Assembly: GCA_964469935.1 (NCBI GenBank) | Contig: CAYXZQ010000002.1 | Span: 319-64,318 of the forward strand | Length of the DNA: 64,000 nucleotides | Origin: an uncultured Methanosarcinales archaeon | GTDB lineage: Archaea > Nanobdellota > Nanobdellia > Woesearchaeales > DSVV01 | Direction: 5' to 3' | Part shown: one piece after another, positions 1-64,000 of the stretch | Layout: every line of letters starts with the position of its first letter | Numbering within the stretch: position 1 is the stretch's first letter | The notes under the pieces: model-generated | What the model saw: only the letters and a program-made list of their open reading frames with translations | What the model was told of the DNA's origin: nothing | Databases searched by the model: none | Translations under genes and position numbers: made by a program

Positions 1-2
1 TG

Positions 3-1940
3 ATGAAAAAGCCGTTATGGAAGATGGCGCTCGACAGGCCTGACCTGACAAGACAGGTATTGGACTTCGCCAAGAGCTCAGGCGTGAAAAAGACAATGGA
101 CGTGGTCAAGAGCAGGCTCGATGTCTGGCACCTCTTAGGCTACAGCTCGGCAGGGACAGTGGTGAAAGCCGGAAAAAACGCAGCAGGCTTCGGAGTCGGA
201 GACAGGGTCGCATGCATAGGCTCTGGCTTTGCAAACCACGCAGAATACGTCGCAGTGCCGAAGACCTTGGCAGCAAAGATACCCAAAGGCCTGAAATTCG
301 ATGATGCAGCATTCTCAGGCATAGGATGCATAGCGCTCCAGTCAATTAGACAACTCCAGCCAGAACTCGGCGAAAACATAGTTGTCATAGGCCTCGGGCT
401 CATAGGACAGATGGTGGCCCAGCTTCTGAGAACGAACGGCTGCAGGGTCATAGGAATAGACATTGACAGGGAGAAGACAGGAAAGTCGTACATCGACGTG
501 GGAATAACCAGAAACACGATAAAGAACGTCATGAATGCAACAGACGGAGCAGGCGCAGACGGCGTCATAATAGCGGCATCCTCGAAAAAGAACCTTGTCA
601 ATGACGCATTCGACATGTGCAGGAAAAAAGGCAGGGTTGTCCTGTTAGGGATATGCAATCTTGATATAGACAGGCAGAAGATGTTCGAAAAAGAGCTGGA
701 CTTCAAAATATCCACTGCATTCGGCGCAGGCTCCCTGGACCAGATCTACGAGCAGGGAAAGGATTACCCTATAGAATACGCAAGATGGACATCCGGCAGG
801 AACCTAAAAGCAGTGCTTGAACTCCTCTCCACAAAGAAGCTCGACATAAGCGAGATGAAAAAAGATGTATTCGACATCAGCGACGCAAAGACAGCCTACA
901 GCGGACTCGAGCAGGGCAAGATGATGACTGCGCTCTTGAGGTACAACCCCAAAGACGAAGCGCAGACAATTGTCGCAGATGAAAAATTCAAAAAGACCGG
1001 AAAGATAAATGTCGCAATAATCGGCGCTGGCCAGTTCGTCAAAGGCTTCATACTGCCGGCGATAAAGAACATAAAGGAATTCTCACTATATGCAATAGCG
1101 ACAAAGAGCGGGCCGAATGCAAAGAAGCTCGCAAGAGAGCACGGGGCGAAGATCGCGAGCACGAGCTATGCAGACATCATAAACGACAAGAATGTCGACC
1201 TGGTGATTATAGGGACCAGGCACGACAGCCATGCAGAGATTGCAGCAGAGGCCCTAAAAAAGGGAAAGCACGTGTTCTCTGAGAAGCCCATGGCGATCGA
1301 TGAGAAATCCTTCCAGTCCCTGGCAAAAGAGATAAGGAAAACCGCCAGGACCTATGCATGCGGGTTCAACAGGAGGTACTCGCCTGTATTCAAAAAGATC
1401 AAATCAATGCTCTCAGACAAGTCTCCGATGATGGTAAATTACGTATTCAACAATACCTTCCTGCCTGCAGACCACTGGGTCAACCAGCCTGATGTGGGCG
1501 GGGGCAGAGTCATAGGCGAGGCATGCCATATCTTAGATATCTTCAATTTCCTCACAGGATCGAAGCCCGTGACAGTCCAGGCAAGCAAGCTCTCTTCAGC
1601 AGGCGGGAATGACGACAACAACATATCAGCTGTCATAAAATACCAGGACGGGAGCGTCTGCACTCTCACATACTCATGCATAGGAAGCTCGGGCGCTGAC
1701 AGGGAATCCTGCACCATAATCCAGGACGCAAACACAATCGAGATGAGCAGCCTCTCGAAGATAAGGCTCAATGGCAAGCCAGTCTACACAGGAAAGGCAG
1801 ACGAGGGCCACGCGCAGGAGATGAGGGAGCTTGCAGCACACCTCACAGGAAAAGAGAACTCGCTCGTGACAGCAGAGGAATGCATAACAGCCACAGAGAC
1901 GACATTCGGCATAGTGAAGTCTGCCAAGGGCAGCAGATAA
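3..1940 (+). CDS. Fused oxidoreductase with an N-terminal MDR/zinc-ADH-like Rossmann domain and a C-terminal Gfo/Idh/MocA domain. Probably a sugar-nucleotide dehydrogenase. The ORF abuts the window start, so the 5' end may be truncated.
   Basis: The first half has 'VVIGLGLIGQMVAQLL' (GxGxxG) and 'GDRVACIGSGFANHAEYVAV', typical of MDR dehydrogenases. The second half has 'KINVAIIGAGQF' and the 'SEKPMA' (EKP) motif of Gfo/Idh/MocA. The ADH GroES-like N-terminus looks shortened. The ORF begins at nt 3. Confidence 0.6.
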   Translation: MKKPLWKMALDRPDLTRQVLDFAKSSGVKKTMDVVKSRLDVWHLLGYSSAGTVVKAGKNAAGFGVGDRVACIGSGFANHAEYVAVPKTLAAKIPKGLKFDDAAFSGIGCIALQSIRQLQPELGENIVVIGLGLIGQMVAQLLRTNGCRVIGIDIDREKTGKSYIDVGITRNTIKNVMNATDGAGADGVIIAASSKKNLVNDAFDMCRKKGRVVLLGICNLDIDRQKMFEKELDFKISTAFGAGSLDQIYEQGKDYPIEYARWTSGRNLKAVLELLSTKKLDISEMKKDVFDISDAKTAYSGLEQGKMMTALLRYNPKDEAQTIVADEKFKKTGKINVAIIGAGQFVKGFILPAIKNIKEFSLYAIATKSGPNAKKLAREHGAKIASTSYADIINDKNVDLVIIGTRHDSHAEIAAEALKKGKHVFSEKPMAIDEKSFQSLAKEIRKTARTYACGFNRRYSPVFKKIKSMLSDKSPMMVNYVFNNTFLPADHWVNQPDVGGGRVIGEACHILDIFNFLTGSKPVTVQASKLSSAGGNDDNNISAVIKYQDGSVCTLTYSCIGSSGADRESCTIIQDANTIEMSSLSKIRLNGKPVYTGKADEGHAQEMRELAAHLTGKENSLVTAEECITATETTFGIVKSAKGSR

Positions 1941-1969
1941 GATATCGCCCCGGGCCATACATACAGAAA

Positions 1970-3124
1970 ATGAAGATACTGAGAACAATCGAGTCATTCT
2001 ACCCGTTCATGTCAGGCCCTGCGAACCAGGCATACATGATAAGCAAAAAGCTCAAAGAAAAAAACATCACTTCCAGCATCTTCACTACAGACTACATGGC
2101 AGAAGAGAGCCCTTCTGAAGAGGATTACAAGGGCATCCCTGTAAGGAGATTCAAAGTCAAAGGGAAGTATCTCAAATACCTCTACACGCCCCAGATGAAG
2201 AAGGAGTTCATCAGATTCCGCCCGGACCTCATCCACGCACACAACTACAGGAGCTACCAGTCGGAAATTGCATACAAGGCTGCAAAGAAGCTGAATATAC
2301 CGTTCATCATCAACACCCACGGAGGGCTGCATGGATATAAGAAAATAACCAAGGGCATAAATAAAGCCCCGTACTGGTCCTACGACCTGTTAGGCGGAAA
2401 AAAGCACATAAAAAGATCAGATGCAGTCATCGTCTCATCGAACCAGGAATATGGCGAGGCGCTTGATTTCGGCGTGAAAAAACAGAAGCTGCACATAGTC
2501 CCCATGGGAATCGATGTCAATGACTACAGGCAAAGCATGAGAAAAAGAGACGACGACAAGATAGTGCTTCTGTTCGTCGGGAGGATCACAAAGGACAGGA
2601 ACCTCATGCCCATGCTCGATGCATTGAAGGATATCGACGACAGAAGAATCAGCCTGAGGATTGTCGGCGGTGAGGCGAGGAGGACTGACACGGACAGGCT
2701 CGGGTATCTTGACCTGCTCAGGCACACAGCTGCAAAATACAGCATAAATTCCGTTTTCACAGGCCCGAAATACGGAAAAGACCTGATAAACGAATACATG
2801 AACGCAGACATCTTCATATACACCTCTGTCTGGGAGAACTTCGGCCAGACATTGCTCGAAGCAGGAGCAGCAGGGCTGCCGATAATATCGACAAGAGTAG
2901 GCATTGCAGAAGACATCGTGAAGGACGAAAAGACAGGCTATCTAGTCAGCCACAACAGCACAAAAGAGATTGAAAAGGCAGTACGCAACCTGATGGACAA
3001 GAAAAAAAGGGAATCATTCGGGAAGAGCATCCACACTCTCGTCAAAAAAGGCTTTGCCTGGGACAGAATCACTGAAAAATATGCAGGGATATACGAACAG
3101 GCACTCAAAAACAAAAAGAGATGA
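1970..3124 (+). CDS. Glycosyltransferase family 4 (GT-B, retaining).
   Basis: The C-terminal motif 'EAGAAGLPIISTRVGIAEDIVKDEKTGYLV' is the typical GT4 E-x7-E region. The likely start is MKILRT at 1970. The upstream ATG at 1880 would overlap the previous gene. Confidence 0.75.
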   Translation: MKILRTIESFYPFMSGPANQAYMISKKLKEKNITSSIFTTDYMAEESPSEEDYKGIPVRRFKVKGKYLKYLYTPQMKKEFIRFRPDLIHAHNYRSYQSEIAYKAAKKLNIPFIINTHGGLHGYKKITKGINKAPYWSYDLLGGKKHIKRSDAVIVSSNQEYGEALDFGVKKQKLHIVPMGIDVNDYRQSMRKRDDDKIVLLFVGRITKDRNLMPMLDALKDIDDRRISLRIVGGEARRTDTDRLGYLDLLRHTAAKYSINSVFTGPKYGKDLINEYMNADIFIYTSVWENFGQTLLEAGAAGLPIISTRVGIAEDIVKDEKTGYLVSHNSTKEIEKAVRNLMDKKKRESFGKSIHTLVKKGFAWDRITEKYAGIYEQALKNKKR

Positions 3125-3131
3125 GTCAGGT

Positions 3132-3926
3132 TCAATCTGAGAGCAGCCTTCTCAGCTTCTTCAGGTTCTCCAGGTCCTCTGAAAGATTCAGAAAATCTGT
3201 CTTGGGAGTCTCGAGCGAAAGATAAGCACCCTCAGGTATCTGCCTGACAAGATCCCTCAGGGGCAGGTCTCCATCGCCCAGGTGCAGATGCTCGTCTACT
3301 TCTTTATCCTTACGGCTGTCGCTGAGATGGAACATATAAGGTCCTAAACCCAGAAAATCCCTGACAAAACCCATCATCTTCCTACCATGCGTATTCGATG
3401 CTGCAATCGCGTGGCCGATGTCAAGGCAGAATCTGCAGCCGGTCTTGTCCAGCACTTCCCTGTATTCTTCAGGCCTGGATATGACCAGAGGGATATTGTT
3501 CTCATAGCCGACCGCAGGCACGTTCTCAAGTATGATGTCAAGCTCAGGCATAAGCCCTTTTATGTTCATGACAAGGCTCTGGACTGTGTCCCTTTTTTTG
3601 TCCAGCACATAGCCGGGGTGGAAGATTATCTTATTTTTGCCGAAAAACTCGGTGAATCTTCTGATTGTCTTGATTGATTCATGATAAGTCATGTCCTTGT
3701 TCGTGATGCTGAAGCCGTGGTTGTAGTTCGGGGCGTGGAATATGACAGGAACATCCTTAAGGATCTCAAGCTTAACGCCGTCGAACGTGCCGGGCACGAT
3801 GTAGAGCTCGACATAATCTATCAGCCCATCACTTAAGAATTCGGCAAGCTTCGTAAAGGACTCCTGGTTGATTGACCATATCTTGAGCCCCAGCCTGACC
3901 CTTTTTTCCCCCATTTGCAGGCCCAT
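3132..3926 (-). CDS. Sugar phosphate isomerase/epimerase, xylose-isomerase-like TIM-barrel family.
   Basis: Length and motifs ('IIFHPGY', 'CLDIGHA', a His/Asp/Glu metal-ligand pattern) fit the AP-endonuclease-2 / xylose-isomerase-like TIM fold. The likely start is MGLQMGEK (alternative starts at 3950 or 3914). Confidence 0.55.
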   Translation of the reverse strand: MGLQMGEKRVRLGLKIWSINQESFTKLAEFLSDGLIDYVELYIVPGTFDGVKLEILKDVPVIFHAPNYNHGFSITNKDMTYHESIKTIRRFTEFFGKNKIIFHPGYVLDKKRDTVQSLVMNIKGLMPELDIILENVPAVGYENNIPLVISRPEEYREVLDKTGCRFCLDIGHAIAASNTHGRKMMGFVRDFLGLGPYMFHLSDSRKDKEVDEHLHLGDGDLPLRDLVRQIPEGAYLSLETPKTDFLNLSEDLENLKKLRRLLSD

Positions 3927-4606
3927 TATCCTATTTCTCTGACCAGGCACAGCGCTTCTGCCAGTTCCAGCCCTGATTCCAGCCCCCTGAACTGCGCCAG
4001 TATCCTTATGCCTTCAAGAGACCTGGGATGGGGATATTTCCGAAGCTCGCTCCTGTACGCCTTCATCGCCTTAAGCTTGTCATCCATCACTCCTGAGATA
4101 TCATAGTAGACATTCGGCCTGAAGACACCCTCGCCCTTCGACTGCCATTCTGTAGACGACAAAGTCTCGAAAGCATATATCTTTTTCACGCAATCCTTTC
4201 CGATCGGCCTAGCCGCTGTCATAGCAGCCTGGAAGCAGATCCTGTGGTCGACATTGAGGTCGTTCTCGTGATGGGTATAGATTATGTCGGGCTTCAGCCT
4301 GTCCATGACCTTCTCGAACCCCTTGACAACATCCAGCAACGGCACTGAATCCATTGCATTGTCAGGGAAGTCGAGGAAGAAGACCTCTTTGAATCCCAGT
4401 ATGTCAGCTGCATTGAGGCTCTCCTTTCGCAGTCTCTTGACATCTGCATCAGTTTTCTTCCCCTTCGCGAGCCGTGAAGTCACGCCCTCGGCAGCGATTA
4501 AGCAGTAGACATCATCACCCGACCTGGCATGCCTCAGGACTGTCCCGCCTATGCCCAATACCTCGTCATCCGGATGGGCAGCTATGACAAGAACCTTATT
4601 CTTCAT
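3926..4606 (-). CDS. PIG-L/LmbE-family N-acetyl-sugar deacetylase.
   Basis: The N-terminus 'VLVIAAHPDDEVLGIGGT' carries the HPDDE zinc-binding signature of the PIG-L family. There is also a conserved 'HxxH'-like region 'YTHHENDLNVDH'. Confidence 0.8.
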   Translation of the reverse strand: MKNKVLVIAAHPDDEVLGIGGTVLRHARSGDDVYCLIAAEGVTSRLAKGKKTDADVKRLRKESLNAADILGFKEVFFLDFPDNAMDSVPLLDVVKGFEKVMDRLKPDIIYTHHENDLNVDHRICFQAAMTAARPIGKDCVKKIYAFETLSSTEWQSKGEGVFRPNVYYDISGVMDDKLKAMKAYRSELRKYPHPRSLEGIRILAQFRGLESGLELAEALCLVREIG

Positions 4607-5321
4607 CTTCCATCACCCTGATCGTCACATGAGCCCTGACTTTCCCGTCCGAAAGCCTGGATCTGGTGAACTCCAGCCTGAGCCTGCCTGATTCGATGAA
4701 CGCAGGCGGATAGCCCTCTCCGTCGAGCATCCTTATCCAGTCATGGACCTTCGATATTGCTGCGTCGTCAGGAATCCTGCTCTCTTCCGGTGTCCTCCTC
4801 TTGAACTCCACTACCTCGCCCTCCTGCTTTTTCGGGGCTGGTCTGTCCCTGATGATCTCTGCCATCATCCGAAATATGATGTCAGAGGCTTTCCTGAATA
4901 TCTCTTCAGCGCTGCCGCTCGAAAGGTCGAGGTCCCTCTTCATGTATATGTCGCCTGCATCAAGCCCCTTCACGACCCTTATCGCCGATATCTTTGTCCT
5001 GTATATCCCTCTTGAGATGAGGTTCTGCAGCGGGCTTCCCCCTCTTCCGAACGGAAGGTCTGTCATGTGGAAGACCACGCACTCGAAATCCTCGTAGACA
5101 TCTTTCGGGATTATCCATGACCAGTGCGGGAAGAACACGTACGCGGGGTTCAGCTCCCTGAGCCTCTCGGATGTCAGGTCTTCCTTCTTGTCTATCAGTG
5201 TCCAGCTGAAGCTGTCGAGCTCCTTCTCGATCTTGTTGAAATTGCCGACATTCCATGACTTGATCGTCACGACTACCATGTTCTTCTTGTCGTCTGTCAT
5301 TGTCTCATTTGCCATGCTCAT
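4596..5321 (-). CDS. Formyltransferase-fold protein (Fmt/ArnA N-domain-like). Putative sugar N-formyl or N-acyl transferase.
   Basis: 'VVFHMTDLPFGRGGSPLQNLISRGIYRTKISAIRVVKGLDAGDIYMK' aligns with the formyl_trans_N core 'H.SLLP..RG..P......G....G.T.H.....D.GDI'. The usual Asn two residues before the catalytic His is Val/Phe here. Confidence 0.6.
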   Translation of the reverse strand: MSMANETMTDDKKNMVVVTIKSWNVGNFNKIEKELDSFSWTLIDKKEDLTSERLRELNPAYVFFPHWSWIIPKDVYEDFECVVFHMTDLPFGRGGSPLQNLISRGIYRTKISAIRVVKGLDAGDIYMKRDLDLSSGSAEEIFRKASDIIFRMMAEIIRDRPAPKKQEGEVVEFKRRTPEESRIPDDAAISKVHDWIRMLDGEGYPPAFIESGRLRLEFTRSRLSDGKVRAHVTIRVMEDEE

Positions 5322-5782
5322 CTTGCATACCTCAACTCGACAAATTCCCCGTGGTCCTTGTGCAGCTTGTATCCGCTCTTCTCGAACGCCCTTACAGATG
5401 CTATGTTCTCGTGCTTGATATTGGCGATGATGTACTGCACGTCGAAATTGTCAAGGTAGAACCTGGCGGATTCTTTCAGCACCCTGGTACCTATGCCCCT
5501 GCTCCTGGACTCCGGGGCGATTGCGATGTCTATCTCTGCATGCCTTCCCTCCCTGTCGAACCTCACCTGGCCGAGCTTGCTGCCTTTACTGTCAGTGACG
5601 ATGAACAAGTTCCTCTTCGGGTTTGAAAGCGAGCTGCCGAACCACTTTACATGGTCTTTCTTCTGCACCTTCTTGGTATTGAATGAGTACTTCCTCGTGA
5701 CCGGGTCGTTTCTCCATCTTAGAAGGTCTTCGGAATCCTCCGGCCCGGCGAACCTGAAATATATCTCGTCAGTCATCGGCAT
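5318..5782 (-). CDS. GNAT-family N-acetyltransferase (PseH-like role).
   Basis: It is 154 aa. 'RSRGIGTRVL' is the acetyl-CoA binding motif (R/Q-x-x-G-x-G/A). It is wedged between NeuB and formyltransferase-like genes with 4-14 nt overlaps. Confidence 0.7.
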   Translation of the reverse strand: MPMTDEIYFRFAGPEDSEDLLRWRNDPVTRKYSFNTKKVQKKDHVKWFGSSLSNPKRNLFIVTDSKGSKLGQVRFDREGRHAEIDIAIAPESRSRGIGTRVLKESARFYLDNFDVQYIIANIKHENIASVRAFEKSGYKLHKDHGEFVELRYAR

Positions 5783-6845
5783 CCCCCTCTCTTATCGGCT
5801 CCTGCAGGCCGATGTCCCTTGATGCTGTCTTGCCGAGAAGATCTTCATAACGGTCGGGCTCAAGCCCTTGCTCTTTTTTTCCCGGCCTGAGCACGCCGAT
5901 GTTCTCCTTCGTGAACCTATCCCCCTTCTTAATTGGCTTGATAGAATATATGAAATGCCTGGCAAAGCTGTGCAGCTCTTTTTCAGCATCGCCCACATGT
6001 TTTTCCCCTGAACCCAGCGCCTGCTCCAGCTTATGGATGCCCGAAACAAGCTCCTTAAGTTCATCAGGCAGTATCGCAAACCCGTGGTCCGGTCCCGGCA
6101 GGCTGTTGTCTGTTGTGAAATGCTTCTCGATTACAGATGCGCCGAGGGCTACTGCTCCAAGAGGGGCGATCAGCGGCTCCCTCGAGTGGTCAGACAGGCC
6201 GACAGGGCATCCGAATTCCTTCATCATCTCCGGTATGACGCTGAGGTTCATGGCTGACATGGGCGCAGGGTATTTTGCCGTGCACTGCAGAAGGATTATA
6301 TCTTCATTGCCGCATTTCCTTATGTAATCCGCTGCTTTTCTTACATCATCCATGTCCGATGCCCCTGTAGAGATTATCATAGGCTTGCCTTTCCCGGCTA
6401 CATGCTTGAGCAGCGGGAAGTCTGTTATGGAGTATGACGCGAGCTTGTAGGCCTCAATCCCCGCTTTCTCCAGCTCGTCGGCAGATGCATTGTCAAACGG
6501 CGTCGCAAGGAACATGATGCCCTTGTCGTCGCAATGCCCCTTCAGCTTCGGCAGCCATTCATAAGGAAGCTCCATCTCCCTGATTATGTCGTATATCTTC
6601 TTTTTCTTGCCTATGTAATCCGCGTGGCCAGCGTCCTTTACATACAGCTTCTCTGCGCGGTAGACCTGGAATTTAACAGCATCTGCCCCGGCTTCAGCAG
6701 CGATGTCGATCAATCTCAATGCCTGCTCATAATTCTTGACCGGGTCGTCGGATATCCTGAAATTCGCGCCAGCCTCGGCTATAAAGTAGCATGGCTCGCC
6801 TTTCCCAACAATTTTTTTCCCGATTCTTGTCTTGGTGTCGACCAT
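5769..6845 (-). CDS. NeuB-family nonulosonic acid synthase (N-acylneuraminate, pseudaminate or legionaminate synthase), copy 1, with a C-terminal SAF domain.
   Basis: The N-terminus 'GKGEPCYFIAEAGANF...AGADAVKFQV' matches the NeuB/PseI/LegI signature. The C-terminus 'RSLVAIKDI'-like SAF region is 'RHFIYSIKPIKKGDRFTKENIGVLRPG'. Confidence 0.8.
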   Translation of the reverse strand: MVDTKTRIGKKIVGKGEPCYFIAEAGANFRISDDPVKNYEQALRLIDIAAEAGADAVKFQVYRAEKLYVKDAGHADYIGKKKKIYDIIREMELPYEWLPKLKGHCDDKGIMFLATPFDNASADELEKAGIEAYKLASYSITDFPLLKHVAGKGKPMIISTGASDMDDVRKAADYIRKCGNEDIILLQCTAKYPAPMSAMNLSVIPEMMKEFGCPVGLSDHSREPLIAPLGAVALGASVIEKHFTTDNSLPGPDHGFAILPDELKELVSGIHKLEQALGSGEKHVGDAEKELHSFARHFIYSIKPIKKGDRFTKENIGVLRPGKKEQGLEPDRYEDLLGKTASRDIGLQEPIREGDADD

Positions 6846-6859
6846 ATGCCATCATCGCC

Positions 6860-7903
6860 TTATACAAACATGCCTTCTTCTAAAAATACGTCTTTTTTGA
6901 CATCAGTCCTGAGTCTCCTGCCAAGGAATTCCTCGTACCTGTCAGCTGTTATGCCTGTGCCCGGCCTCCTGAAATCCAGGTCCTCCAGTTTCAAGACTGC
7001 TCCTTTTTTGAGGTCCTTGATAGCCACAAGGCTCCTCCTTCCCGCAAGCCCGGGCCTGAGCGCGAACACGTCCTCCGGCTTTCCTACAGCCCTCTCTATC
7101 TTGCGGACATTCTCGACAAAACCCTTGAGCTCATGAGGCTCGAGAGACATGTAATGCTCGGCGCTCCTCGTGGTCTTGTCAAGGGTTATTGTCTTCTCGA
7201 TGCAGTCGGCTCCGAAGCCCATGCATGCGTAATCCATCAGGGCGTCGACCGAATGGTCGGAGAACCCGACAGGGCAGTCGAACCTGTCCTTGAGAAATTG
7301 GAGCACAGAGAAGTTTATCTCCTCGTCCCTGCAGGGGTAGCCCGGCGGGCAGTGCATTATCATGATATTGTCGTTCCCATTGCCCCTGCAGACGCTGACA
7401 GCCCTTTCCAGCTCTTCGAGGGTCCCCCTCGCGTCAAGTATGACAGGAAGGCCTGATTTTGCCGCATACCTGATGAGGAAGGTATGGTTTATGTCCGCTG
7501 CTGCAATCTTGATTGCGCATGAGCCGATCTCCTTCAGGAGCTCCACCTCTTCGGGGAAGAACGCGGTGGAGAAGAACAGGATGCCCAGCTCGTCGCAGTA
7601 CTCCTTTAGCTCCTTCCACTGCGCGACAGGAAGCTCCCTCCTCTTGAGTATGTCATATAATCTCTCTGTCACGTCGCCGTCAGCTGTCCCGTATGTGAAA
7701 TCCACGGACTTGTCGCCCATGAGCCTGTCGACGTCCATTATCTGGAACTTGACAGCATCCGCCCCTGAATCGGCAGCTGCCTTGCAGAGCCTCTTTCCGG
7801 ACTCGAGGTCGTATATGGTAGGTCCTGCCTCAAGCACGATGAAGCATGGCTCGCCTTCTCCGACTGTCCTGTTTCCTATCCTCAATTTCCTGGCTTTCTT
7901 CAT
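6860..7903 (-). CDS. NeuB-family nonulosonic acid synthase, copy 2 (paralog).
   Basis: 'GEGEPCFIVLEAGPT...SGADAVKFQI' and a C-terminal SAF-like 'RRSLVAIKDLKKGAVLKLEDLDFRRPG'. It is a distinct paralog, only partly alignable to copy 1. Confidence 0.8.
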   Translation of the reverse strand: MKKARKLRIGNRTVGEGEPCFIVLEAGPTIYDLESGKRLCKAAADSGADAVKFQIMDVDRLMGDKSVDFTYGTADGDVTERLYDILKRRELPVAQWKELKEYCDELGILFFSTAFFPEEVELLKEIGSCAIKIAAADINHTFLIRYAAKSGLPVILDARGTLEELERAVSVCRGNGNDNIMIMHCPPGYPCRDEEINFSVLQFLKDRFDCPVGFSDHSVDALMDYACMGFGADCIEKTITLDKTTRSAEHYMSLEPHELKGFVENVRKIERAVGKPEDVFALRPGLAGRRSLVAIKDLKKGAVLKLEDLDFRRPGTGITADRYEEFLGRRLRTDVKKDVFLEEGMFV

Positions 7904-8580
7904 TTTACTCTCCTGATTAGATATTCTGCCAGCTCGAGGTCGAAAGGCTCGTTTATGTCGACAGTCCTCTTCGGGGGTATGTAGTATCCCACTATCCTCT
8001 CGCCGTAGTATGTCCTGTCCTTCCTGAGCTGGGCTGCTCTTGCGAAAATTATGGAGCCGTCGTGGACAAAGACCTCGGGATTCTTCTGGTCCTGTGTCAG
8101 GTATTCCCTGCCGTAAAGCGGATTGAGAAACCCGTCGCCTCCCTTCTTGAGCGCCCTGAATGGTGAATACCTGTAGTCTGTTACGGACATGAGATAGTCA
8201 GCTCCTGAGGATTCGAACAGCTCGAATGCTTTCCTGATGTCATCACCGGCCCTCAGGGGGCTTGTCGGCAGCAGTATGCAGATTGCCTCTACGGCGAAGC
8301 CCTTCTTTTCATACTTTGATATGGCATCTATGCATACCTGCGGCACAGTCGCGTCGTCGCTTCCGAGCGCGACATCTCTAATAAGCACTTCAGCCCCTAG
8401 TCCTTCGGCGATACCTGCTATCTCTTCATCGTCTGTCGATACGACGATCCTGTCGAATATCGCTGCCTTTTCTGCAGCTTCCACTGCGTATTGGAGCAAT
8501 GGCTTCTTATCCAGAAGAGCTATGTTCTTCCTCGGGAACCTCTTCGAGCCTCCTCTTGCAGGGATTATTGCCATCAGCAT
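7900..8580 (-). CDS. CMP-nonulosonic acid synthetase (acylneuraminate cytidylyltransferase, NeuA/PseF/LegF family).
   Basis: 'AIIPARGGSKRFPRKNI' is the canonical CMP-NeuAc synthetase N-terminal motif. It is 226 aa. Confidence 0.85.
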   Translation of the reverse strand: MLMAIIPARGGSKRFPRKNIALLDKKPLLQYAVEAAEKAAIFDRIVVSTDDEEIAGIAEGLGAEVLIRDVALGSDDATVPQVCIDAISKYEKKGFAVEAICILLPTSPLRAGDDIRKAFELFESSGADYLMSVTDYRYSPFRALKKGGDGFLNPLYGREYLTQDQKNPEVFVHDGSIIFARAAQLRKDRTYYGERIVGYYIPPKRTVDINEPFDLELAEYLIRRVK

Positions 8581-8687
8581 GGCGCAGAGTATTGGATAAG
8601 CATTTAAATAAGTTATGAATTGCAGACTTTAACAGACATTAATAAAATATTTAAATGTTGATTATCAGGTCAAGTGAGGGTGATATA
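8581..8687. promoter_or_regulatory. Divergent promoter region between the CMP-sugar synthetase operon (-) and the amidotransferase operon (+). It has two TATA-like boxes and an SD-like GGTGA before the + start.
   Basis: The AT-rich block reads 'gcatttaaataagttatgaa' and 'aaaatatttaaatgttg'. 'gagggtgatataATG' sits ahead of MRYCARC. Archaeal TATA consensus is TTTAWATA. Confidence 0.45.
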
Positions 8688-9953
8688 ATGAGATATTGTG
8701 CAAGGTGCGTATATCCTGAGAATGCAAAGCCAGCTATAATCTTCGACGAAGAGGGTGTCTGCAGCGGATGCAGGCTTCACGAGTCGAGGCCAAAGATTGA
8801 CTGGGACAAGCAGATGGAAAAGCTCAAGGAGATCCTGAAGGAGTACAGCAAGAAAGCGAGGGCGAACGGGTCGAAATACGACTGCATCATTCCTGTCAGC
8901 GGAGGCAAGGACAGCCATTTCCAGACCTATGTGATAAAGAAGCTGCTCGGGTACAATCCGCTGCTCGTCTGCTATAACCACGGCTTCAATACAAAGAGGG
9001 GAATCAGGAATCTCACTAACATGACAACGCAGTTCGGTACTGACATCCTCAGGTTCACTACCAATCCCGAGAGCGCGAGAAAGCTATCGACGTTCATGGT
9101 AAAGAAGGTGGGCGACCTGACCTGGCATTACCATGCAGGCATAACCACCTTTCCCATCAAGGCCGCGGTGATGTACAGGATCCCACTAATCATCTGGGGC
9201 GAGCACGGGTTTTCCGACATGCTCGGCATGTACAACCAGGAAGACATGCTGGAGTTCTCAAAGAAGGACAGGAGGGACCACAGCATGAGGGGCTTTGAGC
9301 CCGACGACATACTGGAGGACCCGGAAAACCCGGGAATAACCGAAGACGACCTTGACCCCTTCTATTATCCCAGCAACGAGGATATCGAAAAGGTGGGCGT
9401 GAGGGGTATCTTCCTTGCGAATTTCGTCCCCTGGGATGCAAGGAAGCACACTAAGCTGATGATCGACAAGTTCAATTTCGAGACAGCCCAAAAGCGCGAG
9501 AGGACATTCCACCTCTATGACAAGCTGGACGACATCCATGCCAACGGAACGCATGATTACCTGAAGTACCTCAAGTTCGGGTACGGCAGGGCGACAGACG
9601 ATGCGTCCATGGAGATACGCCACGGAAGGATGACAAGGGAGGAGGGCATCGAGATGGTAAAAAAATACGACCACGTGAGGCCGAGCGACCTTGACATCTG
9701 GCTGAAGTTCGTGGGCTGGGACGAGAAGAAGTTCTTGGACATGATAGAGCCAATGCGTGACAGCTCGATATGGGAGAAGAAGAACGGTGTCTGGGTAGCA
9801 AAGGACAGCGTGGCAAATCATGTCCATGACAAGGGCGTTGAAAAGGCAAGGCTCAAGCTCAAAGAGGACAGGAAGCCCATCGCGCCTACGAAAAGCCCGT
9901 ATTACTCCCGGGACGACCATGTCGAGGAGGACAAGGAATACATCTGGTTATGA
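8688..9953 (+). CDS. N-acetyl-sugar amidotransferase (PP-loop ATPase, WbuX/AglX/PseA-like). Acetamidino group formation.
   Basis: N-terminal zinc ribbon 'MRYCARCVYP...CSGC'. PP-loop 'IIPVSGGKDSHFQ' (SGGxDS). Immediately followed by HisH- and HisF-like genes with overlapping stop/start. Confidence 0.75.
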   Translation: MRYCARCVYPENAKPAIIFDEEGVCSGCRLHESRPKIDWDKQMEKLKEILKEYSKKARANGSKYDCIIPVSGGKDSHFQTYVIKKLLGYNPLLVCYNHGFNTKRGIRNLTNMTTQFGTDILRFTTNPESARKLSTFMVKKVGDLTWHYHAGITTFPIKAAVMYRIPLIIWGEHGFSDMLGMYNQEDMLEFSKKDRRDHSMRGFEPDDILEDPENPGITEDDLDPFYYPSNEDIEKVGVRGIFLANFVPWDARKHTKLMIDKFNFETAQKRERTFHLYDKLDDIHANGTHDYLKYLKFGYGRATDDASMEIRHGRMTREEGIEMVKKYDHVRPSDLDIWLKFVGWDEKKFLDMIEPMRDSSIWEKKNGVWVAKDSVANHVHDKGVEKARLKLKEDRKPIAPTKSPYYSRDDHVEEDKEYIWL

Positions 9954-10573
9954 TGATAGCCATCATCGACTACGGGGCGAGCAACCTCAGGTCGGTCGCC
10001 AATGCCCTGGAGGCACTTGGCACTGAATTTTTCATATGCTCTGACCCTTCAGACCTGCCGAAGGCTGACGGCATGATCCTGCCCGGGGTGGGCGCGTTTG
10101 CCGACGGCATGGGCAAGCTTGAGAGGATGGGGATGAAGGATGCCCTGGAATCCGAGGTATTGGAAAAGAAGAAGCCTTATCTCGGGATATGCCTCGGCAT
10201 GCAGTTCCTCGGGGAAGAGAGCGAGGAGCACGGTCTTTGCAGGGGATTCGGCTGGATGAAGGGCCGGGTGAGGAAGATTAAGCACGTGGACGGCTTCAAG
10301 ATCCCTCACATGGGCTGGAACGACACCGAGCTCAGGGAGGACGTGCCGATATTTTCCGGCCTCGGTAAAAGCGGGGTATTCTATTATGTCCACAGCTATT
10401 TCTTTGATGCCGAGGAGAAAGATACGATAATCGCCACCACGTTCCATGCAGAGAAGCTGATCGCCGGGGTGCAGAAGGGCAACATCATAGGGGTCCAGTT
10501 CCACCCGGAAAAGAGCCAGGGCGCAGGGTTGATGCTCCTGAAGAATTTCGTAAGGTTCGTGAAAGATGGTTAA
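9950..10573 (+). CDS. Glutamine amidotransferase subunit, HisH-like (WbuY/AglY-like).
   Basis: 'MIAIIDYGASNLRSV', 'LPGVGAF', catalytic Cys in 'GICLGMQ' and 'VQFHPEKS' make the class-I GATase triad, as in imidazole glycerol phosphate synthase HisH. Confidence 0.8.
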   Translation: MMIAIIDYGASNLRSVANALEALGTEFFICSDPSDLPKADGMILPGVGAFADGMGKLERMGMKDALESEVLEKKKPYLGICLGMQFLGEESEEHGLCRGFGWMKGRVRKIKHVDGFKIPHMGWNDTELREDVPIFSGLGKSGVFYYVHSYFFDAEEKDTIIATTFHAEKLIAGVQKGNIIGVQFHPEKSQGAGLMLLKNFVRFVKDG

Positions 10574-11351
10574 GAACAGGCTCATAGCGTGCCTTCTCTG
10601 GAAGGACGGAATACTCGTGCAGAGCAGGAATTTCAGGCATACCAATGCAGTGGGCAACGCTTTTGTCGCTGTCGAGTTCTTCAACAACTGGGCGATCGAC
10701 GAGATAGTCATACTCAACGTGACCAGGGGGGGCCCGGAAAAGGAGAAGTTCGTGGATTCCATAAATGAGATCTCCAAGAGATGCTTTGTTCCGCTAAGCG
10801 TAGGCGGGTTCATAGATTCAGTCAAGGATATCAGGCTGCTTCTCGCATCAGGGGCGGACAAGGTGGTCATCAACACCATGGCATTCAGGAACAACAGCCT
10901 GGTGACCGAAGGGGCGAAAATGTTCGGGAGCCAGTGTATAGTCGTCTCCATCGATGCAAAGGGTGACGAGGTGTATGTTGCACAGGGATCAGAGGCTACA
11001 GGGCTGAAACCTGCCGCCTGGGCAAAGAGATGCGAGGAGCTCGGCGCAGGCGAGATATTCCTCACTTCTATCGAGCAGGACGGGCAGGGGAAGGGATATG
11101 ATCTTAAATTGATAGGCGAGGTTGCGGAAGCGGTCAGCATCCCTGTAATCGCATCAGGCGGAGTGGGGGAATGGAAGCATTTTGTCGAAGGCATAAAGGC
11201 CGGAGCTGATGCTGTGTCTGCAGCGAACATCTTCCATTATTCAGATCAGAGCACGAAGAAGGCAAAGAATTACATGAAGGAAGCGGGAATAGACGTGAGA
11301 GAGCCTGTATTCTATGACATAAAGACCCCGAGGCGCCCCAGGTATTTCTGA
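10566..11351 (+). CDS. Cyclase subunit, HisF-like (WbuZ/AglZ-like).
   Basis: 'RLIACLLWKDGILVQS', 'VPLSVGGFI', 'GADKVVINT' and 'IPVIASGGVG' form the HisF (beta/alpha)8 signature. It overlaps the HisH-like gene by 8 nt. Confidence 0.8.
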   Translation: MVKNRLIACLLWKDGILVQSRNFRHTNAVGNAFVAVEFFNNWAIDEIVILNVTRGGPEKEKFVDSINEISKRCFVPLSVGGFIDSVKDIRLLLASGADKVVINTMAFRNNSLVTEGAKMFGSQCIVVSIDAKGDEVYVAQGSEATGLKPAAWAKRCEELGAGEIFLTSIEQDGQGKGYDLKLIGEVAEAVSIPVIASGGVGEWKHFVEGIKAGADAVSAANIFHYSDQSTKKAKNYMKEAGIDVREPVFYDIKTPRRPRYF

Positions 11352-11385
11352 TATTGCTAAGTCAGAGTCCGTTTTCTGTCCCGCT

Positions 11386-12513
11386 TCAGAAGAATTCCTT
11401 TATACTGGTGATTATCGTATCAGTTTCCTCATCTGTGAGCCCCGGATAGATGGGTATGCTCAGTATCCTGCCGTAGAATTCCTCTGCTCTCGGGCAGAGC
11501 CCCCTTTCGTAACCGAGTCCCTGGTACAAAGGATGGAGGTACACGGGGATGTAGTGCACCTGGCAGTTTATACCGCTTTTCGACAGGTGCTCGAAAAGGC
11601 CGAGCCTCTTTTTTGGTGTGTCAAGCATTATGATGAATAGATGATATGCATGGGTCCGGTCATTCGGAACTCCGATGAGCTCTATCTCCCTGACCGGTCC
11701 GAGCTCTTTTTGATACTTCCCGGCAATCTTTTGCCTGTCCCTGATGAACCTTTCTGCCTTGGTCAGCTGTCCCAGGCCGAGCGCGCACTGGATGTCAGTC
11801 AGTCTGTAGTTGTACCCGAGCTCCTGGATCTCATGATACCATGGGCCGTCGGGCCTGCCCACAAATTCTTTCGGCTCCTTTGTGATGCCGTGGTTCCTGA
11901 GCTTTTTCAGCCTCTTGTAAATCTTTTCCGAATTGGTCGTTATCATGCCGCCTTCCCCGGTTGTCATGAGCTTGACAGGATGGAAGCTGAATGTGCACAT
12001 GTCAGAGTGCCTGCAATCCCCTATCCTTGAGCCTTTGTACTCTGCCCCTAGCGCGTGGGAGCAGTCCTCTATGACTGTGAGGCCGTGCTTTTTAGCGATA
12101 GCTGAGATTTGCTCCATGTTGCACGGAAGTCCTGCAAGATGCACGGGTATGAGAGCCCTGGTCTTCTTGGTTACAGATTTTTCGACCTCTTCAGGGTTTA
12201 TCAGGCCGTGCTTGTCGATATCGGCGAACACCGGCCTTGCCCCGCAGTAAAGCGCGCAGTTTGCGCTGGCGGCAAATGTTATCGGCGATGTTATGACCTC
12301 CCCTCCCTTCACGCCCGCCGCCAGGCAGGCCAGGTGCAGGGCTGCGGTGCCGTTGCTGACAGCGACTGCGAACCTGGCTCCGACAAACTCCGCGAACCTC
12401 TTCTCGAACCTGTCCACAAGCGGTCCTGTTGTCAAAAAATCGCTCCTGAGCACGTCTGATACTGCCTTTATGTCATCTTCGCCGATTGTCTGCCTGCCAT
12501 AGTTGATCGCCAT
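11386..12513 (-). CDS. DegT/DnrJ/EryC1/StrS-family PLP-dependent sugar aminotransferase (PseC/LegC-like).
   Basis: 'NGTAALHLACLAAG' and 'CTFSFHPVKLMTTGEGGMITT' (PLP-lysine motif SFHxxK) in a 375-aa protein. Confidence 0.85.
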   Translation of the reverse strand: MAINYGRQTIGEDDIKAVSDVLRSDFLTTGPLVDRFEKRFAEFVGARFAVAVSNGTAALHLACLAAGVKGGEVITSPITFAASANCALYCGARPVFADIDKHGLINPEEVEKSVTKKTRALIPVHLAGLPCNMEQISAIAKKHGLTVIEDCSHALGAEYKGSRIGDCRHSDMCTFSFHPVKLMTTGEGGMITTNSEKIYKRLKKLRNHGITKEPKEFVGRPDGPWYHEIQELGYNYRLTDIQCALGLGQLTKAERFIRDRQKIAGKYQKELGPVREIELIGVPNDRTHAYHLFIIMLDTPKKRLGLFEHLSKSGINCQVHYIPVYLHPLYQGLGYERGLCPRAEEFYGRILSIPIYPGLTDEETDTIITSIKEFF

Positions 12514-13812
12514 TCATACAACACCCTTGGACTTTGCGAAATCGCCTATCATCTTCTGGTAATGCCCCTTGTTCTCAAGGACCTTTGGAAAAGTTCTGTA
12601 GCGTGACCTGAAAAAATCGTATTTCCTGATGAAAGGCAGGTACAGTATCATGTAATGGACCATGTTGAATATCACAGTGTTGAGATACAGTCCAGGAGAA
12701 AAGCGCCTCTTCTTAGGCTTGTTCTTCTTCAGGAAACTGTCTATCTTCCGGGCTGTCCGAAACCCGTTCAGACCGTCCAGGTATTCCGATTTCATGCGGA
12801 CGAACCCTTTCCTGAACCCCGACCTGTCGTCGAATGCCTTGATATGTCCATACCTGTAGAATTCGTCGATGTAGGACTGAAGCTCCCCGATGCTGCCTGC
12901 GATGACATTCCCCTCGTGCATCCTGCTATACCATTTGCTGTAGTCCTCTGCCTCGGGGACGACCTGGATGACGGGCTTGCCGAGTATCCACGACTCGACA
13001 GATGTTGTGCTGTCATACACCAGCCAGATGTCTGAGACGTTTATGAGGTCGTAGATGTTCTCCTCGTACTGCATGACGATTGCGTTGTCCAGCTCCGACC
13101 ATTCGTCCAGGATCTCGAGGACCCCTGGCAGGAGGCCCGGATGCTTCTTGAAGATGAACAGGATGTCGGGATTGTCGGCCAGGGCCCTTCCGAGAACGTC
13201 CCTGACGAACTCCAGGTCGAGCTTCCTGCGCTCGACCTCCTCATCTGAATATTCAAAGGGATTCGTCTCCCTTCTTTTCTCGTCGACGAAATAGCTGAAG
13301 TTCCAGCCGGCATAGGTCAAGACCTTGCTGAATCTCGTCTTGCCGTATTTTTTCAGGAGCGTCTTCTTGTCCTTGTATTTCATCCACCTGTACTTGTCAA
13401 AGCCCACTGCCCCTGACACGTCTATCACTCCCTTGTAATCCGGGCAGTCGGCAAGGACGTCTTCTTTTATCTTCCTGTTCCAGACAAACCTCAGGTCGAC
13501 GTTCATCTCCCTCCTGGTGTTGTAGCCCCAGAATGTGTCGAGGACCTGGGACTCGTGGTTGGACTCTGCGCTCAGCGAGACCGTGGTCATTCCGAGTCTC
13601 TTTGCGTACCTGGCGAACATGACCGCGTAAAAATCCCCGTTCGCGTCGGTGAGAAGGAGATATTTCGGCCTGTGCCTGAAGAGGGCGTGCAGGTCGAAAT
13701 GAGGGACGACCTTGACAGAATAACCCCCTCTCTCGAGATAGTACATCACGTTGTACAGGACAAGGGTGTCCCGCTCGACGTATCCCACCTGCGGAACGAG
13801 GATGTCCACCAT
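12514..13812 (-). CDS. TagF/TagB-like CDP-alcohol (glycerol/ribitol-phosphate) phosphotransferase family protein. It may instead be a related GT-B capsule/nonulosonic-acid transferase.
   Basis: 'IFKKHPGLLPG' (KxHP motif) and 'IYDLINVSDIWLVYDSTTSVESWILGKPVIQV' resemble the Glyphos_transf catalytic core ('D...LITDYSS...E...KP.I'). Confidence 0.45.
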   Translation of the reverse strand: MVDILVPQVGYVERDTLVLYNVMYYLERGGYSVKVVPHFDLHALFRHRPKYLLLTDANGDFYAVMFARYAKRLGMTTVSLSAESNHESQVLDTFWGYNTRREMNVDLRFVWNRKIKEDVLADCPDYKGVIDVSGAVGFDKYRWMKYKDKKTLLKKYGKTRFSKVLTYAGWNFSYFVDEKRRETNPFEYSDEEVERRKLDLEFVRDVLGRALADNPDILFIFKKHPGLLPGVLEILDEWSELDNAIVMQYEENIYDLINVSDIWLVYDSTTSVESWILGKPVIQVVPEAEDYSKWYSRMHEGNVIAGSIGELQSYIDEFYRYGHIKAFDDRSGFRKGFVRMKSEYLDGLNGFRTARKIDSFLKKNKPKKRRFSPGLYLNTVIFNMVHYMILYLPFIRKYDFFRSRYRTFPKVLENKGHYQKMIGDFAKSKGVV

Positions 13813-13813
13813 T

Positions 13814-14863
13814 TTACAAGAGTCCCTGGCTCCGGAAGAAATCCTCGGCCTCGTCCCTGCTGATGAGATTGTCCTTCGAGCTGTATTCGTCCATGTCCTT
13901 CTCTGTCATCTTCCTGCCCTTGAAATAAGCAGGCTTCCTGTCGTCTATATACTTCTCTATCTGCGATACTATGATGTAGTTTCCCTTGTATTCGTACGTC
14001 CTGGGCACTTCGCTGGAGTTGATCATCACCTCATGGAGCTTCTCGCCGGGTCTTATGCCGATTACCTCCACGCTGTTTTTGCTCCTGTTCTTGGATTTGA
14101 GTATGTCGATAAGGTCTATTATCCTGAAGGAAGGCAGTCTCGGGACAAAGACCTCCCCTCCTCGGCCTGTCTCGAATGCGTCGAATATGAGCTTGACAGC
14201 CTGCTCAGGGGTGATGATGAAGCGCGTCATGCGCTCGTCGGTCAGGGGTATCTTGTCCCCGTTCCTTATCTTCTCCTCGAAGAACGGGATGACAGAGCCG
14301 GTGCTCTCAAGCACGTTGCCGTACCTCACGCAAAGGAACCTGGTCGGGCACGTGCCCTTGTTGTAATTGCTCTCGATGAATATCCTCTCGCCGACGAACT
14401 TTGATGCCCCGTAGGTATTCACGGGAGAGCATGCCTTGTCAGTCGAGACGAAGACGGCTTTCTCGACCCTGTTTGCGAGGCATGCATTGACCACGTTGAG
14501 CGTGCCGAGGATGTTTGTCTTGATCGATTCCTCCACATTGTACTCGATCATGTCCAGCCTCTTCAGGGCTGCGGCATGGATGACGATGTCTGCGTCCCGC
14601 ATGGCCTTGTGCAGCCTCTCATAATCCCTCACGTCTCCTATCAGGTTCCTGAGCCTCGGGTCATTGCCGAAAAGCTCCTGGGTTCTGTGATGCTTGACCT
14701 CGTCCCTGGAAAAGAGCCTGATGCTCTGGGGCTTTTGCTTGAGCAGCTCTTTTGTCAGGGCGATCCCGAGATATCCCGTGCCCCCTGTTATCAGTATGGT
14801 CTTGTCCTTGAAAATCTTGCTCGCCTCCGGCCGGATATGTATGGAAACAGTGCCCGTCTCCAC
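13814..14863 (-). CDS. UDP-N-acetylglucosamine 4,6-dehydratase (CapD/PseB/LegB family SDR).
   Basis: 'ILITGGTGYLG' Rossmann motif. 'STDKACSPVNTYGASK' matches the CapD/FlaA1 catalytic S-Y-K region. It is 349 aa. Confidence 0.85.
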   Translation of the reverse strand: METGTVSIHIRPEASKIFKDKTILITGGTGYLGIALTKELLKQKPQSIRLFSRDEVKHHRTQELFGNDPRLRNLIGDVRDYERLHKAMRDADIVIHAAALKRLDMIEYNVEESIKTNILGTLNVVNACLANRVEKAVFVSTDKACSPVNTYGASKFVGERIFIESNYNKGTCPTRFLCVRYGNVLESTGSVIPFFEEKIRNGDKIPLTDERMTRFIITPEQAVKLIFDAFETGRGGEVFVPRLPSFRIIDLIDILKSKNRSKNSVEVIGIRPGEKLHEVMINSSEVPRTYEYKGNYIIVSQIEKYIDDRKPAYFKGRKMTEKDMDEYSSKDNLISRDEAEDFFRSQGLL

Positions 14864-14940
14864 GCCAATATGATGCTATGAACCCTGGATGACTTATAAA
14901 TTTTATGCACATCAGGTAAAGCCCGCCCTGCCTTTTGCCT

Positions 14941-16473
14941 TCATGTCCTGAATATGAGGCCCGGGTCGAGCCTGGAAATGTTTGTCCAGATGTCCCTTAC
15001 AAAGATCTTGTACAGCATCGAGATGACCTTTGTCTTCCTGTCGACATAAAAGAGGAGCGGGATGTTCAGTATGCAGAATATCACGTATTTCACAGCCGGC
15101 ACGACGAACGATGCGAGGCCTTCGCCTGCGGAATAGTCGAAGAGGCCGAGCACGTAGAAGAGCAGCGCCATGTAGGCGAAAGGGAAAACGTACATGCCTG
15201 TGGATTTGAGAATGTCCGGGACATTGAATCTCAGCGTCTTCAGGGTGTAGAAGCAGAAAATGAAGAACTCGATGAGATAGGCGATAAGCGTAGCGAGCGC
15301 GACGCCCAGGAGGCCGTAGCCCTGGCTGATGTATATTATGTTGAGGACCAGCACGAAAGCGATCATCATGGTCCTTATGGCGATGATGTTCCATTCGAAG
15401 TTTATCGAGATCAGAAAATTCGTTATCGGGATCTTGGCTGATGCGAAGAAGGCGGCAAACATAAGGATGTACACTATAGGGATCGCGGGTATGTATTTTG
15501 GGACAAAAAAGTTCACGAACGGGTTCAGGAAGAAGAATGCGCCTGCGATGATGAAGGGAATGGAGTAGGCTATGACCGTTGTGGGCACCAGTATGTAGTT
15601 CTTCATCTTCGAGTATGAGTTCCACCTGCCGTACGCCTCGATCTGTCTCGGGAACATGACGCCACCTATGGCCTGCGGTATGTAGCCGACTATCTCGATG
15701 ATGAACACCGCAAAGCCGTAGTATCCCAGCAGGGTCGTTGTGTAGAACCTTATCACCATCCATTTGTCGACTGTCAGGAAGGCTGTGGATATTATGTATA
15801 CCAGGGCAGGGAGGATGCCTGATTTTATCATGAGTGTCAGCGCCTTTTTTCTCATGTTCTTCGGGCTGAAGCTGAATTTATAAGGGGCGATGACGAGTCC
15901 TGTAACCGTTGTTATGATGTATGATATTATGAATGCCGCAAGGACGCCGTCGAGCCCGTATGGTCCGGCCAAAAGCAGCACGAGGATGAGCTTGCTTGCC
16001 GAGAGGACGACATTGAGGATGCCCGCTGCCCAGAATTTCTTGTCGATCCTGAGGAAATTGAGCTGGAAGAAGTTGAAGTGCTGGAAGAGGATGATTGCGG
16101 AGAGCAGCCTCAGCCCTGTCAGGGTCTCATGGCTGTAGTTGAGGATGAATGAGCTGATGAAGGCTCCGACAGCTATCAGGAGCATGATGTAGAACGTCGG
16201 GCCGAAAGTGAGGTCCCTGACCTCCTGGATCTCCTTGTCGCTCCTGCCCCTTCCCCTTATGAAGGGTATCCTCTTGTAGCTTGCGGAGTACAGCGGAAGG
16301 AACGCGAACCTGGTGTATTCGAGCACCAGCATGAGCGCCGAGTACAGCCCGAACAGCGAGACAGAAAGCTGCTTTAGGAGATAGGTCGTGGTGATCACGA
16401 CAAGAAAGAACGACGTGTACTTGCATACAGAGAACACGACCGTATCCTTGATTATCGAATGTTCCTCGCCCAT
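14941..16473 (-). CDS. Wzx-like oligosaccharide/polysaccharide flippase (MOP superfamily).
   Basis: 510 aa, roughly 12-14 predicted hydrophobic helices, no soluble domain. A TATA-like 'tttttata' lies about 30 nt upstream of the ATG. Confidence 0.65.
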   Translation of the reverse strand: MGEEHSIIKDTVVFSVCKYTSFFLVVITTTYLLKQLSVSLFGLYSALMLVLEYTRFAFLPLYSASYKRIPFIRGRGRSDKEIQEVRDLTFGPTFYIMLLIAVGAFISSFILNYSHETLTGLRLLSAIILFQHFNFFQLNFLRIDKKFWAAGILNVVLSASKLILVLLLAGPYGLDGVLAAFIISYIITTVTGLVIAPYKFSFSPKNMRKKALTLMIKSGILPALVYIISTAFLTVDKWMVIRFYTTTLLGYYGFAVFIIEIVGYIPQAIGGVMFPRQIEAYGRWNSYSKMKNYILVPTTVIAYSIPFIIAGAFFFLNPFVNFFVPKYIPAIPIVYILMFAAFFASAKIPITNFLISINFEWNIIAIRTMMIAFVLVLNIIYISQGYGLLGVALATLIAYLIEFFIFCFYTLKTLRFNVPDILKSTGMYVFPFAYMALLFYVLGLFDYSAGEGLASFVVPAVKYVIFCILNIPLLFYVDRKTKVISMLYKIFVRDIWTNISRLDPGLIFRT

Positions 16474-16569
16474 GAGTGCAGAGATTGGGCGTGCAGTATA
16501 AAAATTTTATGAACAGGCGGATTAATCGATGTCATAGGCTGTGTTCTTCAGCGACAGGCTCGATTCAAG

Positions 16570-17517
16570 TTAATTTAGGTTTTTGTATTGTTCCAGACCT
16601 GTTGTTATGGACGAATATCCCTGTTCGAAGAAGGCTTCGTCCTGTTCAAGGAGGCTAATGTATCTTTCCGCGTACTCAGAGGCCTTGGAATTGCCGTTGG
16701 TCACATAGGCATGCAGTGCCTTGACGCTTTCACAGAAACCTGCAGGTATTAGCGAATCAAGGACACTTAATATCGCCATTCCGAATCCCACCTCGTTCAG
16801 CACTGTCTTGTCAGGGTTTTGGATCTCATACAGGTCCCTGTCAATAAGGTTGTCTGTCGCATCAGCCAGGAGCGCTATCGCATGCGCAGGGTCGCCATAC
16901 CTGCTGATATTGTAAATCCTTGAGCTCCGCTTGTACCTCTTGATGGTACATTCATCCAGGATGGCTGCTATGTCGGGATCATCCAGCCTCTTCATGATAT
17001 TCAGGGGCGTCGTATGGATAAGGGCGGACTCGTGAGCGAGCCTGCTATCCTGTGTCGTGCCGTTCTCCCGGAGATGTGTCAGCAGGAGGATGTAATTGTT
17101 GCCGAAGCCCTCGTCCAAGAAATCATGGTTTATCACCGACGTCATCGAACTGTCATAGATCGGATCGTCATGGTCGAGCAGTTCGCCGAGGATCATGCTG
17201 GACCTGTACGGATGTATCGAGTAAGGCCGTTTCAATCCGTATTTGTCAGGATAGTCCCTTTTCGTCTTGCTGAGGCACTGGATATTGGTTATCAGGTCCT
17301 CTATGTGATGGGCAGAGAATATCCTTTCTTTGCCTGAATTTGATATTTTTGCCAGCCACCCCTTCATGGCTTTCTCATATTTCAGAAAACGCTCATGGTG
17401 TGACGGCACTTTCAGGCCATTGTTGAGCATCAGGTCATAATGATACAGGACCGCCAGGAAGTTCTCTTCCTGTATCCTGAGCCAGTCGATAAAATCAGCC
17501 GCTTCCATCCTTATCAA
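16570..17517 (-). CDS. Hypothetical protein (315 aa). No recognisable motif. It sits inside the glycan operon between the flippase and GT4.
   Basis: Soluble, Asp/Glu/His-rich. No Rossmann, P-loop, GT or sulfotransferase PSB signature was recognisable by eye. Position implies a glycan-modifying role. Confidence 0.4.
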   Translation of the reverse strand: MIRMEAADFIDWLRIQEENFLAVLYHYDLMLNNGLKVPSHHERFLKYEKAMKGWLAKISNSGKERIFSAHHIEDLITNIQCLSKTKRDYPDKYGLKRPYSIHPYRSSMILGELLDHDDPIYDSSMTSVINHDFLDEGFGNNYILLLTHLRENGTTQDSRLAHESALIHTTPLNIMKRLDDPDIAAILDECTIKRYKRSSRIYNISRYGDPAHAIALLADATDNLIDRDLYEIQNPDKTVLNEVGFGMAILSVLDSLIPAGFCESVKALHAYVTNGNSKASEYAERYISLLEQDEAFFEQGYSSITTGLEQYKNLN

Positions 17518-17581
17518 ATCAATCTACCAGAACCTCTTTGAATCCAGGGAAAACAGGATATTTATAAAATTAACCGAACAG

Positions 17582-18721
17582 TCATCTGCTGTTTTTCTCA
17601 AGGACACGTTCCATGTCCTCGCAGATCTTCTTCCAGTTGAAATTGTCCTGGACAAACTGCCTTCCCTGCTTGCCGAGCATGTCCCTGAGTATCTGGTCAT
17701 GGTAGAGTGCGCTTATCTGCTTCTCCCATTCCCTCACTGTCGACGCGTAGAGGACCCTGTCGCCGAGCATCGACCTTATCTCGTTCAGCTTCGAGCAGAT
17801 CGCGGGCTTCTCGCAGGAGAGGTATTCGAGGAGCTTGAGCGGGCAAGTGCCGTCAGTAACCCTGTTCTTCCTGAAAGGCACCGTCGTTATGTCCATCCTG
17901 TTGATATAGCGGGGGACATCGGAATAAGGGATATTGCCTGTAAATGTCACGATGCTCTCCATCCTCTCCTTTTTGACGAACTCCTTGTATCTCGGCAGGT
18001 CCTCTTCCCCGCCCACGACAAGGATATTTATCCTGTAGCCCTTGAGGTTCTTCACTGCAAGCAGCATCGGCCTGAGATCGACCCATTCACGCAGGGCGCC
18101 GAGATAACCGACGACAACTCCTTTGTGCTTTGCCTGCAGGGGACGGAACCTCCTCAGGTCCACTCCGTTCGGGATGTAAAGATGCCTAAACCTCTCTAGG
18201 TCGAGATTGCCTATGAGCTCTCTTGCAGACACTGTCACGATTGCTGCTTTGTTGAGGTTCTTCTCAAGCATGATGCTACCGAAATACCCTGCGAACGGCC
18301 GAAGGAATGCTGGTATCTGCGTGCTGCTCCTGAGCATGTCAGGCATGTCGTCTGCAAGGTCGTAGACTGTCTTTATGCCGTGCTTTTTCAGCCTCTTCGA
18401 TATCAGGTAGCTCAGTATAAGGCTGTTGTAAGCGAGATGGACATCCACTTTTTCGAGGTTGATTCCCTTCAGAAGCCTGCTTATGGAGAAATATGCCTTG
18501 CCCTTCTGGAGTATTGGGCTCAGCTCCCTGTCAGTGATATATCGGATCTTGATCTTTTTTATGAGCGCCTGGTTCTGCCTGACCCCCCTGTGCTTCCAGG
18601 AGTCCCTGAGGCTTATCACGATAACCTTGTGGCCTTTTGCAAGAAGATGCTCTATGAAATGATGAAGCCTGGAGTAGGAAGTCTTCTCGAGGTCTATTAT
18701 GGATGTTATCAAAATGTTCAT
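17582..18721 (-). CDS. Glycosyltransferase family 4.
   Basis: C-terminal 'EYLSCEKPAICSKLNEIRSMLGDRVLYAS' and 'VVGGEED' are GT4-like. The likely true start is MNILITS (18721). The ORF-track start at 18829 would overlap the 2-epimerase. Confidence 0.7.
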   Translation of the reverse strand: MNILITSIIDLEKTSYSRLHHFIEHLLAKGHKVIVISLRDSWKHRGVRQNQALIKKIKIRYITDRELSPILQKGKAYFSISRLLKGINLEKVDVHLAYNSLILSYLISKRLKKHGIKTVYDLADDMPDMLRSSTQIPAFLRPFAGYFGSIMLEKNLNKAAIVTVSARELIGNLDLERFRHLYIPNGVDLRRFRPLQAKHKGVVVGYLGALREWVDLRPMLLAVKNLKGYRINILVVGGEEDLPRYKEFVKKERMESIVTFTGNIPYSDVPRYINRMDITTVPFRKNRVTDGTCPLKLLEYLSCEKPAICSKLNEIRSMLGDRVLYASTVREWEKQISALYHDQILRDMLGKQGRQFVQDNFNWKKICEDMERVLEKNSR

Positions 18722-18767
18722 GCAGAAAGGGATTTTTGGTCTATTTAATAATCTTTTGGGGTTTTTT

Positions 18768-19880
18768 TTATTTCTTTTCAGTAGATTCTTTGAGCCAGAT
18801 ATCGATGATCTTCTCGCCTGCCCTGCCATCGCCGAACGGGTTTGACCAGTCTTTTCCGACCTTTAGCATGTGCCTTGCTGACTCGAGTATCCTTTTCGGC
18901 TCAGTCCCTGCAAGGATGTTTATCCCTGCATCGACCGTCTCGGGCCGCTCGGTATTGTCCCTGACTGTCACGCACGGCACTTTCAGTATGCACGCCTCCT
19001 CCTGGAGTCCGCCAGAATCAGTTATTATCAGCTTTGCATTCGCCTCGAGCTGGAGGAACTCGAGGTAGCCCAGGGGCTCGATGAGCCTGACCCCTTCAGG
19101 AGCCTTCAGCCCGAATCTCTTTATGTTGCTTGCGGTCCTCGGGTGCGCAGGGAAGATTACAGGAACCTTAGAGTGCTGCTGGACAAGCATCAGGCCGTCA
19201 AGTATCCCTCTCAGCCGCTTCTCGATATCGACGTTCTCTGCCCTGTGCGCAGTGACGACGATGTAGCCTTTCTTCTTCAGGCCGAGCTCTCCAAGGATAT
19301 CGACCTTGCTTTCAGCGATTTTCAGGTTCTGCTCGACTGCATCCACCACTGTGTTACCTGTCAGGAACACCTTGTTGTCGTTCAATCCTTCATCCTTGAG
19401 GTTCTTGAGCGCCGCCTTTGTCGGCGCGAAGAGGAAGTCGGAAATGTGATCCGTGATTATCCTGTTGGTCTCCTCGAGCATGGTCAGGTCATGGCTCCTG
19501 AGTCCGGCTTCGTGGTGCCCTACGGCTATCTTCAGCTTGTTTGCCGCAAGCGCGCCGGCAAGCACGCTGTTCGTGTCGCCCTGCACGAAGACTATATCCG
19601 GCTTTTCCTTCTCCAGGACAGCCATTATCTCCCTTATCATCATGCCGACCTGCTTCCTGTACTCCTGGCCGCCGACATTGAGGTTGTATCTCGGCTTTTT
19701 GAGCTCAAGCTCCTCGAAGAACTTTTTGTCCATGCCGTAGCTGTAATGCTGGCCCGTATGGAGGATGAAATAATCAAGCTTCTTTTTCTCGCACGCCCTG
19801 ATGAGCGGGGACATCTTTATTATCTCTGGCCGCGTGCCTATGATTATGCATATTTTCATCTTGGTATATCCCTGGCTCAT
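18768..19880 (-). CDS. UDP-N-acetylglucosamine 2-epimerase family (WecB/NeuC/LegG-like). Whether it is hydrolysing or not cannot be decided from sequence.
   Basis: 'MKICIIIGTRPEIIKMSPLIRA' is the canonical epimerase_2 N-terminus. 'HTGQHY' is present. The alternative start MKIC is at 19859. Confidence 0.8.
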   Translation of the reverse strand: MSQGYTKMKICIIIGTRPEIIKMSPLIRACEKKKLDYFILHTGQHYSYGMDKKFFEELELKKPRYNLNVGGQEYRKQVGMMIREIMAVLEKEKPDIVFVQGDTNSVLAGALAANKLKIAVGHHEAGLRSHDLTMLEETNRIITDHISDFLFAPTKAALKNLKDEGLNDNKVFLTGNTVVDAVEQNLKIAESKVDILGELGLKKKGYIVVTAHRAENVDIEKRLRGILDGLMLVQQHSKVPVIFPAHPRTASNIKRFGLKAPEGVRLIEPLGYLEFLQLEANAKLIITDSGGLQEEACILKVPCVTVRDNTERPETVDAGINILAGTEPKRILESARHMLKVGKDWSNPFGDGRAGEKIIDIWLKESTEKK

Positions 19881-20209
19881 TTCTTCTTCTCCTGCCTCAG
19901 TGCGATCTCCCTGGTAAGCTTTGTCATGTCCTGCTCAAGCTTCTCGATCTTGGAATATATCCTGTATACCGAGTAAATCAAAAACACGATGCTCAGGTAC
20001 ACGAGGACGTCCACCCCCCTGCCGATGCCGAATATCTGGGCAGGGATGGCGGTGATCCTCGGGACAAGCACCACGACGACAACCGACACCCACACCACTA
20101 TCCAGAGCAAAAATTCCAGGAGCGATTCCGTGTTCTTCCTGTACCTGAGATACGATCTGCTCAGCGCGAATGCCGCAAACAAAATGATTATTACCTGCAA
20201 CAACATCAT
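19877..20209 (-). CDS. DUF2304-like small membrane protein that partners with a GT2.
   Basis: Two TM helices plus a C-terminal coiled-coil 'IEKLEQDMTKLTREIALRQEKKK'. The start MMLLQV lies 11 nt after the GT2 stop. The long ORF-track N-terminus overlapping the GT2 is rejected. Confidence 0.5.
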   Translation of the reverse strand: MMLLQVIIILFAAFALSRSYLRYRKNTESLLEFLLWIVVWVSVVVVVLVPRITAIPAQIFGIGRGVDVLVYLSIVFLIYSVYRIYSKIEKLEQDMTKLTREIALRQEKKK

Positions 20210-20220
20210 TATCACCTTTC

Positions 20221-20898
20221 TTATTTCATCAACCTTTTCAATATAAGTTTTGCGACTATCCTTATCGCATTGATGCTGCTCTGGCCGTGCCTGAGCGAAT
20301 AGTCCGTGTATATCGCCTTTACCGGCACTTCCCTGAATCTCAGCCTGTTCCTCCCTATCTCCCTTATTATCTCCGAGCTGACCTCCATCCTGTTCGTCCT
20401 GATGTTGATCTTCGCTGCCGCCTCCTTTGAGAACGCCCGAAAGCCTGATTGTGAGTCGGTCGTCCATACGCCGAATAGGAAGTATGTTATGATGTTGAGG
20501 CCGAAATTCCCAGCCCTTCTCAGGAGGGGCATGCCTTTTGGGTTTATCAGCCTTGATCCTATCACCACGTCAGCCCTGCCTTTCAATATCGGCGCTATGG
20601 TCCTGCCAATGTCTTTGGGGTTGTGCTGGCCGTCGGAGTCGAATGTCACGATTATGTCCGCACCATGTCCGAGTGCAGCTGCGATCCCGGTCCCGAGGGC
20701 TCCTCCGAGCCCCCTGTTTATCGCGTGCCTGTAGAGGATTGCACCTTTCTTTTCGACGATAGAGGATGTCCTGTCCTCGCTTCCGTCATCGACGACGATG
20801 ATGTTTGTGTAGCCTTCGTCCATCACGCTGTCTATGACGCGGCCGATCACTTTCTCCTCGTTGAACGCAGGCATCACGATGAATATCTTTTTTTCCAT
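20221..20898 (-). CDS. GT2 polyprenyl-phosphate glycosyltransferase (DPM1/GtrB/AglK-like, soluble catalytic domain only).
   Basis: 'IFIVMPAFNEEKVIG', 'IIVVDDGSEDRT', 'FDSDGQH' and 'DSQSGFRAF' match DxD and the catalytic region of dolichyl-phosphate hexosyltransferases. Confidence 0.8.
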   Translation of the reverse strand: MEKKIFIVMPAFNEEKVIGRVIDSVMDEGYTNIIVVDDGSEDRTSSIVEKKGAILYRHAINRGLGGALGTGIAAALGHGADIIVTFDSDGQHNPKDIGRTIAPILKGRADVVIGSRLINPKGMPLLRRAGNFGLNIITYFLFGVWTTDSQSGFRAFSKEAAAKINIRTNRMEVSSEIIREIGRNRLRFREVPVKAIYTDYSLRHGQSSINAIRIVAKLILKRLMK

Positions 20899-20910
20899 TT
20901 GGATCGCATC

Positions 20911-21765
20911 TCAAATCAGGTACATGAGCACGAAAAGTGCCAGCCCCCACAATATCACAGACACGGAAAGGCCGGGGTCGGCGAATAGCCTTTCAGGCAG
21001 CCTGGGAATGCTTGAGCCCGCGGATATGAGGTAATGGTACCTGTACAGGCCGTAGAGCACTATGGGAAGGGTGTAGATGAGGTTATCCCCTCCTTTAAGG
21101 AATGTATAGAGAGTGTAGGATATCACGAGGATCGCCATTGTGGCTGACAGCTGGCTGTCGAGAAGCGTCACCGAGTATTTTCCCAGCACTTTCCTGTGGC
21201 CTGCTGCGCTCCTGCCCAAAAATACCAGCTCCGACCTCCTCTTTCCGAGAACCATGAACTGGGAGAGGAAGAACGCGCATACAAGAAGCCATGGTGATAT
21301 GTCCACCTTGATTATGAATGCGCCTGAAATCGCCCTGATAACGAAGTTGACGCTGATGATTATCATGTCAAGGTACATGACATCCTTTAATAAAAGAGTA
21401 TATGCGGTGCTCAAAACGAGCAATGCGATGACAGCAAGCATGAAATACAGTGAGAGGACAGAGGCGATGTAGACTGAGATGCATACAAGGAAGAGGCCTG
21501 TCAATCCCGCGGCATGGACAGGAATCCTGCCTGATGCCACCGGCCTGTCCTTCTTCTCAGGATGCAGCCTGTCGCCTCTCCTGTCTGCAATGTCATTGAA
21601 TATGTAGTTTGCCGATGATATGAGGCATAGGGAGACGAATCCTAGAAAGGTAAGCCATAGCTCTCCTGGCATGAAGAGGCCGCTTGTGAAGAATATTGCG
21701 ATGAAGATGATTATGTTCTTGTACCACTGCCTTACCCTCAGGAGCCTGGCAATATCCCTTATCAT
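20911..21765 (-). CDS. UbiA-superfamily prenyltransferase, resembling polyprenyl-phosphate phosphoribosyltransferase (DPPR synthase) type.
   Basis: 'NDIADRRGDRLHPEKKDRPVASGRI' carries NDxxDxxxD plus RPxxSG. It has 8-9 TM helices. It lies next to the GT2 and DUF2304 genes. Confidence 0.6.
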   Translation of the reverse strand: MIRDIARLLRVRQWYKNIIIFIAIFFTSGLFMPGELWLTFLGFVSLCLISSANYIFNDIADRRGDRLHPEKKDRPVASGRIPVHAAGLTGLFLVCISVYIASVLSLYFMLAVIALLVLSTAYTLLLKDVMYLDMIIISVNFVIRAISGAFIIKVDISPWLLVCAFFLSQFMVLGKRRSELVFLGRSAAGHRKVLGKYSVTLLDSQLSATMAILVISYTLYTFLKGGDNLIYTLPIVLYGLYRYHYLISAGSSIPRLPERLFADPGLSVSVILWGLALFVLMYLI

Positions 21766-21884
21766 GGATCAGGGAGGGGTGGGGCTTTTTTTAAATATTG
21801 TGAATCAGACGCCGTATCAGCAGGCAGGCTCAATTGGGTTCCCAAATAGCAATCTTTAAATCTTCCGCCTGAATTACAGCATCC

Positions 21885-22829
21885 ATGGGCAAAGGGATGA
21901 TCAATGCGGTGGTCCTGGAAAAGCCGGGTGTGGGAAAGATCAGGCTTCCAGGCCTGGACTGCAGAAAAGCCACTGGTGAGATTGTAGACGGGATAGCGAA
22001 ATACCTCCTGTCGACCGATGCGGACGGGATCGTCGTCGGCCTGTCCGGGGGTGTCGACTCGTCCCTTACGACCGTGCTGTGCAAAAAGGCAGTCGATGAG
22101 ATAGCCGGAAGGTTCCATGCCCTCATCATGCCGTCGGAAGAGAATTCGCCCAAGGATGCTGAGCATGCTGAAAAGCTTGCAAAAAAGCTGGGGCTTCCGA
22201 AGAAGGAAAAGAGTGTCCTGTCCAAATTTGCCTCAGGATATTCTATAGTTCCCATAGACGGAATCAAGCTGGCTGTGGAAGACGCTCTGGGGCTGGAGGG
22301 TGTTGCCCATGAGAACATGCAGAGCAGGATACGGATGCTCCTCCTGTATGGGATAAAGGAATCCGCTCCGCATTCTAGGGTGGCGGGAACCGGCAACAGG
22401 GACGAGGACTACGGGCTGGGATATTTCACGAAATACGGGGACGGCGGGGTCGACTTCTCGCCGATTGCGATGCTGTCAAAGCGCCTCGTGAGAGCCATGG
22501 CAAGATACAACGGCGTGCCTGATGAGATAGTCGATAAGAGGCCGACTGCAGGGCTGAGGAAAGGCCAGACAGACGCAGACGACCTCGGATGCAGCTATCT
22601 CCAGGCAGAGGTCATCGTCGCAGGGAAAGACCAGGGGCTTGAGAGCAGGAAGATAATTGAGATCAGCAGGTATTCTGCCCAAGACAGCAAGGGGCTGGAT
22701 GAGACCTTCAAAGAACAGTTATCGGGCATCACAGAGGGCATGATAAGGAATGTCCTGTTCCGCCATGAGAATCTCGCACCCCACAAGCTGGAAGCCCCGC
22801 CGGTCATCCGGACGACAGCCTTCAGATGA
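21885..22829 (+). CDS. nadE: NH3-dependent NAD+ synthetase.
   Basis: 'IVVGLSGGVDSSLTTVLC' is the PP-loop SGGxDS. Length and C-terminal region fit NadE. Confidence 0.75.
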   Translation: MGKGMINAVVLEKPGVGKIRLPGLDCRKATGEIVDGIAKYLLSTDADGIVVGLSGGVDSSLTTVLCKKAVDEIAGRFHALIMPSEENSPKDAEHAEKLAKKLGLPKKEKSVLSKFASGYSIVPIDGIKLAVEDALGLEGVAHENMQSRIRMLLLYGIKESAPHSRVAGTGNRDEDYGLGYFTKYGDGGVDFSPIAMLSKRLVRAMARYNGVPDEIVDKRPTAGLRKGQTDADDLGCSYLQAEVIVAGKDQGLESRKIIEISRYSAQDSKGLDETFKEQLSGITEGMIRNVLFRHENLAPHKLEAPPVIRTTAFR

Positions 22830-23664
22830 TGTCTGTCTTCATGCTGAGGTCAAGCGACTTGTAGGAATGGGTCAGCGCGCCAACGGAGATGTAATCCACG
22901 CCTGTTGATGCTGCTTCAGCGATATTGTCTGCCGTTATCCCGCCTGATGCCTCTGTCATCTTCTTCCTGTTTATCAGCTTGACAGCCTTTTTCATGGTCT
23001 GCACATCCATGTTGTCGAGCATTATCCAGTCGCAGCCAGTCGCAATCGCCTCATTGACCTCGTCAAGGGTTGCGCATTCGACTTCGATCTTGACGCCCTT
23101 TCCTGCATTTTTTTCCGCCTCTGCGACCGCTCCTGTTATCGAGCCGTTGACCTTGATATGGTTGTCTTTTATCAGGACCATGTCAAAGAGTCCCATCCTG
23201 TGGTTCTCTCCCCCTCCTGTCTTGACAGAGTATTTCTGCAGGTACCTCATGCCGGGAGTGGTCTTCCTGGTGTCGAGAAGCTTGGTATTCGTATGTCCGA
23301 TCAGTTTCACGTACCTTCCTGTCGTCGTTGCCACGCCGCTGAGGTTCTGCAGGAAATTCAGGAGCGTCCTTTCGACCGACAATATCGGTCTTGCCTGGCC
23401 ATCTATCTCAGCTATGGCATCACCGGGCGAGACAGTGTCGCCGTCTTTCTTCCATAGCCTGACCTTCACGCTGCTGTCCACGATTCGGAACATGAACCCA
23501 ATCAGCTCAAGCCCGCAGATGATTCCCCCGGCTTTTGCGATGATCCTTGCCCTGGCTTTCCTGCCCTCCGGAATGCAGGAAATTGTCGTGATGTCGCCTG
23601 CCCCTATGTCCTCAGAAAGGGCGAGCCGGATTATATTCTCGACCTTTTCGAATTCAAGCCCCAT
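22822..23664 (-). CDS. nadC: Nicotinate-nucleotide (quinolinate) phosphoribosyltransferase.
   Basis: 'LALSEDIGAGDITT', 'VLIKDNHI' and 'IEVECATLDEVNEA...IMLDNM' are NadC signatures. The start is taken at MGLEFEK. The 60-aa upstream extension is rejected. It converges on nadE with an 8-nt overlap. Confidence 0.8.
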   Translation of the reverse strand: MGLEFEKVENIIRLALSEDIGAGDITTISCIPEGRKARARIIAKAGGIICGLELIGFMFRIVDSSVKVRLWKKDGDTVSPGDAIAEIDGQARPILSVERTLLNFLQNLSGVATTTGRYVKLIGHTNTKLLDTRKTTPGMRYLQKYSVKTGGGENHRMGLFDMVLIKDNHIKVNGSITGAVAEAEKNAGKGVKIEVECATLDEVNEAIATGCDWIMLDNMDVQTMKKAVKLINRKKMTEASGGITADNIAEAASTGVDYISVGALTHSYKSLDLSMKTDII

Positions 23665-23773
23665 GCGGAATCGGATGAGGGCGTCATATTTAAATCTATT
23701 TGAAGCATCCGCCCTAAACCTGCTCCCCGATGAGCGATAATTTATTAAATCATGATAGAAATCACCAGATAGG

Positions 23774-24331
23774 ATGGTGTTGATTGATCCGTATGCAATA
23801 GAGGCCTGGGCGCATGGCAGCCGTCTGAAGAAGAAGATAGACAAGCATGAGAGGAATCATGATCTTGATGTTTTCTTCAAGGCATCATACATGATAAGGC
23901 ATTACGGCATCCAGGACCATGTGTCAATCAATTCCATCATTGTCGCCGGGTTCATGCATGACACGCAGAGAAAGGACCATCTCCAGGACCTGGGTCACGG
24001 CTACAGGGCGGCGGTGAAGTTCAGGGAGATCGTCCCGGAGGCCTGGGTCGAGAAAAAGCTGTTATCCGTCGATTCGATAGTATTCGCGCTTGAAAATCAT
24101 GATCTGGATACCTCTCCCGGCAGGGACTGGAACATCGTAAGCAACTATACCATCCCGGCGAGCATCAGACCAGAGGTACCAGCCATAGTATGGGATGCAG
24201 ACAGACTCTGCCTCTACAGGGTCCCTTTCATCAGGAATGTCAGGAACATCCAGCTTAACACCTCGTTCGGCCGGGAGTACGTCAACAGCCGTCAGAACAA
24301 GCTGCACTACAGCAGATTTGACCTTCTCTAG
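23774..24331 (+). CDS. Hypothetical protein with HD-like motifs. Possible metal-dependent phosphohydrolase.
   Basis: 'HYGIQDH...VAGFMHDTQR' and a second 'ENHDLD'. It is 185 aa. Confidence 0.35.
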   Translation: MVLIDPYAIEAWAHGSRLKKKIDKHERNHDLDVFFKASYMIRHYGIQDHVSINSIIVAGFMHDTQRKDHLQDLGHGYRAAVKFREIVPEAWVEKKLLSVDSIVFALENHDLDTSPGRDWNIVSNYTIPASIRPEVPAIVWDADRLCLYRVPFIRNVRNIQLNTSFGREYVNSRQNKLHYSRFDLL

Positions 24332-24408
24332 GGATGAATATTTAGGATATTCCTTTTTAACAGAAAGAAAATTTTAAATATGCTACCTCGCTCCTCTGCA
24401 TTCGGAAA

Positions 24409-25470
24409 GTGGCAAAAAAGGCTTTGATAACAGGAGTGACCGGCCAGGACGGCTCATACCTTTCGGAGTTCCTTCTTGAGAAGGGCTACGAAGTCTACGG
24501 CATGGTCAGGAGAAACTCGATCATAAAGCGCGAGAGGATAGACCATCTTAGGGGAAATAAGAGATTCAGGCTCATGTACGGCGACCTGTGCGATTCGAGC
24601 TCAATCAACAACATCATGCAGAATGTCATGCCTGACGAGGTATACAACCTGGCTGCCCAGAGCCATGTCGCAATAAGCTTCGAGATACCTGAATACACCG
24701 GTGATGCGACCGGCCTTGGCACGACCCGCATCCTTGACGCCCTCAGGATGATAGCCCAGACCTCTGGCAAGAAGATAAGGTTCTACCAGGCATCGACCTC
24801 AGAGCTCTACGGCAAGGTGGTCGAGACTCCCCAGAATGAGAACACACCGTTCTATCCGAGGAGCCCGTACGGATGCGCCAAGCTTTACGCATTCTGGACA
24901 GTCAAGAATTACAGGGAGAGCTACGGCATGTTTGCTGTCAACGGCATACTCTTCAACCATGAGAGCCCGAGGAGGGGCGAGAATTTCGTCACGCGCAAGA
25001 TAACCAAGGGCGTCGCGAGGATCAAGATGGGGGTTGGCAGCTGCCTGGAGCTCGGGAATCTCGACGCAAGGAGGGACTGGGGTCATGCAAGGGACTTCAT
25101 AAAGGGCATGTGGCTCATGCTCCAGCAGGACAGGCCTGATGACTATGTCCTTGCTACCGGAGAGAACCATTCTGTAAGGGAATTTATCGAGGCAGCCTTC
25201 AGCGCGGCTGGGATGAGCGTCAGGAGCAACGGCAGGAAGGGCATAAAGGAGGAATACGTTAGTACTGACACGGGAAAGCCCGTGGTAAGGATAAATCCGA
25301 AATATTTCAGGCCTTCAGAGGTGGACGTACTTCTTGGAGATTCATCGAAGGCAAAAAAAGAGCTCGGGTGGAAGCCAAGGATAGTGTTCAGTGACCTTGT
25401 CAAGGAGATGGTCGGGGCCGATCTTGAGGATGTCGAGAAAGAGCTCTATGGCTGCAACGGAAAAAAATGA
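24409..25470 (+). CDS. gmd: GDP-mannose 4,6-dehydratase.
   Basis: '[35 protein letters not shown]' is near-canonical Gmd. 'YGCAKLYA' is present. Confidence 0.9.
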
Positions 25471-26333
25471 GAAAGGCGCTGGTCACAGGCATCTCAGGTT
25501 TTGTCGGGCCGTATCTCAAGAGAGAGCTCGAGGATAATGGCTACGAGGTGCTTGGTCTTGATCGTCATGGCGGGGGCCAGGGTGTCCTTGTGTGCGATAT
25601 AACTGACTATGCGTCAGTATTCAAGGCTGTTGAAATGACAAAGCCTGACCTTGTTCTCCATCTTGCGGGTTTTAGCTCAGTCTCAAGGAGCTTTGAGGAG
25701 CCTGAGATGTGCCGCAGGATAAATGTCACCGGGACCAAGAATCTCCTGGATGCCATTTCCGGTCTGGGACTGAAGCCGAAAATCCTGGTAATATCCTCGG
25801 CAGATGTTTACGGCGAGCCCGAGCATCTTCCCATTGACGAGAAGCATCCCCTCAATCCGGTCTCCCCCTATGGGAAGTCTAGGGCAGAGCAGGAGAAGCT
25901 CGCCCTATCGTATGAGCTTCCCGTCACCATATCGAGAAGCTTCAACCACACCGGCAGGGACCAGCCAGATTCTTTTGTGATACCCAGCTTCAGGAAGCAG
26001 GTGGAAGAGGCAGAGGACGGCGGCACGATAAGAGTAGGGAACCTTGACATAGTGAGAGACTTCTCTGATGTCAGGGACGTGGTCAGGGCTTATCGCCTCC
26101 TGCTTGAGAAAGGAAAGGCAGGGGAGATATACAATGTCGGCTCAGGCACCGGCCACAGCCTGCGGGATATCCTGGATATGTTCATAAGAGAAACAAAAAA
26201 GAGGCTTGTTGTAAAAGTGGATGATGCAAGGCTCAGGAAAGACGACATCTCCAGGCAGGTCGCAGGGACAGCAAAGATAAGCAGTCTGGGTATCAGCCTA
26301 AGGGACTATTTCTCAGGGCTCAGTACTTCCTGA
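25467..26333 (+). CDS. GDP-4-dehydro-6-deoxy-D-mannose reductase-like SDR (Rmd-like). Would produce GDP-D-rhamnose or a related 6-deoxyhexose.
   Basis: '[17 protein letters not shown]' Rossmann motif. '[10 protein letters not shown]' (YxxxK). It is 288 aa and translationally coupled to gmd by a 4-nt overlap. The N-terminus is unlike Fcl. Confidence 0.6.
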
Positions 26334-27390
26334 ACAGCCTTCCCCATTCGGTCTTTTTGAATTTCCGTATCCTGCTCTTGCCGACTGCCGGGTACCAGAG
26401 GTAGTCATGGTAGAATGCCGAGCCGAAGATGGCGAGCCTGAAGAGTCCTGTGTGGAAGAGCAGGGGCTCAAGGAACGACAATGCCCCCTTCCTGAAGACC
26501 TGATCCCAGAATATGACAGGGCTCCTGCCTGTCTTGAATCCGAAATTGACTTTTGATATGTCTTCCCCTACGATATCGAGCTGCGATACGTCGCCGCAGC
26601 CCGTCCCCCTGTCATGCGACATCTTGATGAACTTGATCTTCATGGGATCGAACCCCATGAGCTTTGCAGACACAGCGTCGATTGCCACCTGGTCGGACGA
26701 GGCCAGTATGTAGTTCTTGACGACCGGATGCATCGTCCTCGGCCCGTTACCGTCCCCGCAGACCGTCCCGTCCATGACAGCGAATATTCCCGGGTGGATC
26801 TCCTTCTGTATCGACATGAGGTCGGCAAGCACCTCGTGTATCATCTTGTGGCTGTGATGCCTCCGCTCAGTTATCAGCCCCCCGAAGGAGTTCTTGATGG
26901 CCCCTGTCATGGTGGTGTGGCCGTGGGTCTTGATTGTCGGCATGTGTATGATGTCCTTGCCGATGAACATCTTCGGTATCATGTGGCCGTCGGGAAAAAG
27001 CCTGTCTAATGCAGGCACGCTTGCTTTTGGGACATATTTGACCCACTCGGTTTCTGTGAGCGGTTCGTAACTTAGATTGTACCTTTTGAGAACGCCGAGC
27101 CACCTGTTTCCCCTTGCCCCTTTCCAGACATCGGTTACTACTGTCTTGTTCTCGACAGGATGGAGCTTTTTGTACCCGTCTTCGGTTAGGGTCCTGACAA
27201 CGCCCTCAAGCTGCCAGGGCTCAGTGGAACAGGCCGGAAAATAAAGGGACCACGAGAGATTCAGCTTTAGCACTGTCTCTCTCTGCTTTGAGATGCTCTC
27301 CCGGTACCCTGCCATGTGCATCAGCCTGGAATAATCCTCCAGGACACTGGAAGGGGAGGTCTTCAGCACCGCGACTTTCGGCTGTGTCAT
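26320..27390 (-). CDS. DUF362-like protein. Cys-pair motifs suggest possible metal or Fe-S binding.
   Basis: About 356 aa from MTQPKVAVLK. Motifs 'CGDGNGP' and 'DRGTGCGD'. The family call is from memory and not verifiable here. Confidence 0.35.
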   Translation of the reverse strand: MTQPKVAVLKTSPSSVLEDYSRLMHMAGYRESISKQRETVLKLNLSWSLYFPACSTEPWQLEGVVRTLTEDGYKKLHPVENKTVVTDVWKGARGNRWLGVLKRYNLSYEPLTETEWVKYVPKASVPALDRLFPDGHMIPKMFIGKDIIHMPTIKTHGHTTMTGAIKNSFGGLITERRHHSHKMIHEVLADLMSIQKEIHPGIFAVMDGTVCGDGNGPRTMHPVVKNYILASSDQVAIDAVSAKLMGFDPMKIKFIKMSHDRGTGCGDVSQLDIVGEDISKVNFGFKTGRSPVIFWDQVFRKGALSFLEPLLFHTGLFRLAIFGSAFYHDYLWYPAVGKSRIRKFKKTEWGRLFRKY

Positions 27391-27391
27391 T

Positions 27392-27781
27392 TTACCTGAA
27401 CGTGAATGCCCTGTGCATGTTGAAGCTGTAGAAGAGGACAAGGAATACAGCTATCGCCTTTGCATAGAGATAAAGGAGGCCGAAATACTCGACCAGGATG
27501 TACATTATCGTCAGGGTTATGCAAAGCCCAACGAAATTCACCATGACATATGTCATCACCTGGTTGATGAGCCTCTTTTCATGCCTCTTGAAGTTGAAAT
27601 ACTTGTTGAGCAAAAAATGCGTCGCCGCACCGCATGGGTACGCAACGATCGTGGAATATATGTAATAGACCCCTAGAATGCTCGTGAACGTAAAGAGGAC
27701 TGAGAAGTCGATGGTGGCGGATATTCCGCCTATGAGGACGTATATGATGAACTGCCTCCTGACCCCTCTGTCGAGGAGCAT
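27392..27781 (-). CDS. GtrA-family membrane protein (polyprenyl-phosphate-sugar translocation).
   Basis: 4 TM helices, about 130 aa, with a 'FNFKRH' motif. Divergently paired with a GT2 in classic GtrA-GtrB arrangement. The start is taken at MLLDRG. Confidence 0.6.
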   Translation of the reverse strand: MLLDRGVRRQFIIYVLIGGISATIDFSVLFTFTSILGVYYIYSTIVAYPCGAATHFLLNKYFNFKRHEKRLINQVMTYVMVNFVGLCITLTIMYILVEYFGLLYLYAKAIAVFLVLFYSFNMHRAFTFR

Positions 27782-27942
27782 CGCCTTGAAAAAATCGACC
27801 GCTTCCACAGGAGCGTGAAAAAAAAATTTGATTATATAAATCTTTTTAAAAATCATCTGGCGGTGCATAGGGAACTGCCTCGGTCAGGCGGTTTTTTCTA
27901 TAGAAGCTTTTATAAATACCGTGCATTTCATTTGGGCTGTCA

Positions 27943-28620
27943 ATGAAAAAAAAGGAAAAGACGACAGTCGTGATACCTGCCTTTAACGAGGAGAAGACCA
28001 TCAGGTCCATGATAAAGAAGGTCAAAAAGCATTGCGATGAGGTCCTCATCGTCCTGTCCAAAAAATCAAAGGACAGGACCCGTTCAATAGTGAAGGAGAT
28101 GGGCGTCCCTTATATCGTCGACCATGGGAAAGGCAAGGGCGAGGCCATCAGGTGTGCGATAAGGTACGTGAAGGAGGGCATCATCGTCTTCATTGATGCT
28201 GACGGCTCGCACAGCCCGGATGATATCCCGCGGCTGACAGGCCATCTGATAGAGAACCGCTATGACATGGTCATCGGCTCGAGGATGACCGGCGGGAGCG
28301 ACGAGTTCAACGGCACCCTGGATGAGTTCTTCCGGCTGATGTTCGGAAGCATCATCACCCTTGTCATCAACATGAGGTTCGGCTCGAGGATATCGGACCA
28401 CCTCAACGGTTTTCGGGCGATAAGGTCAGATGTCGCAAAGAAGCTCGGGCTCAGGGAGAACATAGCGACGATCGAGCAGGAGATGGGCATCAAGTGCCTC
28501 AAGAAAGGATTCAGGATATCAGAGGTGCCCTGCCATGAATATTTCGGCGGCAGATCCACGATCAACATCTGGAGGGACGGCCCAAGGTTCTTCTGGCAGA
28601 TTCTCAGGGACATCTGGTAG
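27943..28620 (+). CDS. GT2 polyprenyl-phosphate glycosyltransferase (DPM1/GtrB-like catalytic domain).
   Basis: 'TVVIPAFNEEKTI', 'IVFIDADGSH' and 'NGFRAIR' are present. Confidence 0.75.
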   Translation: MKKKEKTTVVIPAFNEEKTIRSMIKKVKKHCDEVLIVLSKKSKDRTRSIVKEMGVPYIVDHGKGKGEAIRCAIRYVKEGIIVFIDADGSHSPDDIPRLTGHLIENRYDMVIGSRMTGGSDEFNGTLDEFFRLMFGSIITLVINMRFGSRISDHLNGFRAIRSDVAKKLGLRENIATIEQEMGIKCLKKGFRISEVPCHEYFGGRSTINIWRDGPRFFWQILRDIW

Positions 28621-28640
28621 ATTTCTGAGTAGGGCAGGCA

Positions 28641-29279
28641 TCATTTCCTGCAGACAAATACCAGGTTCATCGACAGGAGCGCCCAATACCTGCCCCTGAC
28701 ATAGGTGCTTGCACCGCCCGGAAGGACGATTTCGCCGAAGAATTCTATCTTGCTGAAACCAGCATCTTCAAAGATCCGGCGCCACTCGGCAGGCTTCAGG
28801 GTTGAGCAGTGGGTCCTGTCCAGGAAGTTGACAAAACCTGTAAAGGCCCTTCCTATAAGCCAGGACTTGTTGGGGAATGAGCCGATGAATATCCCGCCCG
28901 ACCTGAGGGATGCATATACCTTCGATACCACGCTTCGAAAGTCCCTGATATGCTCGAGGATGTTGAAACCTGCAATGACGTCATAATGATCTGCCTTAAG
29001 CCTGACTTTAGAGATGTCCCCTTCCGACACCCTGCCCTTGAACCGCTTTTTTGCATCTTCTACAGCATATCCGGATATGTCGATGCCAGAAACCTCGAAA
29101 TGCTCGCTTGCAACGTCTAGAAACCCTCCCACTCCGCAGCCTATCTCGAAGAGCCTTCCGCCCCTGGTGTATCTGAGTATCTCGCCCAGCCTCTTTTTGT
29201 TCCTCTTCGACCCCTTCCCCTTGCCGACAATTTTGTTGTTGTAGTAATTGCGGTCGTAATATTTCCTGATTATGCTCAT
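28641..29279 (-). CDS. Class I SAM-dependent methyltransferase.
   Basis: 'LFEIGCGVGGF' (motif I) and 'DVIAGFNILEHI' (methyltransferase type 11/12 pattern). Confidence 0.75.
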   Translation of the reverse strand: MSIIRKYYDRNYYNNKIVGKGKGSKRNKKRLGEILRYTRGGRLFEIGCGVGGFLDVASEHFEVSGIDISGYAVEDAKKRFKGRVSEGDISKVRLKADHYDVIAGFNILEHIRDFRSVVSKVYASLRSGGIFIGSFPNKSWLIGRAFTGFVNFLDRTHCSTLKPAEWRRIFEDAGFSKIEFFGEIVLPGGASTYVRGRYWALLSMNLVFVCRK

Positions 29280-29303
29280 CAGAATTGGTGTTCAGCCTCT
29301 CAT

Positions 29304-31187
29304 TTAAATAGGTTGCGTGCTTGGCAGGTTTATCCTGTATATCCTTGCAGCCTCGAGACCCTGGTAATAGAAAGACTTCTCAAGCACCAGGTACTTGTCC
29401 AGCTGGTCGGACCAGGGATGCGTTATGTTGAGCTCCGGCTTGACCAGTAGCGCGTCATACTGCCTGTACTGGTCGCCCCTCAACGCGGGGTCCAGCCATG
29501 TGTGGACCTTCTGGAAGCTGACATTGTATTTCTGAAGGGTCTTCTCGTAGCCGTCCTTGTCGATTATGAGGATAGGGTCGGACAAGCCCACAATCTGCCC
29601 GTTGCCATCGAACTGGTACACGTTGCTCAGCCACCTGAAATGCCAGAACAGGTATCTGACATTGTCCTTCTTCAGAAGCTCAACCCTCTTGCTGTCGTCG
29701 TCACCATGCAGTATCAGGGCCGCGTCCATGTACCTCGAGTCGACGTCCACAAACATGCCGAAATGTGCCCTTCGCGAGGCGAGGAGCTTCCTTCCCGTGA
29801 GGGCATTGAGCATGAACCCGTCCTCGTTGTCTGTCAGGAACACGTCATCGACATTGGTGTTCTGGTCGACCCAGTTAGTTATGTCCTGTAGATATTGGGG
29901 CAGAGGCTGCTCTGCGCTCTGGAAGAACTGGGACTTTGTCTTTGACGCAGTGTACCCAAGGGCTCCTGCCGAGAGGACTATTATGAATATGAGGATGAAT
30001 GCATGCTCGCCGTATCTCTTTATCCGGGCGGACCTTGCCGACAGGGTGTTGTAGAGTATTATCAGCCCGAAGAACGGGACCACGAGCGAGAGGACTGTGA
30101 TAGGGGTGCCTCCCACTGCAGGAGTCAGCTCGGTCTTGAAGAGCGGTTCTGTGACTAGGATATGCGCATATCCTATGACTGCGGCTATGAATAGGAACAG
30201 CATGTATCTTATCTCCTCAGACCTTTTCCTGATGAGGATCATCCCGATGAATCCCACGTCGAACAACATGACGAATATCCCCGTGAGGACATTGCTGAAA
30301 TTTGGGATGAAGAGGTATGCGATGGACGAGTAGATAGATTTGATCTGGAGGAAGAACGTGTCTGCGATCGGGTAGTTGAAATCCTGGAGCCTATTCAGGA
30401 CATGAAGGTGCAGGACGAATATCGGGACGAACCAGTAGATTAGACCTATGCAAAAGCCGATGCAGAACACAGTGAGGAAATAGGAGAGATTTCTTCCAAG
30501 GTTCTTTTTGATTCCTGCTATGTCGATTTTTTTTCTGCCGATGTACTGTATGAATGTCTTGTATACGGCATACATCGCCAGGAGGAACGAAGCCCCGATG
30601 CCGGCAGCTGTGTGGGACAGCATCACAAGGCCGTAGGAGATTCCTGCGAATATGCTGTATTTAAGCTCCTTCTTATGATAGGCGTAGAAGAGGAGCATGA
30701 CGAAGAGCATCGATGTCATGGTCCTTGCTGCATGGTAATGGAAATAGAGGGAGTTGACATAAAGGCTGTAGGCTGCAAGGGTCAGGGCAAGTGTCCTCCT
30801 TTTGAGAAATACGATTCCAAGTAGATAGGACAGCACGCCTATTATGGGTGTCCACAGGATGTTCGAGTAGAAGATGCCCTTGATGAGGCTTATGTCGAAT
30901 ATCCTTGAGAATCCGATGACGATTAGGTGGTACAGCGGCGGAACCCATGGGTATGCGCCTGCTGCCTGGGAATTCTCCCAGATGGATCCCCCGTCGTTGA
31001 TGTGGTTCATCATGCCCAGGTGATAATAGTAGTCCCCGCCGTAAAGCGGGCTCGGGAGCTGTTTCAGCTGGTCCAATATCCCTATCTGGAGGGCCAAAAA
31101 AATCAATATGACGGCGACAAGCACCTTGTCCTGCCAGTTGCCTTTCAGAAAACGCCGGAACCTCTGTCCTTTGGCACTGTCTTTCAT
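29304..31187 (-). CDS. Polytopic GT-C-like membrane protein (627 aa).
   Basis: About 12 TM helices plus a C-terminal soluble domain. Its early loop 'YGGDYYYHLGMM' resembles the STT3 EL1 'DPYxYY' loop, but no WWDYG motif was found. Confidence 0.4.
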   Translation of the reverse strand: MKDSAKGQRFRRFLKGNWQDKVLVAVILIFLALQIGILDQLKQLPSPLYGGDYYYHLGMMNHINDGGSIWENSQAAGAYPWVPPLYHLIVIGFSRIFDISLIKGIFYSNILWTPIIGVLSYLLGIVFLKRRTLALTLAAYSLYVNSLYFHYHAARTMTSMLFVMLLFYAYHKKELKYSIFAGISYGLVMLSHTAAGIGASFLLAMYAVYKTFIQYIGRKKIDIAGIKKNLGRNLSYFLTVFCIGFCIGLIYWFVPIFVLHLHVLNRLQDFNYPIADTFFLQIKSIYSSIAYLFIPNFSNVLTGIFVMLFDVGFIGMILIRKRSEEIRYMLFLFIAAVIGYAHILVTEPLFKTELTPAVGGTPITVLSLVVPFFGLIILYNTLSARSARIKRYGEHAFILIFIIVLSAGALGYTASKTKSQFFQSAEQPLPQYLQDITNWVDQNTNVDDVFLTDNEDGFMLNALTGRKLLASRRAHFGMFVDVDSRYMDAALILHGDDDSKRVELLKKDNVRYLFWHFRWLSNVYQFDGNGQIVGLSDPILIIDKDGYEKTLQKYNVSFQKVHTWLDPALRGDQYRQYDALLVKPELNITHPWSDQLDKYLVLEKSFYYQGLEAARIYRINLPSTQPI

Positions 31188-31191
31188 TTTG

Positions 31192-34100
31192 TTATTTAGC
31201 GTCGATGAGCTTGACTATCTCGTAGCCGTAGGCGGTCTGAAACGGCTTTGAAACGTCTCCTACCTGCAGGCTGAAGACCTGGTCCTCGAATGCCTTCGGC
31301 ATGACCCCCCTTCCGAACCATCCCAGGTTGCACCTGACTGTCTCGTCGCTGCATTCTGAATACTGCTGAGCCAGCTCATCGAAATTGTCAGGGGTTATCA
31401 TGCCGTATATCTTGTCTGCAAGGGCCGATGCCTGCTCATCCGTCCTGTTTGAAGTGCTTATGAGTATATGTTCCACCTTTGCAAGGGTCTTCTCCTGGAT
31501 AGGGTCCTGTGTCGTGTTGCCGGGGGAAACTGCCTGCGAAGTGTCCGTGGTTGCCTGCTCTGTCTGCGATGAGGCAGTGTCGACAGCTGGGGCCTGGCTG
31601 ACGCTTGCATTCCTTCCTGCCCAGTCGACCTTCCACGTGATAATCTTCGCTCCGGTGATGTCCCTTACATTGTTGAAGGAGTCGAAATGGGTGAGTCCCG
31701 CACCCTCGAAATAGAACAGCCTCGTGAACATGCTTCCCGCAAGGTCAGCGTCCATCAGGACCGACTGGTAGGTCCCGCCGGACTCCACGATGGCTGCACC
31801 TAGCGGCCTTCCGTCCTGGGACGTGATGTAGTTGCCTGCGTACTGCTTGACCCTGAACTGCCCGTACTTGTCAATGAATGATATTGCCCTGACATTGAGC
31901 GACGTCCCCTGTACTGACGCCTCTTCGGTCGAGAGGTCGAACTGGAGGCCGTTGCTGCACGAGACTGTGTTATCGCTCACCGTGCACGCTGTGAGATCTC
32001 CTGCATAGCTCGGCCACGGCGCGATCCACTGGTCCGGGTCCGTGGTCTTTATTTGGTTGTAGATGCTGAGGGCTGCAGTGCTGTTCAGGCCAAAATTGTC
32101 CTCAAGGTATGAGACTCCGTCTATCTGGTTCTTGTTGTACACCTTGTTGTACTGCTCGGCTCTCGTGAAATTCCATGCGCCGAAATGCGCCCATACCCCC
32201 GACTTGCCGACCATGTCTTCGCTGGTTATGAAATAGTCTTCGGGCGGGCTGCAGTGGGTGTACTGCAACACGTCCTCTGCCTGCGCGTCTGTAAGGCCTT
32301 TTGAGAGCAGGACGCTCTTTGCAGATGCCCTGTCGAGCACGATTATCTGGTATATCGTATCTATTGTCTTCAGTGAGTCGTTGTCCATGTACGGGAGCAG
32401 TGTGTCGAAGCCCGTGTTGGAGCCGCAGTCGAGGTATCTCAGTATCCCCACTGATTCAGTCTCGTTCCATGTGAGCATGAGCTTGCCCAGCCAGTGGGCT
32501 GCGGGGTTGTTCTGCCTCCCTCCGTCAAGGGTCACCCTCCTGTCTCCGATGGCTGCGAACCAATGGCCGAAGTCCCACCATGAATTGATGATGGCGTCAG
32601 GCTTGGACTGGTCCTTTATCTTGGTCAGCGAGGAATACCAGCTGTCGTCCATCGTTGGCACCTCGTTGAGGGCCGTGGTCTTTGCAGCCGATACAATGTT
32701 GATGGGAAAGAACATGAGCGCGCAGAAGATGGCGATGATTGCGCCGTAGGCGAATATCTTGTTCACCGTAAGCTCCTTTGATATCCATTCCGAGACCTCG
32801 GTGGTGACGATACCGGCTGTTATCCCGCAGGCGATAGAATATGCCGGGACCAGGAGAAGGATGAACCTGACTCCTTTTGAGCTTGCATATATCGTCGAGG
32901 CGAACCAGATGGCAAGTATCAATGAATATCTTATGTCCAGCTCTGTTCCCACGACCATTGTGTACAGGATGTATCCAGCGATAGGCAGAAATATTAGCAC
33001 TGCATAAAGCAGCTGGCTCTTGACCGCGCCCTGTATTATTATTATGAACAGGTACCAAACAGCGCTTATGGCGAGGAAATAGAGGCTGTCCTTCTTTTCG
33101 GATTTGAGATTGCCGAGAGGGAGCACAAGGCCTATGAGAGCGATGAAGTACCATATCTTGCTCCCGAGGCTGATCTGGCTGATCGTCGAGTTGAGCGTGG
33201 CAGGATTCAGCTCGGCCACTGTCGTGTACACGTTCGGCCATATCTTCTGGACTCCCACCTGCTTGAGCTGGGTGAATCCTATGGTGCCCTGGAAGAAGTT
33301 TATGAAATCCCCCCATGATTTGATGAGGGTCACGAACAACGCTGACAGGATGAAGAATGCGGCTGTTATGAGGAGCGCGTTCTTAAGCCTCTCGATCGAA
33401 AGCATTTTTTTCGGATTTTTGAAGATTGCCTTGCGGTTCATTATCCCGTGGTATGCTATGATGCCGAGGAGCATCACGATTACGAAATCAAAGATGAAGT
33501 ACCACGCGGTCCACGCGAAGCTGAACAGCCCCACGCAGAAGGCCGCAAGCCCTGCAAGTATGATGGTCTTTGTCCTGCTCCTGCTGTTGAGGGCCTCGAG
33601 AAGGAGCCATGTTATCATTAGAGGGAAGAAGACGTTGTAGGCGTCGGTGTCTGAGAACCCGCCTATGGTCCTTGAAAGCAATGCAGGGTGGATGGCTATC
33701 AGGACACCTGCGATGAACCCGCCGAAATCACCGGCTATCCTTCTCGTTATGAAAAATGCCGGGATGATTATCAGAGTCCCGAAGATGAGCGGCGTGAAGA
33801 ACACCACGTACATGAGGTCGACGTTGGGATTGAATAGTGCTGCAATCCTGTACATGACATATTGCACCAGGACATGGAAGTGCACGATTCTCTTGTCAGT
33901 GCCCTTGCCCATCGGCTGGCCTGCGAGGACCTTCGTGTCATGATAATACCCGTCAGGGCTCTGGTAGTCCCCTTCAAAGCCGTGGTCGATGACGTCCTCT
34001 GTCATCCTGTAATAATAGTACGGGTCTATGGCAAGAAGATACGTGTGGCCGTAATCATTCTGGAACCTCGACCTGAAATATTCCGAGTTCTGGCTTATGA

Positions 34101-34452
34101 CCTGGGAGATATCTACGTTCTGGCCCTGGATGTTGATCTGTCCTGTCTGGAGTATCTGGCTGAACTGGTCATTGACTATCTGGTTCTTGTTGGTGTCGGG
34201 GAGATTAGGATACTGTGTGGAGACCTGGCTCTTTATTGTCGACTTGATATTGTTGTAGATGGTGTTCTGGGCCCACTGGTCCGTTATCGGCAGGTAAACC
34301 GGCATGGCCCTCAGGTAAATGCTCAGGATGATGGGGATCAGGATCAGTATTACTGTTATGGATTTCTTCATCAGGGCCTTGTTTGAGAAAAACCCTTTCA
34401 GCTTCTTCAGATCAAGGCTCAGTTCCTCTTCCTTCTCCTTACCCTTGGACAA
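31192..34452 (-). CDS. aglB: STT3/AglB-family oligosaccharyltransferase fused to a C-terminal parvulin-type peptidyl-prolyl isomerase domain (1086 aa).
   Basis: EL1 motif 'AIDPYYYYR' and 'SWWDFGHW' (WWDYG variant). A Ser/Thr/Gln-rich linker follows. The C-terminus 'EHILIS...LGWFGRGVMPKAFEDQVFSLQVGDVSKPFQTAYGYEIVKL' aligns with PpiC/parvulin. Confidence 0.8.
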   Translation of the reverse strand: MSKGKEKEEELSLDLKKLKGFFSNKALMKKSITVILILIPIILSIYLRAMPVYLPITDQWAQNTIYNNIKSTIKSQVSTQYPNLPDTNKNQIVNDQFSQILQTGQINIQGQNVDISQVISQNSEYFRSRFQNDYGHTYLLAIDPYYYYRMTEDVIDHGFEGDYQSPDGYYHDTKVLAGQPMGKGTDKRIVHFHVLVQYVMYRIAALFNPNVDLMYVVFFTPLIFGTLIIIPAFFITRRIAGDFGGFIAGVLIAIHPALLSRTIGGFSDTDAYNVFFPLMITWLLLEALNSRSRTKTIILAGLAAFCVGLFSFAWTAWYFIFDFVIVMLLGIIAYHGIMNRKAIFKNPKKMLSIERLKNALLITAAFFILSALFVTLIKSWGDFINFFQGTIGFTQLKQVGVQKIWPNVYTTVAELNPATLNSTISQISLGSKIWYFIALIGLVLPLGNLKSEKKDSLYFLAISAVWYLFIIIIQGAVKSQLLYAVLIFLPIAGYILYTMVVGTELDIRYSLILAIWFASTIYASSKGVRFILLLVPAYSIACGITAGIVTTEVSEWISKELTVNKIFAYGAIIAIFCALMFFPINIVSAAKTTALNEVPTMDDSWYSSLTKIKDQSKPDAIINSWWDFGHWFAAIGDRRVTLDGGRQNNPAAHWLGKLMLTWNETESVGILRYLDCGSNTGFDTLLPYMDNDSLKTIDTIYQIIVLDRASAKSVLLSKGLTDAQAEDVLQYTHCSPPEDYFITSEDMVGKSGVWAHFGAWNFTRAEQYNKVYNKNQIDGVSYLEDNFGLNSTAALSIYNQIKTTDPDQWIAPWPSYAGDLTACTVSDNTVSCSNGLQFDLSTEEASVQGTSLNVRAISFIDKYGQFRVKQYAGNYITSQDGRPLGAAIVESGGTYQSVLMDADLAGSMFTRLFYFEGAGLTHFDSFNNVRDITGAKIITWKVDWAGRNASVSQAPAVDTASSQTEQATTDTSQAVSPGNTTQDPIQEKTLAKVEHILISTSNRTDEQASALADKIYGMITPDNFDELAQQYSECSDETVRCNLGWFGRGVMPKAFEDQVFSLQVGDVSKPFQTAYGYEIVKLIDAK

Positions 34453-34635
34453 ACTATCTTCCCCCGATTTCGGATTTTAAAAAATTACAGGTTGTATATA
34501 AAGATTATGATTGGAGGTGGCAGTAGGATTTTTATCACGGGCTTCGCCGCCGTTTCTTCTCTATGGATGATATGAGAAAGATTTAAATATGATTTCAAGT
34601 TTGCCTCAACCAGCAGTTATGGTAATGACAGTTTA

Positions 34636-36411
34636 TTGCTGACTGAAACGAGCAAAGGGGTGACCATCTTGGTGAAGCATAAGAAGAAGAAGCATTCTGC
34701 CGGTAGATCAGCCTCAGAGAACACTGAGGGGCATGCAAATGCAAAAGAACATGCAAATGTTCATCCGGACAAAAGCCCGCACACCCACAGTGTGCACAAA
34801 AAAGAGCCTAAAAAAGCTCCAAACCCTTGGATATGGGTCGCAGCCGCTGTAGTCCTGATTCTCGCTGTATATGCGATATACAACATTGGTTCCGGGGAGA
34901 TAAAAGAGGACAATACAGGCAACACCGTCGCAACAGGGGCAGTGAATTTTGACCTCTATGTCATGAGCCAGTGCCCCTATGGCACACAGGTTGAGGATTC
35001 ACTCGCACCAGTCCTCAAGACGCTCGGAAACAACGTCGATTTAAGCCTGAACTACATTGCAAATGACAACGGTGACGGTTCTTTCACCAGCCTCCACGGG
35101 AATAATGAAGTGCTGGGCGACATAGTCCAGCTCTGTGCGCAGAAATACAATCCGGACAAGTACATGGATATGATTATATGCCAGAACAAGGACGCGAGTT
35201 CCATTCCTGGGAACTGGGAATCCTGCGCAACGGACAACGGGCTTGACGTCGACAAGATCAAGTCCTGCTACAAGGGAGATGAAGGCAAGCAGCTGCTGAG
35301 TGCAAGCATCAAGGAATCAGAGGACATCGGTGCTACAGGCAGCCCCACTATCTACATCAATAACAACAGCTATTCCGGTGCGAGGGGGCAGAACGATTTC
35401 ATGAGGGCGATATGCAACGCATACACGGGTACGAAGCCCTCGGCATGCGATGACATACCTGCTCCTGCTGAGGTCGACGTCATTGTCATAAATGACAAGC
35501 GGTGTTCAGAATGCGAAACCGGCATGACACAGCTTCTCGCCCAGCTCAAGAGCGTGTTCCCCGGCCTTAAAGTGACATCCTACGACTACAGCCAGCCCGA
35601 GGCAAAGACCCTCATGGCGCAGACAAATGTCAAGCTTCTGCCGGCCGTGCTGTTTGACGACAGCGTCACGAAGGACGAGAATTACGCCAATGTCGAGCAG
35701 TACTTGGTGCCCGCAGGCGATTACACTTCGCTCAGGATAGGTGCTGATTTCGACCCGTCAGCAGAGATATGCGACAATGGCATCGATGACACAGGCAACG
35801 GCCTCATCGATTGCCTGGATCCTGAATGCAACGGGACCATTGTCTGCAGGCAGGAGATTAAAGACGACCTGCAACTCTTCATAATGAGCGACTGCCCGTA
35901 CGGCAAGCAGGCTGTAATCGCCTTGAAGGATGTGATCGGAAATTTCGGAAGCGCTCTGAAATACGACATCCATTACATAGCAAGCGAGACGTCAAGCGGC
36001 TTTTCGAGCCTGCACGGCACCTATGAGGCTGACGAGGATATTGTCCAACTCTGCACAAAGAAGCATTCGCCGGACGTGTGGTTCGACTATGTCTACTGCA
36101 GGAGCGAGGAAGGCATCAAGGGGAATGACTGGCACAACTGCGCAGAGCAGACAGGCGTTGACATAGACGCAGTCGAGGCATGTATCAACGGCACCGAAGG
36201 TCCCTCTCTGCTGAGTCAGGACATAAAGATAGCTCAGGGGCTCTCGATCAGCGCTTCGCCCACATGGCTTGCGAACAACAAGTACATATTCAGCGGAATA
36301 GCTGCAGAGGCAGTCAAGTCGAGCTTCTGCAAGTACAACCCTGACCTCACAGGCTGCAACAACACGCTGTCATCGGCTTCAGGGACAGTTGCTTCAGGCG
36401 CGTGTGGCTAG
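34636..36411 (+). CDS. Membrane-anchored extracytoplasmic protein with a tandem-duplicated Cys-rich domain. Possibly a thiol-oxidoreductase-like fold.
   Basis: A His/Lys-rich N-terminus is followed by one TM helix. Two ~240-aa repeats each carry 'MS[QD]CPYG[TK]Q', 'SLHG...IVQLC' and 'W..C....G.D.D....C' motifs. The linker 'CDNGIDDTGNGLIDCLDPEC' looks like a Ca-binding DxDxDG motif. Confidence 0.5.
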   Translation: MLTETSKGVTILVKHKKKKHSAGRSASENTEGHANAKEHANVHPDKSPHTHSVHKKEPKKAPNPWIWVAAAVVLILAVYAIYNIGSGEIKEDNTGNTVATGAVNFDLYVMSQCPYGTQVEDSLAPVLKTLGNNVDLSLNYIANDNGDGSFTSLHGNNEVLGDIVQLCAQKYNPDKYMDMIICQNKDASSIPGNWESCATDNGLDVDKIKSCYKGDEGKQLLSASIKESEDIGATGSPTIYINNNSYSGARGQNDFMRAICNAYTGTKPSACDDIPAPAEVDVIVINDKRCSECETGMTQLLAQLKSVFPGLKVTSYDYSQPEAKTLMAQTNVKLLPAVLFDDSVTKDENYANVEQYLVPAGDYTSLRIGADFDPSAEICDNGIDDTGNGLIDCLDPECNGTIVCRQEIKDDLQLFIMSDCPYGKQAVIALKDVIGNFGSALKYDIHYIASETSSGFSSLHGTYEADEDIVQLCTKKHSPDVWFDYVYCRSEEGIKGNDWHNCAEQTGVDIDAVEACINGTEGPSLLSQDIKIAQGLSISASPTWLANNKYIFSGIAAEAVKSSFCKYNPDLTGCNNTLSSASGTVASGACG

Positions 36412-36440
36412 AGACTTTTTTTTTTATTTACCTATTTTCT
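36412..36440 (+). terminator. Oligo-T stretch, archaeal-type terminator, between convergent genes.
   Basis: 'gagactttttttttttatttacctatttt' sits immediately after the stop at 36411. Confidence 0.4.
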
Positions 36441-36485
36441 AAACTATTTTCTTTATGTAAGCTAAAACATTGCAGAAAGCGGCGA

Positions 36486-37472
36486 TTATTCTCTCCAGCT
36501 GACCTCGACCTCGTCAGTCCTCTCGTAAGGCCTTATCGCCAGGTCTTTGTCTGATTTCCCTTTCATGCATTTGTGCTTCAGGAGTCCCAGCCATGCAATC
36601 ATCGCGCCATTGTCGACAAGGAACTCATTTTTTGGGACAAGGCATTTCGCACCCCTGTCTTTGCACATTAGCTTAGCCATCTCCTGGAGGCGGATGTTGC
36701 ATGCCACACCTCCGCCCAGGAGGAGCTCCTTTTTGCCCGTATGCGCCATGGCCCTCTCGGAAACCTCGATAAGCATGGCAAAGACGGTCTCCTGGGCAGA
36801 ATAAGCCAGGTCTTCCTTCCTGAACCTCCCTGAACTTATCTTCTGTTTGAGGTTTGTCAGAAGCCCGCCGAACGAGGTATCCATGCCCTTGACAACGTAC
36901 GGCAGCTCGACGTACCTTTTCCCTTTGAGCCCGAGCTCGTATATCTTCGGCCCGCCGGGAAACCCGAGGCCGAGCTCCCTGGCAAATGAGTCAAGGAAAT
37001 TGCCGATCCCGATGTCCAGGGTCTCGCCGAATATCCTGTACCTCCTCCCTTCATATGCGATGACCTGGGTGTTTGCCCCTGAGACATAGAGAAGGACCGG
37101 GTCTTTTGCAGGGAAAAGCATGTTGCCTATCTCAAGATGGGCGATGCAGTGGTTGACCCCTACTATGGGCTTTTTGTGTATCGCATGGATCGACCTTGCT
37201 GCCATGGCGCCAATGCGGAGGGCATGTCCAAGCCCGGGCCCCTGGGAGAAAGATACCAGGTCGATGTCTGAGATTTTCATTCCTGCATCGGAAAGCGCAT
37301 CCTTTATGACGATATTGAATACATCCACATGGTGCTCTGAAACCCTGTTCGGTATCATGCCGCCTTTCTTGGTGGTATAGCTGTCCGTGACATTGGCAAG
37401 GACTTTCCCTTCGTCATCCACGATGCCTGCACCGAATGTGTGGGCTGTGGACTCGATCCCGAGGCAAATCAT
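36486..37472 (-). CDS. kae1: tRNA N6-adenosine threonylcarbamoyltransferase, archaeal Kae1 type.
   Basis: 'MICLGIESTAHTFGAGIV' is the archaeal Kae1 N-terminus with two His. 'SFSQGPGLGHALRIGA' is present. The start is taken at MICLG. The 64-aa upstream extension is rejected. Confidence 0.8.
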   Translation of the reverse strand: MICLGIESTAHTFGAGIVDDEGKVLANVTDSYTTKKGGMIPNRVSEHHVDVFNIVIKDALSDAGMKISDIDLVSFSQGPGLGHALRIGAMAARSIHAIHKKPIVGVNHCIAHLEIGNMLFPAKDPVLLYVSGANTQVIAYEGRRYRIFGETLDIGIGNFLDSFARELGLGFPGGPKIYELGLKGKRYVELPYVVKGMDTSFGGLLTNLKQKISSGRFRKEDLAYSAQETVFAMLIEVSERAMAHTGKKELLLGGGVACNIRLQEMAKLMCKDRGAKCLVPKNEFLVDNGAMIAWLGLLKHKCMKGKSDKDLAIRPYERTDEVEVSWRE

Positions 37473-37556
37473 TGTCGACTGGAAAAAACCGGAATTAAAA
37501 ACATTTTCGATGCACCATCCACAACCTTTATTAACTGTACAAGGATTACTGGACTT

Positions 37557-39473
37557 ATGGCAGACCCCGAGCTTGAGAACCTCAAAAAACAGATACTCGA
37601 ATATAACCCGAAGGCCGACATTGCGCTTGTCGAGAAGGCGTACAAGTACGCGAAGATAGCCCACGAGGGCCAGGTGAGGGAGTCAGGCGAGCCTTATTTC
37701 AACCATCCCATCGGGATTGCTAGGATACTCATAGGGCTCAAGGTTCAGTCGACGACGATATGCGGCGCGCTTCTCCATGACGTCGTCGAGGAATCGAAGG
37801 TCAGCCTCAAGAAGGTGAAGGACGAATTCGGCCCCGAGATAGCCTCTCTCGTTGAGGGCGTCACGAAGATAGACAAGGTCCATTTCGAGAGCAAGCAGGA
37901 CTACACAGCAGAGAATCTCAGGAAGGTGCTGCTCGCGACTGCAAAGGACATAAGGATAATGCTCATAAAGCTTGCCGACAGGCTGCACAACATGCGGACC
38001 CTTAAATCCCTGAGGGAGGACAAGCAGAAGAGGATTGCAGAGGAGACCCTGAACATATATGCGCCCATAGCCCATAAGCTTGGCGTCTGGCACATAAAAG
38101 GAGAGCTTGAGGACCTCTCGCTCCGGTACCTTGACCCCGAGGCGTACCAGATGCTCAGGGACAGGATAAACGAGAAGCGCGAAGAGCGCGAAAAGAAGAC
38201 AAAGGAGTTCATAAGGACCATAAAGAAGAAGCTCAGGGCCCATGACATCGAGGCAGAGGTCAACGGCAGGGCCAAGTACTTCTACAGCATATACAAGAAG
38301 ATGAAGAAGAAGAACGTGGACTTCAGCGAGATATACGACCTGATTGCCATAAGGATAATAACAAAGAGCATCCCTGACTGCTATGCCGCCCTGGGCATAC
38401 TCCACGACACCTGGAAGCCCATTCCCAAGAAATTCAAGGACTACATAGCCACCCCCAAGGCGAACGGCTACCAGAGCCTGCACACAGCGCTTGTCGGGAG
38501 CCACGGCAAGATACTCGAGGTGCAGATAAGGACAGAGGAGATGCACCAGATCGCAGAGGATGGAATCGCGGCTCACTGGAGGTACAAGGGCACAGAGAGG
38601 GACAAGCAGTTCGACAGGAAGATATCATGGATAAAGCAGGTGCTCGACTGGAGGCAGTCGGCAAAGGATGCAGAGGATTTCATGGAGACCCTCAAGATTG
38701 ACCTCTTCGAGAAGGAGATAATAGTATTCACGCCCAAGGGCGACCCGATATCCCTGCCGGAGCACTCGACTCCCGTGGATTTCGCATATGAGATTCATAC
38801 GAACATCGGCAACCACTGCTCAAAGGCGCTGGTGAACGAGAAGCTGGTCACGCTTGACACAGAGCTCATGCCAGGCGATGTCATCGAGATAGTTACGATG
38901 AAGAATGCAAAGCCATCGAGGCAGTGGCTCAAGTTCGTCAAGACCAGCAAGGCCAAGGGCAAGATAAGGGCCATACTGAACATCGAGAAGGAGCATGACC
39001 CGAAGACCAGGAAGGAGGAGGAGCTCCCTGAAAATCGGGCGAAGATGATAGATATCATCGGCAAGGACGTGCCGATAAAGATATCCAAATGCTGCGATCC
39101 CAGGCCGTATGATTATATCGAGGGATTTTATACAAAAGACGGGAAGATAACTGTCCACAAGAAAGGCTGTCCCAATGTCCATTCCCTTGACCAGAACAAG
39201 AAGGCTGTCGTTCACTGGAAAAAGGAATCAGGGGACAGGTTCAAGGAATTCAAGATCATTGCTCAGGATAGGGTGGGGATGATAGCTGAAATACTCAACT
39301 TCCTCGTCGCCTTAAAGCTCAATGTGGAGAAGCTCAACACCAGCACGACAAAGCATGGCAGGTTCATGCTGAACCTGGGAGTCTCTTTGGATAAGGAAGA
39401 GACAGTTGCCGAACTCATAGCAAAGCTCAAGGAGATAAAGGGCGTCTTCGATGTCATGGAGTTCAAGGGCTAG
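37557..39473 (+). CDS. Full-length RelA/SpoT homolog with HD hydrolase, (p)ppGpp synthetase, TGS and ACT domains.
   Basis: HD domain: 'HEGQVRESGEPYFNHPIGIA...LLHDVVE'. Synthetase: 'FYSIYKKM...DLIAIRII...DCYAALGILHDTWKPIPKKFKDYIATPKANGYQSLHT...EVQIRTEEMH...AAHWRYK'. TGS: 'IIVFTPKGDPISLPEHSTPVDFAYEIHT'. There is a C-terminal ACT-like 'IIAQDRVGMIAEI'. Start MADPELENL. Confidence 0.8.
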   Translation: MADPELENLKKQILEYNPKADIALVEKAYKYAKIAHEGQVRESGEPYFNHPIGIARILIGLKVQSTTICGALLHDVVEESKVSLKKVKDEFGPEIASLVEGVTKIDKVHFESKQDYTAENLRKVLLATAKDIRIMLIKLADRLHNMRTLKSLREDKQKRIAEETLNIYAPIAHKLGVWHIKGELEDLSLRYLDPEAYQMLRDRINEKREEREKKTKEFIRTIKKKLRAHDIEAEVNGRAKYFYSIYKKMKKKNVDFSEIYDLIAIRIITKSIPDCYAALGILHDTWKPIPKKFKDYIATPKANGYQSLHTALVGSHGKILEVQIRTEEMHQIAEDGIAAHWRYKGTERDKQFDRKISWIKQVLDWRQSAKDAEDFMETLKIDLFEKEIIVFTPKGDPISLPEHSTPVDFAYEIHTNIGNHCSKALVNEKLVTLDTELMPGDVIEIVTMKNAKPSRQWLKFVKTSKAKGKIRAILNIEKEHDPKTRKEEELPENRAKMIDIIGKDVPIKISKCCDPRPYDYIEGFYTKDGKITVHKKGCPNVHSLDQNKKAVVHWKKESGDRFKEFKIIAQDRVGMIAEILNFLVALKLNVEKLNTSTTKHGRFMLNLGVSLDKEETVAELIAKLKEIKGVFDVMEFKG

Positions 39474-40504
39474 ATAAGCCTTCTTGCAAGCAGGAGCAGG
39501 CTAGGGTGCCTCAGGACAAGCCTTGGCAGGAGCTTTGCAGCCTCATCCCTGCCGTACCTGGAAAAAGCTGTCTTCTCGTCCTTGAGGACCCTTACAAGCC
39601 TGTCATAATCCTTGTCGCTGAACCTGCTGAGCACCTTTCTTATCAGGAGATGCGCGTGCAGCTCTTTGCCTGCTGCCCTGCGCCATCGCTTCTCGTAGTC
39701 CTGCCTGCTGATTATCGAGCCTGCAAGGGCGTGGGCGCATGCTAGGCCCGGGACGATTCCGCCGCCTGTCGATGCCTTTACCTGTCCTGCAGCATCCCCT
39801 ACTATGTAGATGTTTCCCTTCTGTGTCGTCAGTTTCGGGTCATATAGAGGTATCATCCCGGCCTGATAGCCTTCGATCTTCCTGATTTTTAGTCTTTTGA
39901 CGAGTTTCTGAAAAAGAGGCCCGGTATTCCTGTACGATGCGCATCCTATCCTTGCAGTGCTGCTGTCCTCCGGCACTACCCAGGCGAAGAAATCCGGTGC
40001 AACGCTTCCGACATACGCCTTGAAAACCCCTGGCTCGAACTCGCCTCTTACAGTAGCCTGCTTGCCTACCAGAAACGCGGTCTTTTTCCCCGGGTTGAGC
40101 ATGACCCTGACGAAGCTGCCCGGGCCGTCTGCGCCGATGGTTATGCTTCTCGGGTCTATCCTGCTGACCCTCCTGCCGAGAAATATCCTAGCACCCGCAT
40201 CCCTTGCCAAGTCAGCCAGGCTCCTGTCAAAGGCCGCACGGTCGATCACTATGTCATCCACAGGGAGCACGGCTCTCTCATTCGCTGAAATTATCTCGGC
40301 CTTCCTTATCCTGTTCACTGCCACACCTTTTTTTAAGCCAGCATATCTCGTGATGCCTGATGTGACTATGCCTGTGCACTGCACAGGAGACCCTATCTCC
40401 CTATGCTCCTCGTACACCCTGACCCTCTTTCCTGCCTTTGCGAGGGCTTCAGCAGCATAGAGCCCTGCAGGACCGGCGCCTATTATGTTTATCATAGTAA
40501 TCAT
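39470..40504 (-). CDS. Geranylgeranyl reductase family FAD-dependent oxidoreductase.
   Basis: 'IIGAGPAGLYAAEALAKAGKRVRVYEE' (FAD GxGxxG). 'CTGIVTS' matches the GGR family. It is 344 aa. Confidence 0.65.
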   Translation of the reverse strand: MITMINIIGAGPAGLYAAEALAKAGKRVRVYEEHREIGSPVQCTGIVTSGITRYAGLKKGVAVNRIRKAEIISANERAVLPVDDIVIDRAAFDRSLADLARDAGARIFLGRRVSRIDPRSITIGADGPGSFVRVMLNPGKKTAFLVGKQATVRGEFEPGVFKAYVGSVAPDFFAWVVPEDSSTARIGCASYRNTGPLFQKLVKRLKIRKIEGYQAGMIPLYDPKLTTQKGNIYIVGDAAGQVKASTGGGIVPGLACAHALAGSIISRQDYEKRWRRAAGKELHAHLLIRKVLSRFSDKDYDRLVRVLKDEKTAFSRYGRDEAAKLLPRLVLRHPSLLLLARRLI

Positions 40505-40694
40505 GAGGAAACTTGAAATTTATAAAATATGATGCATTTTCTGCATTATTGTCCGCCACCTCCAACCCTTTTGAGAATGGAGAATAAGTAACTACTGCAA
40601 AACAGTAACTAAATCGAAAGATTTATATATGTAATGTACTTACTTTTGATGATTTTGGTGTATAATCTTAAAAATATCAGGGGGTAAATGGAAA

Positions 40695-42005
40695 ATGAAG
40701 TATGTGAAACTGATAATCGTGATGGCACTGGTATTCACTTTGACAGCAGTGAGCCTGGCAAGCGCTTTGCCGGTTACTATTGACAAGGTCAAGATCGACG
40801 GCGATACAATACTGCCGACCAGCGCTGATTTCACCAGGTCTCTTGACAGGGACAATTCTTTCGACATCAAGGTCGAGGTGACGGCCCAGCAGGATGTGAA
40901 GGATGCCCAGATAGAGGTCTATCTCAGGGGCTACGACCATCCGGACCTGATCCAGGACATATCGGATGTATTCAATATGAAGGCCAACAGGACATATGTC
41001 AAGACCTTCACGCTGACATTCCCATACAAGCTGGACAAGGACCAGTACAAGCTGAGGGTAAGGGTCGAGAACCGCGACGGCGACTCTACTGAGCAGAATT
41101 ACGAGCTCGGCATAGAATCCGAGAGGCATGACATGATAATCAAGGACGTCCTGTTCTCACCATCCGATTCTGTCGAGGCAGGCAGGTCTCTTCTGACATC
41201 GATAAGGCTTGAGAACACTGGCATGACTGACCCAGAAGAGGGTGTGAAAGTCATGATAAAAATCCCGTCTCTGGGCATCTCAGCAGCCGACTACATCGAC
41301 AAGATAGATGAGGATGAGTCGACGACCTCTGAAGAGCTCTATCTCAGGATTCCCGAGTGCACAAAACCAGGGACCTATGACGCTGTCATAACTGCGACAT
41401 ACCATGATGGGGACAAGACCGCTTCAGTGGATAAGCAGGTGAAGATTACAGACGGCGATCTCTGCACTTCGGGCCAGCAGCCCACGACTGAGCCTGCAAC
41501 GCCCAAGACCATAATCACGGTCGGGCCGACAGCCCAGGATGTAACCCAGGGCCAGGGCGGAGTCATATACCCGCTTACGATATCCAATGCAGGGACAGCA
41601 GCAAAGACCTATGTGATAACCGCTGAGGGCTATGCTGACTGGGCTGACGTGAGCATGAACCCGGCAAACATCGTCGTGCTTCAGCCGGGAGAGGCAAAAG
41701 TGCTATATGTCTACCTCTCCGCGCATCAGGATGCTTCAGTAGGCCAGCATATGTTCATGATAAGTGTCGCTTCAGGCACAGAGACCCTCAAGCAGTTCTC
41801 GCTGACAGCAAATGTTGTACAGGGACAGCAGCAGACTACGACGACCACGACAGATCTCGGCGGCATCAAGAAGGTGCTTGAGATAGGTCTCGTGGTGCTT
41901 GTTGTGCTTCTGGTCATACTGGGACTGATAATCGGTTTCAGCAGGCTCAGGGGAAGCGACGAGGACATTGAGGACGACGAAGGCAAAAGTGAGACATATT
42001 ATTGA
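40695..42005 (+). CDS. Secreted surface protein with a signal peptide, CARDB/Ig-like repeats, a Thr-rich stalk and a C-terminal TM anchor.
   Basis: N-terminal 'MKYVKLIIVMALVFTLTAVSLASA'. Thr-run 'QQQTTTTTTD'. C-terminal hydrophobic 'VLEIGLVVLVVLLVILGLIIGF' followed by an acidic tail. Confidence 0.55.
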   Translation: MKYVKLIIVMALVFTLTAVSLASALPVTIDKVKIDGDTILPTSADFTRSLDRDNSFDIKVEVTAQQDVKDAQIEVYLRGYDHPDLIQDISDVFNMKANRTYVKTFTLTFPYKLDKDQYKLRVRVENRDGDSTEQNYELGIESERHDMIIKDVLFSPSDSVEAGRSLLTSIRLENTGMTDPEEGVKVMIKIPSLGISAADYIDKIDEDESTTSEELYLRIPECTKPGTYDAVITATYHDGDKTASVDKQVKITDGDLCTSGQQPTTEPATPKTIITVGPTAQDVTQGQGGVIYPLTISNAGTAAKTYVITAEGYADWADVSMNPANIVVLQPGEAKVLYVYLSAHQDASVGQHMFMISVASGTETLKQFSLTANVVQGQQQTTTTTTDLGGIKKVLEIGLVVLVVLLVILGLIIGFSRLRGSDEDIEDDEGKSETYY

Positions 42006-44218
42006 TTTTTTTCATTTACTTTCTCTTTGTCTTTAGTTTCTTGTACTGGAGCCCGGTGTCGCAGATGAGCCTTAAGAAAAGATACGCCTCGTTGATATTC
42101 TCATTGATATTGATTCTTGTATTCTTCTCAGCAGTTTCAGTTGCGACAGCTGGGGACTTCACCGCTTCGTCGAACCATGGGAGAATCACGCTCTGCAGGG
42201 GCGACATGTACCAGGACACTGTCACTGTCACCAGCACGGACCAGGCACCTGGGGCTTTTTCAGTATCGCCCTCCGAGAATTGGGCGCAGGTCGTCCCCCA
42301 GGGTTTCATCCTCGGGCCGGCAGGTGCGCAGGATGTTGTAGATTTCATCAGGCCCCCTCTGCAGGCAGGAACATATGAGCTCAGGACGACCATATCGTCC
42401 GGGACAGTAACAAAGGTCCTGACGCAGACAATAGAGGTCAGGGACTGCGAGAACACGAAGGTCCAGGTATTCCAGCAGGAAGCCACGATCTGCCCGTGCA
42501 CTCCCGCGCTGTACATATTCAACATAACCAATACAGGGACCTTCACCGATACCTATGACCTGGGCATCGATGCTGAACCGACATTCTACACCCTGAGCGA
42601 GAATCCGGTCGTCGTCAGACCCGGCAGGTCCAGGGCGGTCTATGCGTATTTCAACTTTCCCTGCAGCCAGTACGGCAGGGCGAGCATGCATTTCATCACA
42701 GAGGCAAGGCTTTCGGGCGAGAGGACAGAGACCGGCTTTAATATCGACATCAGTAGGGGATGTTACGATTACAGCCTGGATGCAGGGGATGCGTTAAATC
42801 TCAGCACAAACAAGACTTCGGCCAAGTTCGTCCCCTCTGCAAATGCAAAGTACAGCCTCTGTTACGGGACTGATTACGAGATACCTGTCAGGGTCAGGAA
42901 CACCGCGAATGTTAGCAACATATTCAGGTTGTCATCAGACCTCACGATCGACGGGAATAAAATGGAGATGCCTTCAGGGACGACTGCATACACGTATGTC
43001 CTTGTCCAGGGCATGGAGCCCGGATTCTATAACCGTATGATTAATTCAGTGTCCCTCAGGGGCAATATCGTCAAGAGCCTGCCCTTGGCGATAAACATAA
43101 GCCCGTGCGGGAATGCCAGCCTGTTGCAAGGACCCTCTGCGCAGTTCAGCGGGCTGAGAATAGCACTCTTTGTGCTTCTTGCTGTTTTGATTGTGCTTAT
43201 TGTCCTGTTTGCATTGATCTTCCCCAGGGCGAAGAGATGGCTCTGGAAAAGGGAGCAGAAAAGGCTGGCAGATGAAGGGTTGCAAGGCAGGGCAAGAAAG
43301 TTCCTTGCCGTGCATAAGAGACCGGTGACCGCCGTCATTGTCATACTGCTCCTTGTCCTTGTCACGATCGCTTCATATTACCTGCTGAGAAACCTGGGAA
43401 TAGACATGGTCGGGCTGGAATGGGGCATTCTAGGATCGATGTTCGCATTCGCTTCGCAGCATATGCTGTATGTGATTCTTGATATCGTGCTCCTTGCGAT
43501 AATCATCGCCTGCATCCTCTGGTTGCCGAAGCTGCTTGCCATGATGCAGAGAAGATGGAAGGAGAAGAGAGAAAGGGCGGACATCGTCCTTGAGAAGTAT
43601 CCGAAGGAGAGAAGCAGCAGCATGTGGATGTTTGTCGTTGTAATTGTCGTTGTGGTCTTCTTCCTATTGTCCTCGCTATGCTTCTTCACGACAGTCTGCA
43701 AAAATGCCGGCCTGAACATAGAGATAACGCATCCCGCGAACACGACCAACCAGACCCAGCTCAATGAGACTGCTGGTTATATCGTCGAGAATTCCACTGT
43801 CTACATATGGAACAAGAATACTGTAAAGGAGATTGACCTGTCAAGATACATAATCAACCAGGACAATGTTACGCTCCAGTACATATTCACCCCTGTAGAG
43901 AACATGACCGTGCAGATATCCGATCAGGGAATCGTGACACTTACTCCCGACAGGGGCTGGTTCGGCCACAGGGTGATGAACTTCATAATCGACGACGGAA
44001 GGGGGAACAGGGTGATAAGCCCTGATATAGACCTGTACGTTCTCGACGTCAATAGGACCTTTGCAGACCGGCTCACTGATTTCCTCGCTGTATATGTCAA
44101 TTACATCATAATCGGGCTCCTTTTCATTGTCATCGTCGTCATACTTCTGATATTGTTCACCAAGAAGCCGGGCAGGAAGAAAAGGATCCTCGTCAGGCGA
44201 AAGGGCCGGGACAGCTGA
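42002..44218 (+). CDS. Large polytopic surface/membrane protein (738 aa) with Cys-containing extracellular segments and many N-x-S/T sequons.
   Basis: N-terminal TM, then a roughly 330-aa extracellular region, then several TM helices, a second sequon-dense extracellular region ('NTTNQTQLNETAGYIVENSTVY') and a final TM. It overlaps the previous gene by 4 nt. Confidence 0.45.
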   Translation: MIFFIYFLFVFSFLYWSPVSQMSLKKRYASLIFSLILILVFFSAVSVATAGDFTASSNHGRITLCRGDMYQDTVTVTSTDQAPGAFSVSPSENWAQVVPQGFILGPAGAQDVVDFIRPPLQAGTYELRTTISSGTVTKVLTQTIEVRDCENTKVQVFQQEATICPCTPALYIFNITNTGTFTDTYDLGIDAEPTFYTLSENPVVVRPGRSRAVYAYFNFPCSQYGRASMHFITEARLSGERTETGFNIDISRGCYDYSLDAGDALNLSTNKTSAKFVPSANAKYSLCYGTDYEIPVRVRNTANVSNIFRLSSDLTIDGNKMEMPSGTTAYTYVLVQGMEPGFYNRMINSVSLRGNIVKSLPLAINISPCGNASLLQGPSAQFSGLRIALFVLLAVLIVLIVLFALIFPRAKRWLWKREQKRLADEGLQGRARKFLAVHKRPVTAVIVILLLVLVTIASYYLLRNLGIDMVGLEWGILGSMFAFASQHMLYVILDIVLLAIIIACILWLPKLLAMMQRRWKEKRERADIVLEKYPKERSSSMWMFVVVIVVVVFFLLSSLCFFTTVCKNAGLNIEITHPANTTNQTQLNETAGYIVENSTVYIWNKNTVKEIDLSRYIINQDNVTLQYIFTPVENMTVQISDQGIVTLTPDRGWFGHRVMNFIIDDGRGNRVISPDIDLYVLDVNRTFADRLTDFLAVYVNYIIIGLLFIVIVVILLILFTKKPGRKKRILVRRKGRDS

Positions 44219-44277
44219 AAAGCTTAAAGGGAAAAATTAATAAGGAGACAGCCAGTTCTGGATTTTTAGCCGTTTTT

Positions 44278-44427
44278 GGGGGCGTAGTTTAACCTGGCTA
44301 GAATAACTGGCTCCAGTGCTCTGGAGCGATGAGGGGAAGCGATTTCCCGATGACTTTAGGTCTGGTATGGCTCTTTTTTAAGGGCGAGAGATACCAGTTG
44401 ATCTGGGTTCAAATCCCAGCGTCCCCA
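44278..44427 (+). tRNA. tRNA-Trp (anticodon CCA) interrupted by a ~76-nt intron at the canonical 37/38 position (about 44317-44392).
   Basis: Acceptor GGGGGCG pairs with CGUCCCC (one G-U pair). U8 is present. D-arm GUUU/AACCUGGCUA/GAAU. Anticodon stem ACUGG/CCAGU. The anticodon loop C-U-C-C-A-G|intron|A is the canonical tRNA-Trp loop CUCCAGA. The T-arm is CUGGG-UUCAAAU-CCCAG and the discriminator is A. Confidence 0.6.
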
Positions 44428-44510
44428 TTTCACTTCGTTCAATGGGTCCCCGGGATTTGAAATACTCAAAAATCAAAGATTTTTGGCACCGCTCGAGCAA
44501 GCTCTCGTGG

Positions 44511-44526
44511 AATCCCAGCGTCCCCA
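44511..44526 (+). repeat. Exact 16-nt direct repeat of the tRNA-Trp 3' end ('aatcccagcgtcccca'), 84 nt downstream of the gene. Between the two copies lies an inverted tRNA-3'-like fragment at 44444-44461. Possible att-site remnant.
   Basis: 44412-44427 and 44511-44526 are identical. 44444-44461 'gggtccccgggatttgaa' is the reverse complement of a T-loop/acceptor-like 'ttcaaatcccggggaccc'. Confidence 0.5.
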
Positions 44527-44576
44527 CTCATTTCATTCTATCTATAAAATGCATATCCAATAATTTTCAAATAATT

Positions 44577-46508
44577 CTAGAATCCGGGCGGTGAGTTGCC
44601 GTCGTCGCGTTTTTGAGGGGCCTGGGGCATCCTTTGCTGGAGTTTCCTGTGTATCCTGCTGGTTATGACCAGGTTGGAGATGTTGACGACGATGAGGAAC
44701 AGTATGACTGCAAGGTATATTATCTCGTTCGAATGGCTTCTTATGCCCGATATTATGGTTATGATGGGCGATGTGAATGCGCCGTCGACCTTGAGCGGGT
44801 CTAAACCCACGATGTATAGGTCAGTGACCCTGTATGGGCCTGTGCCGTTGACCTTGTACGAGAGGTCCCAGCTGTAGTTTGCAGGCGCTGTGGCGTCAGG
44901 CCCGAACTTCGGCCCGAGGGACGAGTTCATGGTCCCTTTCCATTGTATGTCCCACCTGTAGGACATGCCGTAATAGTCGCTTCCCGGGCTCCCGACCGAA
45001 AGGTTCGAGCAGCCGCTCCCTCCAAGTGCGCACGAGTAGTAAGATGGTGACATGTTCCAGATTCCGAAGTCGTTCGGGACAAAGTCGTACACAGTCACCT
45101 TCTCGAACTGCGGGGTCCAGCCGTTTCCGATATTCTCGACGTGTATCTTGACCTGGTACTGGTCCTCTCCTATGTTGGTTATGTTCTTGGCGATCTGGAG
45201 CCAGTAGCCGTGGACGACGTAGATGTACTTGAGGTATGTGTCATTGCCGCTGACGCTCATTGTGTAGTTTACGATCTGGCCGGACATGTCGGAAATCAGG
45301 TATTCCGGTTTCATCCAGACGATGGGCGGCGGATACGCCGAGCTTGAGCCGTCTGTGTAGTTGAATGTCCATACGTAGCTGGAGTTCCCCCATGGCTTTG
45401 TTATGTTTATCTCCTGGAGCGGCGAGCCTGTGAAATTTTTTCCCAAGAGCCCCCATAGGGTCCCGGCAGTCGTGTTTGTCGGGTCCTGGTTCTGCGTGAC
45501 CCATAGCGAAACCTTGTTGAGATTATAGGATATGTTCACGGGGACTGTCACCCTCGGCGTGATCTCCCAGGTCACATTATGGTTCTGCTCGTTGTCGCTC
45601 GGCTTGATTATCCGCTTGTCGAAGTCGAAATCGACCTGGGAGCTGGCGTTTATGTCGTCTATCGTCAGGTTCGAGAGCAGGGTGTTGACCACCAGGAATT
45701 CAACCCTCTCTTTGAGGGCAAGGTATGTGGCAGTGAACGGGACGCTCAGCGGAGCGGTCATATTGTACCTGATGCTTGTGTTCCTGTGCCATGCAATCGT
45801 CCCGCCGCTGGGTGCCCACCACCAGGAGACATTGGATGTCCCGTTCCCATGGACATTGGCAAAATCCTTGTATGGATACAGGTTATTGAGATAGAAGCTG
45901 AACTGTGTCGAATTCCATACCACGTCTGCGGCAGTCATCGAGATGTTTATGTTCGTTACGCTTACGTTTATCTGGTTGTCGTTTCTCACAGTCTGGTTGA
46001 TTGTCCATTCATGGCCTGAAAGCACCTTCCTGTCGAAACCGTGCTCGAAATTATAGTAGTTAGTTATGACGTTCACAGGCGGGTCGACGCCCATGCACGA
46101 TATATTGTACCTGAATAATGAATTATCGCCCTGTCTCAGTTCAGGTACAAACAGTATTATCTCTGTTCCTGGCTGGCCTGATGTCTGGTTGCCGAACTTT
46201 GTAGTGTTGTCCCAGGTGAAGTTTGTCGAAAGTCCGCCTGTGTTCCTGAATGACACATGTATGTCATAAATTGTCTCATTGTTCGGGTTTGTGATGTTCA
46301 CTGTTCCAAGGCTGTAGCACGATTTCTGCCATTCAGTGAGCGTGAAGTTCTCTGCAAAGCTTGTCTGCTGGAAGACCTGTTCTGTGATGGAGACATTGAT
46401 GTGAGTGCCGAAATCCGCGCTCACGTTGAAGAAGCACATGATGAAGAAGAGTATGGAGCAAAAGAATAGAACGAGCCTGCCCTTATTCCTCTTTTTTAGG
46501 GGATTCAT
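44577..46508 (-). CDS. S-layer-like surface glycoprotein candidate with a signal peptide, about 34 N-glycosylation sequons and a C-terminal TM anchor with a basic tail.
   Basis: N-terminal 'LVLFFCSILFFIMCFFNVSA'. N-x-S/T motifs counted by eye, for example 'NFTWDNTTKFGNQTSG' and 'NVSVTNINISMT'. C-terminal 'IIYLAVILFLIVVNISNLVI' followed by 'RIHRKLQQR'. A TATA-rich region lies upstream at 46509-46594. Confidence 0.6.
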   Translation of the reverse strand: MNPLKKRNKGRLVLFFCSILFFIMCFFNVSADFGTHINVSITEQVFQQTSFAENFTLTEWQKSCYSLGTVNITNPNNETIYDIHVSFRNTGGLSTNFTWDNTTKFGNQTSGQPGTEIILFVPELRQGDNSLFRYNISCMGVDPPVNVITNYYNFEHGFDRKVLSGHEWTINQTVRNDNQINVSVTNINISMTAADVVWNSTQFSFYLNNLYPYKDFANVHGNGTSNVSWWWAPSGGTIAWHRNTSIRYNMTAPLSVPFTATYLALKERVEFLVVNTLLSNLTIDDINASSQVDFDFDKRIIKPSDNEQNHNVTWEITPRVTVPVNISYNLNKVSLWVTQNQDPTNTTAGTLWGLLGKNFTGSPLQEINITKPWGNSSYVWTFNYTDGSSSAYPPPIVWMKPEYLISDMSGQIVNYTMSVSGNDTYLKYIYVVHGYWLQIAKNITNIGEDQYQVKIHVENIGNGWTPQFEKVTVYDFVPNDFGIWNMSPSYYSCALGGSGCSNLSVGSPGSDYYGMSYRWDIQWKGTMNSSLGPKFGPDATAPANYSWDLSYKVNGTGPYRVTDLYIVGLDPLKVDGAFTSPIITIISGIRSHSNEIIYLAVILFLIVVNISNLVITSRIHRKLQQRMPQAPQKRDDGNSPPGF

Positions 46509-46594
46509 GTTGTCTCTACCAATTTAATATATATATTAATATACTAGGATAACATATATTGTCTAATACCTAGTATATAAATGTTTTGTTTTTT

Positions 46595-46936
46595 TCAGCT
46601 GATTCCAACCAAATCCCCTGTTTTCGATTTGGAACCTGATATTACGCCCTTTCTGGCTTCGATTACGTATTTTGCCTTGTTTTTCGACGTGTAGAAAGTA
46701 AACGGCAGGAAATTCTCCTTTAAGTCGACTATCTTCTTATCCCTGTCCAGGAAGATGACATCGATGGGAAAGAACACGAAGAACATGTGAAGGGATATTC
46801 TCCTCTCCTTCTCGAATATGAACAGGAGGCTCTTTTTGGGCGAGAACATGAGCCCCCTTGCCTTCTCGGGAACGCTCCTGCATTCGGTGAATTCCCCTGC
46901 GATGAGCTTTCCGCTTGTCAGATTCATTATCGCCAT
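46595..46936 (-). CDS. DUF192-family small protein.
   Basis: 113 aa. 'GLMF...LLFIF......ISLHM.FV.FPIDVIFLDRDKKIV' matches the COG1430/DUF192 pattern. Confidence 0.5.
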   Translation of the reverse strand: MAIMNLTSGKLIAGEFTECRSVPEKARGLMFSPKKSLLFIFEKERRISLHMFFVFFPIDVIFLDRDKKIVDLKENFLPFTFYTSKNKAKYVIEARKGVISGSKSKTGDLVGIS

Positions 46937-49383
46937 TTTACCAGGTAGGCGACTGTCCTCAGGGTCTCAGGTCGCGAATTGTCGGCGATGAGCCTGAAAT
47001 CATCAAGGCCATAGCCGTCGAGGACCATCAGCCTTATGTACGTGCTGTCAGCGATGTTCTTGTCGACCACGATCGCGTTGTATTTGTCGCTTCTTGGATA
47101 GATAACCATCGTGTATTCTGACTTGCTGTCATAGCTGAACCTGGTCAGGTTCCCGTCGATGAAGAACCAGAGCCCTGCCAGGTCGACATTGTTATGTCCC
47201 GTCCTAGAGTTGGCAGTGACTTGCGTGCTCCCGACACTGCATGTGAACGTATCATTATCCCTGCTGCAGTCGTAGGCTGTGAAGGCCTTGTAGGTCTTCT
47301 GCTCGTCGCTCGGCAGGTCGAAATCCCAGTATGCGTACTCCTGAACAGTATGGAAGCGGGTGAACATGTCGTCTGTCAGCGCGATATAGGTGACAGGGGC
47401 ATCACAGTGGGTGTATCTGGTGATCCGCCTGTCCTGATTGTTCTGGGCCAGGTATTCGTCAGCCTCTGTCTTGTTGAGCTTCAGGATGCTGTCAAGTACG
47501 CCAATCTTCCCGTTCATCGAGAGGTTGCCCTTCACAAGGCTGAGCGCCTTCTTCTCGCCGTTGCATGAAAGCATCCGGATGATGCCTGCGGAAAGGTTCT
47601 CGTCCGGTGTCATCAGGGCCTTGGCCATCCAGTAGGTCCTTGGCATGCTCGGAGCTGCCTTGAGAAGGACGTCCCTGTCAGACAATGCATAGAAGAAATG
47701 GCCTTTGTCCCACCAGGTGAATATCTTGGCATCAGGAGGGCTTACCTCCCCTATCTTCACGGCAGTGTTGTACAATGAGTCGTCCATCCTGGGCTTGATG
47801 CTCCTGACCGAGCTGTAGTCGGCCATGAACTGGCTCCCGATTATGAAGAGCAGAAGGGCTATGACCAGCACATAGGCAAGCGACCTGATGATGGTGTCCT
47901 TCTGGTCTATCCAATGGATGAATCTCGGTATCGAGTCAATTATCAAAAAAAGGCCGAACCCGAAAAGTATGCATATGTATGGGATGGAGAAAGGGAATAT
48001 CCTTATCGCCTTGAAAGCGGCGGGTATCATGATTGCTGCCGCTGTCAGTGCGAGCAATGGGCCGAAGGGTATGTCCTCCGAATCCGCAGCCCTCCAGAAT
48101 GTATAGGCAGCAGCCAGGAGCACTATCGCCAAAAATACCGGCCCTCCGAGCCTCGGGACCATGTCGCTGAAAGGGAGAGGCTGGAGCTCTGAGATTGATG
48201 AATAGCTGTCCGGCCATACCCCCTGCAGGCTGCCAGAGCCAAGATAAAGCTGTATCTTGGCAGGCATGAAGCCTATGAGAAACTTGAGTCCCAGCAGCAC
48301 TGCGATGACGATTATCAGGCAGACCAACACAAGATAAGCGATGCGCCCATTCGTTGTCTTGTCGGCTGTCAGCTTATTGAAGAGCCAGAGGCCGAGATAG
48401 ACAGCTGAGATGGCAGCAAGCAGGCCTATGACTATGTAATACCCTGTCCACGTGAACCTGAAGAGGAGAAGGAGCAGGACCAGTGATGCCCCTGCTATAA
48501 TCCTGTTCCTCAGCTTTTTCTGGAGAATCAGTTCAAGGAACACCCACGATATCGCGAGCATGAAGAATATGTTGATGGTATTGGTATCGCTCATCCCTGC
48601 AAGGCTGTACTTGAGGAATTCAGGGTGTATGGCAAAGGTTGCGGATGCGATTAAGCCTGCCAGGTCTCCTGCAATCCTCCTTGCAATGAAATATATAGGG
48701 AACATGGTCAATGCCACGAATATCAGCGGGATGTAGAAGCTTGTCGTCATCATTGACACGGTTTTGTTGAAAAGGGAGATGAAATTATGGAAGTAATACT
48801 CGAAGAAAGACAGGAAATCCTCGAGTTTCCCGTCCTTTGCGTTCTTGTAGTAGCTGTAGGGGTCTATGCCGTAGAGGTATATCTGCCCCTGCGGATCCCT
48901 GAAGCTGTCCCTGAGGCTTTCGGCCTTCTGGGCGATCTGCGCCTGGTACTGGTCTATCTTTTCCTTGACCTGCTGGTCTATGAGCTTGGTCTTCTGGTCA
49001 TCGCTGTAATAGGGGTACATCTGGTTGACGTCCTGTGTTATCTGCGGCCTGAATGTGGCGTCGGCAGACATCCTAGCCCAGTCATCCATGAGCGGGAGGC
49101 CTGCGTAATGCAGCCTTACGCCTACTGAGAGGATGATGGACAGGATGATGAAGATGACAGGGGCATATCTCCTGAACCAGGCAGGTGTCTTGAAGGCCTT
49201 GTGGTCTTCCCTTGCCTTCTTCTTTTTTGGACTGCGGGAATGTCTCTTCTTCACCTTCGGCTTTGGCTTCGGCTTATTCATCGCCTTTGACGCAATCTCC
49301 TGCTGCTTCTTCCTTATCATGTCTGCGCGCAGCTCGTTGCTGATGTCTGTGTCCCCTATGTTGTCCATGGGAAATGAAATCAT
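46927..49383 (-). CDS. aglB: Second STT3/AglB-family oligosaccharyltransferase paralog (818 aa) with a Lys/Pro-rich cytoplasmic N-terminus.
   Basis: EL1 'YGIDPYSYYK'. 'TWWDKGHFF' is a WWDYG variant. 13 or more TM helices plus a C-terminal soluble domain. The N-terminus reads 'KPKPKPKVKKRHSRSPKKKKARED'. Confidence 0.75.
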   Translation of the reverse strand: MISFPMDNIGDTDISNELRADMIRKKQQEIASKAMNKPKPKPKVKKRHSRSPKKKKAREDHKAFKTPAWFRRYAPVIFIILSIILSVGVRLHYAGLPLMDDWARMSADATFRPQITQDVNQMYPYYSDDQKTKLIDQQVKEKIDQYQAQIAQKAESLRDSFRDPQGQIYLYGIDPYSYYKNAKDGKLEDFLSFFEYYFHNFISLFNKTVSMMTTSFYIPLIFVALTMFPIYFIARRIAGDLAGLIASATFAIHPEFLKYSLAGMSDTNTINIFFMLAISWVFLELILQKKLRNRIIAGASLVLLLLLFRFTWTGYYIVIGLLAAISAVYLGLWLFNKLTADKTTNGRIAYLVLVCLIIVIAVLLGLKFLIGFMPAKIQLYLGSGSLQGVWPDSYSSISELQPLPFSDMVPRLGGPVFLAIVLLAAAYTFWRAADSEDIPFGPLLALTAAAIMIPAAFKAIRIFPFSIPYICILFGFGLFLIIDSIPRFIHWIDQKDTIIRSLAYVLVIALLLFIIGSQFMADYSSVRSIKPRMDDSLYNTAVKIGEVSPPDAKIFTWWDKGHFFYALSDRDVLLKAAPSMPRTYWMAKALMTPDENLSAGIIRMLSCNGEKKALSLVKGNLSMNGKIGVLDSILKLNKTEADEYLAQNNQDRRITRYTHCDAPVTYIALTDDMFTRFHTVQEYAYWDFDLPSDEQKTYKAFTAYDCSRDNDTFTCSVGSTQVTANSRTGHNNVDLAGLWFFIDGNLTRFSYDSKSEYTMVIYPRSDKYNAIVVDKNIADSTYIRLMVLDGYGLDDFRLIADNSRPETLRTVAYLVKWR

Positions 49384-49474
49384 GCAGGGTTATATATAAT
49401 TTTTGCTGGAAAACTTCTCGATTTCCCTCAATAATTCCAAAATATATTTAAATGATGCTTGAGCCCCGGGCATC

Positions 49475-50107
49475 ATGGATGCAATAATAATCGCAGGCGG
49501 CAAGGGGACGAGGCTCGGCGGCAATATCCCCAAAGCCCTTGTGGAGGTCAAAGGAAAGCCCCTGGTGGCCCACCAGATAGATTACCTCCTGCAGTCCGGG
49601 ATTGTCGACAGGTTCATCCTGGCTCTCGGACATAAGTCAGAGATTGTAATGGAATTTGTCAAGAAAAGATATCCAGATGAAAAAATAATTTTTTCAGTCG
49701 AGGAGCAGCCTCTTGGTACAGGTGGAGGGGTAAAAAAGGCGATGAAGCTGGCCAGATCAGATTATGTCATTGCCCTCAATTGTGACGACGTGACCGATAT
49801 CGACGTAAAAAAGCTCGCTGCCATGGGTGAGAACACCATATGCGTCGCACACCCCAGGCTCATATTCGGCCTCGTGATAGAGAAGGACGGATATGCCATA
49901 TTTAACGAGAAGCCCGAGATCAAGGACTGGGTGAACTGCGGATGGTATCTCCTTGACAGGGTTGAGATGCTCAGGATCCTCCCGGACAAGGGAAGCCTGG
50001 AGATTGATGTGTTTCCGAACATCAGGATGAGGGTCTTCAGGCACGAGGGTTTCTGGAAGACCGTGAATACCCAGAAGGACATCGACGAGTTCGACAAAAC
50101 TATCTGA
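49475..50107 (+). CDS. Sugar-1-phosphate nucleotidylyltransferase (NDP-sugar pyrophosphorylase, short form).
   Basis: 'AIIIAGGKGTRLG' is the G-x-G-T-R nucleotidyltransferase motif. It is 210 aa. A TATA-like 'atatatttaaatg' lies upstream. Confidence 0.7.
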   Translation: MDAIIIAGGKGTRLGGNIPKALVEVKGKPLVAHQIDYLLQSGIVDRFILALGHKSEIVMEFVKKRYPDEKIIFSVEEQPLGTGGGVKKAMKLARSDYVIALNCDDVTDIDVKKLAAMGENTICVAHPRLIFGLVIEKDGYAIFNEKPEIKDWVNCGWYLLDRVEMLRILPDKGSLEIDVFPNIRMRVFRHEGFWKTVNTQKDIDEFDKTI

Positions 50108-50698
50108 TCAGCCGAGTTTCAGGCTTTCCAGAAGGTGTCTAGCGCATGTCTCAGCGTCGTCCTTGCCTGAATCAAGGATCATTTCTGGACTCTTGGGTTC
50201 CTCATAAGGTGCGCTGACCCCTGTGAAATCCTTGATCTTTCCTTGTTTTGCCTTCTTGTACATCCCTTTAGAATCCCTCTTCTCGCATTCCTCTACAGGG
50301 CATCTAACATAAATCTCGATAAAGTCATCCCCAATAAGCCCTCTTGCTTTCAGTCGGTCTCTTTCATACGGGCTTATGAAGCAGACCAGCACGAAAATGC
50401 CTGCATCATGAAGAATCCTCGCGACCTCCCCTATCCTCCTTATGTTCTCTTCCCTGTCTTTTGGACTGAACCCGAGTTCCGAATTGAGGCCATGCCTGAT
50501 GTTGTCGCCGTCAAGTATGTAGGTTGGAAGGGCGGCATCATGCATCTTCTTCTCAGCCAGGGCTGCAATCGTGGACTTGCCTGAGCCAGAGAGGCCTGTG
50601 AACCACAGGACCTTGTTTTTCCTTCCGCCGAGAAGCCTTGTCCTGTCCTCTCTTGAGACGAGTCCTCTGTGCCATACAATATTTTTTGATGCCATCAT
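50108..50698 (-). CDS. cysC: Adenylyl-sulfate (APS) kinase.
   Basis: 'VLWFTGLSGSGKSTIA' (P-loop) and 'LDGDNIRHGLN', 'FISPY' are canonical APS kinase motifs. Confidence 0.9.
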   Translation of the reverse strand: MMASKNIVWHRGLVSREDRTRLLGGRKNKVLWFTGLSGSGKSTIAALAEKKMHDAALPTYILDGDNIRHGLNSELGFSPKDREENIRRIGEVARILHDAGIFVLVCFISPYERDRLKARGLIGDDFIEIYVRCPVEECEKRDSKGMYKKAKQGKIKDFTGVSAPYEEPKSPEMILDSGKDDAETCARHLLESLKLG

Positions 50699-50776
50699 GT
50701 CAAGGGTTCACGGAACCTATAGGGTTTATCCGTGCATTTCCGGAACTGCGAGAGCTGTACTGCTGATATCGATCTT

Positions 50777-51571
50777 TTAGCCATTTTTTATTATCTCCAG
50801 GAGCTCATTATGATTCCTGTTGTTGGATGCCAGAAATCCGCTCTTCTTCAATGGGTTTTCCTGGTTGTATATCAATTCTTTTCCATCAAGGTCAGTCATC
50901 CTGCCCCCTGCCTCCTTTATGATGATGTCCATCGCGCATATGTCCCATTCATTGACAGGCCCGAGCCTTGGGTAGAGGTCTGCCTCCCCTTTTGCGACCA
51001 GGCATCCCTTGACAGAGCTTCCTGTCACAACTGCCTCCCTGAACCTTTTCATTAGTTTCCTGAGCTTTTCCGATTGATGTGACCTGCTCACGGCTATCTC
51101 CATGTATTTCGGGTCTGAGGTCGACGATACCTTTATTCCCTGGTCCTGGTAGAATGAGCCTTTTCCCTCAGTAGCATAATAAAGCTCGTCTGTCACCGGG
51201 ACATAGATGACTCCGATGATTGGTCTTCCGTCCTGGACAAGCGCGATGTTGACTGTGAACTCGCCGTTCTTCTTGATGAATTCCTTGGTGCCGTCGAGCG
51301 GGTCGATGATCCACACCATGCTGCTATCCTGCCTCTTCTTGTCATCCTTGCCTTCTTCGGTGAGGATGGGGATGTCCGGGAAACTTTCCTTGAGACCTAT
51401 GACAATCACACTGTTGGCAGCCAGGTCAGCCCTTGTCAGCGGGCTTGTGTTCCCTTCCTGGTCCTTTTTCTCAGTGATGTCGAAATCTTCTGAGTTGTAG
51501 ATTTCGAGAATCTTTTCCCCGGCCATGATGACAAGCTCTTTTGCATTCTCCAGCATTGATGAGATGTCCAT
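50777..51571 (-). CDS. cysQ: 3'(2'),5'-bisphosphate nucleotidase / inositol monophosphatase family (CysQ-like PAP phosphatase).
   Basis: 'WIIDPLDGTKEF' (DPxDGT), 'EEGK' and 'GGRMTDLDG' are IMPase-fold metal-site motifs. Confidence 0.75.
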   Translation of the reverse strand: MDISSMLENAKELVIMAGEKILEIYNSEDFDITEKKDQEGNTSPLTRADLAANSVIVIGLKESFPDIPILTEEGKDDKKRQDSSMVWIIDPLDGTKEFIKKNGEFTVNIALVQDGRPIIGVIYVPVTDELYYATEGKGSFYQDQGIKVSSTSDPKYMEIAVSRSHQSEKLRKLMKRFREAVVTGSSVKGCLVAKGEADLYPRLGPVNEWDICAMDIIIKEAGGRMTDLDGKELIYNQENPLKKSGFLASNNRNHNELLEIIKNG

Positions 51572-51899
51572 ATTCCCATAGATTGCAGGGGATTTTATAT
51601 AATTAATGATTGTCCAGCCTATAGGATATCAAAGGCGACGGGAATTTCCAGGTAGGTCATCTTGCGCCTCAGTAATCAGCCTTTTCCGTTCTTGCCGATT
51701 TTCCAGATTTAACTTTGTCATATAGCACGGAACAACACATTTTAAATATTAGTTCTACACCCTCTGCCTTATTTTAGAGTCACTGCATAGTAAAGAAAAT
51801 GTTCTGGACAGGTGACGCATAGTATAGATTCCGACTTGAGAACCTAATTTAATAATAACATTTATATATTAATATATTAATTACTATAAAGGTATCAAA

Positions 51900-54485
51900 A
51901 TGTCTATTGACGAAGAAGTGAACAGAGAGATTGGAATACTCAGGAAGCTTAAAGATAGGCTTGCGAATACAAAAACAGGAAAAGTCCTTTCAGCGCTCTC
52001 TGTTTTCTGGGCAACTTACACTTTTTCGCCCGGAAGTGTCCAGGAGCTCGTTTCAGTCCTCAATAACAGGATAAACATCACGGACTTTATAGGTTTCATG
52101 CCGGCTGCCAGGGCGCAGGACTTCAGCTTTGCCTGCGACCCAAACAATGAGCCTGACCTGTGGGGCTATAAGATATTCTATGGCAACCACAATGGAGGAC
52201 CATATGATGGGGCAGGAGGTTCAGAGAGCGATTCGCCTGTAGAATTTCCGCTGTCCGGTCTGCCTGACCCGAATAATCCGACATTCCAGATCCACGGACT
52301 TTCAAGCACAAAGAACTGGTATTTTGTCGCAGTTGCGCGTGACATATACGGCAATATAAGCAATTTTTCGAACCAGCTGCAGTGGCTGGGTGGTTCTGCG
52401 GACACGACTCCACCTGTAGTATCAGCCGATGCATTCTCAAGATACGTATCGGGCTCAGTCTTCAGGCGGACAGGGGACATCACGGACGATGTGGAGCTCG
52501 ATGACCCCGAGACACTGGAATTCTGGCTGCAGAAAGATGATGAAGCTGCTTTGGACATCACTGACCAGGTGAATGTGACTGTCGTGAATAACAGCCATTA
52601 TGCTTTCGACACAGGAAATATCACTGTGGGCGAAGGTGATTTTACTCTCACGATCAAGGCCTGGGACTATGAGGGGAACCAGGCTGTATACAGCGATTCC
52701 CAGACCCTCATCGAGAACCCGCCGGTTATCCTTTCAGATGACATGACCGGCGGTTTTTCAGGAGGGACGCTGAATCTTGATATCCCGTTTGAAGGTGTAG
52801 GTGTCTCAGAGGGTCACGCGGTTGTCGGAGGAAGGACTCTGGACCTGGTAATGGGAGACGGAGTCCTGCAGTTCGCAAATCCCATGCTGGTGTCTGATAT
52901 TGCAGAACATTACGGCGCATTGGATATCTCTCTTCACCTGACAAACGGGCTGGGCTCAGAGTTCACCAAGCACGGAGAGATCATCTTCGAATCCGAGACA
53001 GGCTCTCTCAGGCAGTCGCTCCAGAATCCCGTATCCCTGGATTCGATGGACAATTACCTGCTGTGGAACAACAATTATCCGCAGCTTTTCGGCGTCTCGC
53101 AGGACACGGCTGATTTCGTGGAAGGCAGTTCCAGCATGAAGGTGGATTATGCTTACGATCCATCTTACAGCAAAAGATATCTCTGGCGCTGGGTTGACAG
53201 CGGGAAGAGGGACTGGTCGGCAAAGAATGTAATGGACGTCTGGATAAGATCTGACAAGGATGCACGCATCGGCCTTATGGCCAGGAACTCCGGCTCATAC
53301 ACATCTATCAAGTGGATCGACGTTTCCGTAGGCTCCGGGGATTATGCAGTCGACATAAGCGACTGGAGCAGGGAGGACGTGGACAAGCTATATATCAAGT
53401 TCGACGGCCGTGAAGGTTATGACTACCAGATGAGCATCGACGACATCGTGCTGGCCGATGCTATTGTAAATCAATCCTCTGCCCAGAATATCCTAAACAA
53501 GGTCCAGCTGGATTCGATGGACAATTACCTGCTGTGGAACAACATATATCCCCAGCTTTTCGGGGTCTCGTTGGACACGGCTGAATTCGTGGAAGGCAGC
53601 TCCAGCATGAAGGTGGATTATACATACGACCCCTCGTACAACCAGAGATACCTCTGGCGCTGGATAGACAGCGGGAAGAGGGACTGGTCGGCAAAGAATG
53701 TCATGAGCATGTGGGTGAATTCCGACAGGGATGCGCGCATCGGCCTGATGGCCAGGAACTCCGGCTCATACACCTCGATCAGGTGGATCGATGTCAAGAG
53801 CGGCTCAGGCAGATATGTCGTCGACATAAGCGACTGGAGCAGGGCGGATGTGGACAAGCTCTACCTGAAGTTCGACGGCCGTGAAGGATATGACTACCAG
53901 ATGAGCATCGACGACATCTCCCTTGGTGACGGGTTACACGAGACAGGAGGAGGGCTTTTCGACTGGAAGACTCTGGACTCGATGGACAGTCTCCTGGCCT
54001 ATCTGAACAGATACCCTGAATTGTTCCAGCTTTCTGTTGATACTGCGAACAAGGTAGAGGGCTCAGGCAGCCTGAAAGTGGACTTCAGCTACAATCCTTC
54101 ATATTCTCCTGAGAGATACATCCACCGGCCTGTCGATTCAGGGGACCAGGACGAGTCGCAGTACAATGTAATGAGGCTTTGGACAATGGGGACGTTCGCC
54201 CAAGCAGGCCAGGCAGCGCAGATAGGGATAATGGCTCGGAATGCCGGGTCTTATACAGGAATACAGTGGTTTGACGTGGCCTCAGGCAAAAAATGGCAGA
54301 CCATGGACATAAGTCAGATGCCGAGGGACCTTTGGCAGTACCTTTATTTCAAGTTCAAGGGCGATGAAGGCTACGATTACCAGGTGAATCTCGACAGCCT
54401 GCAGCTGGTCGACACCAAAGGGGAGAAGAACGTGTACTTTTCTGATTCCAAGAATTCTGCACTTGTCATCAGATGGGATGACTGA
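51900..54485 (+). CDS. Large secreted or surface protein (861 aa) with an FN3-like N-terminal region and three tandem ~145-aa beta-sandwich/CBM-like repeats.
   Basis: The repeat unit reads 'LDSMDNYLLWNN.YPQLFGVS.DTA.FVEGSSSMKVDY.YDPSY..RYLWRW.DSGKRDWSAKNVM..W..SD.DARIGLMARNSGSYTSI.WIDV..GSG.Y.VDISDWSR.DVDKLY.KFDGREGYDYQMSIDDI'. It occurs three times. Confidence 0.5.
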   Translation: MSIDEEVNREIGILRKLKDRLANTKTGKVLSALSVFWATYTFSPGSVQELVSVLNNRINITDFIGFMPAARAQDFSFACDPNNEPDLWGYKIFYGNHNGGPYDGAGGSESDSPVEFPLSGLPDPNNPTFQIHGLSSTKNWYFVAVARDIYGNISNFSNQLQWLGGSADTTPPVVSADAFSRYVSGSVFRRTGDITDDVELDDPETLEFWLQKDDEAALDITDQVNVTVVNNSHYAFDTGNITVGEGDFTLTIKAWDYEGNQAVYSDSQTLIENPPVILSDDMTGGFSGGTLNLDIPFEGVGVSEGHAVVGGRTLDLVMGDGVLQFANPMLVSDIAEHYGALDISLHLTNGLGSEFTKHGEIIFESETGSLRQSLQNPVSLDSMDNYLLWNNNYPQLFGVSQDTADFVEGSSSMKVDYAYDPSYSKRYLWRWVDSGKRDWSAKNVMDVWIRSDKDARIGLMARNSGSYTSIKWIDVSVGSGDYAVDISDWSREDVDKLYIKFDGREGYDYQMSIDDIVLADAIVNQSSAQNILNKVQLDSMDNYLLWNNIYPQLFGVSLDTAEFVEGSSSMKVDYTYDPSYNQRYLWRWIDSGKRDWSAKNVMSMWVNSDRDARIGLMARNSGSYTSIRWIDVKSGSGRYVVDISDWSRADVDKLYLKFDGREGYDYQMSIDDISLGDGLHETGGGLFDWKTLDSMDSLLAYLNRYPELFQLSVDTANKVEGSGSLKVDFSYNPSYSPERYIHRPVDSGDQDESQYNVMRLWTMGTFAQAGQAAQIGIMARNAGSYTGIQWFDVASGKKWQTMDISQMPRDLWQYLYFKFKGDEGYDYQVNLDSLQLVDTKGEKNVYFSDSKNSALVIRWDD
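53020..54420 (+). repeat. Three in-frame tandem repeats of about 430-470 nt inside the CDS. Copies 1 and 2 are far more alike at the nucleotide level than either is to copy 3.
   Basis: For example, 'ctggattcgatggacaattacctgctgtggaacaac' occurs at 53038 and 53511. Long identical runs are seen through 'gactggtcggcaaagaatgt' and 'gcgactggagcagggcggatgtggacaagct'. Confidence 0.7.
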
Positions 54486-54546
54486 ACACCTGTCTCAGCG
54501 TGCATTTATAATAAAATTTAAATAAAAACCGGTTTCTCGGGTAGTT

Positions 54547-55476
54547 ATGGAATATTCAGTGATTATAGCCACGTACAATGAAGAGCAGAATGTCGAGCCG
54601 CTTTACAGAGAAGTAAAGACCGTCATGGACAAGATTACCGACGATTATGAGATTATCTTCGTCGATGACGGAAGCAATGACAGCACGTTCAGCCGGCTTG
54701 AAAAGCTGAATGCGAGGGACGCCAAAGTCAGGGTCCTGCAGTTCCGCAAGAATTTCGGCCAGTCAGCTGCATGGGATGCGGGCATAAATTTCGCCTCAGG
54801 GAACATTCTGATAACTCTTGACGGCGACCTGCAGAATGATCCTGCCGACATCCCCAAACTGCTCAAAAAGCTGGATGAGGGATATGATGCTGTCTCAGGA
54901 TGGAGATGGAAGAGGAAGGATGGCTTCTCGAAAAGGCTGTTCTCCCGCTTCTCGAAGCATATGCGGCGGCTGATAATCGATGACAAGCTCCATGATTCAG
55001 GATGCTCCCTCAAGGCATACAAGAAGGAGTGTTTCGAGGATTTCCATCTCTACGGCGAACTCCACAGGTATATCGCAGAGATGCTTGCGCTCAACGGGTT
55101 CAGGATAGGCGAGGTCAAGGTGAATCACAGGCCGAGAACCAAGGGCAGGACCAAGTATGGGTTGAAGCGCATATATAAGGGACTTCTGGATCTTTTTCTC
55201 ATCTGGTTCTGGAGAAAGTATTCAGGCAGGCCCCTTCACCTCTTCGGCGGTTTGGGTCTGCTGACTTCATTTATCGGCGCGATATGTTTTTGTTATGTGA
55301 TCTTTCTCAAGATTTTTTCGGACAGAGACCTCTCCAACAATTTCCTGTCCGTGCTGTCCGTATTCCTGGTAATTGTCGGCGTCCAGTTCTTTGTTTCCGG
55401 GATAATGAGCGACCTTCTCATCAAGAACCATTACAGGGATAAGAAGATATACAAGATAGGAAAGATCTTAAAATGA
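54547..55476 (+). CDS. GT2 polyprenyl-phosphate glycosyltransferase with a C-terminal TM pair (GtrB/ArnC/AglK-like).
   Basis: 'YSVIIATYNEEQNV', 'IIFVDDGSNDST', 'LDGDLQNDP' and two C-terminal hydrophobic helices. Confidence 0.8.
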   Translation: MEYSVIIATYNEEQNVEPLYREVKTVMDKITDDYEIIFVDDGSNDSTFSRLEKLNARDAKVRVLQFRKNFGQSAAWDAGINFASGNILITLDGDLQNDPADIPKLLKKLDEGYDAVSGWRWKRKDGFSKRLFSRFSKHMRRLIIDDKLHDSGCSLKAYKKECFEDFHLYGELHRYIAEMLALNGFRIGEVKVNHRPRTKGRTKYGLKRIYKGLLDLFLIWFWRKYSGRPLHLFGGLGLLTSFIGAICFCYVIFLKIFSDRDLSNNFLSVLSVFLVIVGVQFFVSGIMSDLLIKNHYRDKKIYKIGKILK

Positions 55477-56657
55477 GGATATTGGAGATTGCGCCGGAGC
55501 CTGTCTTTGAATCAAGGGGTACGCCATTCAGCGTGTATCACAGGACCCTTGCGCTGAGCAGGCTGGGCCACAGGATCGACCTTGTCTGCTATCACATAGG
55601 AAATGATGTCCGGATAAGGAACACAAGGGTGTTTAGGACCCTGAGGATCCCGTTCATAAGAGAGGTCCCGATTGGCCCGTCCTTCAGGAAGATTTTCCTT
55701 GATATCTTCATATTTTCAAGATCCCTCAGGCTGCTCCTGGCAAACAGGTATGACTATATCCATACCCATGAGGAGGCCGGCCTGTTCGGGGTCATATTCA
55801 GGGGACTTTTCAAAAAAAAGCTGGTCTATGACATGCATTCAAGCATGCCCCAGCAGCTGACGAATTTCAATTTCTCGAAAAGCAAGCCGCTCATCAGGCT
55901 CTTTTCGCGCATCGAGAGGTTCGTCCTGGACCATGCAGACGCCGTGATTGTCATCTGCCCCCATCTGGGTGACACGGTAAGAAAGATAAGCCCGAAAAAG
56001 AAGAGGTTCCTTATCGAGAACACGCCCATGGCCAAGGATGTTAAGTCAGTACCGAAGAAAGATGTCGAGAGGCTGAGAAAAGAGCTGAAGATAAAAGATG
56101 AGAAGGTGATCCTGTACACGGGGACTCTTGAGCCCTACCAGGGCATCGACATGCTCCTCGAATCCATACCTTATGCAATTGCCGGGGAAAAGAATCTGCG
56201 GTATCTCATCGTCGGAGGGAAAAAGGTGCAGGTCGAACATTTCAGATCCCTGGCAAGAAAGCTCGGCGTGGATGCGCACGTGACCTTCACCGGGCAGAGG
56301 CCGATTGAGGAGATGGACGCTTTCATGGGCCTTTCAGACGTACTTGTCTCGCCGAGGTACAAGGGGACGAACACTCCGCTTAAGATTTATTCCTATCTCA
56401 AGTCAGGAATACCGATAATGGCAACAGACATCCTGACGCATACACAGGTCCTGGACAGTTCGGTCGCTGTCCTTGCAAAACCGAGTCCGGAGGATTTCGG
56501 AAAGATGACACTGGAGCTCATCCGGGACAAGTCCCTGCAGGTAAGGCTCGGCAAAAATGCAAAAAGGCTTGCAGAGACCAAGTACAGCTATGAGCAGTTC
56601 CTTGAGAAGACAAAAAACTTGTGCGATTATATCGAAAAGACATCTATACGAGGATAA
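55473..56657 (+). CDS. Glycosyltransferase family 4.
   Basis: 'MRILEIAPEP'. The C-terminal GT4 region is 'FMGLSDVLVSPRYKGTNTPLKIYSYLKSGIPIMATD'. It overlaps the upstream GT2 by 4 nt. Confidence 0.75.
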   Translation: MRILEIAPEPVFESRGTPFSVYHRTLALSRLGHRIDLVCYHIGNDVRIRNTRVFRTLRIPFIREVPIGPSFRKIFLDIFIFSRSLRLLLANRYDYIHTHEEAGLFGVIFRGLFKKKLVYDMHSSMPQQLTNFNFSKSKPLIRLFSRIERFVLDHADAVIVICPHLGDTVRKISPKKKRFLIENTPMAKDVKSVPKKDVERLRKELKIKDEKVILYTGTLEPYQGIDMLLESIPYAIAGEKNLRYLIVGGKKVQVEHFRSLARKLGVDAHVTFTGQRPIEEMDAFMGLSDVLVSPRYKGTNTPLKIYSYLKSGIPIMATDILTHTQVLDSSVAVLAKPSPEDFGKMTLELIRDKSLQVRLGKNAKRLAETKYSYEQFLEKTKNLCDYIEKTSIRG

Positions 56658-56658
56658 A

Positions 56659-58527
56659 GTGTGCGGCATTTGCGGGATATATTCAGGGGAAGGCGGACCG
56701 TCCCATGATCTTGTCAGGTCAATGACAAGGGAGCTCTCCCATCGCGGCCCTGACCAGGACGGGTTCTATTTCGACGACCGCCTTGGCATGGGCATGAGGA
56801 GGCTCTCCATCATCGACCTCAGGACAGGGAAACAGCCCATCTCGAATGAGGAAGGCACAGTATCCGTGGTCTACAACGGGGAGATATACAACTTCCCTGA
56901 GCTCAGGCTTCTGCTGGAGAAGAAAGGGCACCGGTTCGCAACCGACACTGACACAGAGGTCATTGTCCATGCTTATGAGGAATACGGGTTTGAGTGCCTT
57001 AAGCGCTTCAACGGCATGTTCGCATTCTCACTCTGGGATTCCGAAAAGAAGATCCTGTTCATCGCCCGCGACAGGCTGGGTATCAAACCCCTCTATTATC
57101 ATCATGGCCCGCAGCGGTTCGCATTCGCATCAGAGATCAAGTCCATCATCAAGATAGGGGATATCAAGAGGACGATTAATCGCAGGGCACTCTACCATTA
57201 CCTTGGCTATGAGTTCGTGCCTGCGCCGGACTCCATATTCGAGGGGATAAGGAAGCTGCCACAGGGTCATTACCTTGTCTTCGACAGCAGACAAAATTCC
57301 GTCAGGGTGAAAAAGTACTGGGACTGCTCATTCAGGGCCAAAAGATACAGCGAGGACCAGCTTGCAGGGCAACTTCTCGAGAACCTGAAGAGGGCAGTCG
57401 AGAGGAGGCTCATAAGCGACGTGCCGCTCGGAGCATTCCTTTCAGGAGGCATCGATTCGAGCGCAATCGTCGGCCTGATGTCCGGCCTGAAGGAGGACCC
57501 TGTCAGGACCTTCTCTATAGGCTTTGAGGATGCGTCATACAACGAGCTTGCCCACGCGAGAAAGGTTGCCGAGTGTTTCGGGACGGACCACACCGAGAAG
57601 ATGATAACTCCTGACGCGGTCAATCTTACAGGAGAGATAGTGAAATATTTTGACGAGCCCTTTGCAGACATATCCGCAATCCCGACATTTCTTGTCTCTG
57701 AGCTTGCCAGGACAAAGGTCAAGGTGGTCCTGTCAGGGGACGGCGGGGACGAGCTGTTCGCAGGATACGAGAGGTATGTCGCGAGCAGGATTGCAGGGAC
57801 GCTCCCTATTCCGAGGCCTGTCGGCAGGATTGCCGGCAGCCTATTCAAACCCAGGGAGAAGAAGAAAGGGCTCGCGAACATGTTCCAGAGATACAGCGAG
57901 GGCCTGCAATTGCCGGATGACGCAAGGCACATGCGCTGGCAGTATTTCCTGAACAAGAACCTGGAGGACGGCCTGTTCCAGAAAGATTTAAGGGCCCTGG
58001 CTGACAGGACGGATGCATTCGGTCCTCTGAACACCTTCTATGGCAAGAGCGGGCTCAAGGGGAGGCTTGACAGGGAGCAGTACGCAGACATCAAGCTGTA
58101 TCTTGCGGACGACATCCTTGTGAAGGTCGACAGGATGAGCATGGCCCATTCCCTCGAGGCCAGGGTGCCGTTCCTGGACCATACTCTCGTGGAGTTTGCG
58201 ATGACGATCCCCCCCGGACTTAGGCTGAGGAGCCTAAGGACTAAGCACATCCTGAAAAAGGCTGTCAGCGGCCTTCTTCCAAGGGATATCATAAACAGGA
58301 AGAAAGAGGGTTTCAGCATCCCCATCAAGAACTGGCTCAGGACCGATCTCAGGGACCTGATGAAAGAGAAGCTGGAGAGGCCGGCATTTTCACGTGAGAG
58401 ACTCTTCAACCAAAGGTTTATTAATAAACTCATGAAACTCCACATCAGGGGGGATAAGAACTACAGCCACCAGCTATGGGCATTGATGATGTTCGGGATG
58501 TGGTACGAAAGATACATGACAAAATGA
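56659..58527 (+). CDS. Asparagine synthetase B-family glutamine-dependent amidotransferase. Likely a glycan amidotransferase in this context.
   Basis: GTG start giving 'MCGICGI' (Ntn Cys2). 'SGGIDSS' PP-loop. It starts 2 nt after the GT4 stop. Confidence 0.75.
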   Translation: MCGICGIYSGEGGPSHDLVRSMTRELSHRGPDQDGFYFDDRLGMGMRRLSIIDLRTGKQPISNEEGTVSVVYNGEIYNFPELRLLLEKKGHRFATDTDTEVIVHAYEEYGFECLKRFNGMFAFSLWDSEKKILFIARDRLGIKPLYYHHGPQRFAFASEIKSIIKIGDIKRTINRRALYHYLGYEFVPAPDSIFEGIRKLPQGHYLVFDSRQNSVRVKKYWDCSFRAKRYSEDQLAGQLLENLKRAVERRLISDVPLGAFLSGGIDSSAIVGLMSGLKEDPVRTFSIGFEDASYNELAHARKVAECFGTDHTEKMITPDAVNLTGEIVKYFDEPFADISAIPTFLVSELARTKVKVVLSGDGGDELFAGYERYVASRIAGTLPIPRPVGRIAGSLFKPREKKKGLANMFQRYSEGLQLPDDARHMRWQYFLNKNLEDGLFQKDLRALADRTDAFGPLNTFYGKSGLKGRLDREQYADIKLYLADDILVKVDRMSMAHSLEARVPFLDHTLVEFAMTIPPGLRLRSLRTKHILKKAVSGLLPRDIINRKKEGFSIPIKNWLRTDLRDLMKEKLERPAFSRERLFNQRFINKLMKLHIRGDKNYSHQLWALMMFGMWYERYMTK

Positions 58528-59690
58528 GAAAGAAATTACTGGAACTGCTCGCTTGCCCAAGATGCAGGTCCGGGCTCAGGCTCGACATCTTTGAGGAAGG
58601 AGACCAGGTCGAGAGCGGGCTTCTGACTTGCAGCTGCGGTGAATGGTTTCCTGTCATAAAAGGTGTGCCGCGCATCCTCATCGGCGACATGCGGGGGGAT
58701 TACTCGGGCTTCATCTCCGGGTTCAGGAAACATTTTCCAGAGGGAGTCCTGAAGAAGTCACATGCGGGCAAGGGCAGGACCCGACTGAAGAAGAGGACAA
58801 GCAACAGCTTCGGCCTGGAGTGGAAGAAGTACAGCAGGTACGGCTGGCTCGGGAGGGGAAAAGGAGAGAAGCTGGACATCTCTGATTACAGGTCCGCGCA
58901 TCTGGAGCACACCTGGGCCCACACTGTAGAGACTTTCTGGAGAAAGACTTTGCTGGAACCGGGAGAGGTCCGTGGAAAGCTTGTCCTTGACGTCGGCGTG
59001 GGAAACGGGAGATACGCACAGGCTTGCACGGACGCAGGGGCAGAGGTAGTGGGCATCGACCTGAGCGAAGCAGTCGATGTGGCATACGCAAACACGAAAG
59101 GAAAGGTCAACACGGTCCAGTGCGACATATTCAATCTTCCGTTCAAGGAAGGATGCTTTGATGTCATATACAGCATAGGAGTCCTTCATCACACGCCGGA
59201 TACGAAGGCTGCATTTGAATCAGTGCAGAAGCTTGTGAAAAAAAACGGCATAGTTTCCATACACCTGTATCACAAGGGAAATCCCATCTACGAATTCAAC
59301 GATCGACTTATAAGGCTCGTGACGACAAGGCTGTCCCTGGGCCTGCTTTGGTACCTCTGCTATGTCCCTGCTTTCCTGGGAAGGATGGCGTCAGTCTCGA
59401 GGTTCCTGTATGCCGGAGCCAACTCCCTCGTCGTCATCAGGAGCGACCATCACTTCAATTTCGACTGGTACTCGGCTCCGGTTGCTTACCACCACACGGA
59501 AACCGAGGTTGCCGGTTGGTTCAGGGGGCTTGGGTTCAGGAAGATAAGGGGCGATGATCCCTGCAGGTATGCGGGCTCTTATTTTGCAAAGATCTATCCT
59601 GGATTCACGAAGAATGCCGACGGTACGGTTAAGAGGTGGGCTGCGGGCCTGGTCCCGAGATGGGCCCTGACAGTAAGGGGAATAAGATGA
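58524..59690 (+). CDS. Trm112-like zinc-ribbon domain fused to a class I SAM methyltransferase.
   Basis: 'LLACPRCRSGL...LTCSCGEWFPVIKGVPRIL' (Trm112/DUF343-like). 'VLDVGVGNGRYA' is SAM motif I. ATGA overlap with asnB-like stop. Confidence 0.65.
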   Translation: MRKKLLELLACPRCRSGLRLDIFEEGDQVESGLLTCSCGEWFPVIKGVPRILIGDMRGDYSGFISGFRKHFPEGVLKKSHAGKGRTRLKKRTSNSFGLEWKKYSRYGWLGRGKGEKLDISDYRSAHLEHTWAHTVETFWRKTLLEPGEVRGKLVLDVGVGNGRYAQACTDAGAEVVGIDLSEAVDVAYANTKGKVNTVQCDIFNLPFKEGCFDVIYSIGVLHHTPDTKAAFESVQKLVKKNGIVSIHLYHKGNPIYEFNDRLIRLVTTRLSLGLLWYLCYVPAFLGRMASVSRFLYAGANSLVVIRSDHHFNFDWYSAPVAYHHTETEVAGWFRGLGFRKIRGDDPCRYAGSYFAKIYPGFTKNADGTVKRWAAGLVPRWALTVRGIR

Positions 59691-60412
59691 CCAGTTCCCA
59701 GGACAAGAAGAAAGAGAGGCAGGTCTTCGACAGGCTGAGCGAGGATGAATACAGCGAGGCGCATGAGGCGGATTACCAACGCCTGTATGCCAGGTTCTTT
59801 GATGGGTTTGAGGTCAGAAACAAGGAGCTGCTGGATATCGGCTGCGGTCCCGGTATAAATTCTGTCAGGCTTGCGAAGCTAGGCCTTAAGGTCACGGGCA
59901 TGGATCTGTCAGACAGGGCAGTCATCAAGGCCAGGGTATTGTCAAAAAAGGCCGGGGTTGATGTAAGGTTTATCGTAGGTGACGCAGAAAAGACGCACTT
60001 CAGGGACGATTCGTTTGATTTCGTGTTCTGCGGGGCTGTCCTGCATCACTTTCCGAATCTGAAAAAGATATCAAGGGAGATATACAGGGTCACAAAGCCG
60101 GGTGGTATGGTTTTGTCGTACGACCCAAACGCCCACCATCCCTATGGCTTGATAGTGCACAACGTGCTGAACAGGTTCATCAGGCTGAAATATTTCTCTC
60201 CGAATGAGAGGGCCCTCAGGGACAGGGACCTTTTTGTCCCGTTCTCAGAGGCAGGATTCAAAAACTTCAGGTTCTCGTCAATAACCATGCAGACTAAAAA
60301 GAAAGGCCTTGTCAGGAGATGCATCAGGAAGACAGCATATCGTGTCTCTGAGCTGCTTCTTCAGGGCCTTCATAAGAGGCCTTTTTTGGTGATGATCTGT
60401 GAAAAAGAATAA
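59687..60412 (+). CDS. Class I SAM-dependent methyltransferase.
   Basis: 'LLDIGCGPGINS' is motif I. 'FDFVFCGAVLHH'. ATGA overlap with the upstream gene. Confidence 0.75.
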   Translation: MTSSQDKKKERQVFDRLSEDEYSEAHEADYQRLYARFFDGFEVRNKELLDIGCGPGINSVRLAKLGLKVTGMDLSDRAVIKARVLSKKAGVDVRFIVGDAEKTHFRDDSFDFVFCGAVLHHFPNLKKISREIYRVTKPGGMVLSYDPNAHHPYGLIVHNVLNRFIRLKYFSPNERALRDRDLFVPFSEAGFKNFRFSSITMQTKKKGLVRRCIRKTAYRVSELLLQGLHKRPFLVMICEKE

Positions 60413-61358
60413 TAGGACGGCCTACCTGAAATTATTCCTCCGCCTTCTGTTTGCAATCATACTTGTAGCCATCCTGGTGGCCAATCTTGATGTCAGGCAG
60501 ATATATGATATCATAATCAAGATCAACAGCCTGGTTTTCTTGACACTGATAACTATCATAATAGGCACATTGGCGAGTGCACTGAGGCTCAAGGATCTCC
60601 TCAAGCCACATGATGTCAGCCTGTCCCTTCGCAATTCCGTAGACATTTACTTCATCGGGAAATTTTTCAGTGCATTTCTGCCCAGTACAGTCGGCGGTGA
60701 CATTTACAGATTCATGTGGCTGTCGAAGGATAACAGAAAGAGGCTGGGCTCATTCCTCGCTCTGCTGTTCGATAGGGCAAGCGGGGTGTTTGCCGCGTTG
60801 TTGATATCGGTCCTGTCAATGATATTCATCGGTTATTATAAGATAGTGGAATTGAATGCCTCCATAATGAGCGTCCTGATGCTTTTTCTGGCAGTGTTCG
60901 TGGTGTTGACTATCCTCGGGTTCAACCATAGGTTCACTGCGCTCGTTTCAGGGCTTCTCTTACGGATGAGATTGAGATACCTGTCAGAGAAGGCCGGCAT
61001 GGTAATGAAATCATTCCAGACATATAGGGATCACCCGAAAATACTGATGAGCTCGATAATCTATTCCATCATCTTCTATGTTTCGTCAATATTTCAGGTA
61101 TACATTATCTCACGAGCCTTGGGAATACGCCTTGACCTTGTTTTTTTCTTCCTGTTCATCCCGATAATCACCATCATATCCATGATTCCCGTGTCAATAA
61201 ATGCCCTGGGTATAAGGGAAGGTGCTTTCATCTACCTCTTCGGACAGGTTGGCGTCTCCCTGGAAGCTGCCTTTTCGATATCTATCATGACTTTCCTAAT
61301 TTCGCTCATCATCAGCGGATTCGGTGGCATCGTGTTCATTGCCAAGAAGAGGAGATGA
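60399..61358 (+). CDS. Flippase-like integral membrane protein of the lysylphosphatidylglycerol-synthase-TM/UPF0104 family. These are often GT2-associated.
   Basis: About 8 TM helices, 319 aa, no soluble domain. It is the last gene of a coupled GT2-GT4-asnB-MT-MT operon. Confidence 0.45.
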   Translation: MKKNNRTAYLKLFLRLLFAIILVAILVANLDVRQIYDIIIKINSLVFLTLITIIIGTLASALRLKDLLKPHDVSLSLRNSVDIYFIGKFFSAFLPSTVGGDIYRFMWLSKDNRKRLGSFLALLFDRASGVFAALLISVLSMIFIGYYKIVELNASIMSVLMLFLAVFVVLTILGFNHRFTALVSGLLLRMRLRYLSEKAGMVMKSFQTYRDHPKILMSSIIYSIIFYVSSIFQVYIISRALGIRLDLVFFFLFIPIITIISMIPVSINALGIREGAFIYLFGQVGVSLEAAFSISIMTFLISLIISGFGGIVFIAKKRR

Positions 61359-61407
61359 CTGCCGGGCATTGAGTTTCAGGAACAGAGATGGTATCTTGAT
61401 TAAGGGT

Positions 61408-62532
61408 TCACAATCCCGGGCACTCTCTGCATACTTTCGGGGCGTTCGTAAGCAGCCGCTTCCTGAATCTCTTCAGTTTTTTTCCGTTCCATACCTCCTG
61501 GAAGGGCTGCTTGAGGATGTTGCCGTAGGAATATCCTTCACCTTCGTGGGAAAAGTCGCAGTGGCTCGAGACATTGCCGACCCAGTCTTCCCTGGGTAAC
61601 TTGTCGTTCGGAAGGTTTATCATCAGCTTCCACCACATTGTCGAGCAGTTGACCCTCTTCCTTCCTTTCGGCGGGAACCTGGGAGGGAAGACCCTCAGGC
61701 CGAGGGATCTCCCATATGCTACGGCCTCGTCAATCGACTTTATCAGCTCATGGTCCGTCTCCTGTATCACGTTGTCCTTTGAGCATATGGGGTGGTCTAC
61801 GAAATCTACAGGCACAAGGTATGAGAATATGACGTCGTCAGCCCCTATCTCCTTGCACGTGTCCATCAGGTCCTTGTACGTGTGGACATTGGACCTCATC
61901 GCTATGCAGTATATCCCTATCTTGAATCTTCTCTTGTACTTCTTGCGTAGCACGCTAAGCTTCTTGATGTTTCCGATTATCGTCTCCCATTTAGCGCCCC
62001 TGCGTATCTCTTCGAACTCTTTCGGGTCGCCGCTGTCAAGGTTCGTGTTCAGCCTGTTTATGCCGCTCTTTGCGAGGTGCTCCAGATTTTTCGTGACCTG
62101 CCGGTTCATGTTTGTCATGATCGAGCAGGTCATTTTGCTTTTCCTGACGTACTCTATCATGTCGAATATGTCCTTGTTGAGGAGAGGGTCCCCTGTCCCG
62201 CAGAGATGGACATGGGCGATCTTGGTCTTCTTCAGTTCGTCCAAGATCCTTTCAAAATCAGCCAGGGACAGCCTCATGGGCCAGTACGGCCTCTCTGTGA
62301 ATGGAGAATGCCAGAGGCAGTAGATGCATTTCTGCGTACACACGCTCTCAGTCACTATCGTTACGTATGTCGGGTCCCAGGGCACCTGGGTTATGTTCCT
62401 GTTTCTCATGAGCATGTATTTGACAGCGTTTGCGACCTGGCCTAAAGAATGCTCCCTGATGAATTTGATTCCTTCCTGGACGACATAGACATCCGTGTGT
62501 ATGGATGATTTGATATTGAACAGCCTAACCAT
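61408..62532 (-). CDS. Radical SAM enzyme with a C-terminal Cys-rich (SPASM/twitch-like) region.
   Basis: 'CTQKCIYC' (Cx3Cx2C). 'HLCGTGDPLL'. The C-terminus has additional Cys: 'RVNCSTMWW...SSHCDF...KVCRECPG'. Confidence 0.7.
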   Translation of the reverse strand: MVRLFNIKSSIHTDVYVVQEGIKFIREHSLGQVANAVKYMLMRNRNITQVPWDPTYVTIVTESVCTQKCIYCLWHSPFTERPYWPMRLSLADFERILDELKKTKIAHVHLCGTGDPLLNKDIFDMIEYVRKSKMTCSIMTNMNRQVTKNLEHLAKSGINRLNTNLDSGDPKEFEEIRRGAKWETIIGNIKKLSVLRKKYKRRFKIGIYCIAMRSNVHTYKDLMDTCKEIGADDVIFSYLVPVDFVDHPICSKDNVIQETDHELIKSIDEAVAYGRSLGLRVFPPRFPPKGRKRVNCSTMWWKLMINLPNDKLPREDWVGNVSSHCDFSHEGEGYSYGNILKQPFQEVWNGKKLKRFRKRLLTNAPKVCRECPGL

Positions 62533-62582
62533 TCAACCGGTCAAATCATGGAAATTTAATAAAGGTTTCGTTTCTACTTTCG

Positions 62583-64000
62583 CTAACAGAAATAGACATA
62601 GCTGCTCCCGTCCTTATAAGAATATCTCAACTGGCATTCGCTGTCTATGACAGCGATGGTGTCGCAGTTGAACCTGGATGGATATCTATGGTCGAGTATG
62701 AGCCAGATGTTCCCGCTCTTTTGTATCAAGTCCCTGAGTTCGGTGGAATTGATCCATGGCGTCCCTATCTGCTTGTCGGTGCCGGCCTCTTCATCCTCAG
62801 GGTTCTCCTGGTAGAGCTTGAAGCCTATCTCCATGATGTAATAATCGGGCTTCCTGAAGTAATAATCGGTCGCGGCTGGAGAATTCGTGATTATGGTATC
62901 ATTGCTGCTGTAATTGTTCTTTACGAAGTCGTTAATACCCCTATAATCCATCACCCTCATGATTGTCGCCTTATCGTAATATGTGCCTGAAATGTCTCCG
63001 AATGCGAAGGAATTCACGAAAAAAGAGGACATGACCACAAAGAGCAATATGAAAGACGCCAGGTACGTATTTCTGAAAAAGATGTTGTTTCTGAGCATCT
63101 GGTACGTGAAATACAGGCCTGCTGCAGCAGATATAAGGATCAACGGAAGCAGGTTTATTATGTACCTGTCTGATTTCGACCTAACGATGAATGTGAAAAG
63201 AAGAAAGCTCAGGACAAACACCGAATTTATGAAATTCAGCTCTTTTTTCCCGGAGATGATGCCGATGCCGACTGATACGGCGACAAGAAGCAGTATCAGG
63301 ACAGACACCTCTGAGAACAGGAACAGGAACGGCGCCTCGATGTTTGTTATCGCGAATATCTGGCTGCTCGCATCCTGGATGAATGTCGTCTTGGAAAATG
63401 CCTGGAACAGCACGAAGGCGAGCCCAAGGACGAAACAGCTTATCAGGTAAGGCAGGTCGCTTATGAATCTAGCTATGCTGCCCCTGTTCATGAAAGCATA
63501 ATAAAGGAAGCATGACAGCACAAGGAATACGCCTATGGAATGGCTTAGCAGGGTGAGCACCATGATGATGGGATAAGCCAGCTTGAATATTTTTTTCCCG
63601 TTTATAAACCCCTCATAGAATACATACACCGAGAGGATGCTCATCATCATGAAGAGGGAGTACATCCTTGCCTGCCTTGACCACGTGATGGCCCATGACG
63701 AGAACGCGATAAGGGCTGCCGAAAGTATGGCGACGTTCCTGTTGAACCATCTGCCAGCAATGAAGCATACGATCAGGATTGCGGCTGCTCCGAAAATCAC
63801 GCTCGGAATTCTTGCTGTGAGCTCTGATATCCCGAACAGGGAGAAAAACCCTGCGAGTAAATATGAATGCAGCAGTCCGCGAGCGTAGAACAGTCCGCTC
63901 TCGAAGACCGGCAGTCCGTGCTGGAGGATGCCTTTTGCTGCAAGAACGCTTATGAGCTCATCCCCTAGGAAGCCATAGAGGTTCAGCTTAAATGCCCTGA
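62583..64000 (-). CDS. GT-C-fold membrane glycosyltransferase (ArnT/PMT-like, GT83/GT39-type). The N-terminus runs off the window end.
   Basis: The reading frame stays open upstream of the track's GTG 'start' at 63800 all the way to nt 64000. It translates as '...GLPVFESGLFYARGLLHSYLLAGFFSLFGISELTARIPSVIFGAAAILIVCF', typical of the ArnT-like N-terminus. At least 10 TM helices. Confidence 0.6.
   Translation of the reverse strand, partial: RAFKLNLYGFLGDELISVLAAKGILQHGLPVFESGLFYARGLLHSYLLAGFFSLFGISELTARIPSVIFGAAAILIVCFIAGRWFNRNVAILSAALIAFSSWAITWSRQARMYSLFMMMSILSVYVFYEGFINGKKIFKLAYPIIMVLTLLSHSIGVFLVLSCFLYYAFMNRGSIARFISDLPYLISCFVLGLAFVLFQAFSKTTFIQDASSQIFAITNIEAPFLFLFSEVSVLILLLVAVSVGIGIISGKKELNFINSVFVLSFLLFTFIVRSKSDRYIINLLPLILISAAAGLYFTYQMLRNNIFFRNTYLASFILLFVVMSSFFVNSFAFGDISGTYYDKATIMRVMDYRGINDFVKNNYSSNDTIITNSPAATDYYFRKPDYYIMEIGFKLYQENPEDEEAGTDKQIGTPWINSTELRDLIQKSGNIWLILDHRYPSRFNCDTIAVIDSECQLRYSYKDGSSYVYFC

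What the first reader, a model, noticed from the sequence alone, without database searches (positions are those of the whole stretch)
36486..39473. Full-length RelA/SpoT-type (p)ppGpp synthetase/hydrolase in an apparently archaeal genome, divergent from kae1
Seen in sequence: an intact HD hydrolase motif, a complete synthetase motif set, and TGS and ACT domains. It shares an 84-bp intergenic region with archaeal-type kae1, with TATA-like 'ctttattaactg' about 26 nt upstream of the RSH start. Established knowledge: long multidomain RSH proteins are typical of bacteria and plastids and are rare in archaea. Their presence here suggests horizontal acquisition and a possible stringent-like response.
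Basis: partly seen in the sequence, partly recalled or inferred. Interest (0 to 1): 0.55.

Follow-up and report, generated by a model that had tools for sequence, protein, structure and literature searches.

The report
Bacterial-type alarmone enzyme in Woesearchaeota
A complete bacterial-type (p)ppGpp "alarmone" synthetase/hydrolase really is encoded in this archaeal (Woesearchaeota, DPANN) genome. Such genes have already been reported as common in this archaeal group, so the find is genuine but not new, apart from a lineage-specific deletion in its ribosome/tRNA-sensing arm.

Summary
Window 37557..39473 (+) encodes a 638-aa long RSH with HD hydrolase, synthetase, TGS, RIS zinc-finger and ACT domains. 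It lies divergent from an archaeal-type kae1 (36486..37472, -) across an 84-bp spacer.

The contig is archaeal. The closest genome is a closed 1.84-Mb Candidatus Woesearchaeota chromosome (RSH 91% identical). Relatives sit on contigs up to 856 kb beside archaeal ribosomal and replication genes.

Long RSHs are not rare in this lineage. Li et al. 2021 (PMC8407392) reported RelA/SpoT in 41.7% of Woesearchaeota and inferred bacterial origin.

What I add:
- The window protein belongs to a Woesearchaeotal clade with 93% NJ bootstrap support.
- The gene is under strong purifying selection (dN/dS 0.04), and its catalytic, tRNA-CCA-contacting and zinc-finger residues are invariant across the clade.
- It is driven by an archaeal BRE/TATA leaderless promoter.
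- The kae1 pairing is kept in 8 of 17 relatives.
- The clade lacks about 75-80 aa, the core of the alpha-helical domain that contacts A-site tRNA in bacterial RelA.
- The window's subclade has HDxxEE in place of HDxxED.

Best reading: a domesticated bifunctional Rel. No experiment supports (p)ppGpp signalling in any archaeon. Interest is moderate.

The parts
37557..39473 (+). Long RSH (Rel-type bifunctional (p)ppGpp synthetase/hydrolase) CDS, 638 aa
   Evidence: TIGR00691 scores 704.5 bits. An identical protein is in the database as P0001. The AF2 model has pLDDT 80.6, and its N-terminal half superposes on S. aureus Rel catalytic domains with TM 0.94 and rmsd 2.0 A.
37638..38090 (+). HD (p)ppGpp hydrolase domain, aa 28-178. 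Contains R41, H50, H74-D75, E78 and D141. The motif reads HDVVEE instead of HDxxED.
   Evidence: Pfam HD_4, E 2e-50. These residues are invariant in the 49-sequence archaeal alignment A1. The E-for-D change occurs in 34/120 archaeal-clade proteins against 1/122 bacterial representatives. dN/dS is 0.028.
38265..38594 (+). (p)ppGpp synthetase domain, aa 237-346. Contains G237, R238, K240, S244, K248, D261, R266, Y305-QSLH309 and E321-x-Q323-x-R325, plus a basic 'KFKD' motif.
   Evidence: Pfam RelA_SpoT, E 7e-44. The residues are invariant in A1 and align to E. coli RelA/SpoT and Clostridia Rel. dN/dS is 0.019.
38718..38897 (+). TGS domain, aa 388-447, with invariant H414 (by my recollection the counterpart of the histidine that contacts the tRNA 3'-CCA in bacterial RelA/Rel)
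   Evidence: Pfam TGS, E 5e-20. Invariant columns.
38898..39068 (+). Remnant of the alpha-helical (AH) region, aa 448-504. Linker helix 1 is retained and is followed by a short low-confidence linker. The AH core and most of linker helix 2 are missing.
   Evidence: Alignment A2. The TGS-to-RIS spacing is 58 aa here and 54-67 aa in the archaeal clade, against 118-153 aa in bacterial long forms. pLDDT is below 50 at aa 478-492. AH domain definitions are from PMC4974054.
39069..39224 (+). RIS / zinc-finger domain, aa 505-556, with C512, C513, H534 and C538
   Evidence: PF28438 RelA_RIS is listed for this exact protein. The Cys/His residues are invariant in A1 and A2. The region aligns to the mycobacterial Rel C-terminal region.
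39249..39455 (+). ACT/RRM domain, aa 565-633
   Evidence: Pfam ACT_4, E 5.5e-11. The model shows a beta-alpha-beta-beta-alpha-beta fold.
37473..37556 (.). 84-bp divergent intergenic region holding two back-to-back archaeal promoters
   Evidence: The same kae1<->RSH arrangement has spacers of 16-248 bp in L004, L006, L008, L013, L038, L040 and the P0114 locus.
37527..37534 (+). TATA box (TTTATTAA) of the RSH gene, preceded by an A/C-rich BRE-like 'ccacaacc'. It lies 22 nt before the ATG, there is no Shine-Dalgarno sequence, and the mRNA is predicted to be leaderless.
   Evidence: The identical 'CCACAACCTTTATTAAC' occurs at the same spacing in L008. L004 has 'AACCTTTAATAAG' with the same 22-nt spacing. 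TATA-like boxes sit at about -32 to -23 in nearly all archaeal-clade loci.
37494..37501 (-). TATA-like box (TTTTTAAT on the minus strand) of kae1, 21 nt before its ATG
   Evidence: Read directly from the sequence.
36486..37472 (-). Archaeal Kae1 (KEOPS t6A synthase catalytic subunit), 328 aa, not fused to Bud32
   Evidence: TIGR03722 scores 444 bits (cut-off 375). Pfam TsaD, E 1e-79.

Best explanation
The gene encodes a domesticated, bifunctional Rel-type long RSH of a Woesearchaeotal (DPANN) archaeon.

Origin. An ancestor of this archaeal clade acquired a bacterial rel gene. Overall similarity is highest to Bacillota Rel, but the donor is unresolved. The gene landed next to kae1, acquired an archaeal BRE/TATA leaderless promoter, and has since been inherited vertically under strong purifying selection.

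Inferred mechanism.
- The synthetase domain transfers pyrophosphate from ATP to GDP/GTP to make (p)ppGpp.
- The HD domain degrades (p)ppGpp.
- The C-terminal TGS, RIS (zinc finger) and ACT domains set the balance between the two activities. By analogy with bacterial Rel, they would do this by docking on the ribosome and reading the uncharged 3'-CCA of an A-site tRNA.
- The clade has lost the alpha-helical domain core. [quoted passage not shown] I read the loss as an adaptation, or a relaxation, of the sensing arm in an archaeal translation apparatus.

What is shown and what is inferred.
- Shown: identity, domain set, conserved catalytic and sensor residues, selection, promoter type, archaeal host, clade membership and the deletion.
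- Inferred: enzymatic activity, ribosome or tRNA dependence, and any downstream 'stringent' physiology.
For: Domains and family.

Fold: the AF2 model matches RelA, Rel and SpoT structures (5iqr E 1.5e-42; 7oiw TM 0.94).

Conserved residues: active-site and sensor residues are invariant across 49 archaeal-clade proteins and align with E. coli SpoT/RelA and Clostridia Rel.

Selection: dN/dS against the 91%-identical orthologue is 0.040 overall, and 0.019-0.085 in the five domains where dS could be estimated (synonymous sites were saturated in RIS).

Composition: GC and GC3 match the neighbouring genes.

Archaeal host:
- archaeal Kae1
- two AglB/STT3 genes
- an intron-bearing tRNA
- a closed Woesearchaeota chromosome as closest relative
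- L21e, S6e, L35Ae, Rpb4, Cdc6, aEF-1beta, LonB, Rpr2 and aIF2-gamma next to orthologues on contigs up to 856 kb

Clade: 53 sequences including the window form a clade with 93% NJ bootstrap support.

Vertical inheritance: RSH and Kae1 identities fall together across loci (91/85, 74/74, 60/65, 57/63). The kae1 pairing is present in 8 of 17 loci.

Promoter.

Deletion: with domain roles from PMC4974054.

Prior report of RelA/SpoT in DPANN with bacterial origin: PMC8407392.
Against: - There is no biochemical or physiological evidence. (p)ppGpp had never been detected in an archaeon as of 2021 (PMC8646023), and no Woesearchaeon with this gene is cultured.
- The hydrolase ED motif is EE in this subclade, so hydrolase activity could be altered.
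- Loss of the AH core may abolish or change ribosome/tRNA-dependent activation. Archaeal counterparts of the bacterial docking surfaces (H38, uS19, uL16) were not examined.
- The union with the second Woesearchaeotal RSH clade is weakly supported (36% bootstrap). One acquisition versus two is therefore not settled.
- NJ with a simple distance is a crude method.
Confidence: 0.8

Rival explanations
1. The RSH sits on a bacterial or chimeric contig (mis-binning or mis-assembly), so it is an ordinary bacterial rel gene.
For: RSH is a bacterial hallmark. One relative (L013) is deposited as 'bacterium'. The window itself carries few universal archaeal markers, because it is mostly a glycan-synthesis island.
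Against: - An archaeal-type Kae1 lies 84 bp away on the same contig. There are also AglB genes and an intron-bearing tRNA.
- The same kae1-RSH pair occurs on a closed 1.84-Mb Woesearchaeota chromosome and on independent contigs of 237-856 kb, beside archaeal r-proteins, Cdc6 and RNAP Rpb4.
- P0102 was seen on at least 24 contigs.
- The promoter is of the archaeal TATA type with no Shine-Dalgarno sequence.
- L013 itself carries archaeal kae1.
Confidence: 0.01
2. The protein makes and degrades (p)ppGpp but is not a ribosome-dependent stringent factor. Having lost the AH core, it would be regulated off the ribosome, for example by small-ligand binding to the ACT/TGS domains or by a partner protein, in the manner of SpoT-like regulation or branched-chain amino-acid binding described for some bacterial Rel proteins (recalled from memory).
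For: The AH core and most of linker helix 2 are deleted. In the RelA-70S structures those elements contact the A/R tRNA and pack on the ACT domain (PMC4974054). Archaeal ribosomes differ from bacterial ones at the docking site (general knowledge, not tested here).
Against: The elements that anchor RelA to the ribosome and read the CCA end are the most conserved parts of the C-terminal half. TGS H414 and RIS C512, C513, H534 and C538 are invariant across the clade, and TGS dN/dS is 0.019. Linker helix 1 is retained.
Confidence: 0.25
3. One of the two catalytic activities is dead in this subclade. Specifically, the enzyme would be hydrolase-impaired because of HDxxEE and would act as a monofunctional, RelA-like synthetase.
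For: The E-for-D change falls on the second residue of the ED pair. It is almost never seen in bacterial long RSHs (1/122) but occurs in 34/120 archaeal-clade proteins. A D66K mutant at the equivalent MESH1 position is used as a catalytically dead form (entry 9chy; the equivalence is my reading from memory).
Against: - The change is conservative and keeps the carboxylate.
- All metal-binding residues (H50, H74, D75, D141) and E78 are invariant.
- The HD domain has dN/dS 0.028.
- The synthetase has the basic xKD motif of bifunctional enzymes rather than the EXDD of RelA (the motif rule is from memory).
- No second RSH hydrolase was looked for, and a synthetase without a hydrolase is usually toxic.
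Confidence: 0.12
4. The conserved divergent kae1-RSH pair reflects functional coupling: co-regulation of tRNA t6A modification and tRNA-charging surveillance from a shared bidirectional promoter region. The alternative is that it merely marks the ancestral insertion site.
For: The pair is kept in 8 of 17 independent archaeal-clade loci spanning 55-91% RSH identity, always divergent with short spacers. Both gene products act on or sense tRNA.
Against: About half of the relatives have lost the pairing without losing the gene. Each gene has its own TATA box. No shared regulatory motif was found, and no such linkage is known in bacteria to my knowledge. Ancestral synteny decaying with time explains the pattern equally well.
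Confidence: 0.15

Closest known systems
Bifunctional Rel of Bacillota (e.g. B. subtilis Rel, PDB 6yxa; S. aureus Rel, 7oiw; RelSeq, 1vj7)
   Same: - Same HD, synthetase, TGS, RIS and ACT domain order.
- About 51% identity to 6yxa over the Foldseek alignment of the N-terminal region and TGS (sequence match of 546 bits).
- All catalytic residues are present.
- The basic xKD motif of bifunctional enzymes is present.
- The catalytic half superposes at 2.0 A.
   Different: - About 75-80 aa shorter, because the alpha-helical domain core and most of linker helix 2 are absent.
- HDxxEE instead of HDxxED.
- Encoded in an archaeon, behind a TATA-box leaderless promoter.
- Forms its own clade.
E. coli RelA and SpoT
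   Same: Homologous throughout (33% and 40% identity). The TGS, RIS Cys/His and ACT regions can all be aligned.
   Different: - It scores below both equivalog cut-offs: SpoT NF008303 575 bits against 947, and RelA NF008124 431 bits against 728.
- Unlike RelA it keeps the HD catalytic residues and lacks the EFDD motif.
- It lacks the AH core that both E. coli proteins have.
RelA/SpoT homologues of DPANN archaea reported by Li et al. 2021 (mSystems, PMC8407392)
   Same: This is one of them: Woesearchaeota, with a predicted bacterial origin.
   Different: The passages of that paper I read give only presence percentages and cite a supplementary tree. The shortened architecture, the promoter, the kae1 synteny and the selection analysis are additions made here.
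Small RSHs previously noted in archaea (divRel, Mesh1-L and pbcSpo in Methanosarcina, Methanococcoides and Natronomonas; Atkinson et al. 2011, PMC3153485)
   Same: Same superfamily, and also explained by transfer from bacteria.
   Different: Those are single-domain synthetases or hydrolases with sporadic distribution. This is a full-length, two-activity enzyme with sensor domains that is widespread in its lineage.

Membership tests
Long RSH (RelA/SpoT homologue superfamily, Rel subgroup) | N-terminal HD hydrolase domain followed by a RelA_SpoT synthetase domain in one polypeptide | tested here: met
   Pfam HD_4 at aa 28-178 and RelA_SpoT at aa 237-346. TIGR00691 scores 704.5 bits, above the 499.2 cut-off. 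Structural match to Rel N-terminal domains, TM 0.94.
Long RSH (RelA/SpoT homologue superfamily, Rel subgroup) | C-terminal regulatory region with TGS, alpha-helical (AH), RIS/zinc-finger and ACT/RRM domains | tested here: inconclusive
   TGS, RIS and ACT are present. The AH domain is reduced to linker helix 1 plus a short disordered linker: 58 aa against 118-153 aa. Four of the five regulatory elements are intact.
Long RSH (RelA/SpoT homologue superfamily, Rel subgroup) | Hydrolase catalytic residues (Mn-binding H, HD and D; ED pair) | tested here: inconclusive
   H50, H74, D75, E78 and D141 are present and invariant. The second residue of the ED pair is E79 in the window and in 34/120 clade members. 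Activity was not measured.
Long RSH (RelA/SpoT homologue superfamily, Rel subgroup) | Synthetase catalytic residues (R/K ATP-binding set, Mg-binding D, catalytic E, the YQSLH G-loop region) | tested here: met
   R238, K240, S244, K248, D261, R266, Y305-H309, E321, Q323 and R325 are invariant in A1 and conserved against E. coli and Clostridia proteins.
Long RSH (RelA/SpoT homologue superfamily, Rel subgroup) | (p)ppGpp synthesis and hydrolysis activity; activation by a ribosome carrying deacylated A-site tRNA | not testable with these tools
   Needs recombinant enzyme assays with archaeal ribosomes and tRNA.
Proteobacterial SpoT / RelA (equivalogs) | Score above the NCBIfam equivalog cut-offs NF008303 (SpoT) or NF008124 (RelA) | tested here: not met
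   575 bits against 947, and 431 bits against 728. I therefore file it as generic Rel, not as RelA or SpoT.
Archaeal Kae1 (KEOPS) | Score above the TIGR03722 cut-off and below the bacterial TsaD cut-off | tested here: met
   444 bits against 375, and TIGR03723 218.5 bits against 296.
Woesearchaeota / Nanoarchaeia (DPANN) genome | Closest genomes and gene neighbourhoods are of that lineage; archaeal information-processing genes lie on the same contigs | tested here: met
   L008 is OY970338.1, a Candidatus Woesearchaeota chromosome, with RSH 91% and Kae1 85% identical. Named relatives are listed. Archaeal neighbours are shown. No 16S or r-protein phylogeny of the window itself was possible, because none is in the window.

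The most novel reading that the evidence does not exclude
The Woesearchaeotal Rel, with its tRNA-hugging alpha-helical core deleted but its CCA-reading TGS and ribosome-anchoring RIS/ACT domains strictly conserved, is a stringent factor re-fitted to the archaeal ribosome. These DPANN archaea would then run a genuine (p)ppGpp-mediated starvation response, the first in the domain Archaea. It might be coupled transcriptionally to tRNA t6A modification through the shared kae1 promoter region.
Probability: 0.3. Interest if true: 0.7.

Novelty: new member of a known kind. Interest (0 to 1): 0.38.

Why it matters
(p)ppGpp signalling is regarded as a bacterial and plastid trait, and (p)ppGpp had not been detected in any archaeon as of PMC8646023. 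A full-length, strongly constrained Rel with an archaeal promoter shows that a large archaeal lineage has kept both the synthetic and the degradative activity for a long time. That makes 'is there an archaeal stringent response?' directly testable with a recombinant protein. The lineage-specific loss of the alpha-helical core is a natural experiment on which parts of the sensor arm are needed for ribosome/tRNA sensing. The basic fact of RelA/SpoT in DPANN, acquired from bacteria, is already published, so the finding as submitted adds little new.

Tried and rejected
- ARAGORN found no tRNA. Rfam found one with an 80-nt insert. I used it only as an archaeal marker.
- Pfam/NCBIfam scans of 48 further window ORFs found no ribosomal or RNA-polymerase genes. 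The window alone could not give a marker phylogeny, so taxonomy rests on relatives.
- The listing of cluster members returned few names. It could not tell whether proteins with intermediate linker lengths of 72-94 aa (P0135, P0140, P0166, P0173, P0178) are bacterial or archaeal. In the NJ tree they sit among bacterial sequences.
- The donor lineage is unresolved. The bacterial backbone of the NJ tree is star-like. The best-scoring bacterial representatives are Bacillota (Mitsuokella, Ca. Fimadaptatus) and a Deltaproteobacterium, so I do not name a donor.
- Monophyly of all short-linker proteins was rejected. Only the 53-sequence clade is robust (93%). Adding the second Woesearchaeotal group gives 36% support, and adding P0194 gives 6.5%.
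- The upstream GTG start at 37440 was rejected. It overlaps kae1 and has no support from homologue N-termini.
- The L035 'Methanosarcinales' label could not be verified. Its neighbours are archaeal (aIF2-gamma) but not diagnostic.
- Literature searches for further reports found only PMC8407392 stating this explicitly.
Full report
**1. What is in the sequence**

The region holds two divergent genes.

- The + strand ORF runs 37440..39473. The biologically sensible start is the ATG at 37557. Homologue N-termini begin there, the upstream GTG would overlap the neighbouring gene, and a TATA box sits 22 nt upstream. The product is 638 aa.
- Pfam finds HD_4 (aa 28-178), RelA_SpoT (237-346), TGS (388-447) and ACT_4 (565-633).
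- The precomputed annotation of the identical database protein adds RelA_RIS.
- NCBIfam TIGR00691 (RelA/SpoT family) scores 704.5 bits against a cut-off of 499. The proteobacterial SpoT and RelA equivalogs are not reached.
- The - strand gene, 36486..37472, is an archaeal Kae1. TIGR03722 scores 444 bits against 375, and bacterial TsaD falls below its cut-off.
- The spacer 37473..37556 is exactly 84 bp.

The one nuance is that the hydrolase motif reads HDVVEE rather than the canonical HDxxED.

**2. Is the host archaeal?**

Yes.

Evidence within the window:
- the archaeal Kae1
- two AglB/STT3 oligosaccharyltransferases
- a geranylgeranyl-reductase-family gene
- a tRNA with an 80-nt insert in the anticodon loop, which Rfam finds and ARAGORN misses

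The rest of the window is mostly a glycan-biosynthesis island, which is taxonomically uninformative.

The decisive evidence comes from relatives.
- A scan of one genome per GTDB species found a closed 1.84-Mb chromosome, 'uncultured Candidatus Woesearchaeota archaeon MFD02416.bin.c.18' (OY970338.1). Its RSH is 91% identical and its Kae1, in the same divergent arrangement, is 85% identical.
- Orthologues at 57-60% identity lie on contigs of 238-856 kb.
- Their immediate neighbours include ribosomal proteins L21e, S6e and L35Ae, RNA polymerase Rpb4, NOG1, RNase P Rpr2, Cdc6/Orc1, aEF-1beta and LonB.
- One orthologue (P0102) was seen on at least 24 independently assembled contigs.

Mis-binning or chimerism is excluded.

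**3. How common is it, and is it known?**

- The 120 best database hits are 55-84% identical and about 560-685 aa long, most about 630-650 aa.
- Every organism name visible in the listing is Woesearchaeota, Nanoarchaeia, Nanobdellota or Nanoarchaeota.
- Li et al. [quoted passage not shown]
- Atkinson et al. 2011 (PMC3153485) had found only small RSHs in archaea and noted the lack of long RSHs.
- Braun et al. [quoted passage not shown]

So 'rare in archaea' is true outside DPANN but not for this lineage. The presence of the gene and its bacterial origin are already in the literature.

**4. Relationship to bacterial enzymes**

- The best solved relative is B. subtilis Rel (6yxa, 546 bits), followed by a mycobacterial Rel.
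- Full-length Clostridia Rel proteins are 48-51% identical.
- I built an NJ tree of 210 sequences on 636 columns. It included 150 representatives from an exhaustive search of 1.84 billion clusters.
- In that tree the window protein falls in a 53-sequence clade with all named Woesearchaeota, with 93% bootstrap support (186/200).
- A second small Woesearchaeotal group (including RIFCSPHIGHO2_02_FULL_32_10) joins it with only 36% support.
- The bacterial backbone is unresolved, so the donor cannot be named.
- The best-scoring bacterial representatives are Bacillota and a Deltaproteobacterium.

**5. Evidence that the gene is functional and domesticated**

(a) Conserved residues. Across 49 archaeal-clade proteins the following are invariant, and they align with E. 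coli SpoT/RelA and Clostridia Rel:
- hydrolase metal and catalytic residues: R41, H50, H74, D75, E78, D141
- synthetase residues: R238, K240, S244, K248, D261, R266, Y305, H309, E321, Q323, R325
- TGS histidine H414
- RIS zinc-finger residues C512, C513, H534, C538

(b) Selection. Against the 91%-identical orthologue, dN/dS is 0.040 overall. It is 0.019 in the synthetase and TGS, 0.028 in the HD domain and 0.085 in ACT. Synonymous sites are near saturation (dS 1.18).

(c) Composition. GC and GC3 match the neighbouring genes.

(d) Promoter.
- TTTATTAA at 37527..37534 lies 22 nt before the ATG, preceded by an A/C-rich stretch, with no Shine-Dalgarno sequence.
- The identical element and spacing occur in L008, and the same spacing occurs in L004.
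- Nearly all archaeal-clade loci have a BRE/TATA-like box at about -32 to -23.
- This geometry is that of an archaeal leaderless mRNA (established knowledge of archaeal promoters).
- kae1 has its own TATA-like box (37494..37501, - strand) 21 nt from its ATG.

(e) Structure. The AlphaFold2 model (pLDDT 80.6) matches RelA, Rel and SpoT structures. The catalytic half superposes on S. aureus Rel at TM 0.94 and 2.0 A.

**6. What differs from bacterial Rel**

The deletion.
- The distance from the end of TGS to the start of RIS is 58 aa in the window and 54-67 aa throughout the archaeal clade. In bacterial long forms it is 118-153 aa.
- Alignment with E. coli RelA/SpoT and Clostridia Rel shows that linker helix 1 (PSRQWLKFVKTSKAKGKIRAIL) is kept.
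- Roughly E. coli RelA residues 500-590 are missing. That span is the AH core and most of linker helix 2.
- The remnant is predicted to be disordered (pLDDT below 50 at aa 478-492).
[quoted passage not shown] RIS and ACT anchor the factor at bridge B1a and the A-site finger, and TGS holds the CCA end (PMC4974054).
- So the archaeal enzyme keeps the anchor and the CCA reader but has lost the middle tRNA contact.
- A few unnamed proteins with intermediate linkers (72-94 aa) sit among bacterial sequences. Partial shortening is therefore not exclusive to archaea.

The ED motif.
- The second residue of the hydrolase ED pair is Glu in the window, in L008, L013 and P0040, and in 34 of 120 clade members. 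It is Glu in only 1 of 122 bacterial representatives.
- The consequence is unknown. The domain remains strongly constrained.

**7. The kae1 pairing**

- The divergent kae1-RSH pair is present in 8 of 17 independent archaeal-clade loci: the window, L004, L006, L008, L013, L038, the P0114 locus and L040.
- It is 3.6 kb away in L014 and absent in the rest.
- RSH and Kae1 identities to the window fall together: 91/85, 74/74, 60/65 and 57/63.
- The simplest reading is an ancestral insertion site inherited vertically and eroded by rearrangement.
- Functional co-regulation of two tRNA-related activities is possible but unsupported.

**8. Mechanism proposed**

Shown:
- a complete, constrained, archaeally promoted Rel-type enzyme in Woesearchaeota

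Inferred:
- it synthesises (p)ppGpp from ATP and GDP/GTP, and hydrolyses it
- the balance is set by the C-terminal sensor, most likely on the ribosome via the uncharged tRNA CCA end, with an altered geometry because the AH core is gone
- downstream targets are unknown

I give 0.8 to 'functional bifunctional Rel, ancient bacterial import, vertically inherited'. I give about 0.3 to a true ribosome-coupled archaeal stringent response.

**9. Verdict**

The finding is real, correctly read at the sequence level and correctly flagged as horizontally acquired, but it is not new.
- The NCBI- and JGI-sourced names shown already label many of these proteins as (p)ppGpp synthetase/hydrolase or GTP pyrophosphokinase.
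- A 2021 comparative-genomics paper reports their prevalence and bacterial origin in DPANN.
- The added value here is the clade-wide AH-core deletion, the EE variant, the leaderless archaeal promoter, the selection analysis and the kae1 synteny.
- Interest is moderate, at 0.38.

Noticed in passing
window 44278..44427 (+): A tRNA gene with an insert of about 80 nt in the anticodon loop, presumably an archaeal splicing-endonuclease intron. Rfam finds it at 47.6 bits, but ARAGORN misses it entirely.
   Followed up: partly
window 31192..34452 (-); also L002 1376..4822: An AglB/STT3 oligosaccharyltransferase fused to a C-terminal PpiC-type peptidyl-prolyl isomerase domain (1086 aa). The same fusion, next to the same double GILT/DsbA thioredoxin-fold protein (window 34636..36411), recurs in a 73%-RSH-identity relative. 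This suggests an extracytoplasmic glycosylation and folding module. A second STT3 paralogue lies at 46927..49383 (-).
   Followed up: partly
window 1..29300 and 54500..61400: A very large surface-glycan biosynthesis island for a DPANN archaeon. It includes two NeuB paralogues, a CMP-sugar cytidylyltransferase, PseB-like and DegT enzymes, UDP-GlcNAc 2-epimerase, GDP-mannose dehydratase, many glycosyltransferases and methyltransferases, and AsnB.
   Followed up: no
L013 (JALTEW010000233.1) and L035 (CAYTWW010000022.1): Probable taxonomic mislabels in public MAGs. L013 is deposited as 'bacterium' but carries archaeal kae1 divergent from a 74%-identical RSH. L035 is deposited as 'Methanosarcinales' but carries an RSH of the Woesearchaeotal clade (55% identity) next to aIF2-gamma. 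If the L035 label were right, it would hint at transfer between DPANN and a possible host lineage.
   Followed up: partly
L008 (OY970338.1, 1,838,930 bp): The closest relative is a closed 1.84-Mb chromosome. To my recollection this is large for a Woesearchaeon or DPANN archaeon. In that genome the kae1-RSH spacer is 248 bp rather than 84 bp, but the RSH promoter element is identical.
   Followed up: no
L006 8472..12863: In a 57%-identity relative, the kae1-RSH pair is flanked by a NUDIX hydrolase, and a purine/uridine nucleoside phosphorylase (PNP_UDP_1) gene overlaps the RSH 3' end. These nucleotide-salvage neighbours might relate to alarmone metabolism.
   Followed up: no
window 39470..40504 (-): A geranylgeranyl-reductase-family flavoprotein converges on the RSH gene, and the two overlap by 4 bp at their 3' ends. 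A similar FAD-protein neighbour follows the RSH in L002 and L003.
   Followed up: no

Follow-up and report, generated by a model that had tools for sequence, protein, structure and literature searches.

The window analyzed here, a stretch of 64,000 nucleotides that is nearly a whole contig of a woesearchaeote (DPANN/Nanobdellota), is almost entirely a glycan-biosynthesis island. Most of the window genes scanned against Pfam are glycan-biosynthesis genes, and the island contains nonulosonic-acid, 6-deoxyhexose, sulfation and methylation genes together with two genes for AglB. Three further genes, designated here P1, P2 and P3, had been predicted to encode sequon-dense surface proteins that are targets of this machinery. 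We think it likely that the segment is a conserved envelope gene cluster of Woesearchaeota, with P3 as the principal carrier of N-glycans at the cell envelope.

Gene cluster between two AglB genes

The three genes do lie between the two AglB genes, both of which encode an STT3 domain and a WWDxG motif, and the coordinates originally given for them match the ORF list (Table 1). The tRNA that the cluster had been said to flank is an intron-containing tRNA-Trp(CCA). It is missed by default ARAGORN, sits between the convergent P2 and P3 genes, and keeps its position in L006, an orthologous locus. Identities between the window and OY970338.1 are 86% for P3, 85% for P1, 71% for the geranylgeranyl reductase, 68% for AglB2 and 62% for P2.

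Table 1. Features of the window discussed in the text, with the basis of each assignment.
Feature	Coordinates	Strand	Description	Basis
AglB1	31192..34452	-	STT3, WWDFG at aa 625; C-terminal PPIC-type prolyl isomerase domain	PF02516, E = 4e-42
Geranylgeranyl reductase	39470-40504		Window gene used in the identity comparison	
P1	40695..42005	+	436-aa sequon-poor envelope protein	Pfam, NCBIfam NF033506
P2	42065..44218	+	717-aa polytopic membrane protein, 13 sequons	Hydropathy, public record
tRNA-Trp(CCA)	44277..44428	+	76-nt intron	Rfam RF00005, 47.6 bits; aragorn -i
P3	44577..46508	-	643-aa type I membrane protein, Pfam family PF27408 (AF2028_C)	ORF list
P3 C-terminal TM helix	44649..44735	-	aa 592-620, followed by basic cytoplasmic tail	Hydropathy
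P3 signal peptide	46416..46508	-	aa 1-31, predicted cleavage between VSA and DF	Read from sequence
AT-rich intergenic region 5' of P3	46509..46594	-	TATA-like boxes TTTATATA and TTAATATATATATTAAA; possible own promoter of P3	Sequence read
DUF192 gene	46595..46936	-	Directly upstream of P3; overlaps the end of AglB2	Pfam
AglB2	46927..49383	-	STT3 family, WWDKG motif at aa 557	Pfam PF02516, E = 6e-16

The genes for AglB2, DUF192 and P3 are co-directional in the window and in two other loci (L006 and L014), and DUF192 adjoins P3 in five of the eight loci of the window's type, type A (the window and four others). This arrangement would suit a P3 that acts as a ribophorin-like accessory subunit of the oligosaccharyltransferase, and the topology of P3, with a signal peptide, an external beta-sandwich and a single C-terminal TM helix, resembles that of ribophorin I. 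However, most members of the P3 family have no AglB gene next to them, and 33 conserved sequons fit a substrate and not a subunit. We give this reading hardly any credence.

AglB adjacency is limited to close relatives, which counts against the reading of P3 as the main N-glycan carrier. In about 40 of 55 loci of the family the operon is a different one and AglB is absent from the 8–10 kb flanks.

Topology, sequon load and conservation of P3

The original prediction gave P3 a signal peptide and a C-terminal TM anchor with a basic tail, and both are confirmed. The signal peptide is Sec-type by inspection (n-region KKRNKGR, a hydrophobic core and the cleavage site listed in Table 1). Hydropathy places the first hydrophobic segment at aa 8-34, and the AlphaFold model, which is confident (pLDDT 88.8) and all-beta, has helices at aa 9-25 and 581-626 that agree with the signal peptide and the anchor. 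By the same hydropathy and inspection, each of P1, P2 and P3 starts with a signal peptide of n-h-c type that has an A-x-A-like cleavage site, and each carries a TM segment at its C-terminus, so that all three appear exported and anchored, as in the class of archaeal S-layer glycoproteins. P3 would thus be exported via Sec and kept at the membrane by its single C-terminal TM helix, exposing a predicted all-beta ectodomain of ~560 aa. In this ectodomain an Ig-like N-terminal domain would be followed by a bipartite beta-sandwich module at the center and a beta domain at the C-terminal end. Within the TM helix, four polar residues (E595, Y598, N609 and N612) show little or no variation in the family alignment, which suggests that P3 may work as an oligomer or within a complex.

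P3 contains 35 sequons (N-x-S/T, where x is not proline) in 643 aa, or about one per 16 residues, one more than the approximate number first reported, and they are clustered as described, for example in NFTWDNTTKFGNQTSG (aa 96-111). Two of them lie outside the ectodomain, N28 in the signal peptide and N609 in the TM helix, leaving 33 on the ectodomain. Composition shuffles of P3 give 10.2 ± 2.8 sequons with a maximum of 22 in 20,000 (z = 8.9), and none of the 20,000 reaches the observed number. When the window genes are used as the background against which the density was to be checked, P3 stands clearly above it, with 5.44 sequons per 100 aa; the other 50 genes have a median of 0.40 and reach at most 1.08.

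Assignment of P3 to PF27408 rests on precomputed database annotation: an entry identical to P3 (100% identity, 643 aa) carries a PF27408.1 match, as do 114 of the 120 listed homologues. The family is named after the uncharacterized Archaeoglobus fulgidus protein AF_2028, and its domain is carried by P3 and nearly all of its homologues. To our knowledge PF27408 has no known function and no woesearchaeotal member has been studied; literature searches on PF27408, AF2028 and PACE-CTERM returned nothing relevant. P3 shares its architecture with the family as a whole: the signal peptide is followed by an ectodomain of ~550 aa, and the protein ends in a TM helix with a basic tail behind it.

The sequon load is conserved as well. 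The 120 listed homologues have 3.3–7.0 sequons per 100 aa (median 5.6), and an alignment of 109 family members has 25 columns in which 50% or more of the members retain the sequon and 14 in which at least 80% do. At these sites serine and threonine replace each other at the +2 position while the asparagine is unchanged, and proline never occurs at x in conserved sites. Among distant sequon-rich members only 32 of 169 positions are common, so that the sites change but their density is retained. Across the lineages of the family the load ranges from 0 to 7 per 100 aa. One subclade has only 0–2 sequons, with T, S, D or G at the conserved asparagine positions and a sequon in none of 91 alignment cells. 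The fold therefore needs no asparagine at these positions, and the glycans are not intrinsic to the function of the family.

These patterns bear on whether the sequons of P3 might simply go unused, their excess being a side effect of a beta-strand composition rich in Asn and Thr/Ser. P3 is indeed rich in Asn (9.8%) and in Ser and Thr (17.1%). In addition, 25 of the 33 ectodomain sequons overlap beta strands, and the x position is hydrophobic in 20 of the 33. Alternating beta strands favor this pattern, which would point the Asn and Ser/Thr outward. However, composition accounts for no more than 10 of the 35 sequons. The reversed motif [ST]-x-N occurs 10 times, as often as composition predicts. 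More than half of the asparagines (35 of 63, or 56%) are in sequons. The avoidance of proline, the persistence of sequons through Ser/Thr exchange, the existence of the same fold with no sequons at all and the two intact AglB genes flanking the locus all argue further against unused sequons, which we regard as very improbable.

P3 is very probably a heavily N-glycosylated envelope protein. In the mechanism we propose, AglB at the outer face of the membrane would attach lipid-linked glycans, made by enzymes of the island, to the majority of the 33 ectodomain sequons, giving P3 a dense coat with roughly one glycan for every 16 residues. AglB2, whose gene lies just upstream, is the most evident candidate enzyme, with AglB1 as a possible second. 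The sequon excess and its conservation, the predicted topology and fold, the synteny and the gene content are observed, whereas we infer that the sites are glycosylated, which AglB acts, what the glycan is made of, how abundant P3 is and that it functions in a coat or oligomer. As far as we know, archaeal AglB never modifies every available sequon, and the sites it uses cannot be read from the sequence; this counts against our explanation.

Gene order suggests another reading, in which P3 is a subunit of an ancient archaeal membrane complex unrelated to glycan display and its glycosylation is a lineage-specific protective decoration. AF2028_C genes are usually in an operon with a gene for a ~240-aa anchored protein (N240), and in about 40 loci the order is P3-like, N240 and N623, the last a large exported protein (~620 aa in Woesearchaeota). 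An ancestral operon encoding the AF2028_C protein, N240 and the large exported protein would explain this order. The P3-like/N240 pair recurs at the distant family locus L056 (HHalign 99.5% for N240), and the family reaches at least one other phylum, Hydrothermarchaeota. The N-terminal domains of P3 and N623 are homologous (HHalign 98%), these loci are often near genes for a type IV pilus-like ATPase and platform protein, and the core function evidently survives without glycans in the sequon-free subclade. However, the window encodes a derived paralogue, which no longer has its N240 and N623 partners and is linked instead to P1, P2 and DUF192/AglB2, and no function can be named for such a complex. 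We find membership of such a complex possible but on the unlikely side; it is moreover compatible with P3 being an N-glycan carrier and does not exclude it.

P1, P2 and the S-layer question

The original prediction described P1 and P2 as likewise sequon-rich, with Thr-rich stalks. This does not hold for P1, which has a single sequon where 1.6 are expected and whose whole family is sequon-poor (median 0.23 per 100 aa). A TTTTTT run does precede its TM helix, but it is shortened to TTTT in the closest homologue and missing from the remaining 24 C-termini that were read. In P1 a signal peptide is followed by Ig-like domains (FixG_C / NPCBM_assoc) and a TM helix, and the acidic tail closes with ETYY. 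It matches the NCBIfam model NF033506 ("PACE-CTERM putative S-layer protein") with E = 3.1e-31 and 108.8 bits. Since this is 1.2 bits below the curated cut-off of 110, P1 is a close relative or short form of the family and not a formal member. It covers model positions 253-618 of 627, lacking the first ~250, and the alignment extends to the model end. NF033506 is a family of Pacearchaeota and Woesearchaeota, and P1 has the C-terminal TM helix and tail that form its putative sorting region. Among the 25 best-scoring P1 homologues the C-terminus hardly varies: it has the form LEIGLVVLVVLLVILGLIIGFSRL-acidic-SETYY, with a TM helix and then acidic residues before a final E/QTYY. Orthologues with 53–58% identity bear the NCBI name "putative S-layer protein".

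For P2 part of the earlier description stands. The protein is moderately enriched in sequons (13 against 4.9 expected, P = 4.5e-4), but it has no Thr-rich stalk, and its likely start is the ATG at 42065, in agreement with the public record, and not the TTG at 42002. From the N-terminus it is predicted to have a signal peptide, a first ectodomain, four TM helices, a second ectodomain (with a weak Ig/cadherin-like match), and a C-terminal TM helix followed by a basic tail. All 13 sequons fall in the two predicted ectodomains, and most orthologues share both this topology and sequons in the outside segments. P2 thus appears to be a fast-evolving polytopic membrane glycoprotein that forms with P1 a co-directional pair syntenic with the type-A P3 paralogue. 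As targets of glycosylation, then, P3 is well favored by its sequon density, conserved columns, AglB2/DUF192 neighbors and surrounding island; P2 is favored more weakly, as a second predicted substrate of AglB2, and P1 is not.

The Ig/cadherin-like matches and rapid evolution of P2 might suggest that P3, its neighbor, is a host-contact adhesin of an episymbiotic cell whose glycans mediate or mask recognition, and DPANN archaea generally depend on cell contact. However, few proteins of the locus are as conserved as P3 (86%, against 62% for P2, and 35–86% across the clade), which is unlike determinants of host specificity, and the genome of the closest relative, at 1.84 Mb, is large for an obligate symbiont. 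We consider a role as adhesin improbable.

P3 had also been likened to archaeal S-layer glycoproteins. The resemblance in architecture stands, but no known S-layer family in Pfam or NCBIfam matches P3 and no PDB sequence does even at E = 10; the only such match in the cluster is the near-threshold one of P1 to NF033506, a family whose own S-layer role is a prediction. The label "S-layer glycoprotein" therefore denotes for P3 a likeness in architecture only. P3 itself could still form a lattice held by its own TM anchor, as in Halobacterium and Methanothermus. Its signal peptide, beta-sandwich ectodomain, TM helix and basic tail would fit, its sequon load is extreme and conserved, its high sequence conservation suggests constraints of assembly, and the conserved polar TM residues are compatible with oligomerization. 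The lack of similarity to described S-layer families speaks against this, as do the curated model's match to P1 and not P3, a shared ancestral operon with genes for two further membrane-anchored proteins, which suggests a membrane complex more than a self-sufficient lattice protein, and the presence of two P3-family paralogues in several genomes. A lattice-forming P3 seems to us rather unlikely. P1, a sequon-poor relative of the PACE-CTERM family, is the better lattice candidate. One metatranscriptome study places unspecified "S-layer protein genes" among the top-expressed woesearchaeotal genes.

Few DPANN archaea are as widespread as Woesearchaeota, for which we know of no well-studied cultured representative. 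P3, as the predicted main N-glycan carrier of the clade and a member of a conserved clade-wide family, is a concrete candidate for a constituent of their envelope, set apart from the sequon-poor "putative S-layer" family encoded alongside it. The cell surface is the site of any host contact, virus attachment and nutrient capture. These families are defined targets for glycoproteomics and cryo-ET and a handle for cell sorting based on lectins or click chemistry. The island encodes nonulosonic-acid synthesis.

Comparison with known systems

The predicted structure of the central P3 module is similar to the mu-homology domain (MHD) of eukaryotic adaptors, including the mu subunits of AP-1 to AP-5, COPI delta and the muniscins (Foldseek E = 1e-9, target TM-score ~0.6–0.67). 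Both have a bipartite beta-sandwich fold, at 8–13% sequence identity. However, P3 does not match the Pfam MHD models (Adap_comp_sub / muHD) at E <= 0.01, and the AF2028_C family profile has no match among PDB chains at E <= 10. MHDs are cytosolic and bind cargo, whereas the P3 module is extracellular and covered with sequons, a location that follows from its position between the signal peptide and the TM anchor and from the many sequons it carries. It is quite improbable that the module is a true homologue of the MHD and, as a separate matter, that P3 is the principal coat protein of Woesearchaeota. In the first case the MHD fold, so far held to be a eukaryotic invention of coat adaptors, would predate eukaryotes and have begun within an archaeal membrane-anchored envelope complex. 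In the second, P3 would be about half carbohydrate by mass and the most densely N-glycosylated prokaryotic surface protein described, in an apparent non-thermophile.

The cell surface glycoproteins (CSG) of Halobacterium salinarum and Haloferax volcanii, SlgA of Methanothermus fervidus and SlaA of Sulfolobus acidocaldarius are Sec-exported and beta-rich with many N-x-S/T sites glycosylated by AglB, and P3 is predicted to be similar. It shares with the euryarchaeal S-layer glycoproteins a C-terminal TM segment and a basic tail, but has no sequence similarity to the known archaeal proteins. SlaA of S. acidocaldarius is about 1,400 aa long. The name of the nearest relative's isolate begins with MFD, which we take to denote a Danish environmental survey, and this would suggest that the habitat is not a thermal one.

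In haloarchaeal S-layer proteins a Thr-rich stretch beside the TM segment is O-glycosylated (PMC4245038), and the TTTTTT run of P1 occupies the same position. [quoted passage not shown] A high density of N-glycosylation sites has been proposed as an adaptive trait of thermo(acido)philes (PMC4245038). The density of P3, in an apparent non-thermophile, would challenge this idea.

Sequon content of the genes between the two AglB genes

The segment contains three genes for putative envelope proteins (P1, P2 and P3) and one tRNA. As originally noted, it lies between two genes encoding STT3-family oligosaccharyltransferases (OSTs), AglB1 (with the sequence WWDFG) and AglB2 (WWDKG). No ribosomal protein genes are present in the window. 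In the public record P2 begins at the ATG at 42065 and is 717 aa long, with the N-terminus MSLKKRY.

Coordinates of the features discussed in the text
Feature	Coordinates	Strand	Product
Nonulosonic-acid gene set	3132-14863		
AglB1 neighbor	29304-31187	−	
AglB1	31192-34452	−	
AglB1 neighbor	34636-36411	+	
RelA/SpoT homologue	37440-39473	+	
Geranylgeranyl reductase	39470-40504		
P1	40695-42005	+	436 aa
P2 (ORF)	42002-44218	+	738 aa
tRNA-Trp(CCA)	44277-44428		
P3	44577-46508	−	643 aa
AglB2	46927-49383		
APS kinase and CysQ-like genes	50108-51571	−	
ORF	51900-54485	+	861 aa

All three proteins had been described as dense in sequons (N-x-S/T, where x is not proline). Judged by counts against shuffled sequences and the window background, this description is strongly borne out for P3 and moderately so for P2, and does not fit P1. 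P3 contains 35 sequons compared with 10.2 ± 2.8 by shuffling (z = 8.9; maximum 22 in 20,000 shuffles), P2 contains 13 compared with 4.9 (P = 4.5e-4), and P1 shows no excess with one compared with 1.6. The density in P3 is 5.44 per 100 aa; among the remaining 50 window genes the median is 0.40 and the highest value 1.08. Sequons account for 35 of the 63 asparagines in P3 and, with the exception of N28 in the signal peptide and N609 in the transmembrane (TM) helix, are found in the ectodomain (33 in approximately 560 aa). The P2 sequons are confined to two large segments, both predicted by the positive-inside rule to be extracellular.

Default ARAGORN does not identify a tRNA in the segment. Rfam places one at 44278-44427 (47.6 bits), and with introns allowed ARAGORN identifies a tRNA-Trp(CCA) with a 76-nt intron. 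The final 16 nt of this gene (44412-44427), AATCCCAGCGTCCCCA, are repeated exactly 99 nt downstream at 44511-44526, where the chance expectation for such a repeat is 0. The repeat may be an att-like scar left by an integrative element. Two GATGA motifs inside the intron recall box C/C' elements, and no match to an Rfam sRNA reaches the gathering threshold.

Conservation of the P3 family and its sequons

We identified 127 homologues of P3 in a collection of 5.8 billion proteins. Those with names are all hypothetical proteins from MAGs of Woesearchaeota, Nanoarchaeota or Nanobdellota. When 1.84 billion cluster representatives were searched exhaustively with an HMM, only 152 P3-family clusters were recovered; among these are distant members from another phylum, such as Ca. 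Pyrohabitans (Hydrothermarchaeota). The closest genomic match (86% identity) is on OY970338.1, the 1.84-Mb chromosome of an uncultured Woesearchaeota archaeon. Many TPA_asm MAG records containing the family are titled "uncultured Methanosarcinales archaeon" (L008, L011-L014, L016 and others). Their proteins share 50-65% identity and common synteny with Woesearchaeota, and the titles look like mislabelled taxonomy.

Among the 120 of the 127 homologues that were listed, sequon density ranges from 3.3 to 7.0 per 100 aa, with a median of 5.6, approximately three times the expectation from their own composition. Aligning 109 full-length members, with identities down to about 35%, gives 25 sequon columns retained by 50% or more of the sequences and 14 retained by 80% or more. 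The asparagine at these sites is constant and Ser and Thr exchange (42% S and 44% T at position 199, 49% and 43% at position 414), and proline is never found at x. Individual sites in Woesearchaeota are thus under purifying selection, the pattern that would be expected for truly glycosylated sites. Most of the distant members are also sequon-dense, yet few of their positions coincide with those of P3 (32 of 169 cells); over long distances density is maintained while positions drift.

One subclade of the family (Pfam AF2028_C; P0285, P0291, P0294, P0296, P0304, P0309 and P0312) has 0-2 sequons compared with 7-8 expected. The conserved Asn positions are occupied by T, S, D or G, with sequons in 0 of 91 cells, and often retain a polar-hydrophobic-Thr strand pattern. 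Because these other residues are accommodated, the fold does not need Asn at the conserved sites. This subclade and the reversed motif [ST]-x-N, which occurs 10 times in P3, the level given by composition, serve as controls against the possibility that the P3 sequons go unused, which we therefore disfavor.

Genomic context and neighboring proteins

Synteny between the window and the OY970338.1 locus is complete (RelA/SpoT, geranylgeranyl reductase, P1, P2, tRNA, P3, DUF192, AglB2). Identity between the two is higher for P3 (86%) and P1 (85%) than for DUF192 (72%), geranylgeranyl reductase (71%) and AglB2 (68%), which argues for tight structural constraints on P3 and P1 and speaks against a part for them in antigenic variation or host specificity. 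The high conservation of P3 also speaks against its being an adhesin, an explanation that we do not favor. P2 is fast-evolving, with four word-index matches and 62% identity in the closest relative. Its topology (signal peptide, ectodomain, four TM helices, ectodomain, TM helix) is kept, and its orthologues have 1.3-3.7 sequons per 100 aa, nearly all in the outside segments.

P1 contains Ig-like FixG_C and NPCBM_assoc domains (Pfam) and matches NCBIfam NF033506, "PACE-CTERM-PROT, putative S-layer protein", with E = 3e-31 and 108.8 bits, just below the cut-off of 110. Several P1 orthologues carry the NCBI name "putative S-layer protein". Sequons are uniformly scarce across the P1 family, at a median of 0.23 per 100 aa (n = 120). 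In the C-termini of the 25 best-scoring homologues (P0121-P0145), which are otherwise only 55-85% identical, the TM helix and an acidic tail ending in E/QTYY are almost invariant. The motif, at 41850-42005 in the window, reads GLIIGFSRL[KR]G, an acidic stretch, then [SG][EQ]TYY, and could serve in protein sorting or in docking on the cytoplasmic side. The Thr-rich stalk originally noted in P1 is not a family trait: among these 25 the Thr run of the window is reduced to TTTT in the closest homologue and otherwise lost. We found no literature on PF27408, the Pfam accession of AF2028_C, or on PACE-CTERM, and nothing relevant on AF2028.

Across 55 loci the P3 family occurs in two arrangements. In type B, which accounts for about 40 loci including the most distant, a P3-like gene is followed by those for two partner proteins, N240 (~240 aa, a signal peptide and C-terminal TM helix, median 0 sequons) and N623 (~620 aa, anchored, with a DUF11/CLIPPER domain and a median of 1.85 sequons per 100 aa). 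In type A, comprising the window and seven other clear loci, P3 is convergent with the P1-P2 pair; DUF192 is directly upstream of P3 in five of the eight and AglB2 in three. A further locus, L020, was left out of type A as its P1 match is weak. Both types are clearly present in six genomes, including the complete OY970338.1. From this distribution, AglB adjacency is a trait of the sub-lineage of the window rather than of the family. P3 as an accessory subunit of the OST is disfavored by this lack of conserved adjacency and by the lack of structural matches between P3 and OST subunits.

At locus L056 (6001-13755) the AF2028_C protein is free of sequons. Its gene precedes one for an N240 homologue (HHalign 99.5%) with 4 sequons and then a third gene, encoding a protein of >1,684 aa with 54 sequons. 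The sequon-bearing subunit of the operon thus differs between lineages, being at L056 the third gene product and not the AF2028_C protein. The P3-like/N240 pair is ancient, and the N-terminal domains of P3 (Ig-like) and N623 are homologous (HHalign 98%). This is the sole relation between the two sets of genes; P1 and P2 as diverged N240 and N623 were rejected, with HHalign probabilities <10%.

Type-B loci are often a few kb from type IV pilus-like ATPase and platform genes. Such a cluster (one T2SSE ATPase and two T2SSF platform genes) lies a few kb from L001 (1218-6370 and 15761-17771) and L005 (339-6465), both type B, and from L004 (753-4931), which is type A. L001 also has small proteins with pilin-looking N-termini.

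Most of the Pfam-scanned window genes are involved in glycan synthesis or protein glycosylation. The nonulosonic-acid genes encode two NeuB proteins, a CMP-sugar cytidylyltransferase, a PseB-like dehydratase, a DegT aminotransferase, a GNAT protein, a HisH/HisF-like pair and a UDP-GlcNAc 2-epimerase. A complete-looking pathway of the pseudaminic/legionaminic type at 3132-14863 has the two NeuB paralogues, the CMP-transferase, dehydratase, aminotransferase, GNAT protein and HisH/HisF-like pair together with a formyltransferase-like protein and a PIG-L deacetylase. Deoxyhexose genes (GDP-mannose 4,6-dehydratase and an epimerase/reductase) and sulfation genes (APS kinase and a CysQ-like phosphatase) are found together with several GT2 and GT4 transferases, methyltransferases, an AsnB-like amidotransferase, GtrA, and PMT_2-like and LPG_synthase-like membrane proteins. 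Such an island supports a reading in which the machinery is encoded next to its substrate; the glycan composition that its genes suggest is a prediction.

Within the island the APS kinase gene adjoins the inositol-monophosphatase/CysQ-like gene, which suggests PAPS supply for sulfated glycans. An 861-aa ORF between the sulfation genes and the glycosyltransferases has no Pfam or NCBIfam match and no predicted TM segment. AglB1 has a C-terminal parvulin/PPIC-type prolyl isomerase fusion (aa 987-1085, E = 1e-19), and its neighbors encode a membrane-anchored protein with two GILT/DsbA thioredoxin modules and a ~10-TM protein; the three look like a cluster for extracytoplasmic glycosylation, proline isomerisation and disulfide chemistry. 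The RelA/SpoT homologue of this DPANN archaeon is full-length (HD_4, RelA_SpoT, TGS, ACT) and is 91% and 71% identical in two related MAGs. To our knowledge, few archaea have long RSH proteins.

Predicted structure of P3 and comparison with known S-layer proteins

The AlphaFold2 model of P3, built from an 82-sequence alignment, is confident (pLDDT 88.8, pTM 0.70). In it the signal peptide forms a helix at the N-terminus, the ectodomain is all-beta, and residues 581-626 make up a long helix towards the C-terminus. In the ectodomain 25 of the 33 sequons overlap strands, and 20 of the 33 have a hydrophobic residue at x; an alternating beta strand would set Asn and Ser/Thr on one outward face. Polar residues in the TM helix (E595, Y598, N609 and N612) are invariant or nearly so, which suggests helix-helix contacts within the membrane.

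No solved structure matches the P3 family profile by sequence, even at E = 10. The best fold matches are, surprisingly, the mu-homology domains of eukaryotic adaptor complexes, and Foldseek is concordant. Sequence identity between these domains and the P3 module is 8-13%, and the module in P3 is extracellular. We take the likeness in the model as an apparent fold resemblance that is unusual and worth following. We found no literature joining the mu homology domain with archaea.

We consider it probable that P3 would be exported via Sec, held in the membrane by its TM helix, and serve as the main N-glycan carrier of the envelope in this archaeon, where a sequon occurs roughly every 16 residues of P3. 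Its probable working form is an oligomer or a complex. P3 could instead form the S-layer lattice itself. This seems unlikely, as the curated S-layer model matches P1 and the ancestry of P3 in a three-gene operon of membrane proteins suggests a complex.

As a predicted membrane-anchored N-glycan carrier, P3 resembles those euryarchaeal S-layer glycoproteins that have a TM anchor, both in its architecture and in the modification predicted for it. Nakagawa et al. reportedly described N-glycosylation in Nanobdellati in 2024 (J Bacteriol). The predicted density of N-glycosylation sites in P3 is higher than in the S-layer protein of Hfx. volcanii, with 7 sites (PMC4245038), or SlaA of S. acidocaldarius, with 31 sites (PMC2948927). 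High site density has been tied to thermo(acido)phily (PMC4245038), a link not obviously applicable to P3. By sequence P3 falls outside every described S-layer family and within an uncharacterised Pfam family, PF27408; it is predicted to belong among the archaeal N-glycosylated surface proteins, an already known type.

Follow-up and report, generated by a model that had tools for sequence, protein, structure and literature searches.

We consider it probable that the locus at 44278-44427 of the 64,000-nt stretch of DNA analysed here (the window) is a functional tRNA-Trp(CCA) gene whose intron encodes a circularly permuted box C/D guide RNA with a single K-turn. That a tRNA-Trp intron can direct methylation of the tRNA it interrupts is a textbook peculiarity of Archaea, described for introns with the order C-D'-C'-D. 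Guiding of the own tRNA is the known part of the system, whereas for the rotated order guide-D-hairpin-C we found no description in the literature within the limits of the papers that could be searched; the finding refines a known system and overturns nothing. The rotated form with one K-turn is present in many DPANN genomes, indicating that the guide unit can be rearranged within the intron while keeping its N+5 geometry, in which the target faces the fifth nucleotide counted upstream from box D. It would also explain why such genes are missed by box-based searches and by some tRNA finders.

A split tRNA-Trp gene

The first-pass annotation had placed a tRNA-Trp(CCA) at 44278-44427 on the forward strand (+; all features described below lie on this strand), and the Rfam tRNA model RF00005 matches identical coordinates over its full length (model positions 1-71; 47.6 bits against a gathering score of 29, E = 4.6e-07), with an 80-nt insertion within the anticodon loop. 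According to the cloverleaf drawn from the sequence, the 5' exon (44278-44316) comprises positions 1-37, carries the anticodon CCA at 44313-44315 and ends in C32 U33 C34 C35 A36 G37, while sequence and Rfam match place the 3' exon (positions 38-73) at 44393-44427, beginning at A38. Joining the exons across the boundaries 44316|44317 and 44392|44393 yields the anticodon loop CUCCAGA, and the 76-nt intron (44317-44392) therefore occupies the canonical position 37/38, just as had been annotated; sequence, Rfam match, fold and syntenic relatives agree on this placement. All four tRNA stems are present in an explicit pair list, and from the sequence the gene does not encode the CCA end. ARAGORN called no tRNA at the locus, which may be due to the long intron, and this negative was set aside since Infernal and the manual cloverleaf agree. 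No further tRNA was found in the 64 kb by ARAGORN or the Rfam tRNA model. For an element X located downstream, three readings were tried, namely a tRNA on one or the other strand, the 3' half of a tRNA and a BHB-bounded T-loop intron, and none of them fits.

Three syntenic relatives (L001, L002/L003 and L004) were found through the adjoining AglB/STT3 gene, without regard to the intron, and all have their tRNA-Trp interrupted at the same position by an intron of 69-77 nt. Their AglB proteins are only 45-69% identical, yet the exon and intron features of the tRNA-Trp are maintained. Given these three loci, the feature is not a product of chance.

The probable guide unit and its conservation

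The intron opens with a 12-nt D guide, UGCUCUGGAGCG (44317-44328), followed by box D, AUGA (44329-44332), the hairpin GGGGAA-GCGA-UUUCCC (44333-44348), the K-turn loop nucleotide L1 (G, 44349) and box C, AUGACUU (44350-44356). At the 5' splice site, the hairpin of 6 bp (CUCCAG/CUGGAG, loop UGCU) that had been noted together with two GAUGA strings is present in the minimum free energy (MFE) fold (7 bp with G31-C11) and is the guide:target duplex: nucleotides 44321-44327 pair with G31-G37, setting G 44324, the fifth nucleotide upstream of box D, opposite C34 (44313). The duplex is short, amounting to 7 bp on the pre-tRNA, 8 bp on the mature tRNA and 5-6 bp in many relatives.

Both GAUGA strings (44328-44332 and 44349-44353) had been read at first pass as C-type boxes and the D boxes sought in CUGG and CCGA, a reading that has to be revised. 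The true box D is the AUGA inside the first string, which is CUGA in 8 of 31 relatives, and the second string consists of L1 and the first four nucleotides of box C. The 16 nt between them form the covarying hairpin, the C-stem of the K-turn, which is closed by a loop and stands in place of the terminal stem. Flanking this hairpin, boxes D and C are predicted to form a standard K-turn with the 3-nt bulge G-A-U, the sheared pairs G36.A16 and A37.G15 (intron positions) and then C38.U14 and U39-A13. Box C keeps the R-U-G-A of RUGAUGA and deviates at the last three positions (AUGAUUA being the family consensus); at 3b.3n the window has C.U in place of U.U, and U at 4b offsets the A that opens the AUGA box D. 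Two other ways of pairing this region were discarded: a register with G33.A16/A34.G15 and the bulge C30-C32, and a continuous non-canonical GAUGA/GAUGA helix, both at odds with a G33 that is not conserved and with hairpin pairing that extends up to C32. An Rfam search of 44200-44600 with E <= 10 returned only noise and no C/D or other sRNA family.

For comparison we used an intron-blind metagenome scan, whose pattern still fixed G30 G31 and ACC and which gave 99 unique tRNA-Trp introns, the syntenic loci, and a motif scan of genome contigs. The latter required UGGAGCGAWGA...GATGA and, by its pattern, a leader of <= 8 nt; conservation of these letters in the genome-scan set is therefore circular, and only the metagenome and synteny sets are unbiased. 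The window layout, i.e., a UGGAG-CG-xxGA unit, a hairpin and then N-AUGA-yyn, was found in 31/99 introns. Among these, 19 have AUGA and 8 have CUGA as box D, which is always xxGA; L1 is variable (G16/A9/U6) and is followed by AUGA in 30/31. Another 52 of the 99 are canonical (C - 12 nt - D' - 1-6 nt - C' - 12 nt - D), with C = AUGAUUA in 44/52, D' = CUGA in 52/52, C' = RUGAUGA and D = AUGA in 52/52, the second 12-nt spacer ending in UGGAG-CG and a terminal stem of 2-7 bp enclosing the unit. In these introns N5 pairs with C34 in 52/52 and with C39 in 51/52, and the unit CUGGAGCG-AUGA constitutes their D guide and box D. The exact 5-nt register between the C34-pairing nucleotide and xxGA holds for 31/31 of the unbiased window-type introns, as it does for the 52 canonical ones. 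The suggestion, made at first pass, that the intron belongs to the tradition of archaeal tRNA-Trp box C/D guides is right. Its order guide-D-hairpin-C-guide matches the linear 5'-C-guide-D'-C'-guide-D-3' only after circular rotation, and by its sequence the window intron reads as a circular permutation of the canonical C-D'-C'-D layout.

The helix itself is well conserved in pairing and covaries strongly: 98.6% of C-stem cells are paired in 73 distinct sequences, with pairing that reaches both boxes, 64 cells show double changes and the observed score is attained in 0/500 shuffles. The pair 4b:4n likewise covaries, U-A going with AUGA and G-C with CUGA ([[17,0],[1,4]], Fisher p = 0.0007), and is non-standard in 25/73 sequences, while the GA dinucleotides of the sheared pairs are invariant among the relatives. 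Sequence and covariation together thus argue for a C/D K-turn. The motif scan of genome contigs gave at least 120 stretches, 62 of which pass a strict tRNA test; together with the window and the three syntenic loci, at least 66 loci have the window layout. Where titled, the strict-test loci carry archaeal labels, mostly of DPANN, and none of the bacterial-labelled matches passed.

A second stretch with complementarity to the tRNA, CUGGUAU (44362-44368), pairs in the MFE fold with AU|ACCAG, that is, with the last two intron nucleotides and positions 38-42. Its G at 44365 pairs with C39 (44394), and it competes with the anticodon stem. The proposed search for complementarity to positions 34 and 39 was hence successful on both counts, the intron holding one antisense element for the C34 region (44321-44327 with G31-G37) and one for the position-39 region and the 3' junction. 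Across the family, this second complementarity is higher to the own junction than to shuffled junctions (4.86 vs 3.92 +/- 0.12), and the nucleotide pairing with C39 is fixed at 8-10 nt beyond box C. The spacer that follows box C measures 13 nt in the window vs 12/12 in canonical relatives. Of the relatives having the second guide, 19/37 carry xxGA in the D' register; in the window clade this register reads GCUC (44370-44373), which lacks GA and hence provides no D' box; no C'/D' pair is recognisable in the window intron, which shows neither a C' partner nor a second K-turn or K-loop. Methylation of C39 is doubtful in the window genome, given that the second guide is without a D' box. In the guide conformer the downstream sequence folds into the hairpin GCUCUU-UUUU-AAGGGC (44370-44385); by eye, L004 keeps a helix here with a different sequence. 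A second K-turn around hairpin 3 and UUGA was also tried in relatives with introns of 77-82 nt, and no register gives a 3-nt bulge followed by GA.

Splicing fold and alternative explanations

The fold described so far, with a predicted energy of -53.6 kcal/mol, is incompatible with splicing, as it sequesters both splice sites. An alternative fold, predicted at -47.1 kcal/mol and so 6.5 kcal/mol less stable, places both in 3-nt bulges, A36-G37-U1 and A75-U76-A38 (U1, A75 and U76 being intron nucleotides), with cleavage after the second nucleotide of each. The statement of the first-pass annotation that no recognisable 3-nt bulge holds the 5' splice site thus holds for the lowest-energy fold only, and the motif called bulge-helix-bulge (BHB), whose absence was to speak against the reading, is available in relaxed form exactly at the predicted junctions. 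The strand GAGAGAU (44386-44392), assigned from the pair list and a constrained fold, supplies G70, G72, A73 and G74, which pair with C35, C34, U33 and C32 as central helix with A71 bulged, as well as A75 and U76, which form the 3' bulge with A38; nucleotides 44381-44385 pair in this conformer with intron nucleotides 44318-44322 as helix h'. A strict hBHBh' is not formed, since the 4-bp central helix is broken by the bulged A71 (or a C35.A71 mismatch), and the motif is therefore classed as relaxed BHB; imperfect central helices are the norm across the intron family. Since the guide fold and the relaxed BHB fold exclude each other, the pre-tRNA would have to refold ahead of endonuclease cleavage, which would then take place at G37|U1 and U76|A38. 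The 3' ends GAAGAN/GAGAGAU occur in canonical and permuted introns alike; we also considered them as a C' box and rejected this, because the same end lies outside the sRNA in canonical introns.

We weighed several other explanations of the locus. That it is a non-functional, decaying tRNA-Trp copy with an intron rendered unspliceable by the imperfect BHB is hardly credible. The bulged A or mismatch in the central helix, the energy difference between the two folds and the silence of ARAGORN could be read in this way, but the cloverleaf is intact at 47.6 bits, no other tRNA was found in the 64 kb, synteny and features are kept in relatives with AglB proteins as divergent as 45-69% identity, imperfect central helices are usual in the family and DPANN endonucleases often have broad-substrate-range loops. 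We give equally little credence to a box C/D intron of conventional order, in which the first GAUGA would be box C, the second box C' and CCGA and CUGG degenerate D' and D boxes. Both strings do match the last five letters of RUGAUGA, and conventional order is the rule in haloarchaea and in 52/99 of the sampled introns. However, only 16 nt separate the strings, and these form a covarying hairpin without complementarity to the tRNA; no xxGA box follows about 12 nt after either string; the first box is CUGA, a D box, in relatives; the second GAUGA does not conserve its first G; and the C34 guide precedes the first box, a placement of use to none but a D-type box. Variants of this arrangement, taking GCGA or CCGA for D' and either CUGG or GAGA for D, were discarded because their spacings are impossible and the hairpin between the strings covaries.

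Two further explanations accept the K-turn and differ in what it does. If the guide were active only after excision and circularisation of the intron, joining its 3' end (GAGAGAU, or GAAGAN in relatives) to the 5' guide would put a box resembling C' some 12 nt upstream of box D and thereby give back a C'-guide-D unit of the conventional kind, as has been proposed for the permuted sRNA24 of N. equitans. Archaeal tRNA introns are circularised once excised, and circles of tRNA-Trp introns are stable; a permuted C/D sRNA with correct box order only as a circle provides a precedent, GAAGA resembles GAUGA, the distance across the junction to box D would be 11-14 nt (in the genome-scan set, with its leader of <= 8 nt), and in L004 and L031 a perfect UGAUGA lies 4 nt away from the 3' end. 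Against this, the GAAGAG end is also found in canonical introns, outside the sRNA and as BHB strand, the leader preceding UGGAG ranges over 2-12 nt among the unbiased introns and so obeys no 12-nt rule, no partner GA of D' type is placed for a second K-turn as far as the sequence can be read, and in the shortest introns (L076) the GAAGA-type end overlaps box C. We regard this scenario as improbable. A vestigial or structural element, in which the K-turn and the antisense stretches fold or protect the pre-tRNA or the excised intron without guiding methylation, is unlikely, though less so than the other three. It would agree with the lack of a C'/D' pair and of a D' box for the second guide, with the shortness of the duplexes and with the observation that removal of the intron is not lethal in H. 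volcanii, and a regulatory role in splicing is plausible because the guide fold sequesters both splice sites. A K-turn bound by L7Ae could, for example, act as a chaperone or timer for splicing. What weighs against it is that all 31 window-type introns keep the exact 5-nt register of the 52 canonical ones with their strict 12-nt spacers, that the sheared-pair GA dinucleotides are invariant and that 4b:4n covaries, a pattern of constraint expected of a working C/D K-turn with a guide.

Known guide RNAs and a possible mechanism

The tRNA-Trp intron of Haloferax guides methylation of C34 and U39, and excised tRNA-Trp introns are stable circles. In the haloarchaeal intron, CCCUCUGGAGUU-CCGA directs Cm34 and GCUGAUAU-A-CUGA directs Um39 (PMC2584109 supplement), and the counterparts in the window are CUCUGGAGCG-AUGA and CUGGUAU-G. 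Both systems have in common the host gene, the intron position 37/38, the targets C34 and position 39, the guide cores CUCUGGAG-NN-box D and CUGrUAU-N, a hairpin between a D-type and a C-type box, and guide and splicing folds that exclude each other. They differ in the order of elements, stem-C-[39 guide]-D'-hairpin-C'-[34 guide]-D-stem in Haloferax and [34 guide]-D-hairpin-C-[39 guide]-(no D')-hairpin in the window, in the number of K-turns (two versus one), in the boxes (CCGA/GGACGA versus AUGA/AUGACUU) and in intron length (103-105 nt versus 76 nt). Closer still are the 52 unique canonical-order metagenome introns (66-70 nt, e.g., L130), with which the window intron shares the type of terminal boxes (C = AUGAUUA and D = AUGA), the D guide ...CUGGAGCG, the GAAGAG 3' end and the N+5 targets. 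In those introns the terminal stem is open, the spacers are strictly 12 nt and the C'/D' K-loop is complete (CUGA-3 nt-RUGAUGA), whereas in the window the stem is closed by a loop, the intron starts at the D guide and neither C' nor D' is recognisable. Environmental archaea contain canonical and permuted arrangements side by side with further reduced ones, and these form a series in which the evolution of the intronic guide and its coupling to splicing can be followed.

It is homology to these systems that suggests methylation of C34 by the intron guide. The K-turn would bind L7Ae and then Nop5-fibrillarin, and the guide 5' of box D would pair with the anticodon loop either of its own pre-tRNA (7 bp, with a 4-nt loop) or of the spliced tRNA-Trp (8 bp), so that C34 would face the nucleotide five positions upstream of box D; Cm34 is predicted to result, as it does in Haloferax. 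The anticodon arm's 3' half, together with the 3' splice junction, would be held by the second guide. Of the 51 window ORFs, the 24 scanned encode only glycosylation, NAD-biosynthesis and surface proteins, and fibrillarin, Nop5, L7Ae, EndA and RtcB are not among them; fibrillarin, Nop5 and L7Ae belong to the 38 single-copy archaeal marker genes and are near-universal. DPANN endonucleases, for their part, often carry loops tied to a broad substrate range.

Synthetic half-mer box C/D RNAs, which reportedly were used for crystal structures of the archaeal C/D RNP, also have one K-turn and a single guide extending 5' of box D. They are laboratory constructs, whereas the window RNA would occur naturally, tethered in cis to the substrate by a 3-6-nt loop. 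Half-mer archaeal guides are said to methylate poorly in trans. We tentatively propose, as a reading that may well prove wrong, that the intron forms a natural half-mer RNP acting in cis, which would methylate C34 while the splice sites are closed and would thereby constitute an obligatory checkpoint before splicing. The guide would be joined to its target by the 3-6-nt loop at the 5' splice site and served by one L7Ae-Nop5-fibrillarin unit, or by a dimer of two pre-tRNAs bridged by Nop5. The permutation could have arisen by tandem duplication and subsequent trimming of a conventional intronic sRNA, and the permuted layout might by now be the usual form in a large part of DPANN archaea. With guide and target residing on one molecule, the layout lends itself to testing, in a natural system, which share of the two-fold symmetric C/D RNP is truly required.

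A circularly permuted order of C/D elements relative to the consensus is also known from another DPANN archaeon, in the form of sRNA24 of Nanoarchaeum equitans, a permuted C/D box sRNA for which circular RNA was detected (Randau 2012, PMC3491384). It is encoded by a free-standing gene beside a split protein gene, keeps both box pairs, and circularisation has been proposed to be necessary for it; in contrast, the C/D K-turn of the window is predicted to form without circularisation, as the hairpin closes it. The tRNA-Trp intron of Sulfolobus solfataricus (65 nt), a stable circle with two 7-bp complementarities to positions 34/39 (Danan 2012, PMC3326292), resembles the window intron in its host tRNA, in these complementarities and in its departures from consensus boxes. 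No consensus C or D boxes were recognised in the S. solfataricus intron, whereas that of the window has a clear C/D pair with the predicted capacity to form a K-turn.

An intron-bearing tRNA-Trp gene

The Rfam tRNA model matches 44278-44427 of the window on the forward strand over its whole length (47.6 bits, E = 4.6e-07), with an insertion of 80 nt in the anticodon loop, and these are exactly the coordinates at which the first-pass annotation had placed a tRNA-Trp(CCA) gene; ARAGORN reported no tRNA in the window. All four stems of the exons are paired, the anticodon is CCA and the gene encodes no CCA end. Read from the sequence, the 5' exon (44278-44316, +) ends with C32 U33 C34 C35 A36 G37 and the 3' exon (44393-44427, +) restarts at A38, leaving an intron of 76 nt (44317-44392, +) at 37/38, as had been proposed. 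The CUCCAG/CUGGAG hairpin (loop UGCU) described at that time forms in the minimum-energy fold, lengthened to 7 bp, and both GAUGA strings are present (44328-44332 and 44349-44353).

Relatives were chosen via the neighbouring AglB/STT3 protein, independently of intron content. This protein has a handful of homologues, on whose contigs the order STT3-DUF192-AF2028_C protein-[gap]-large surface proteins is kept, and three independent relatives (AglB identity 69%, 51% and 45%) have a tRNA-Trp gene in this gap, with an intron at the same place (77, 73 and 69 nt). The alignment of these syntenic introns preserves ...CUCCAG|UG(CU)yUGGAGCGAwGAGG...CCGAUGAC, while the segment between the box strings varies in sequence and keeps its self-complementarity (GGGGAA/UUUCCC, GGAA/UUCC, GGCA/UGCC).

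The gene is set in a surface-glycan region (3-29279 and 39470-49383) encoding two NeuB-family sialic-acid-type synthases, a CMP-sugar cytidylyltransferase, a PIG-L deacetylase, GT1/GT2/GT4 glycosyltransferases, a GDP-mannose 4,6-dehydratase, an epimerase and AglB/STT3, with large Ig-like membrane proteins flanking the tRNA on both sides. Also encoded in the window, whose G+C content is ~51%, are NAD synthase and quinolinate phosphoribosyltransferase, which very reduced DPANN genomes do not usually have; the contig of the closest relative measures 1.84 Mb. An A/T-rich block, GGAAAAATTAATAAGGAGA (44233-44246), which precedes the tRNA 5' end by ~32-45 nt, is conserved in the window and in the syntenic loci L001 and L002 and is a candidate archaeal promoter (TATA/BRE); the syntenic locus L004 has TTTATATA in its place.

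Box assignment and K-turn register

Haloarchaeal tRNA-Trp introns have the order stem - C (GGACGA) - ...GCUGAUAU-A - D' (CUGA) - hairpin - C' (UGACGA) - CCCUCUGGAGUU - D (CCGA) - stem, with C34 at N+5 of the D guide and U39 at N+5 of the D' guide (PMC2584109 supplement). According to reviews, Cm34 and Um39 are guided by the intron, H. volcanii can do without it, and tRNA-Trp introns persist as stable circles once excised. Both haloarchaeal guide cores recur in the window intron, as CUCUGGAG-CG followed by AUGA and as CUGGUAU-G, but here the C34 guide stands at the extreme 5' end and the first GAUGA comes after it instead of before.

An exon-only pattern blind to intron content (GGCTCCAG N48-78 ACC...GTTCRAAT) retrieved 99 unique tRNA-Trp introns from metagenome_contigs: 52 canonical, 31 of the window type and 16 others. 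The canonical introns read terminal stem - C - 12 nt - D' - 1-6 nt - C' (RUGAUGA) - 12 nt ending UGGAG-CG - D - stem - GAAGAG; their box C is AUGAUUA in 44/52, D' is CUGA and D is AUGA in 52/52 each, and N5, the fifth nucleotide upstream of box D or D', lies opposite C34 in 52/52 and opposite C39 in 51/52. CUGGAGCG-AUGA constitutes their D guide and box D, and AUGAUUA their box C. In window-type introns, which read leader (2-12 nt) - UGGAG-NN - xxGA - hairpin - N - AUGA - yyn, the same two elements flank a hairpin.

Among the 31 window-type introns of this unbiased set, the first box is always xxGA (AUGA in 19, CUGA in 8, otherwise UCGA, CGGA, AAGA or UUGA), and the second AUGA, found in 30/31, is preceded by G (16), A (9) or U (6). 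The hairpin is paired up to both boxes in 98.6% of cells across 73 distinct sequences, with 64 double-change cells; its covariation score was reached by 0/500 shuffles, and slid registers were only 15-63% paired. The variable nucleotide before AUGA, the xxGA first box and the pairing up to both boxes together fix the K-turn register, in which, judging from sequence comparison, the hairpin would be the C-stem, N-A-U the 3-nt bulge, and the GA of box C and of box D the sheared pairs. The pair following these (4b:4n) is U-A where box D is AUGA and G-C where it is CUGA (table [[17,0],[1,4]], Fisher's p = 0.0007).

On the forward strand of the window, the register taken from relatives assigns 44317-44328 to the D guide, 44329-44332 to box D (AUGA) and 44350-44356 to box C (AUGACUU, with a divergent 3' half); covariation places the C-stem hairpin at 44333-44348, and the nucleotide variable in relatives, L1 of the K-turn loop, is 44349. 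The G at 44324 is the fifth nucleotide upstream of box D and pairs with C34 (44313); the duplex is 7 bp long on the pre-tRNA and 8 bp on the spliced tRNA-Trp, and many relatives form 5-6 bp.

Second guide, probable permutation and splicing

Further downstream, CUGGUAU (44362-44368) is complementary to the last two intron nucleotides and A38-G42, with the G at 44365 opposite C39; in the minimum-energy fold this pairing and the anticodon stem are in competition. In the 70 window-type introns of sufficient length, complementarity to the own junction averaged 4.86 bp; shuffled junctions gave 3.92 +/- 0.12, and at most 4.2 over 200 shuffles. Of the 37 introns complementary to their own junction over >=6 contiguous bp, 36 have the nucleotide opposite C39 at 8-10 nt after box C. 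Introns ending in AU have GGUAU in the second guide, those ending in AG have GGUCU. The D' register is occupied by xxGA (mostly UUGA) in 19/37 introns and by GCUC in the window clade (44370-44373); guided methylation of the window tRNA-Trp is therefore predicted for C34 but, under the standard rule, not for C39.

The order of the window intron, [34 guide]-D-(closed stem)-C-[39 guide]-(D' position)-hairpin-BHB strand, amounts to a rotation of the canonical order, the terminal stem being closed by a loop and the break lying at the point at which the D guide would otherwise adjoin C'. Exactly this order would result if a canonical intronic sRNA were duplicated in tandem and its outer portions then lost. 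A simple swap of guides is the alternative, but the box pair kept is the terminal (AUGAUUA/AUGA) and not the internal one (RUGAUGA/CUGA), which favours permutation. A permuted C/D sRNA gene has a precedent in N. equitans (PMC3491384); for a permuted tRNA-Trp intron guide we found no description in searchable papers, whose incomplete coverage limits any claim of novelty.

The window intron has one K-turn and departs from a conventional box C/D sRNA in its linear box order and second box pair. The guide-intron reading considered in the first-pass annotation is partly supported: the intron would belong functionally to the tRNA-Trp-intron guide tradition, but its GAUGA strings hold box D in one case and L1 plus the start of box C in the other. 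Protein binding, methylation, action in cis or trans and the relative timing of methylation and splicing are points that we infer, and we consider the proposed mechanism as a whole rather likely; the single K-turn, the shortness of the duplexes and the divergent 3' half of box C call for caution. The C/D proteins L7Ae, Nop5 and fibrillarin are near-universal archaeal markers; none was found among the 24 of 51 window ORFs scanned.

With the cloverleaf enforced, the predicted splicing fold has 3-nt bulges A36-G37-U1 and A75-U76-A38, separated by a helix of C35-G70, C34-G72, U33-A73 and C32-G74 with A71 bulged out; the anticodon stem lies on one side of the motif and h' (intron nucleotides 2-6 with 65-69) on the other. 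Cleavage is predicted after the second nucleotide of each bulge, as in a BHB, and we model the motif as a relaxed BHB. The bulge-helix-bulge sought at these junctions is accordingly recovered in relaxed form, with both splice sites in 3-nt bulges, but is predicted to be less stable than the dual-guide fold (-47.1 vs -53.6 kcal/mol). Guide and splicing folds of euryarchaeal pre-tRNA-Trp were reportedly found to be mutually exclusive by Bortolin et al. in 2003, a property that the window pre-tRNA-Trp would share. Imperfect central helices are general among window-type introns, GAAGAN giving a C34.A mismatch and GGCUAN pairing still worse. In DPANN archaea, splicing endonucleases often have an insertion that is linked to the occurrence of disrupted tRNA genes.

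Distribution and the element downstream

A scan of genome_contigs with CTCCAG N1-8 TGGAGCGAWGA N8-30 GATGA gave at least 120 matching stretches, where by rough estimate a few tens are expected by chance; 25 of the matches listed bear bacterial labels. A strict tRNA test (anticodon stem plus T arm downstream) was passed by 66 loci, namely the window, three syntenic loci and 62 of the matches listed, and all of these 62 have archaeal labels (Woesearchaeota, Nanoarchaeota/Nanobdellota, Micrarchaeota, AR15 and unnamed archaea), some being 'uncultured Methanosarcinales' MAGs. Most archaeal loci failing the test are still recognisable tRNA-Trp genes, seven of those among the matches listed passing a relaxed filter; in a few the retrieved stretch stops before the gene does, and many of the remainder, by reading, are interrupted a second time, by an intron in the region of the variable loop or T arm. 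Intron lengths were 34-96 nt among the matches listed, the shortest consisting of guide, AUGA, hairpin, GAUGA and little else.

The label 'uncultured Methanosarcinales archaeon ... binchicken/SRP...' is found on L008, L012, L014 and about 30 other genome_contigs loci. Their tRNA-Trp exons and permuted intron are the same as in MAGs labelled Woesearchaeota or Nanoarchaeota, and the Methanosarcinales label probably serves as a placeholder or is mistaken. The second insertions, of 20-35 nt and presumably additional non-canonical introns, appear to be present in many of the DPANN tRNA-Trp genes whose first intron is permuted, and these genes failed the simple tRNA filter for this reason; the insertions lie after GGAU/GAU (L011, L022, L033, L111), after CUGGG (L041, L070, L078, L095) or inside the T loop (L027, L085).

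Some of the 16 other metagenomic introns are rearranged differently, for example as [39 guide]-CUGA-loop-AUGAUGA-[34 guide] lacking a D box. Such arrangements occur at L135, L156, L168 and L243 and at L136, L145, L148, L207 and L241; a second alternative reads xUGA-hairpin-GAUGAUnA-[34 guide UCUGGAA]-box, the box being CAGA only in L241. Uncultivated archaea have therefore rearranged or reduced the intronic sRNA in multiple ways.

Directly 3' of the tRNA-Trp gene lies an element of ~100 nt (44428-44527), also present at L004, L002, L058, L062, L072, L090 and L112, following tRNA-Trp in distant relatives too, and tandemly repeated in L112 and L090. No copy was found elsewhere in 1.77 Mb of retrieved loci, no Rfam family fits it, and it fits a tRNA on neither strand. 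Within it are a segment complementary to the T loop (GGGATTTGAA), a hairpin that covaries and a GCACC that is conserved, and it ends with an exact second copy of the last 16 nt of the tRNA, AATCCCAGCGTCCCCA (44511-44526); it could be an att-type scar left behind by an integrating element, a remnant of T-arm intron biology or a small structured RNA.
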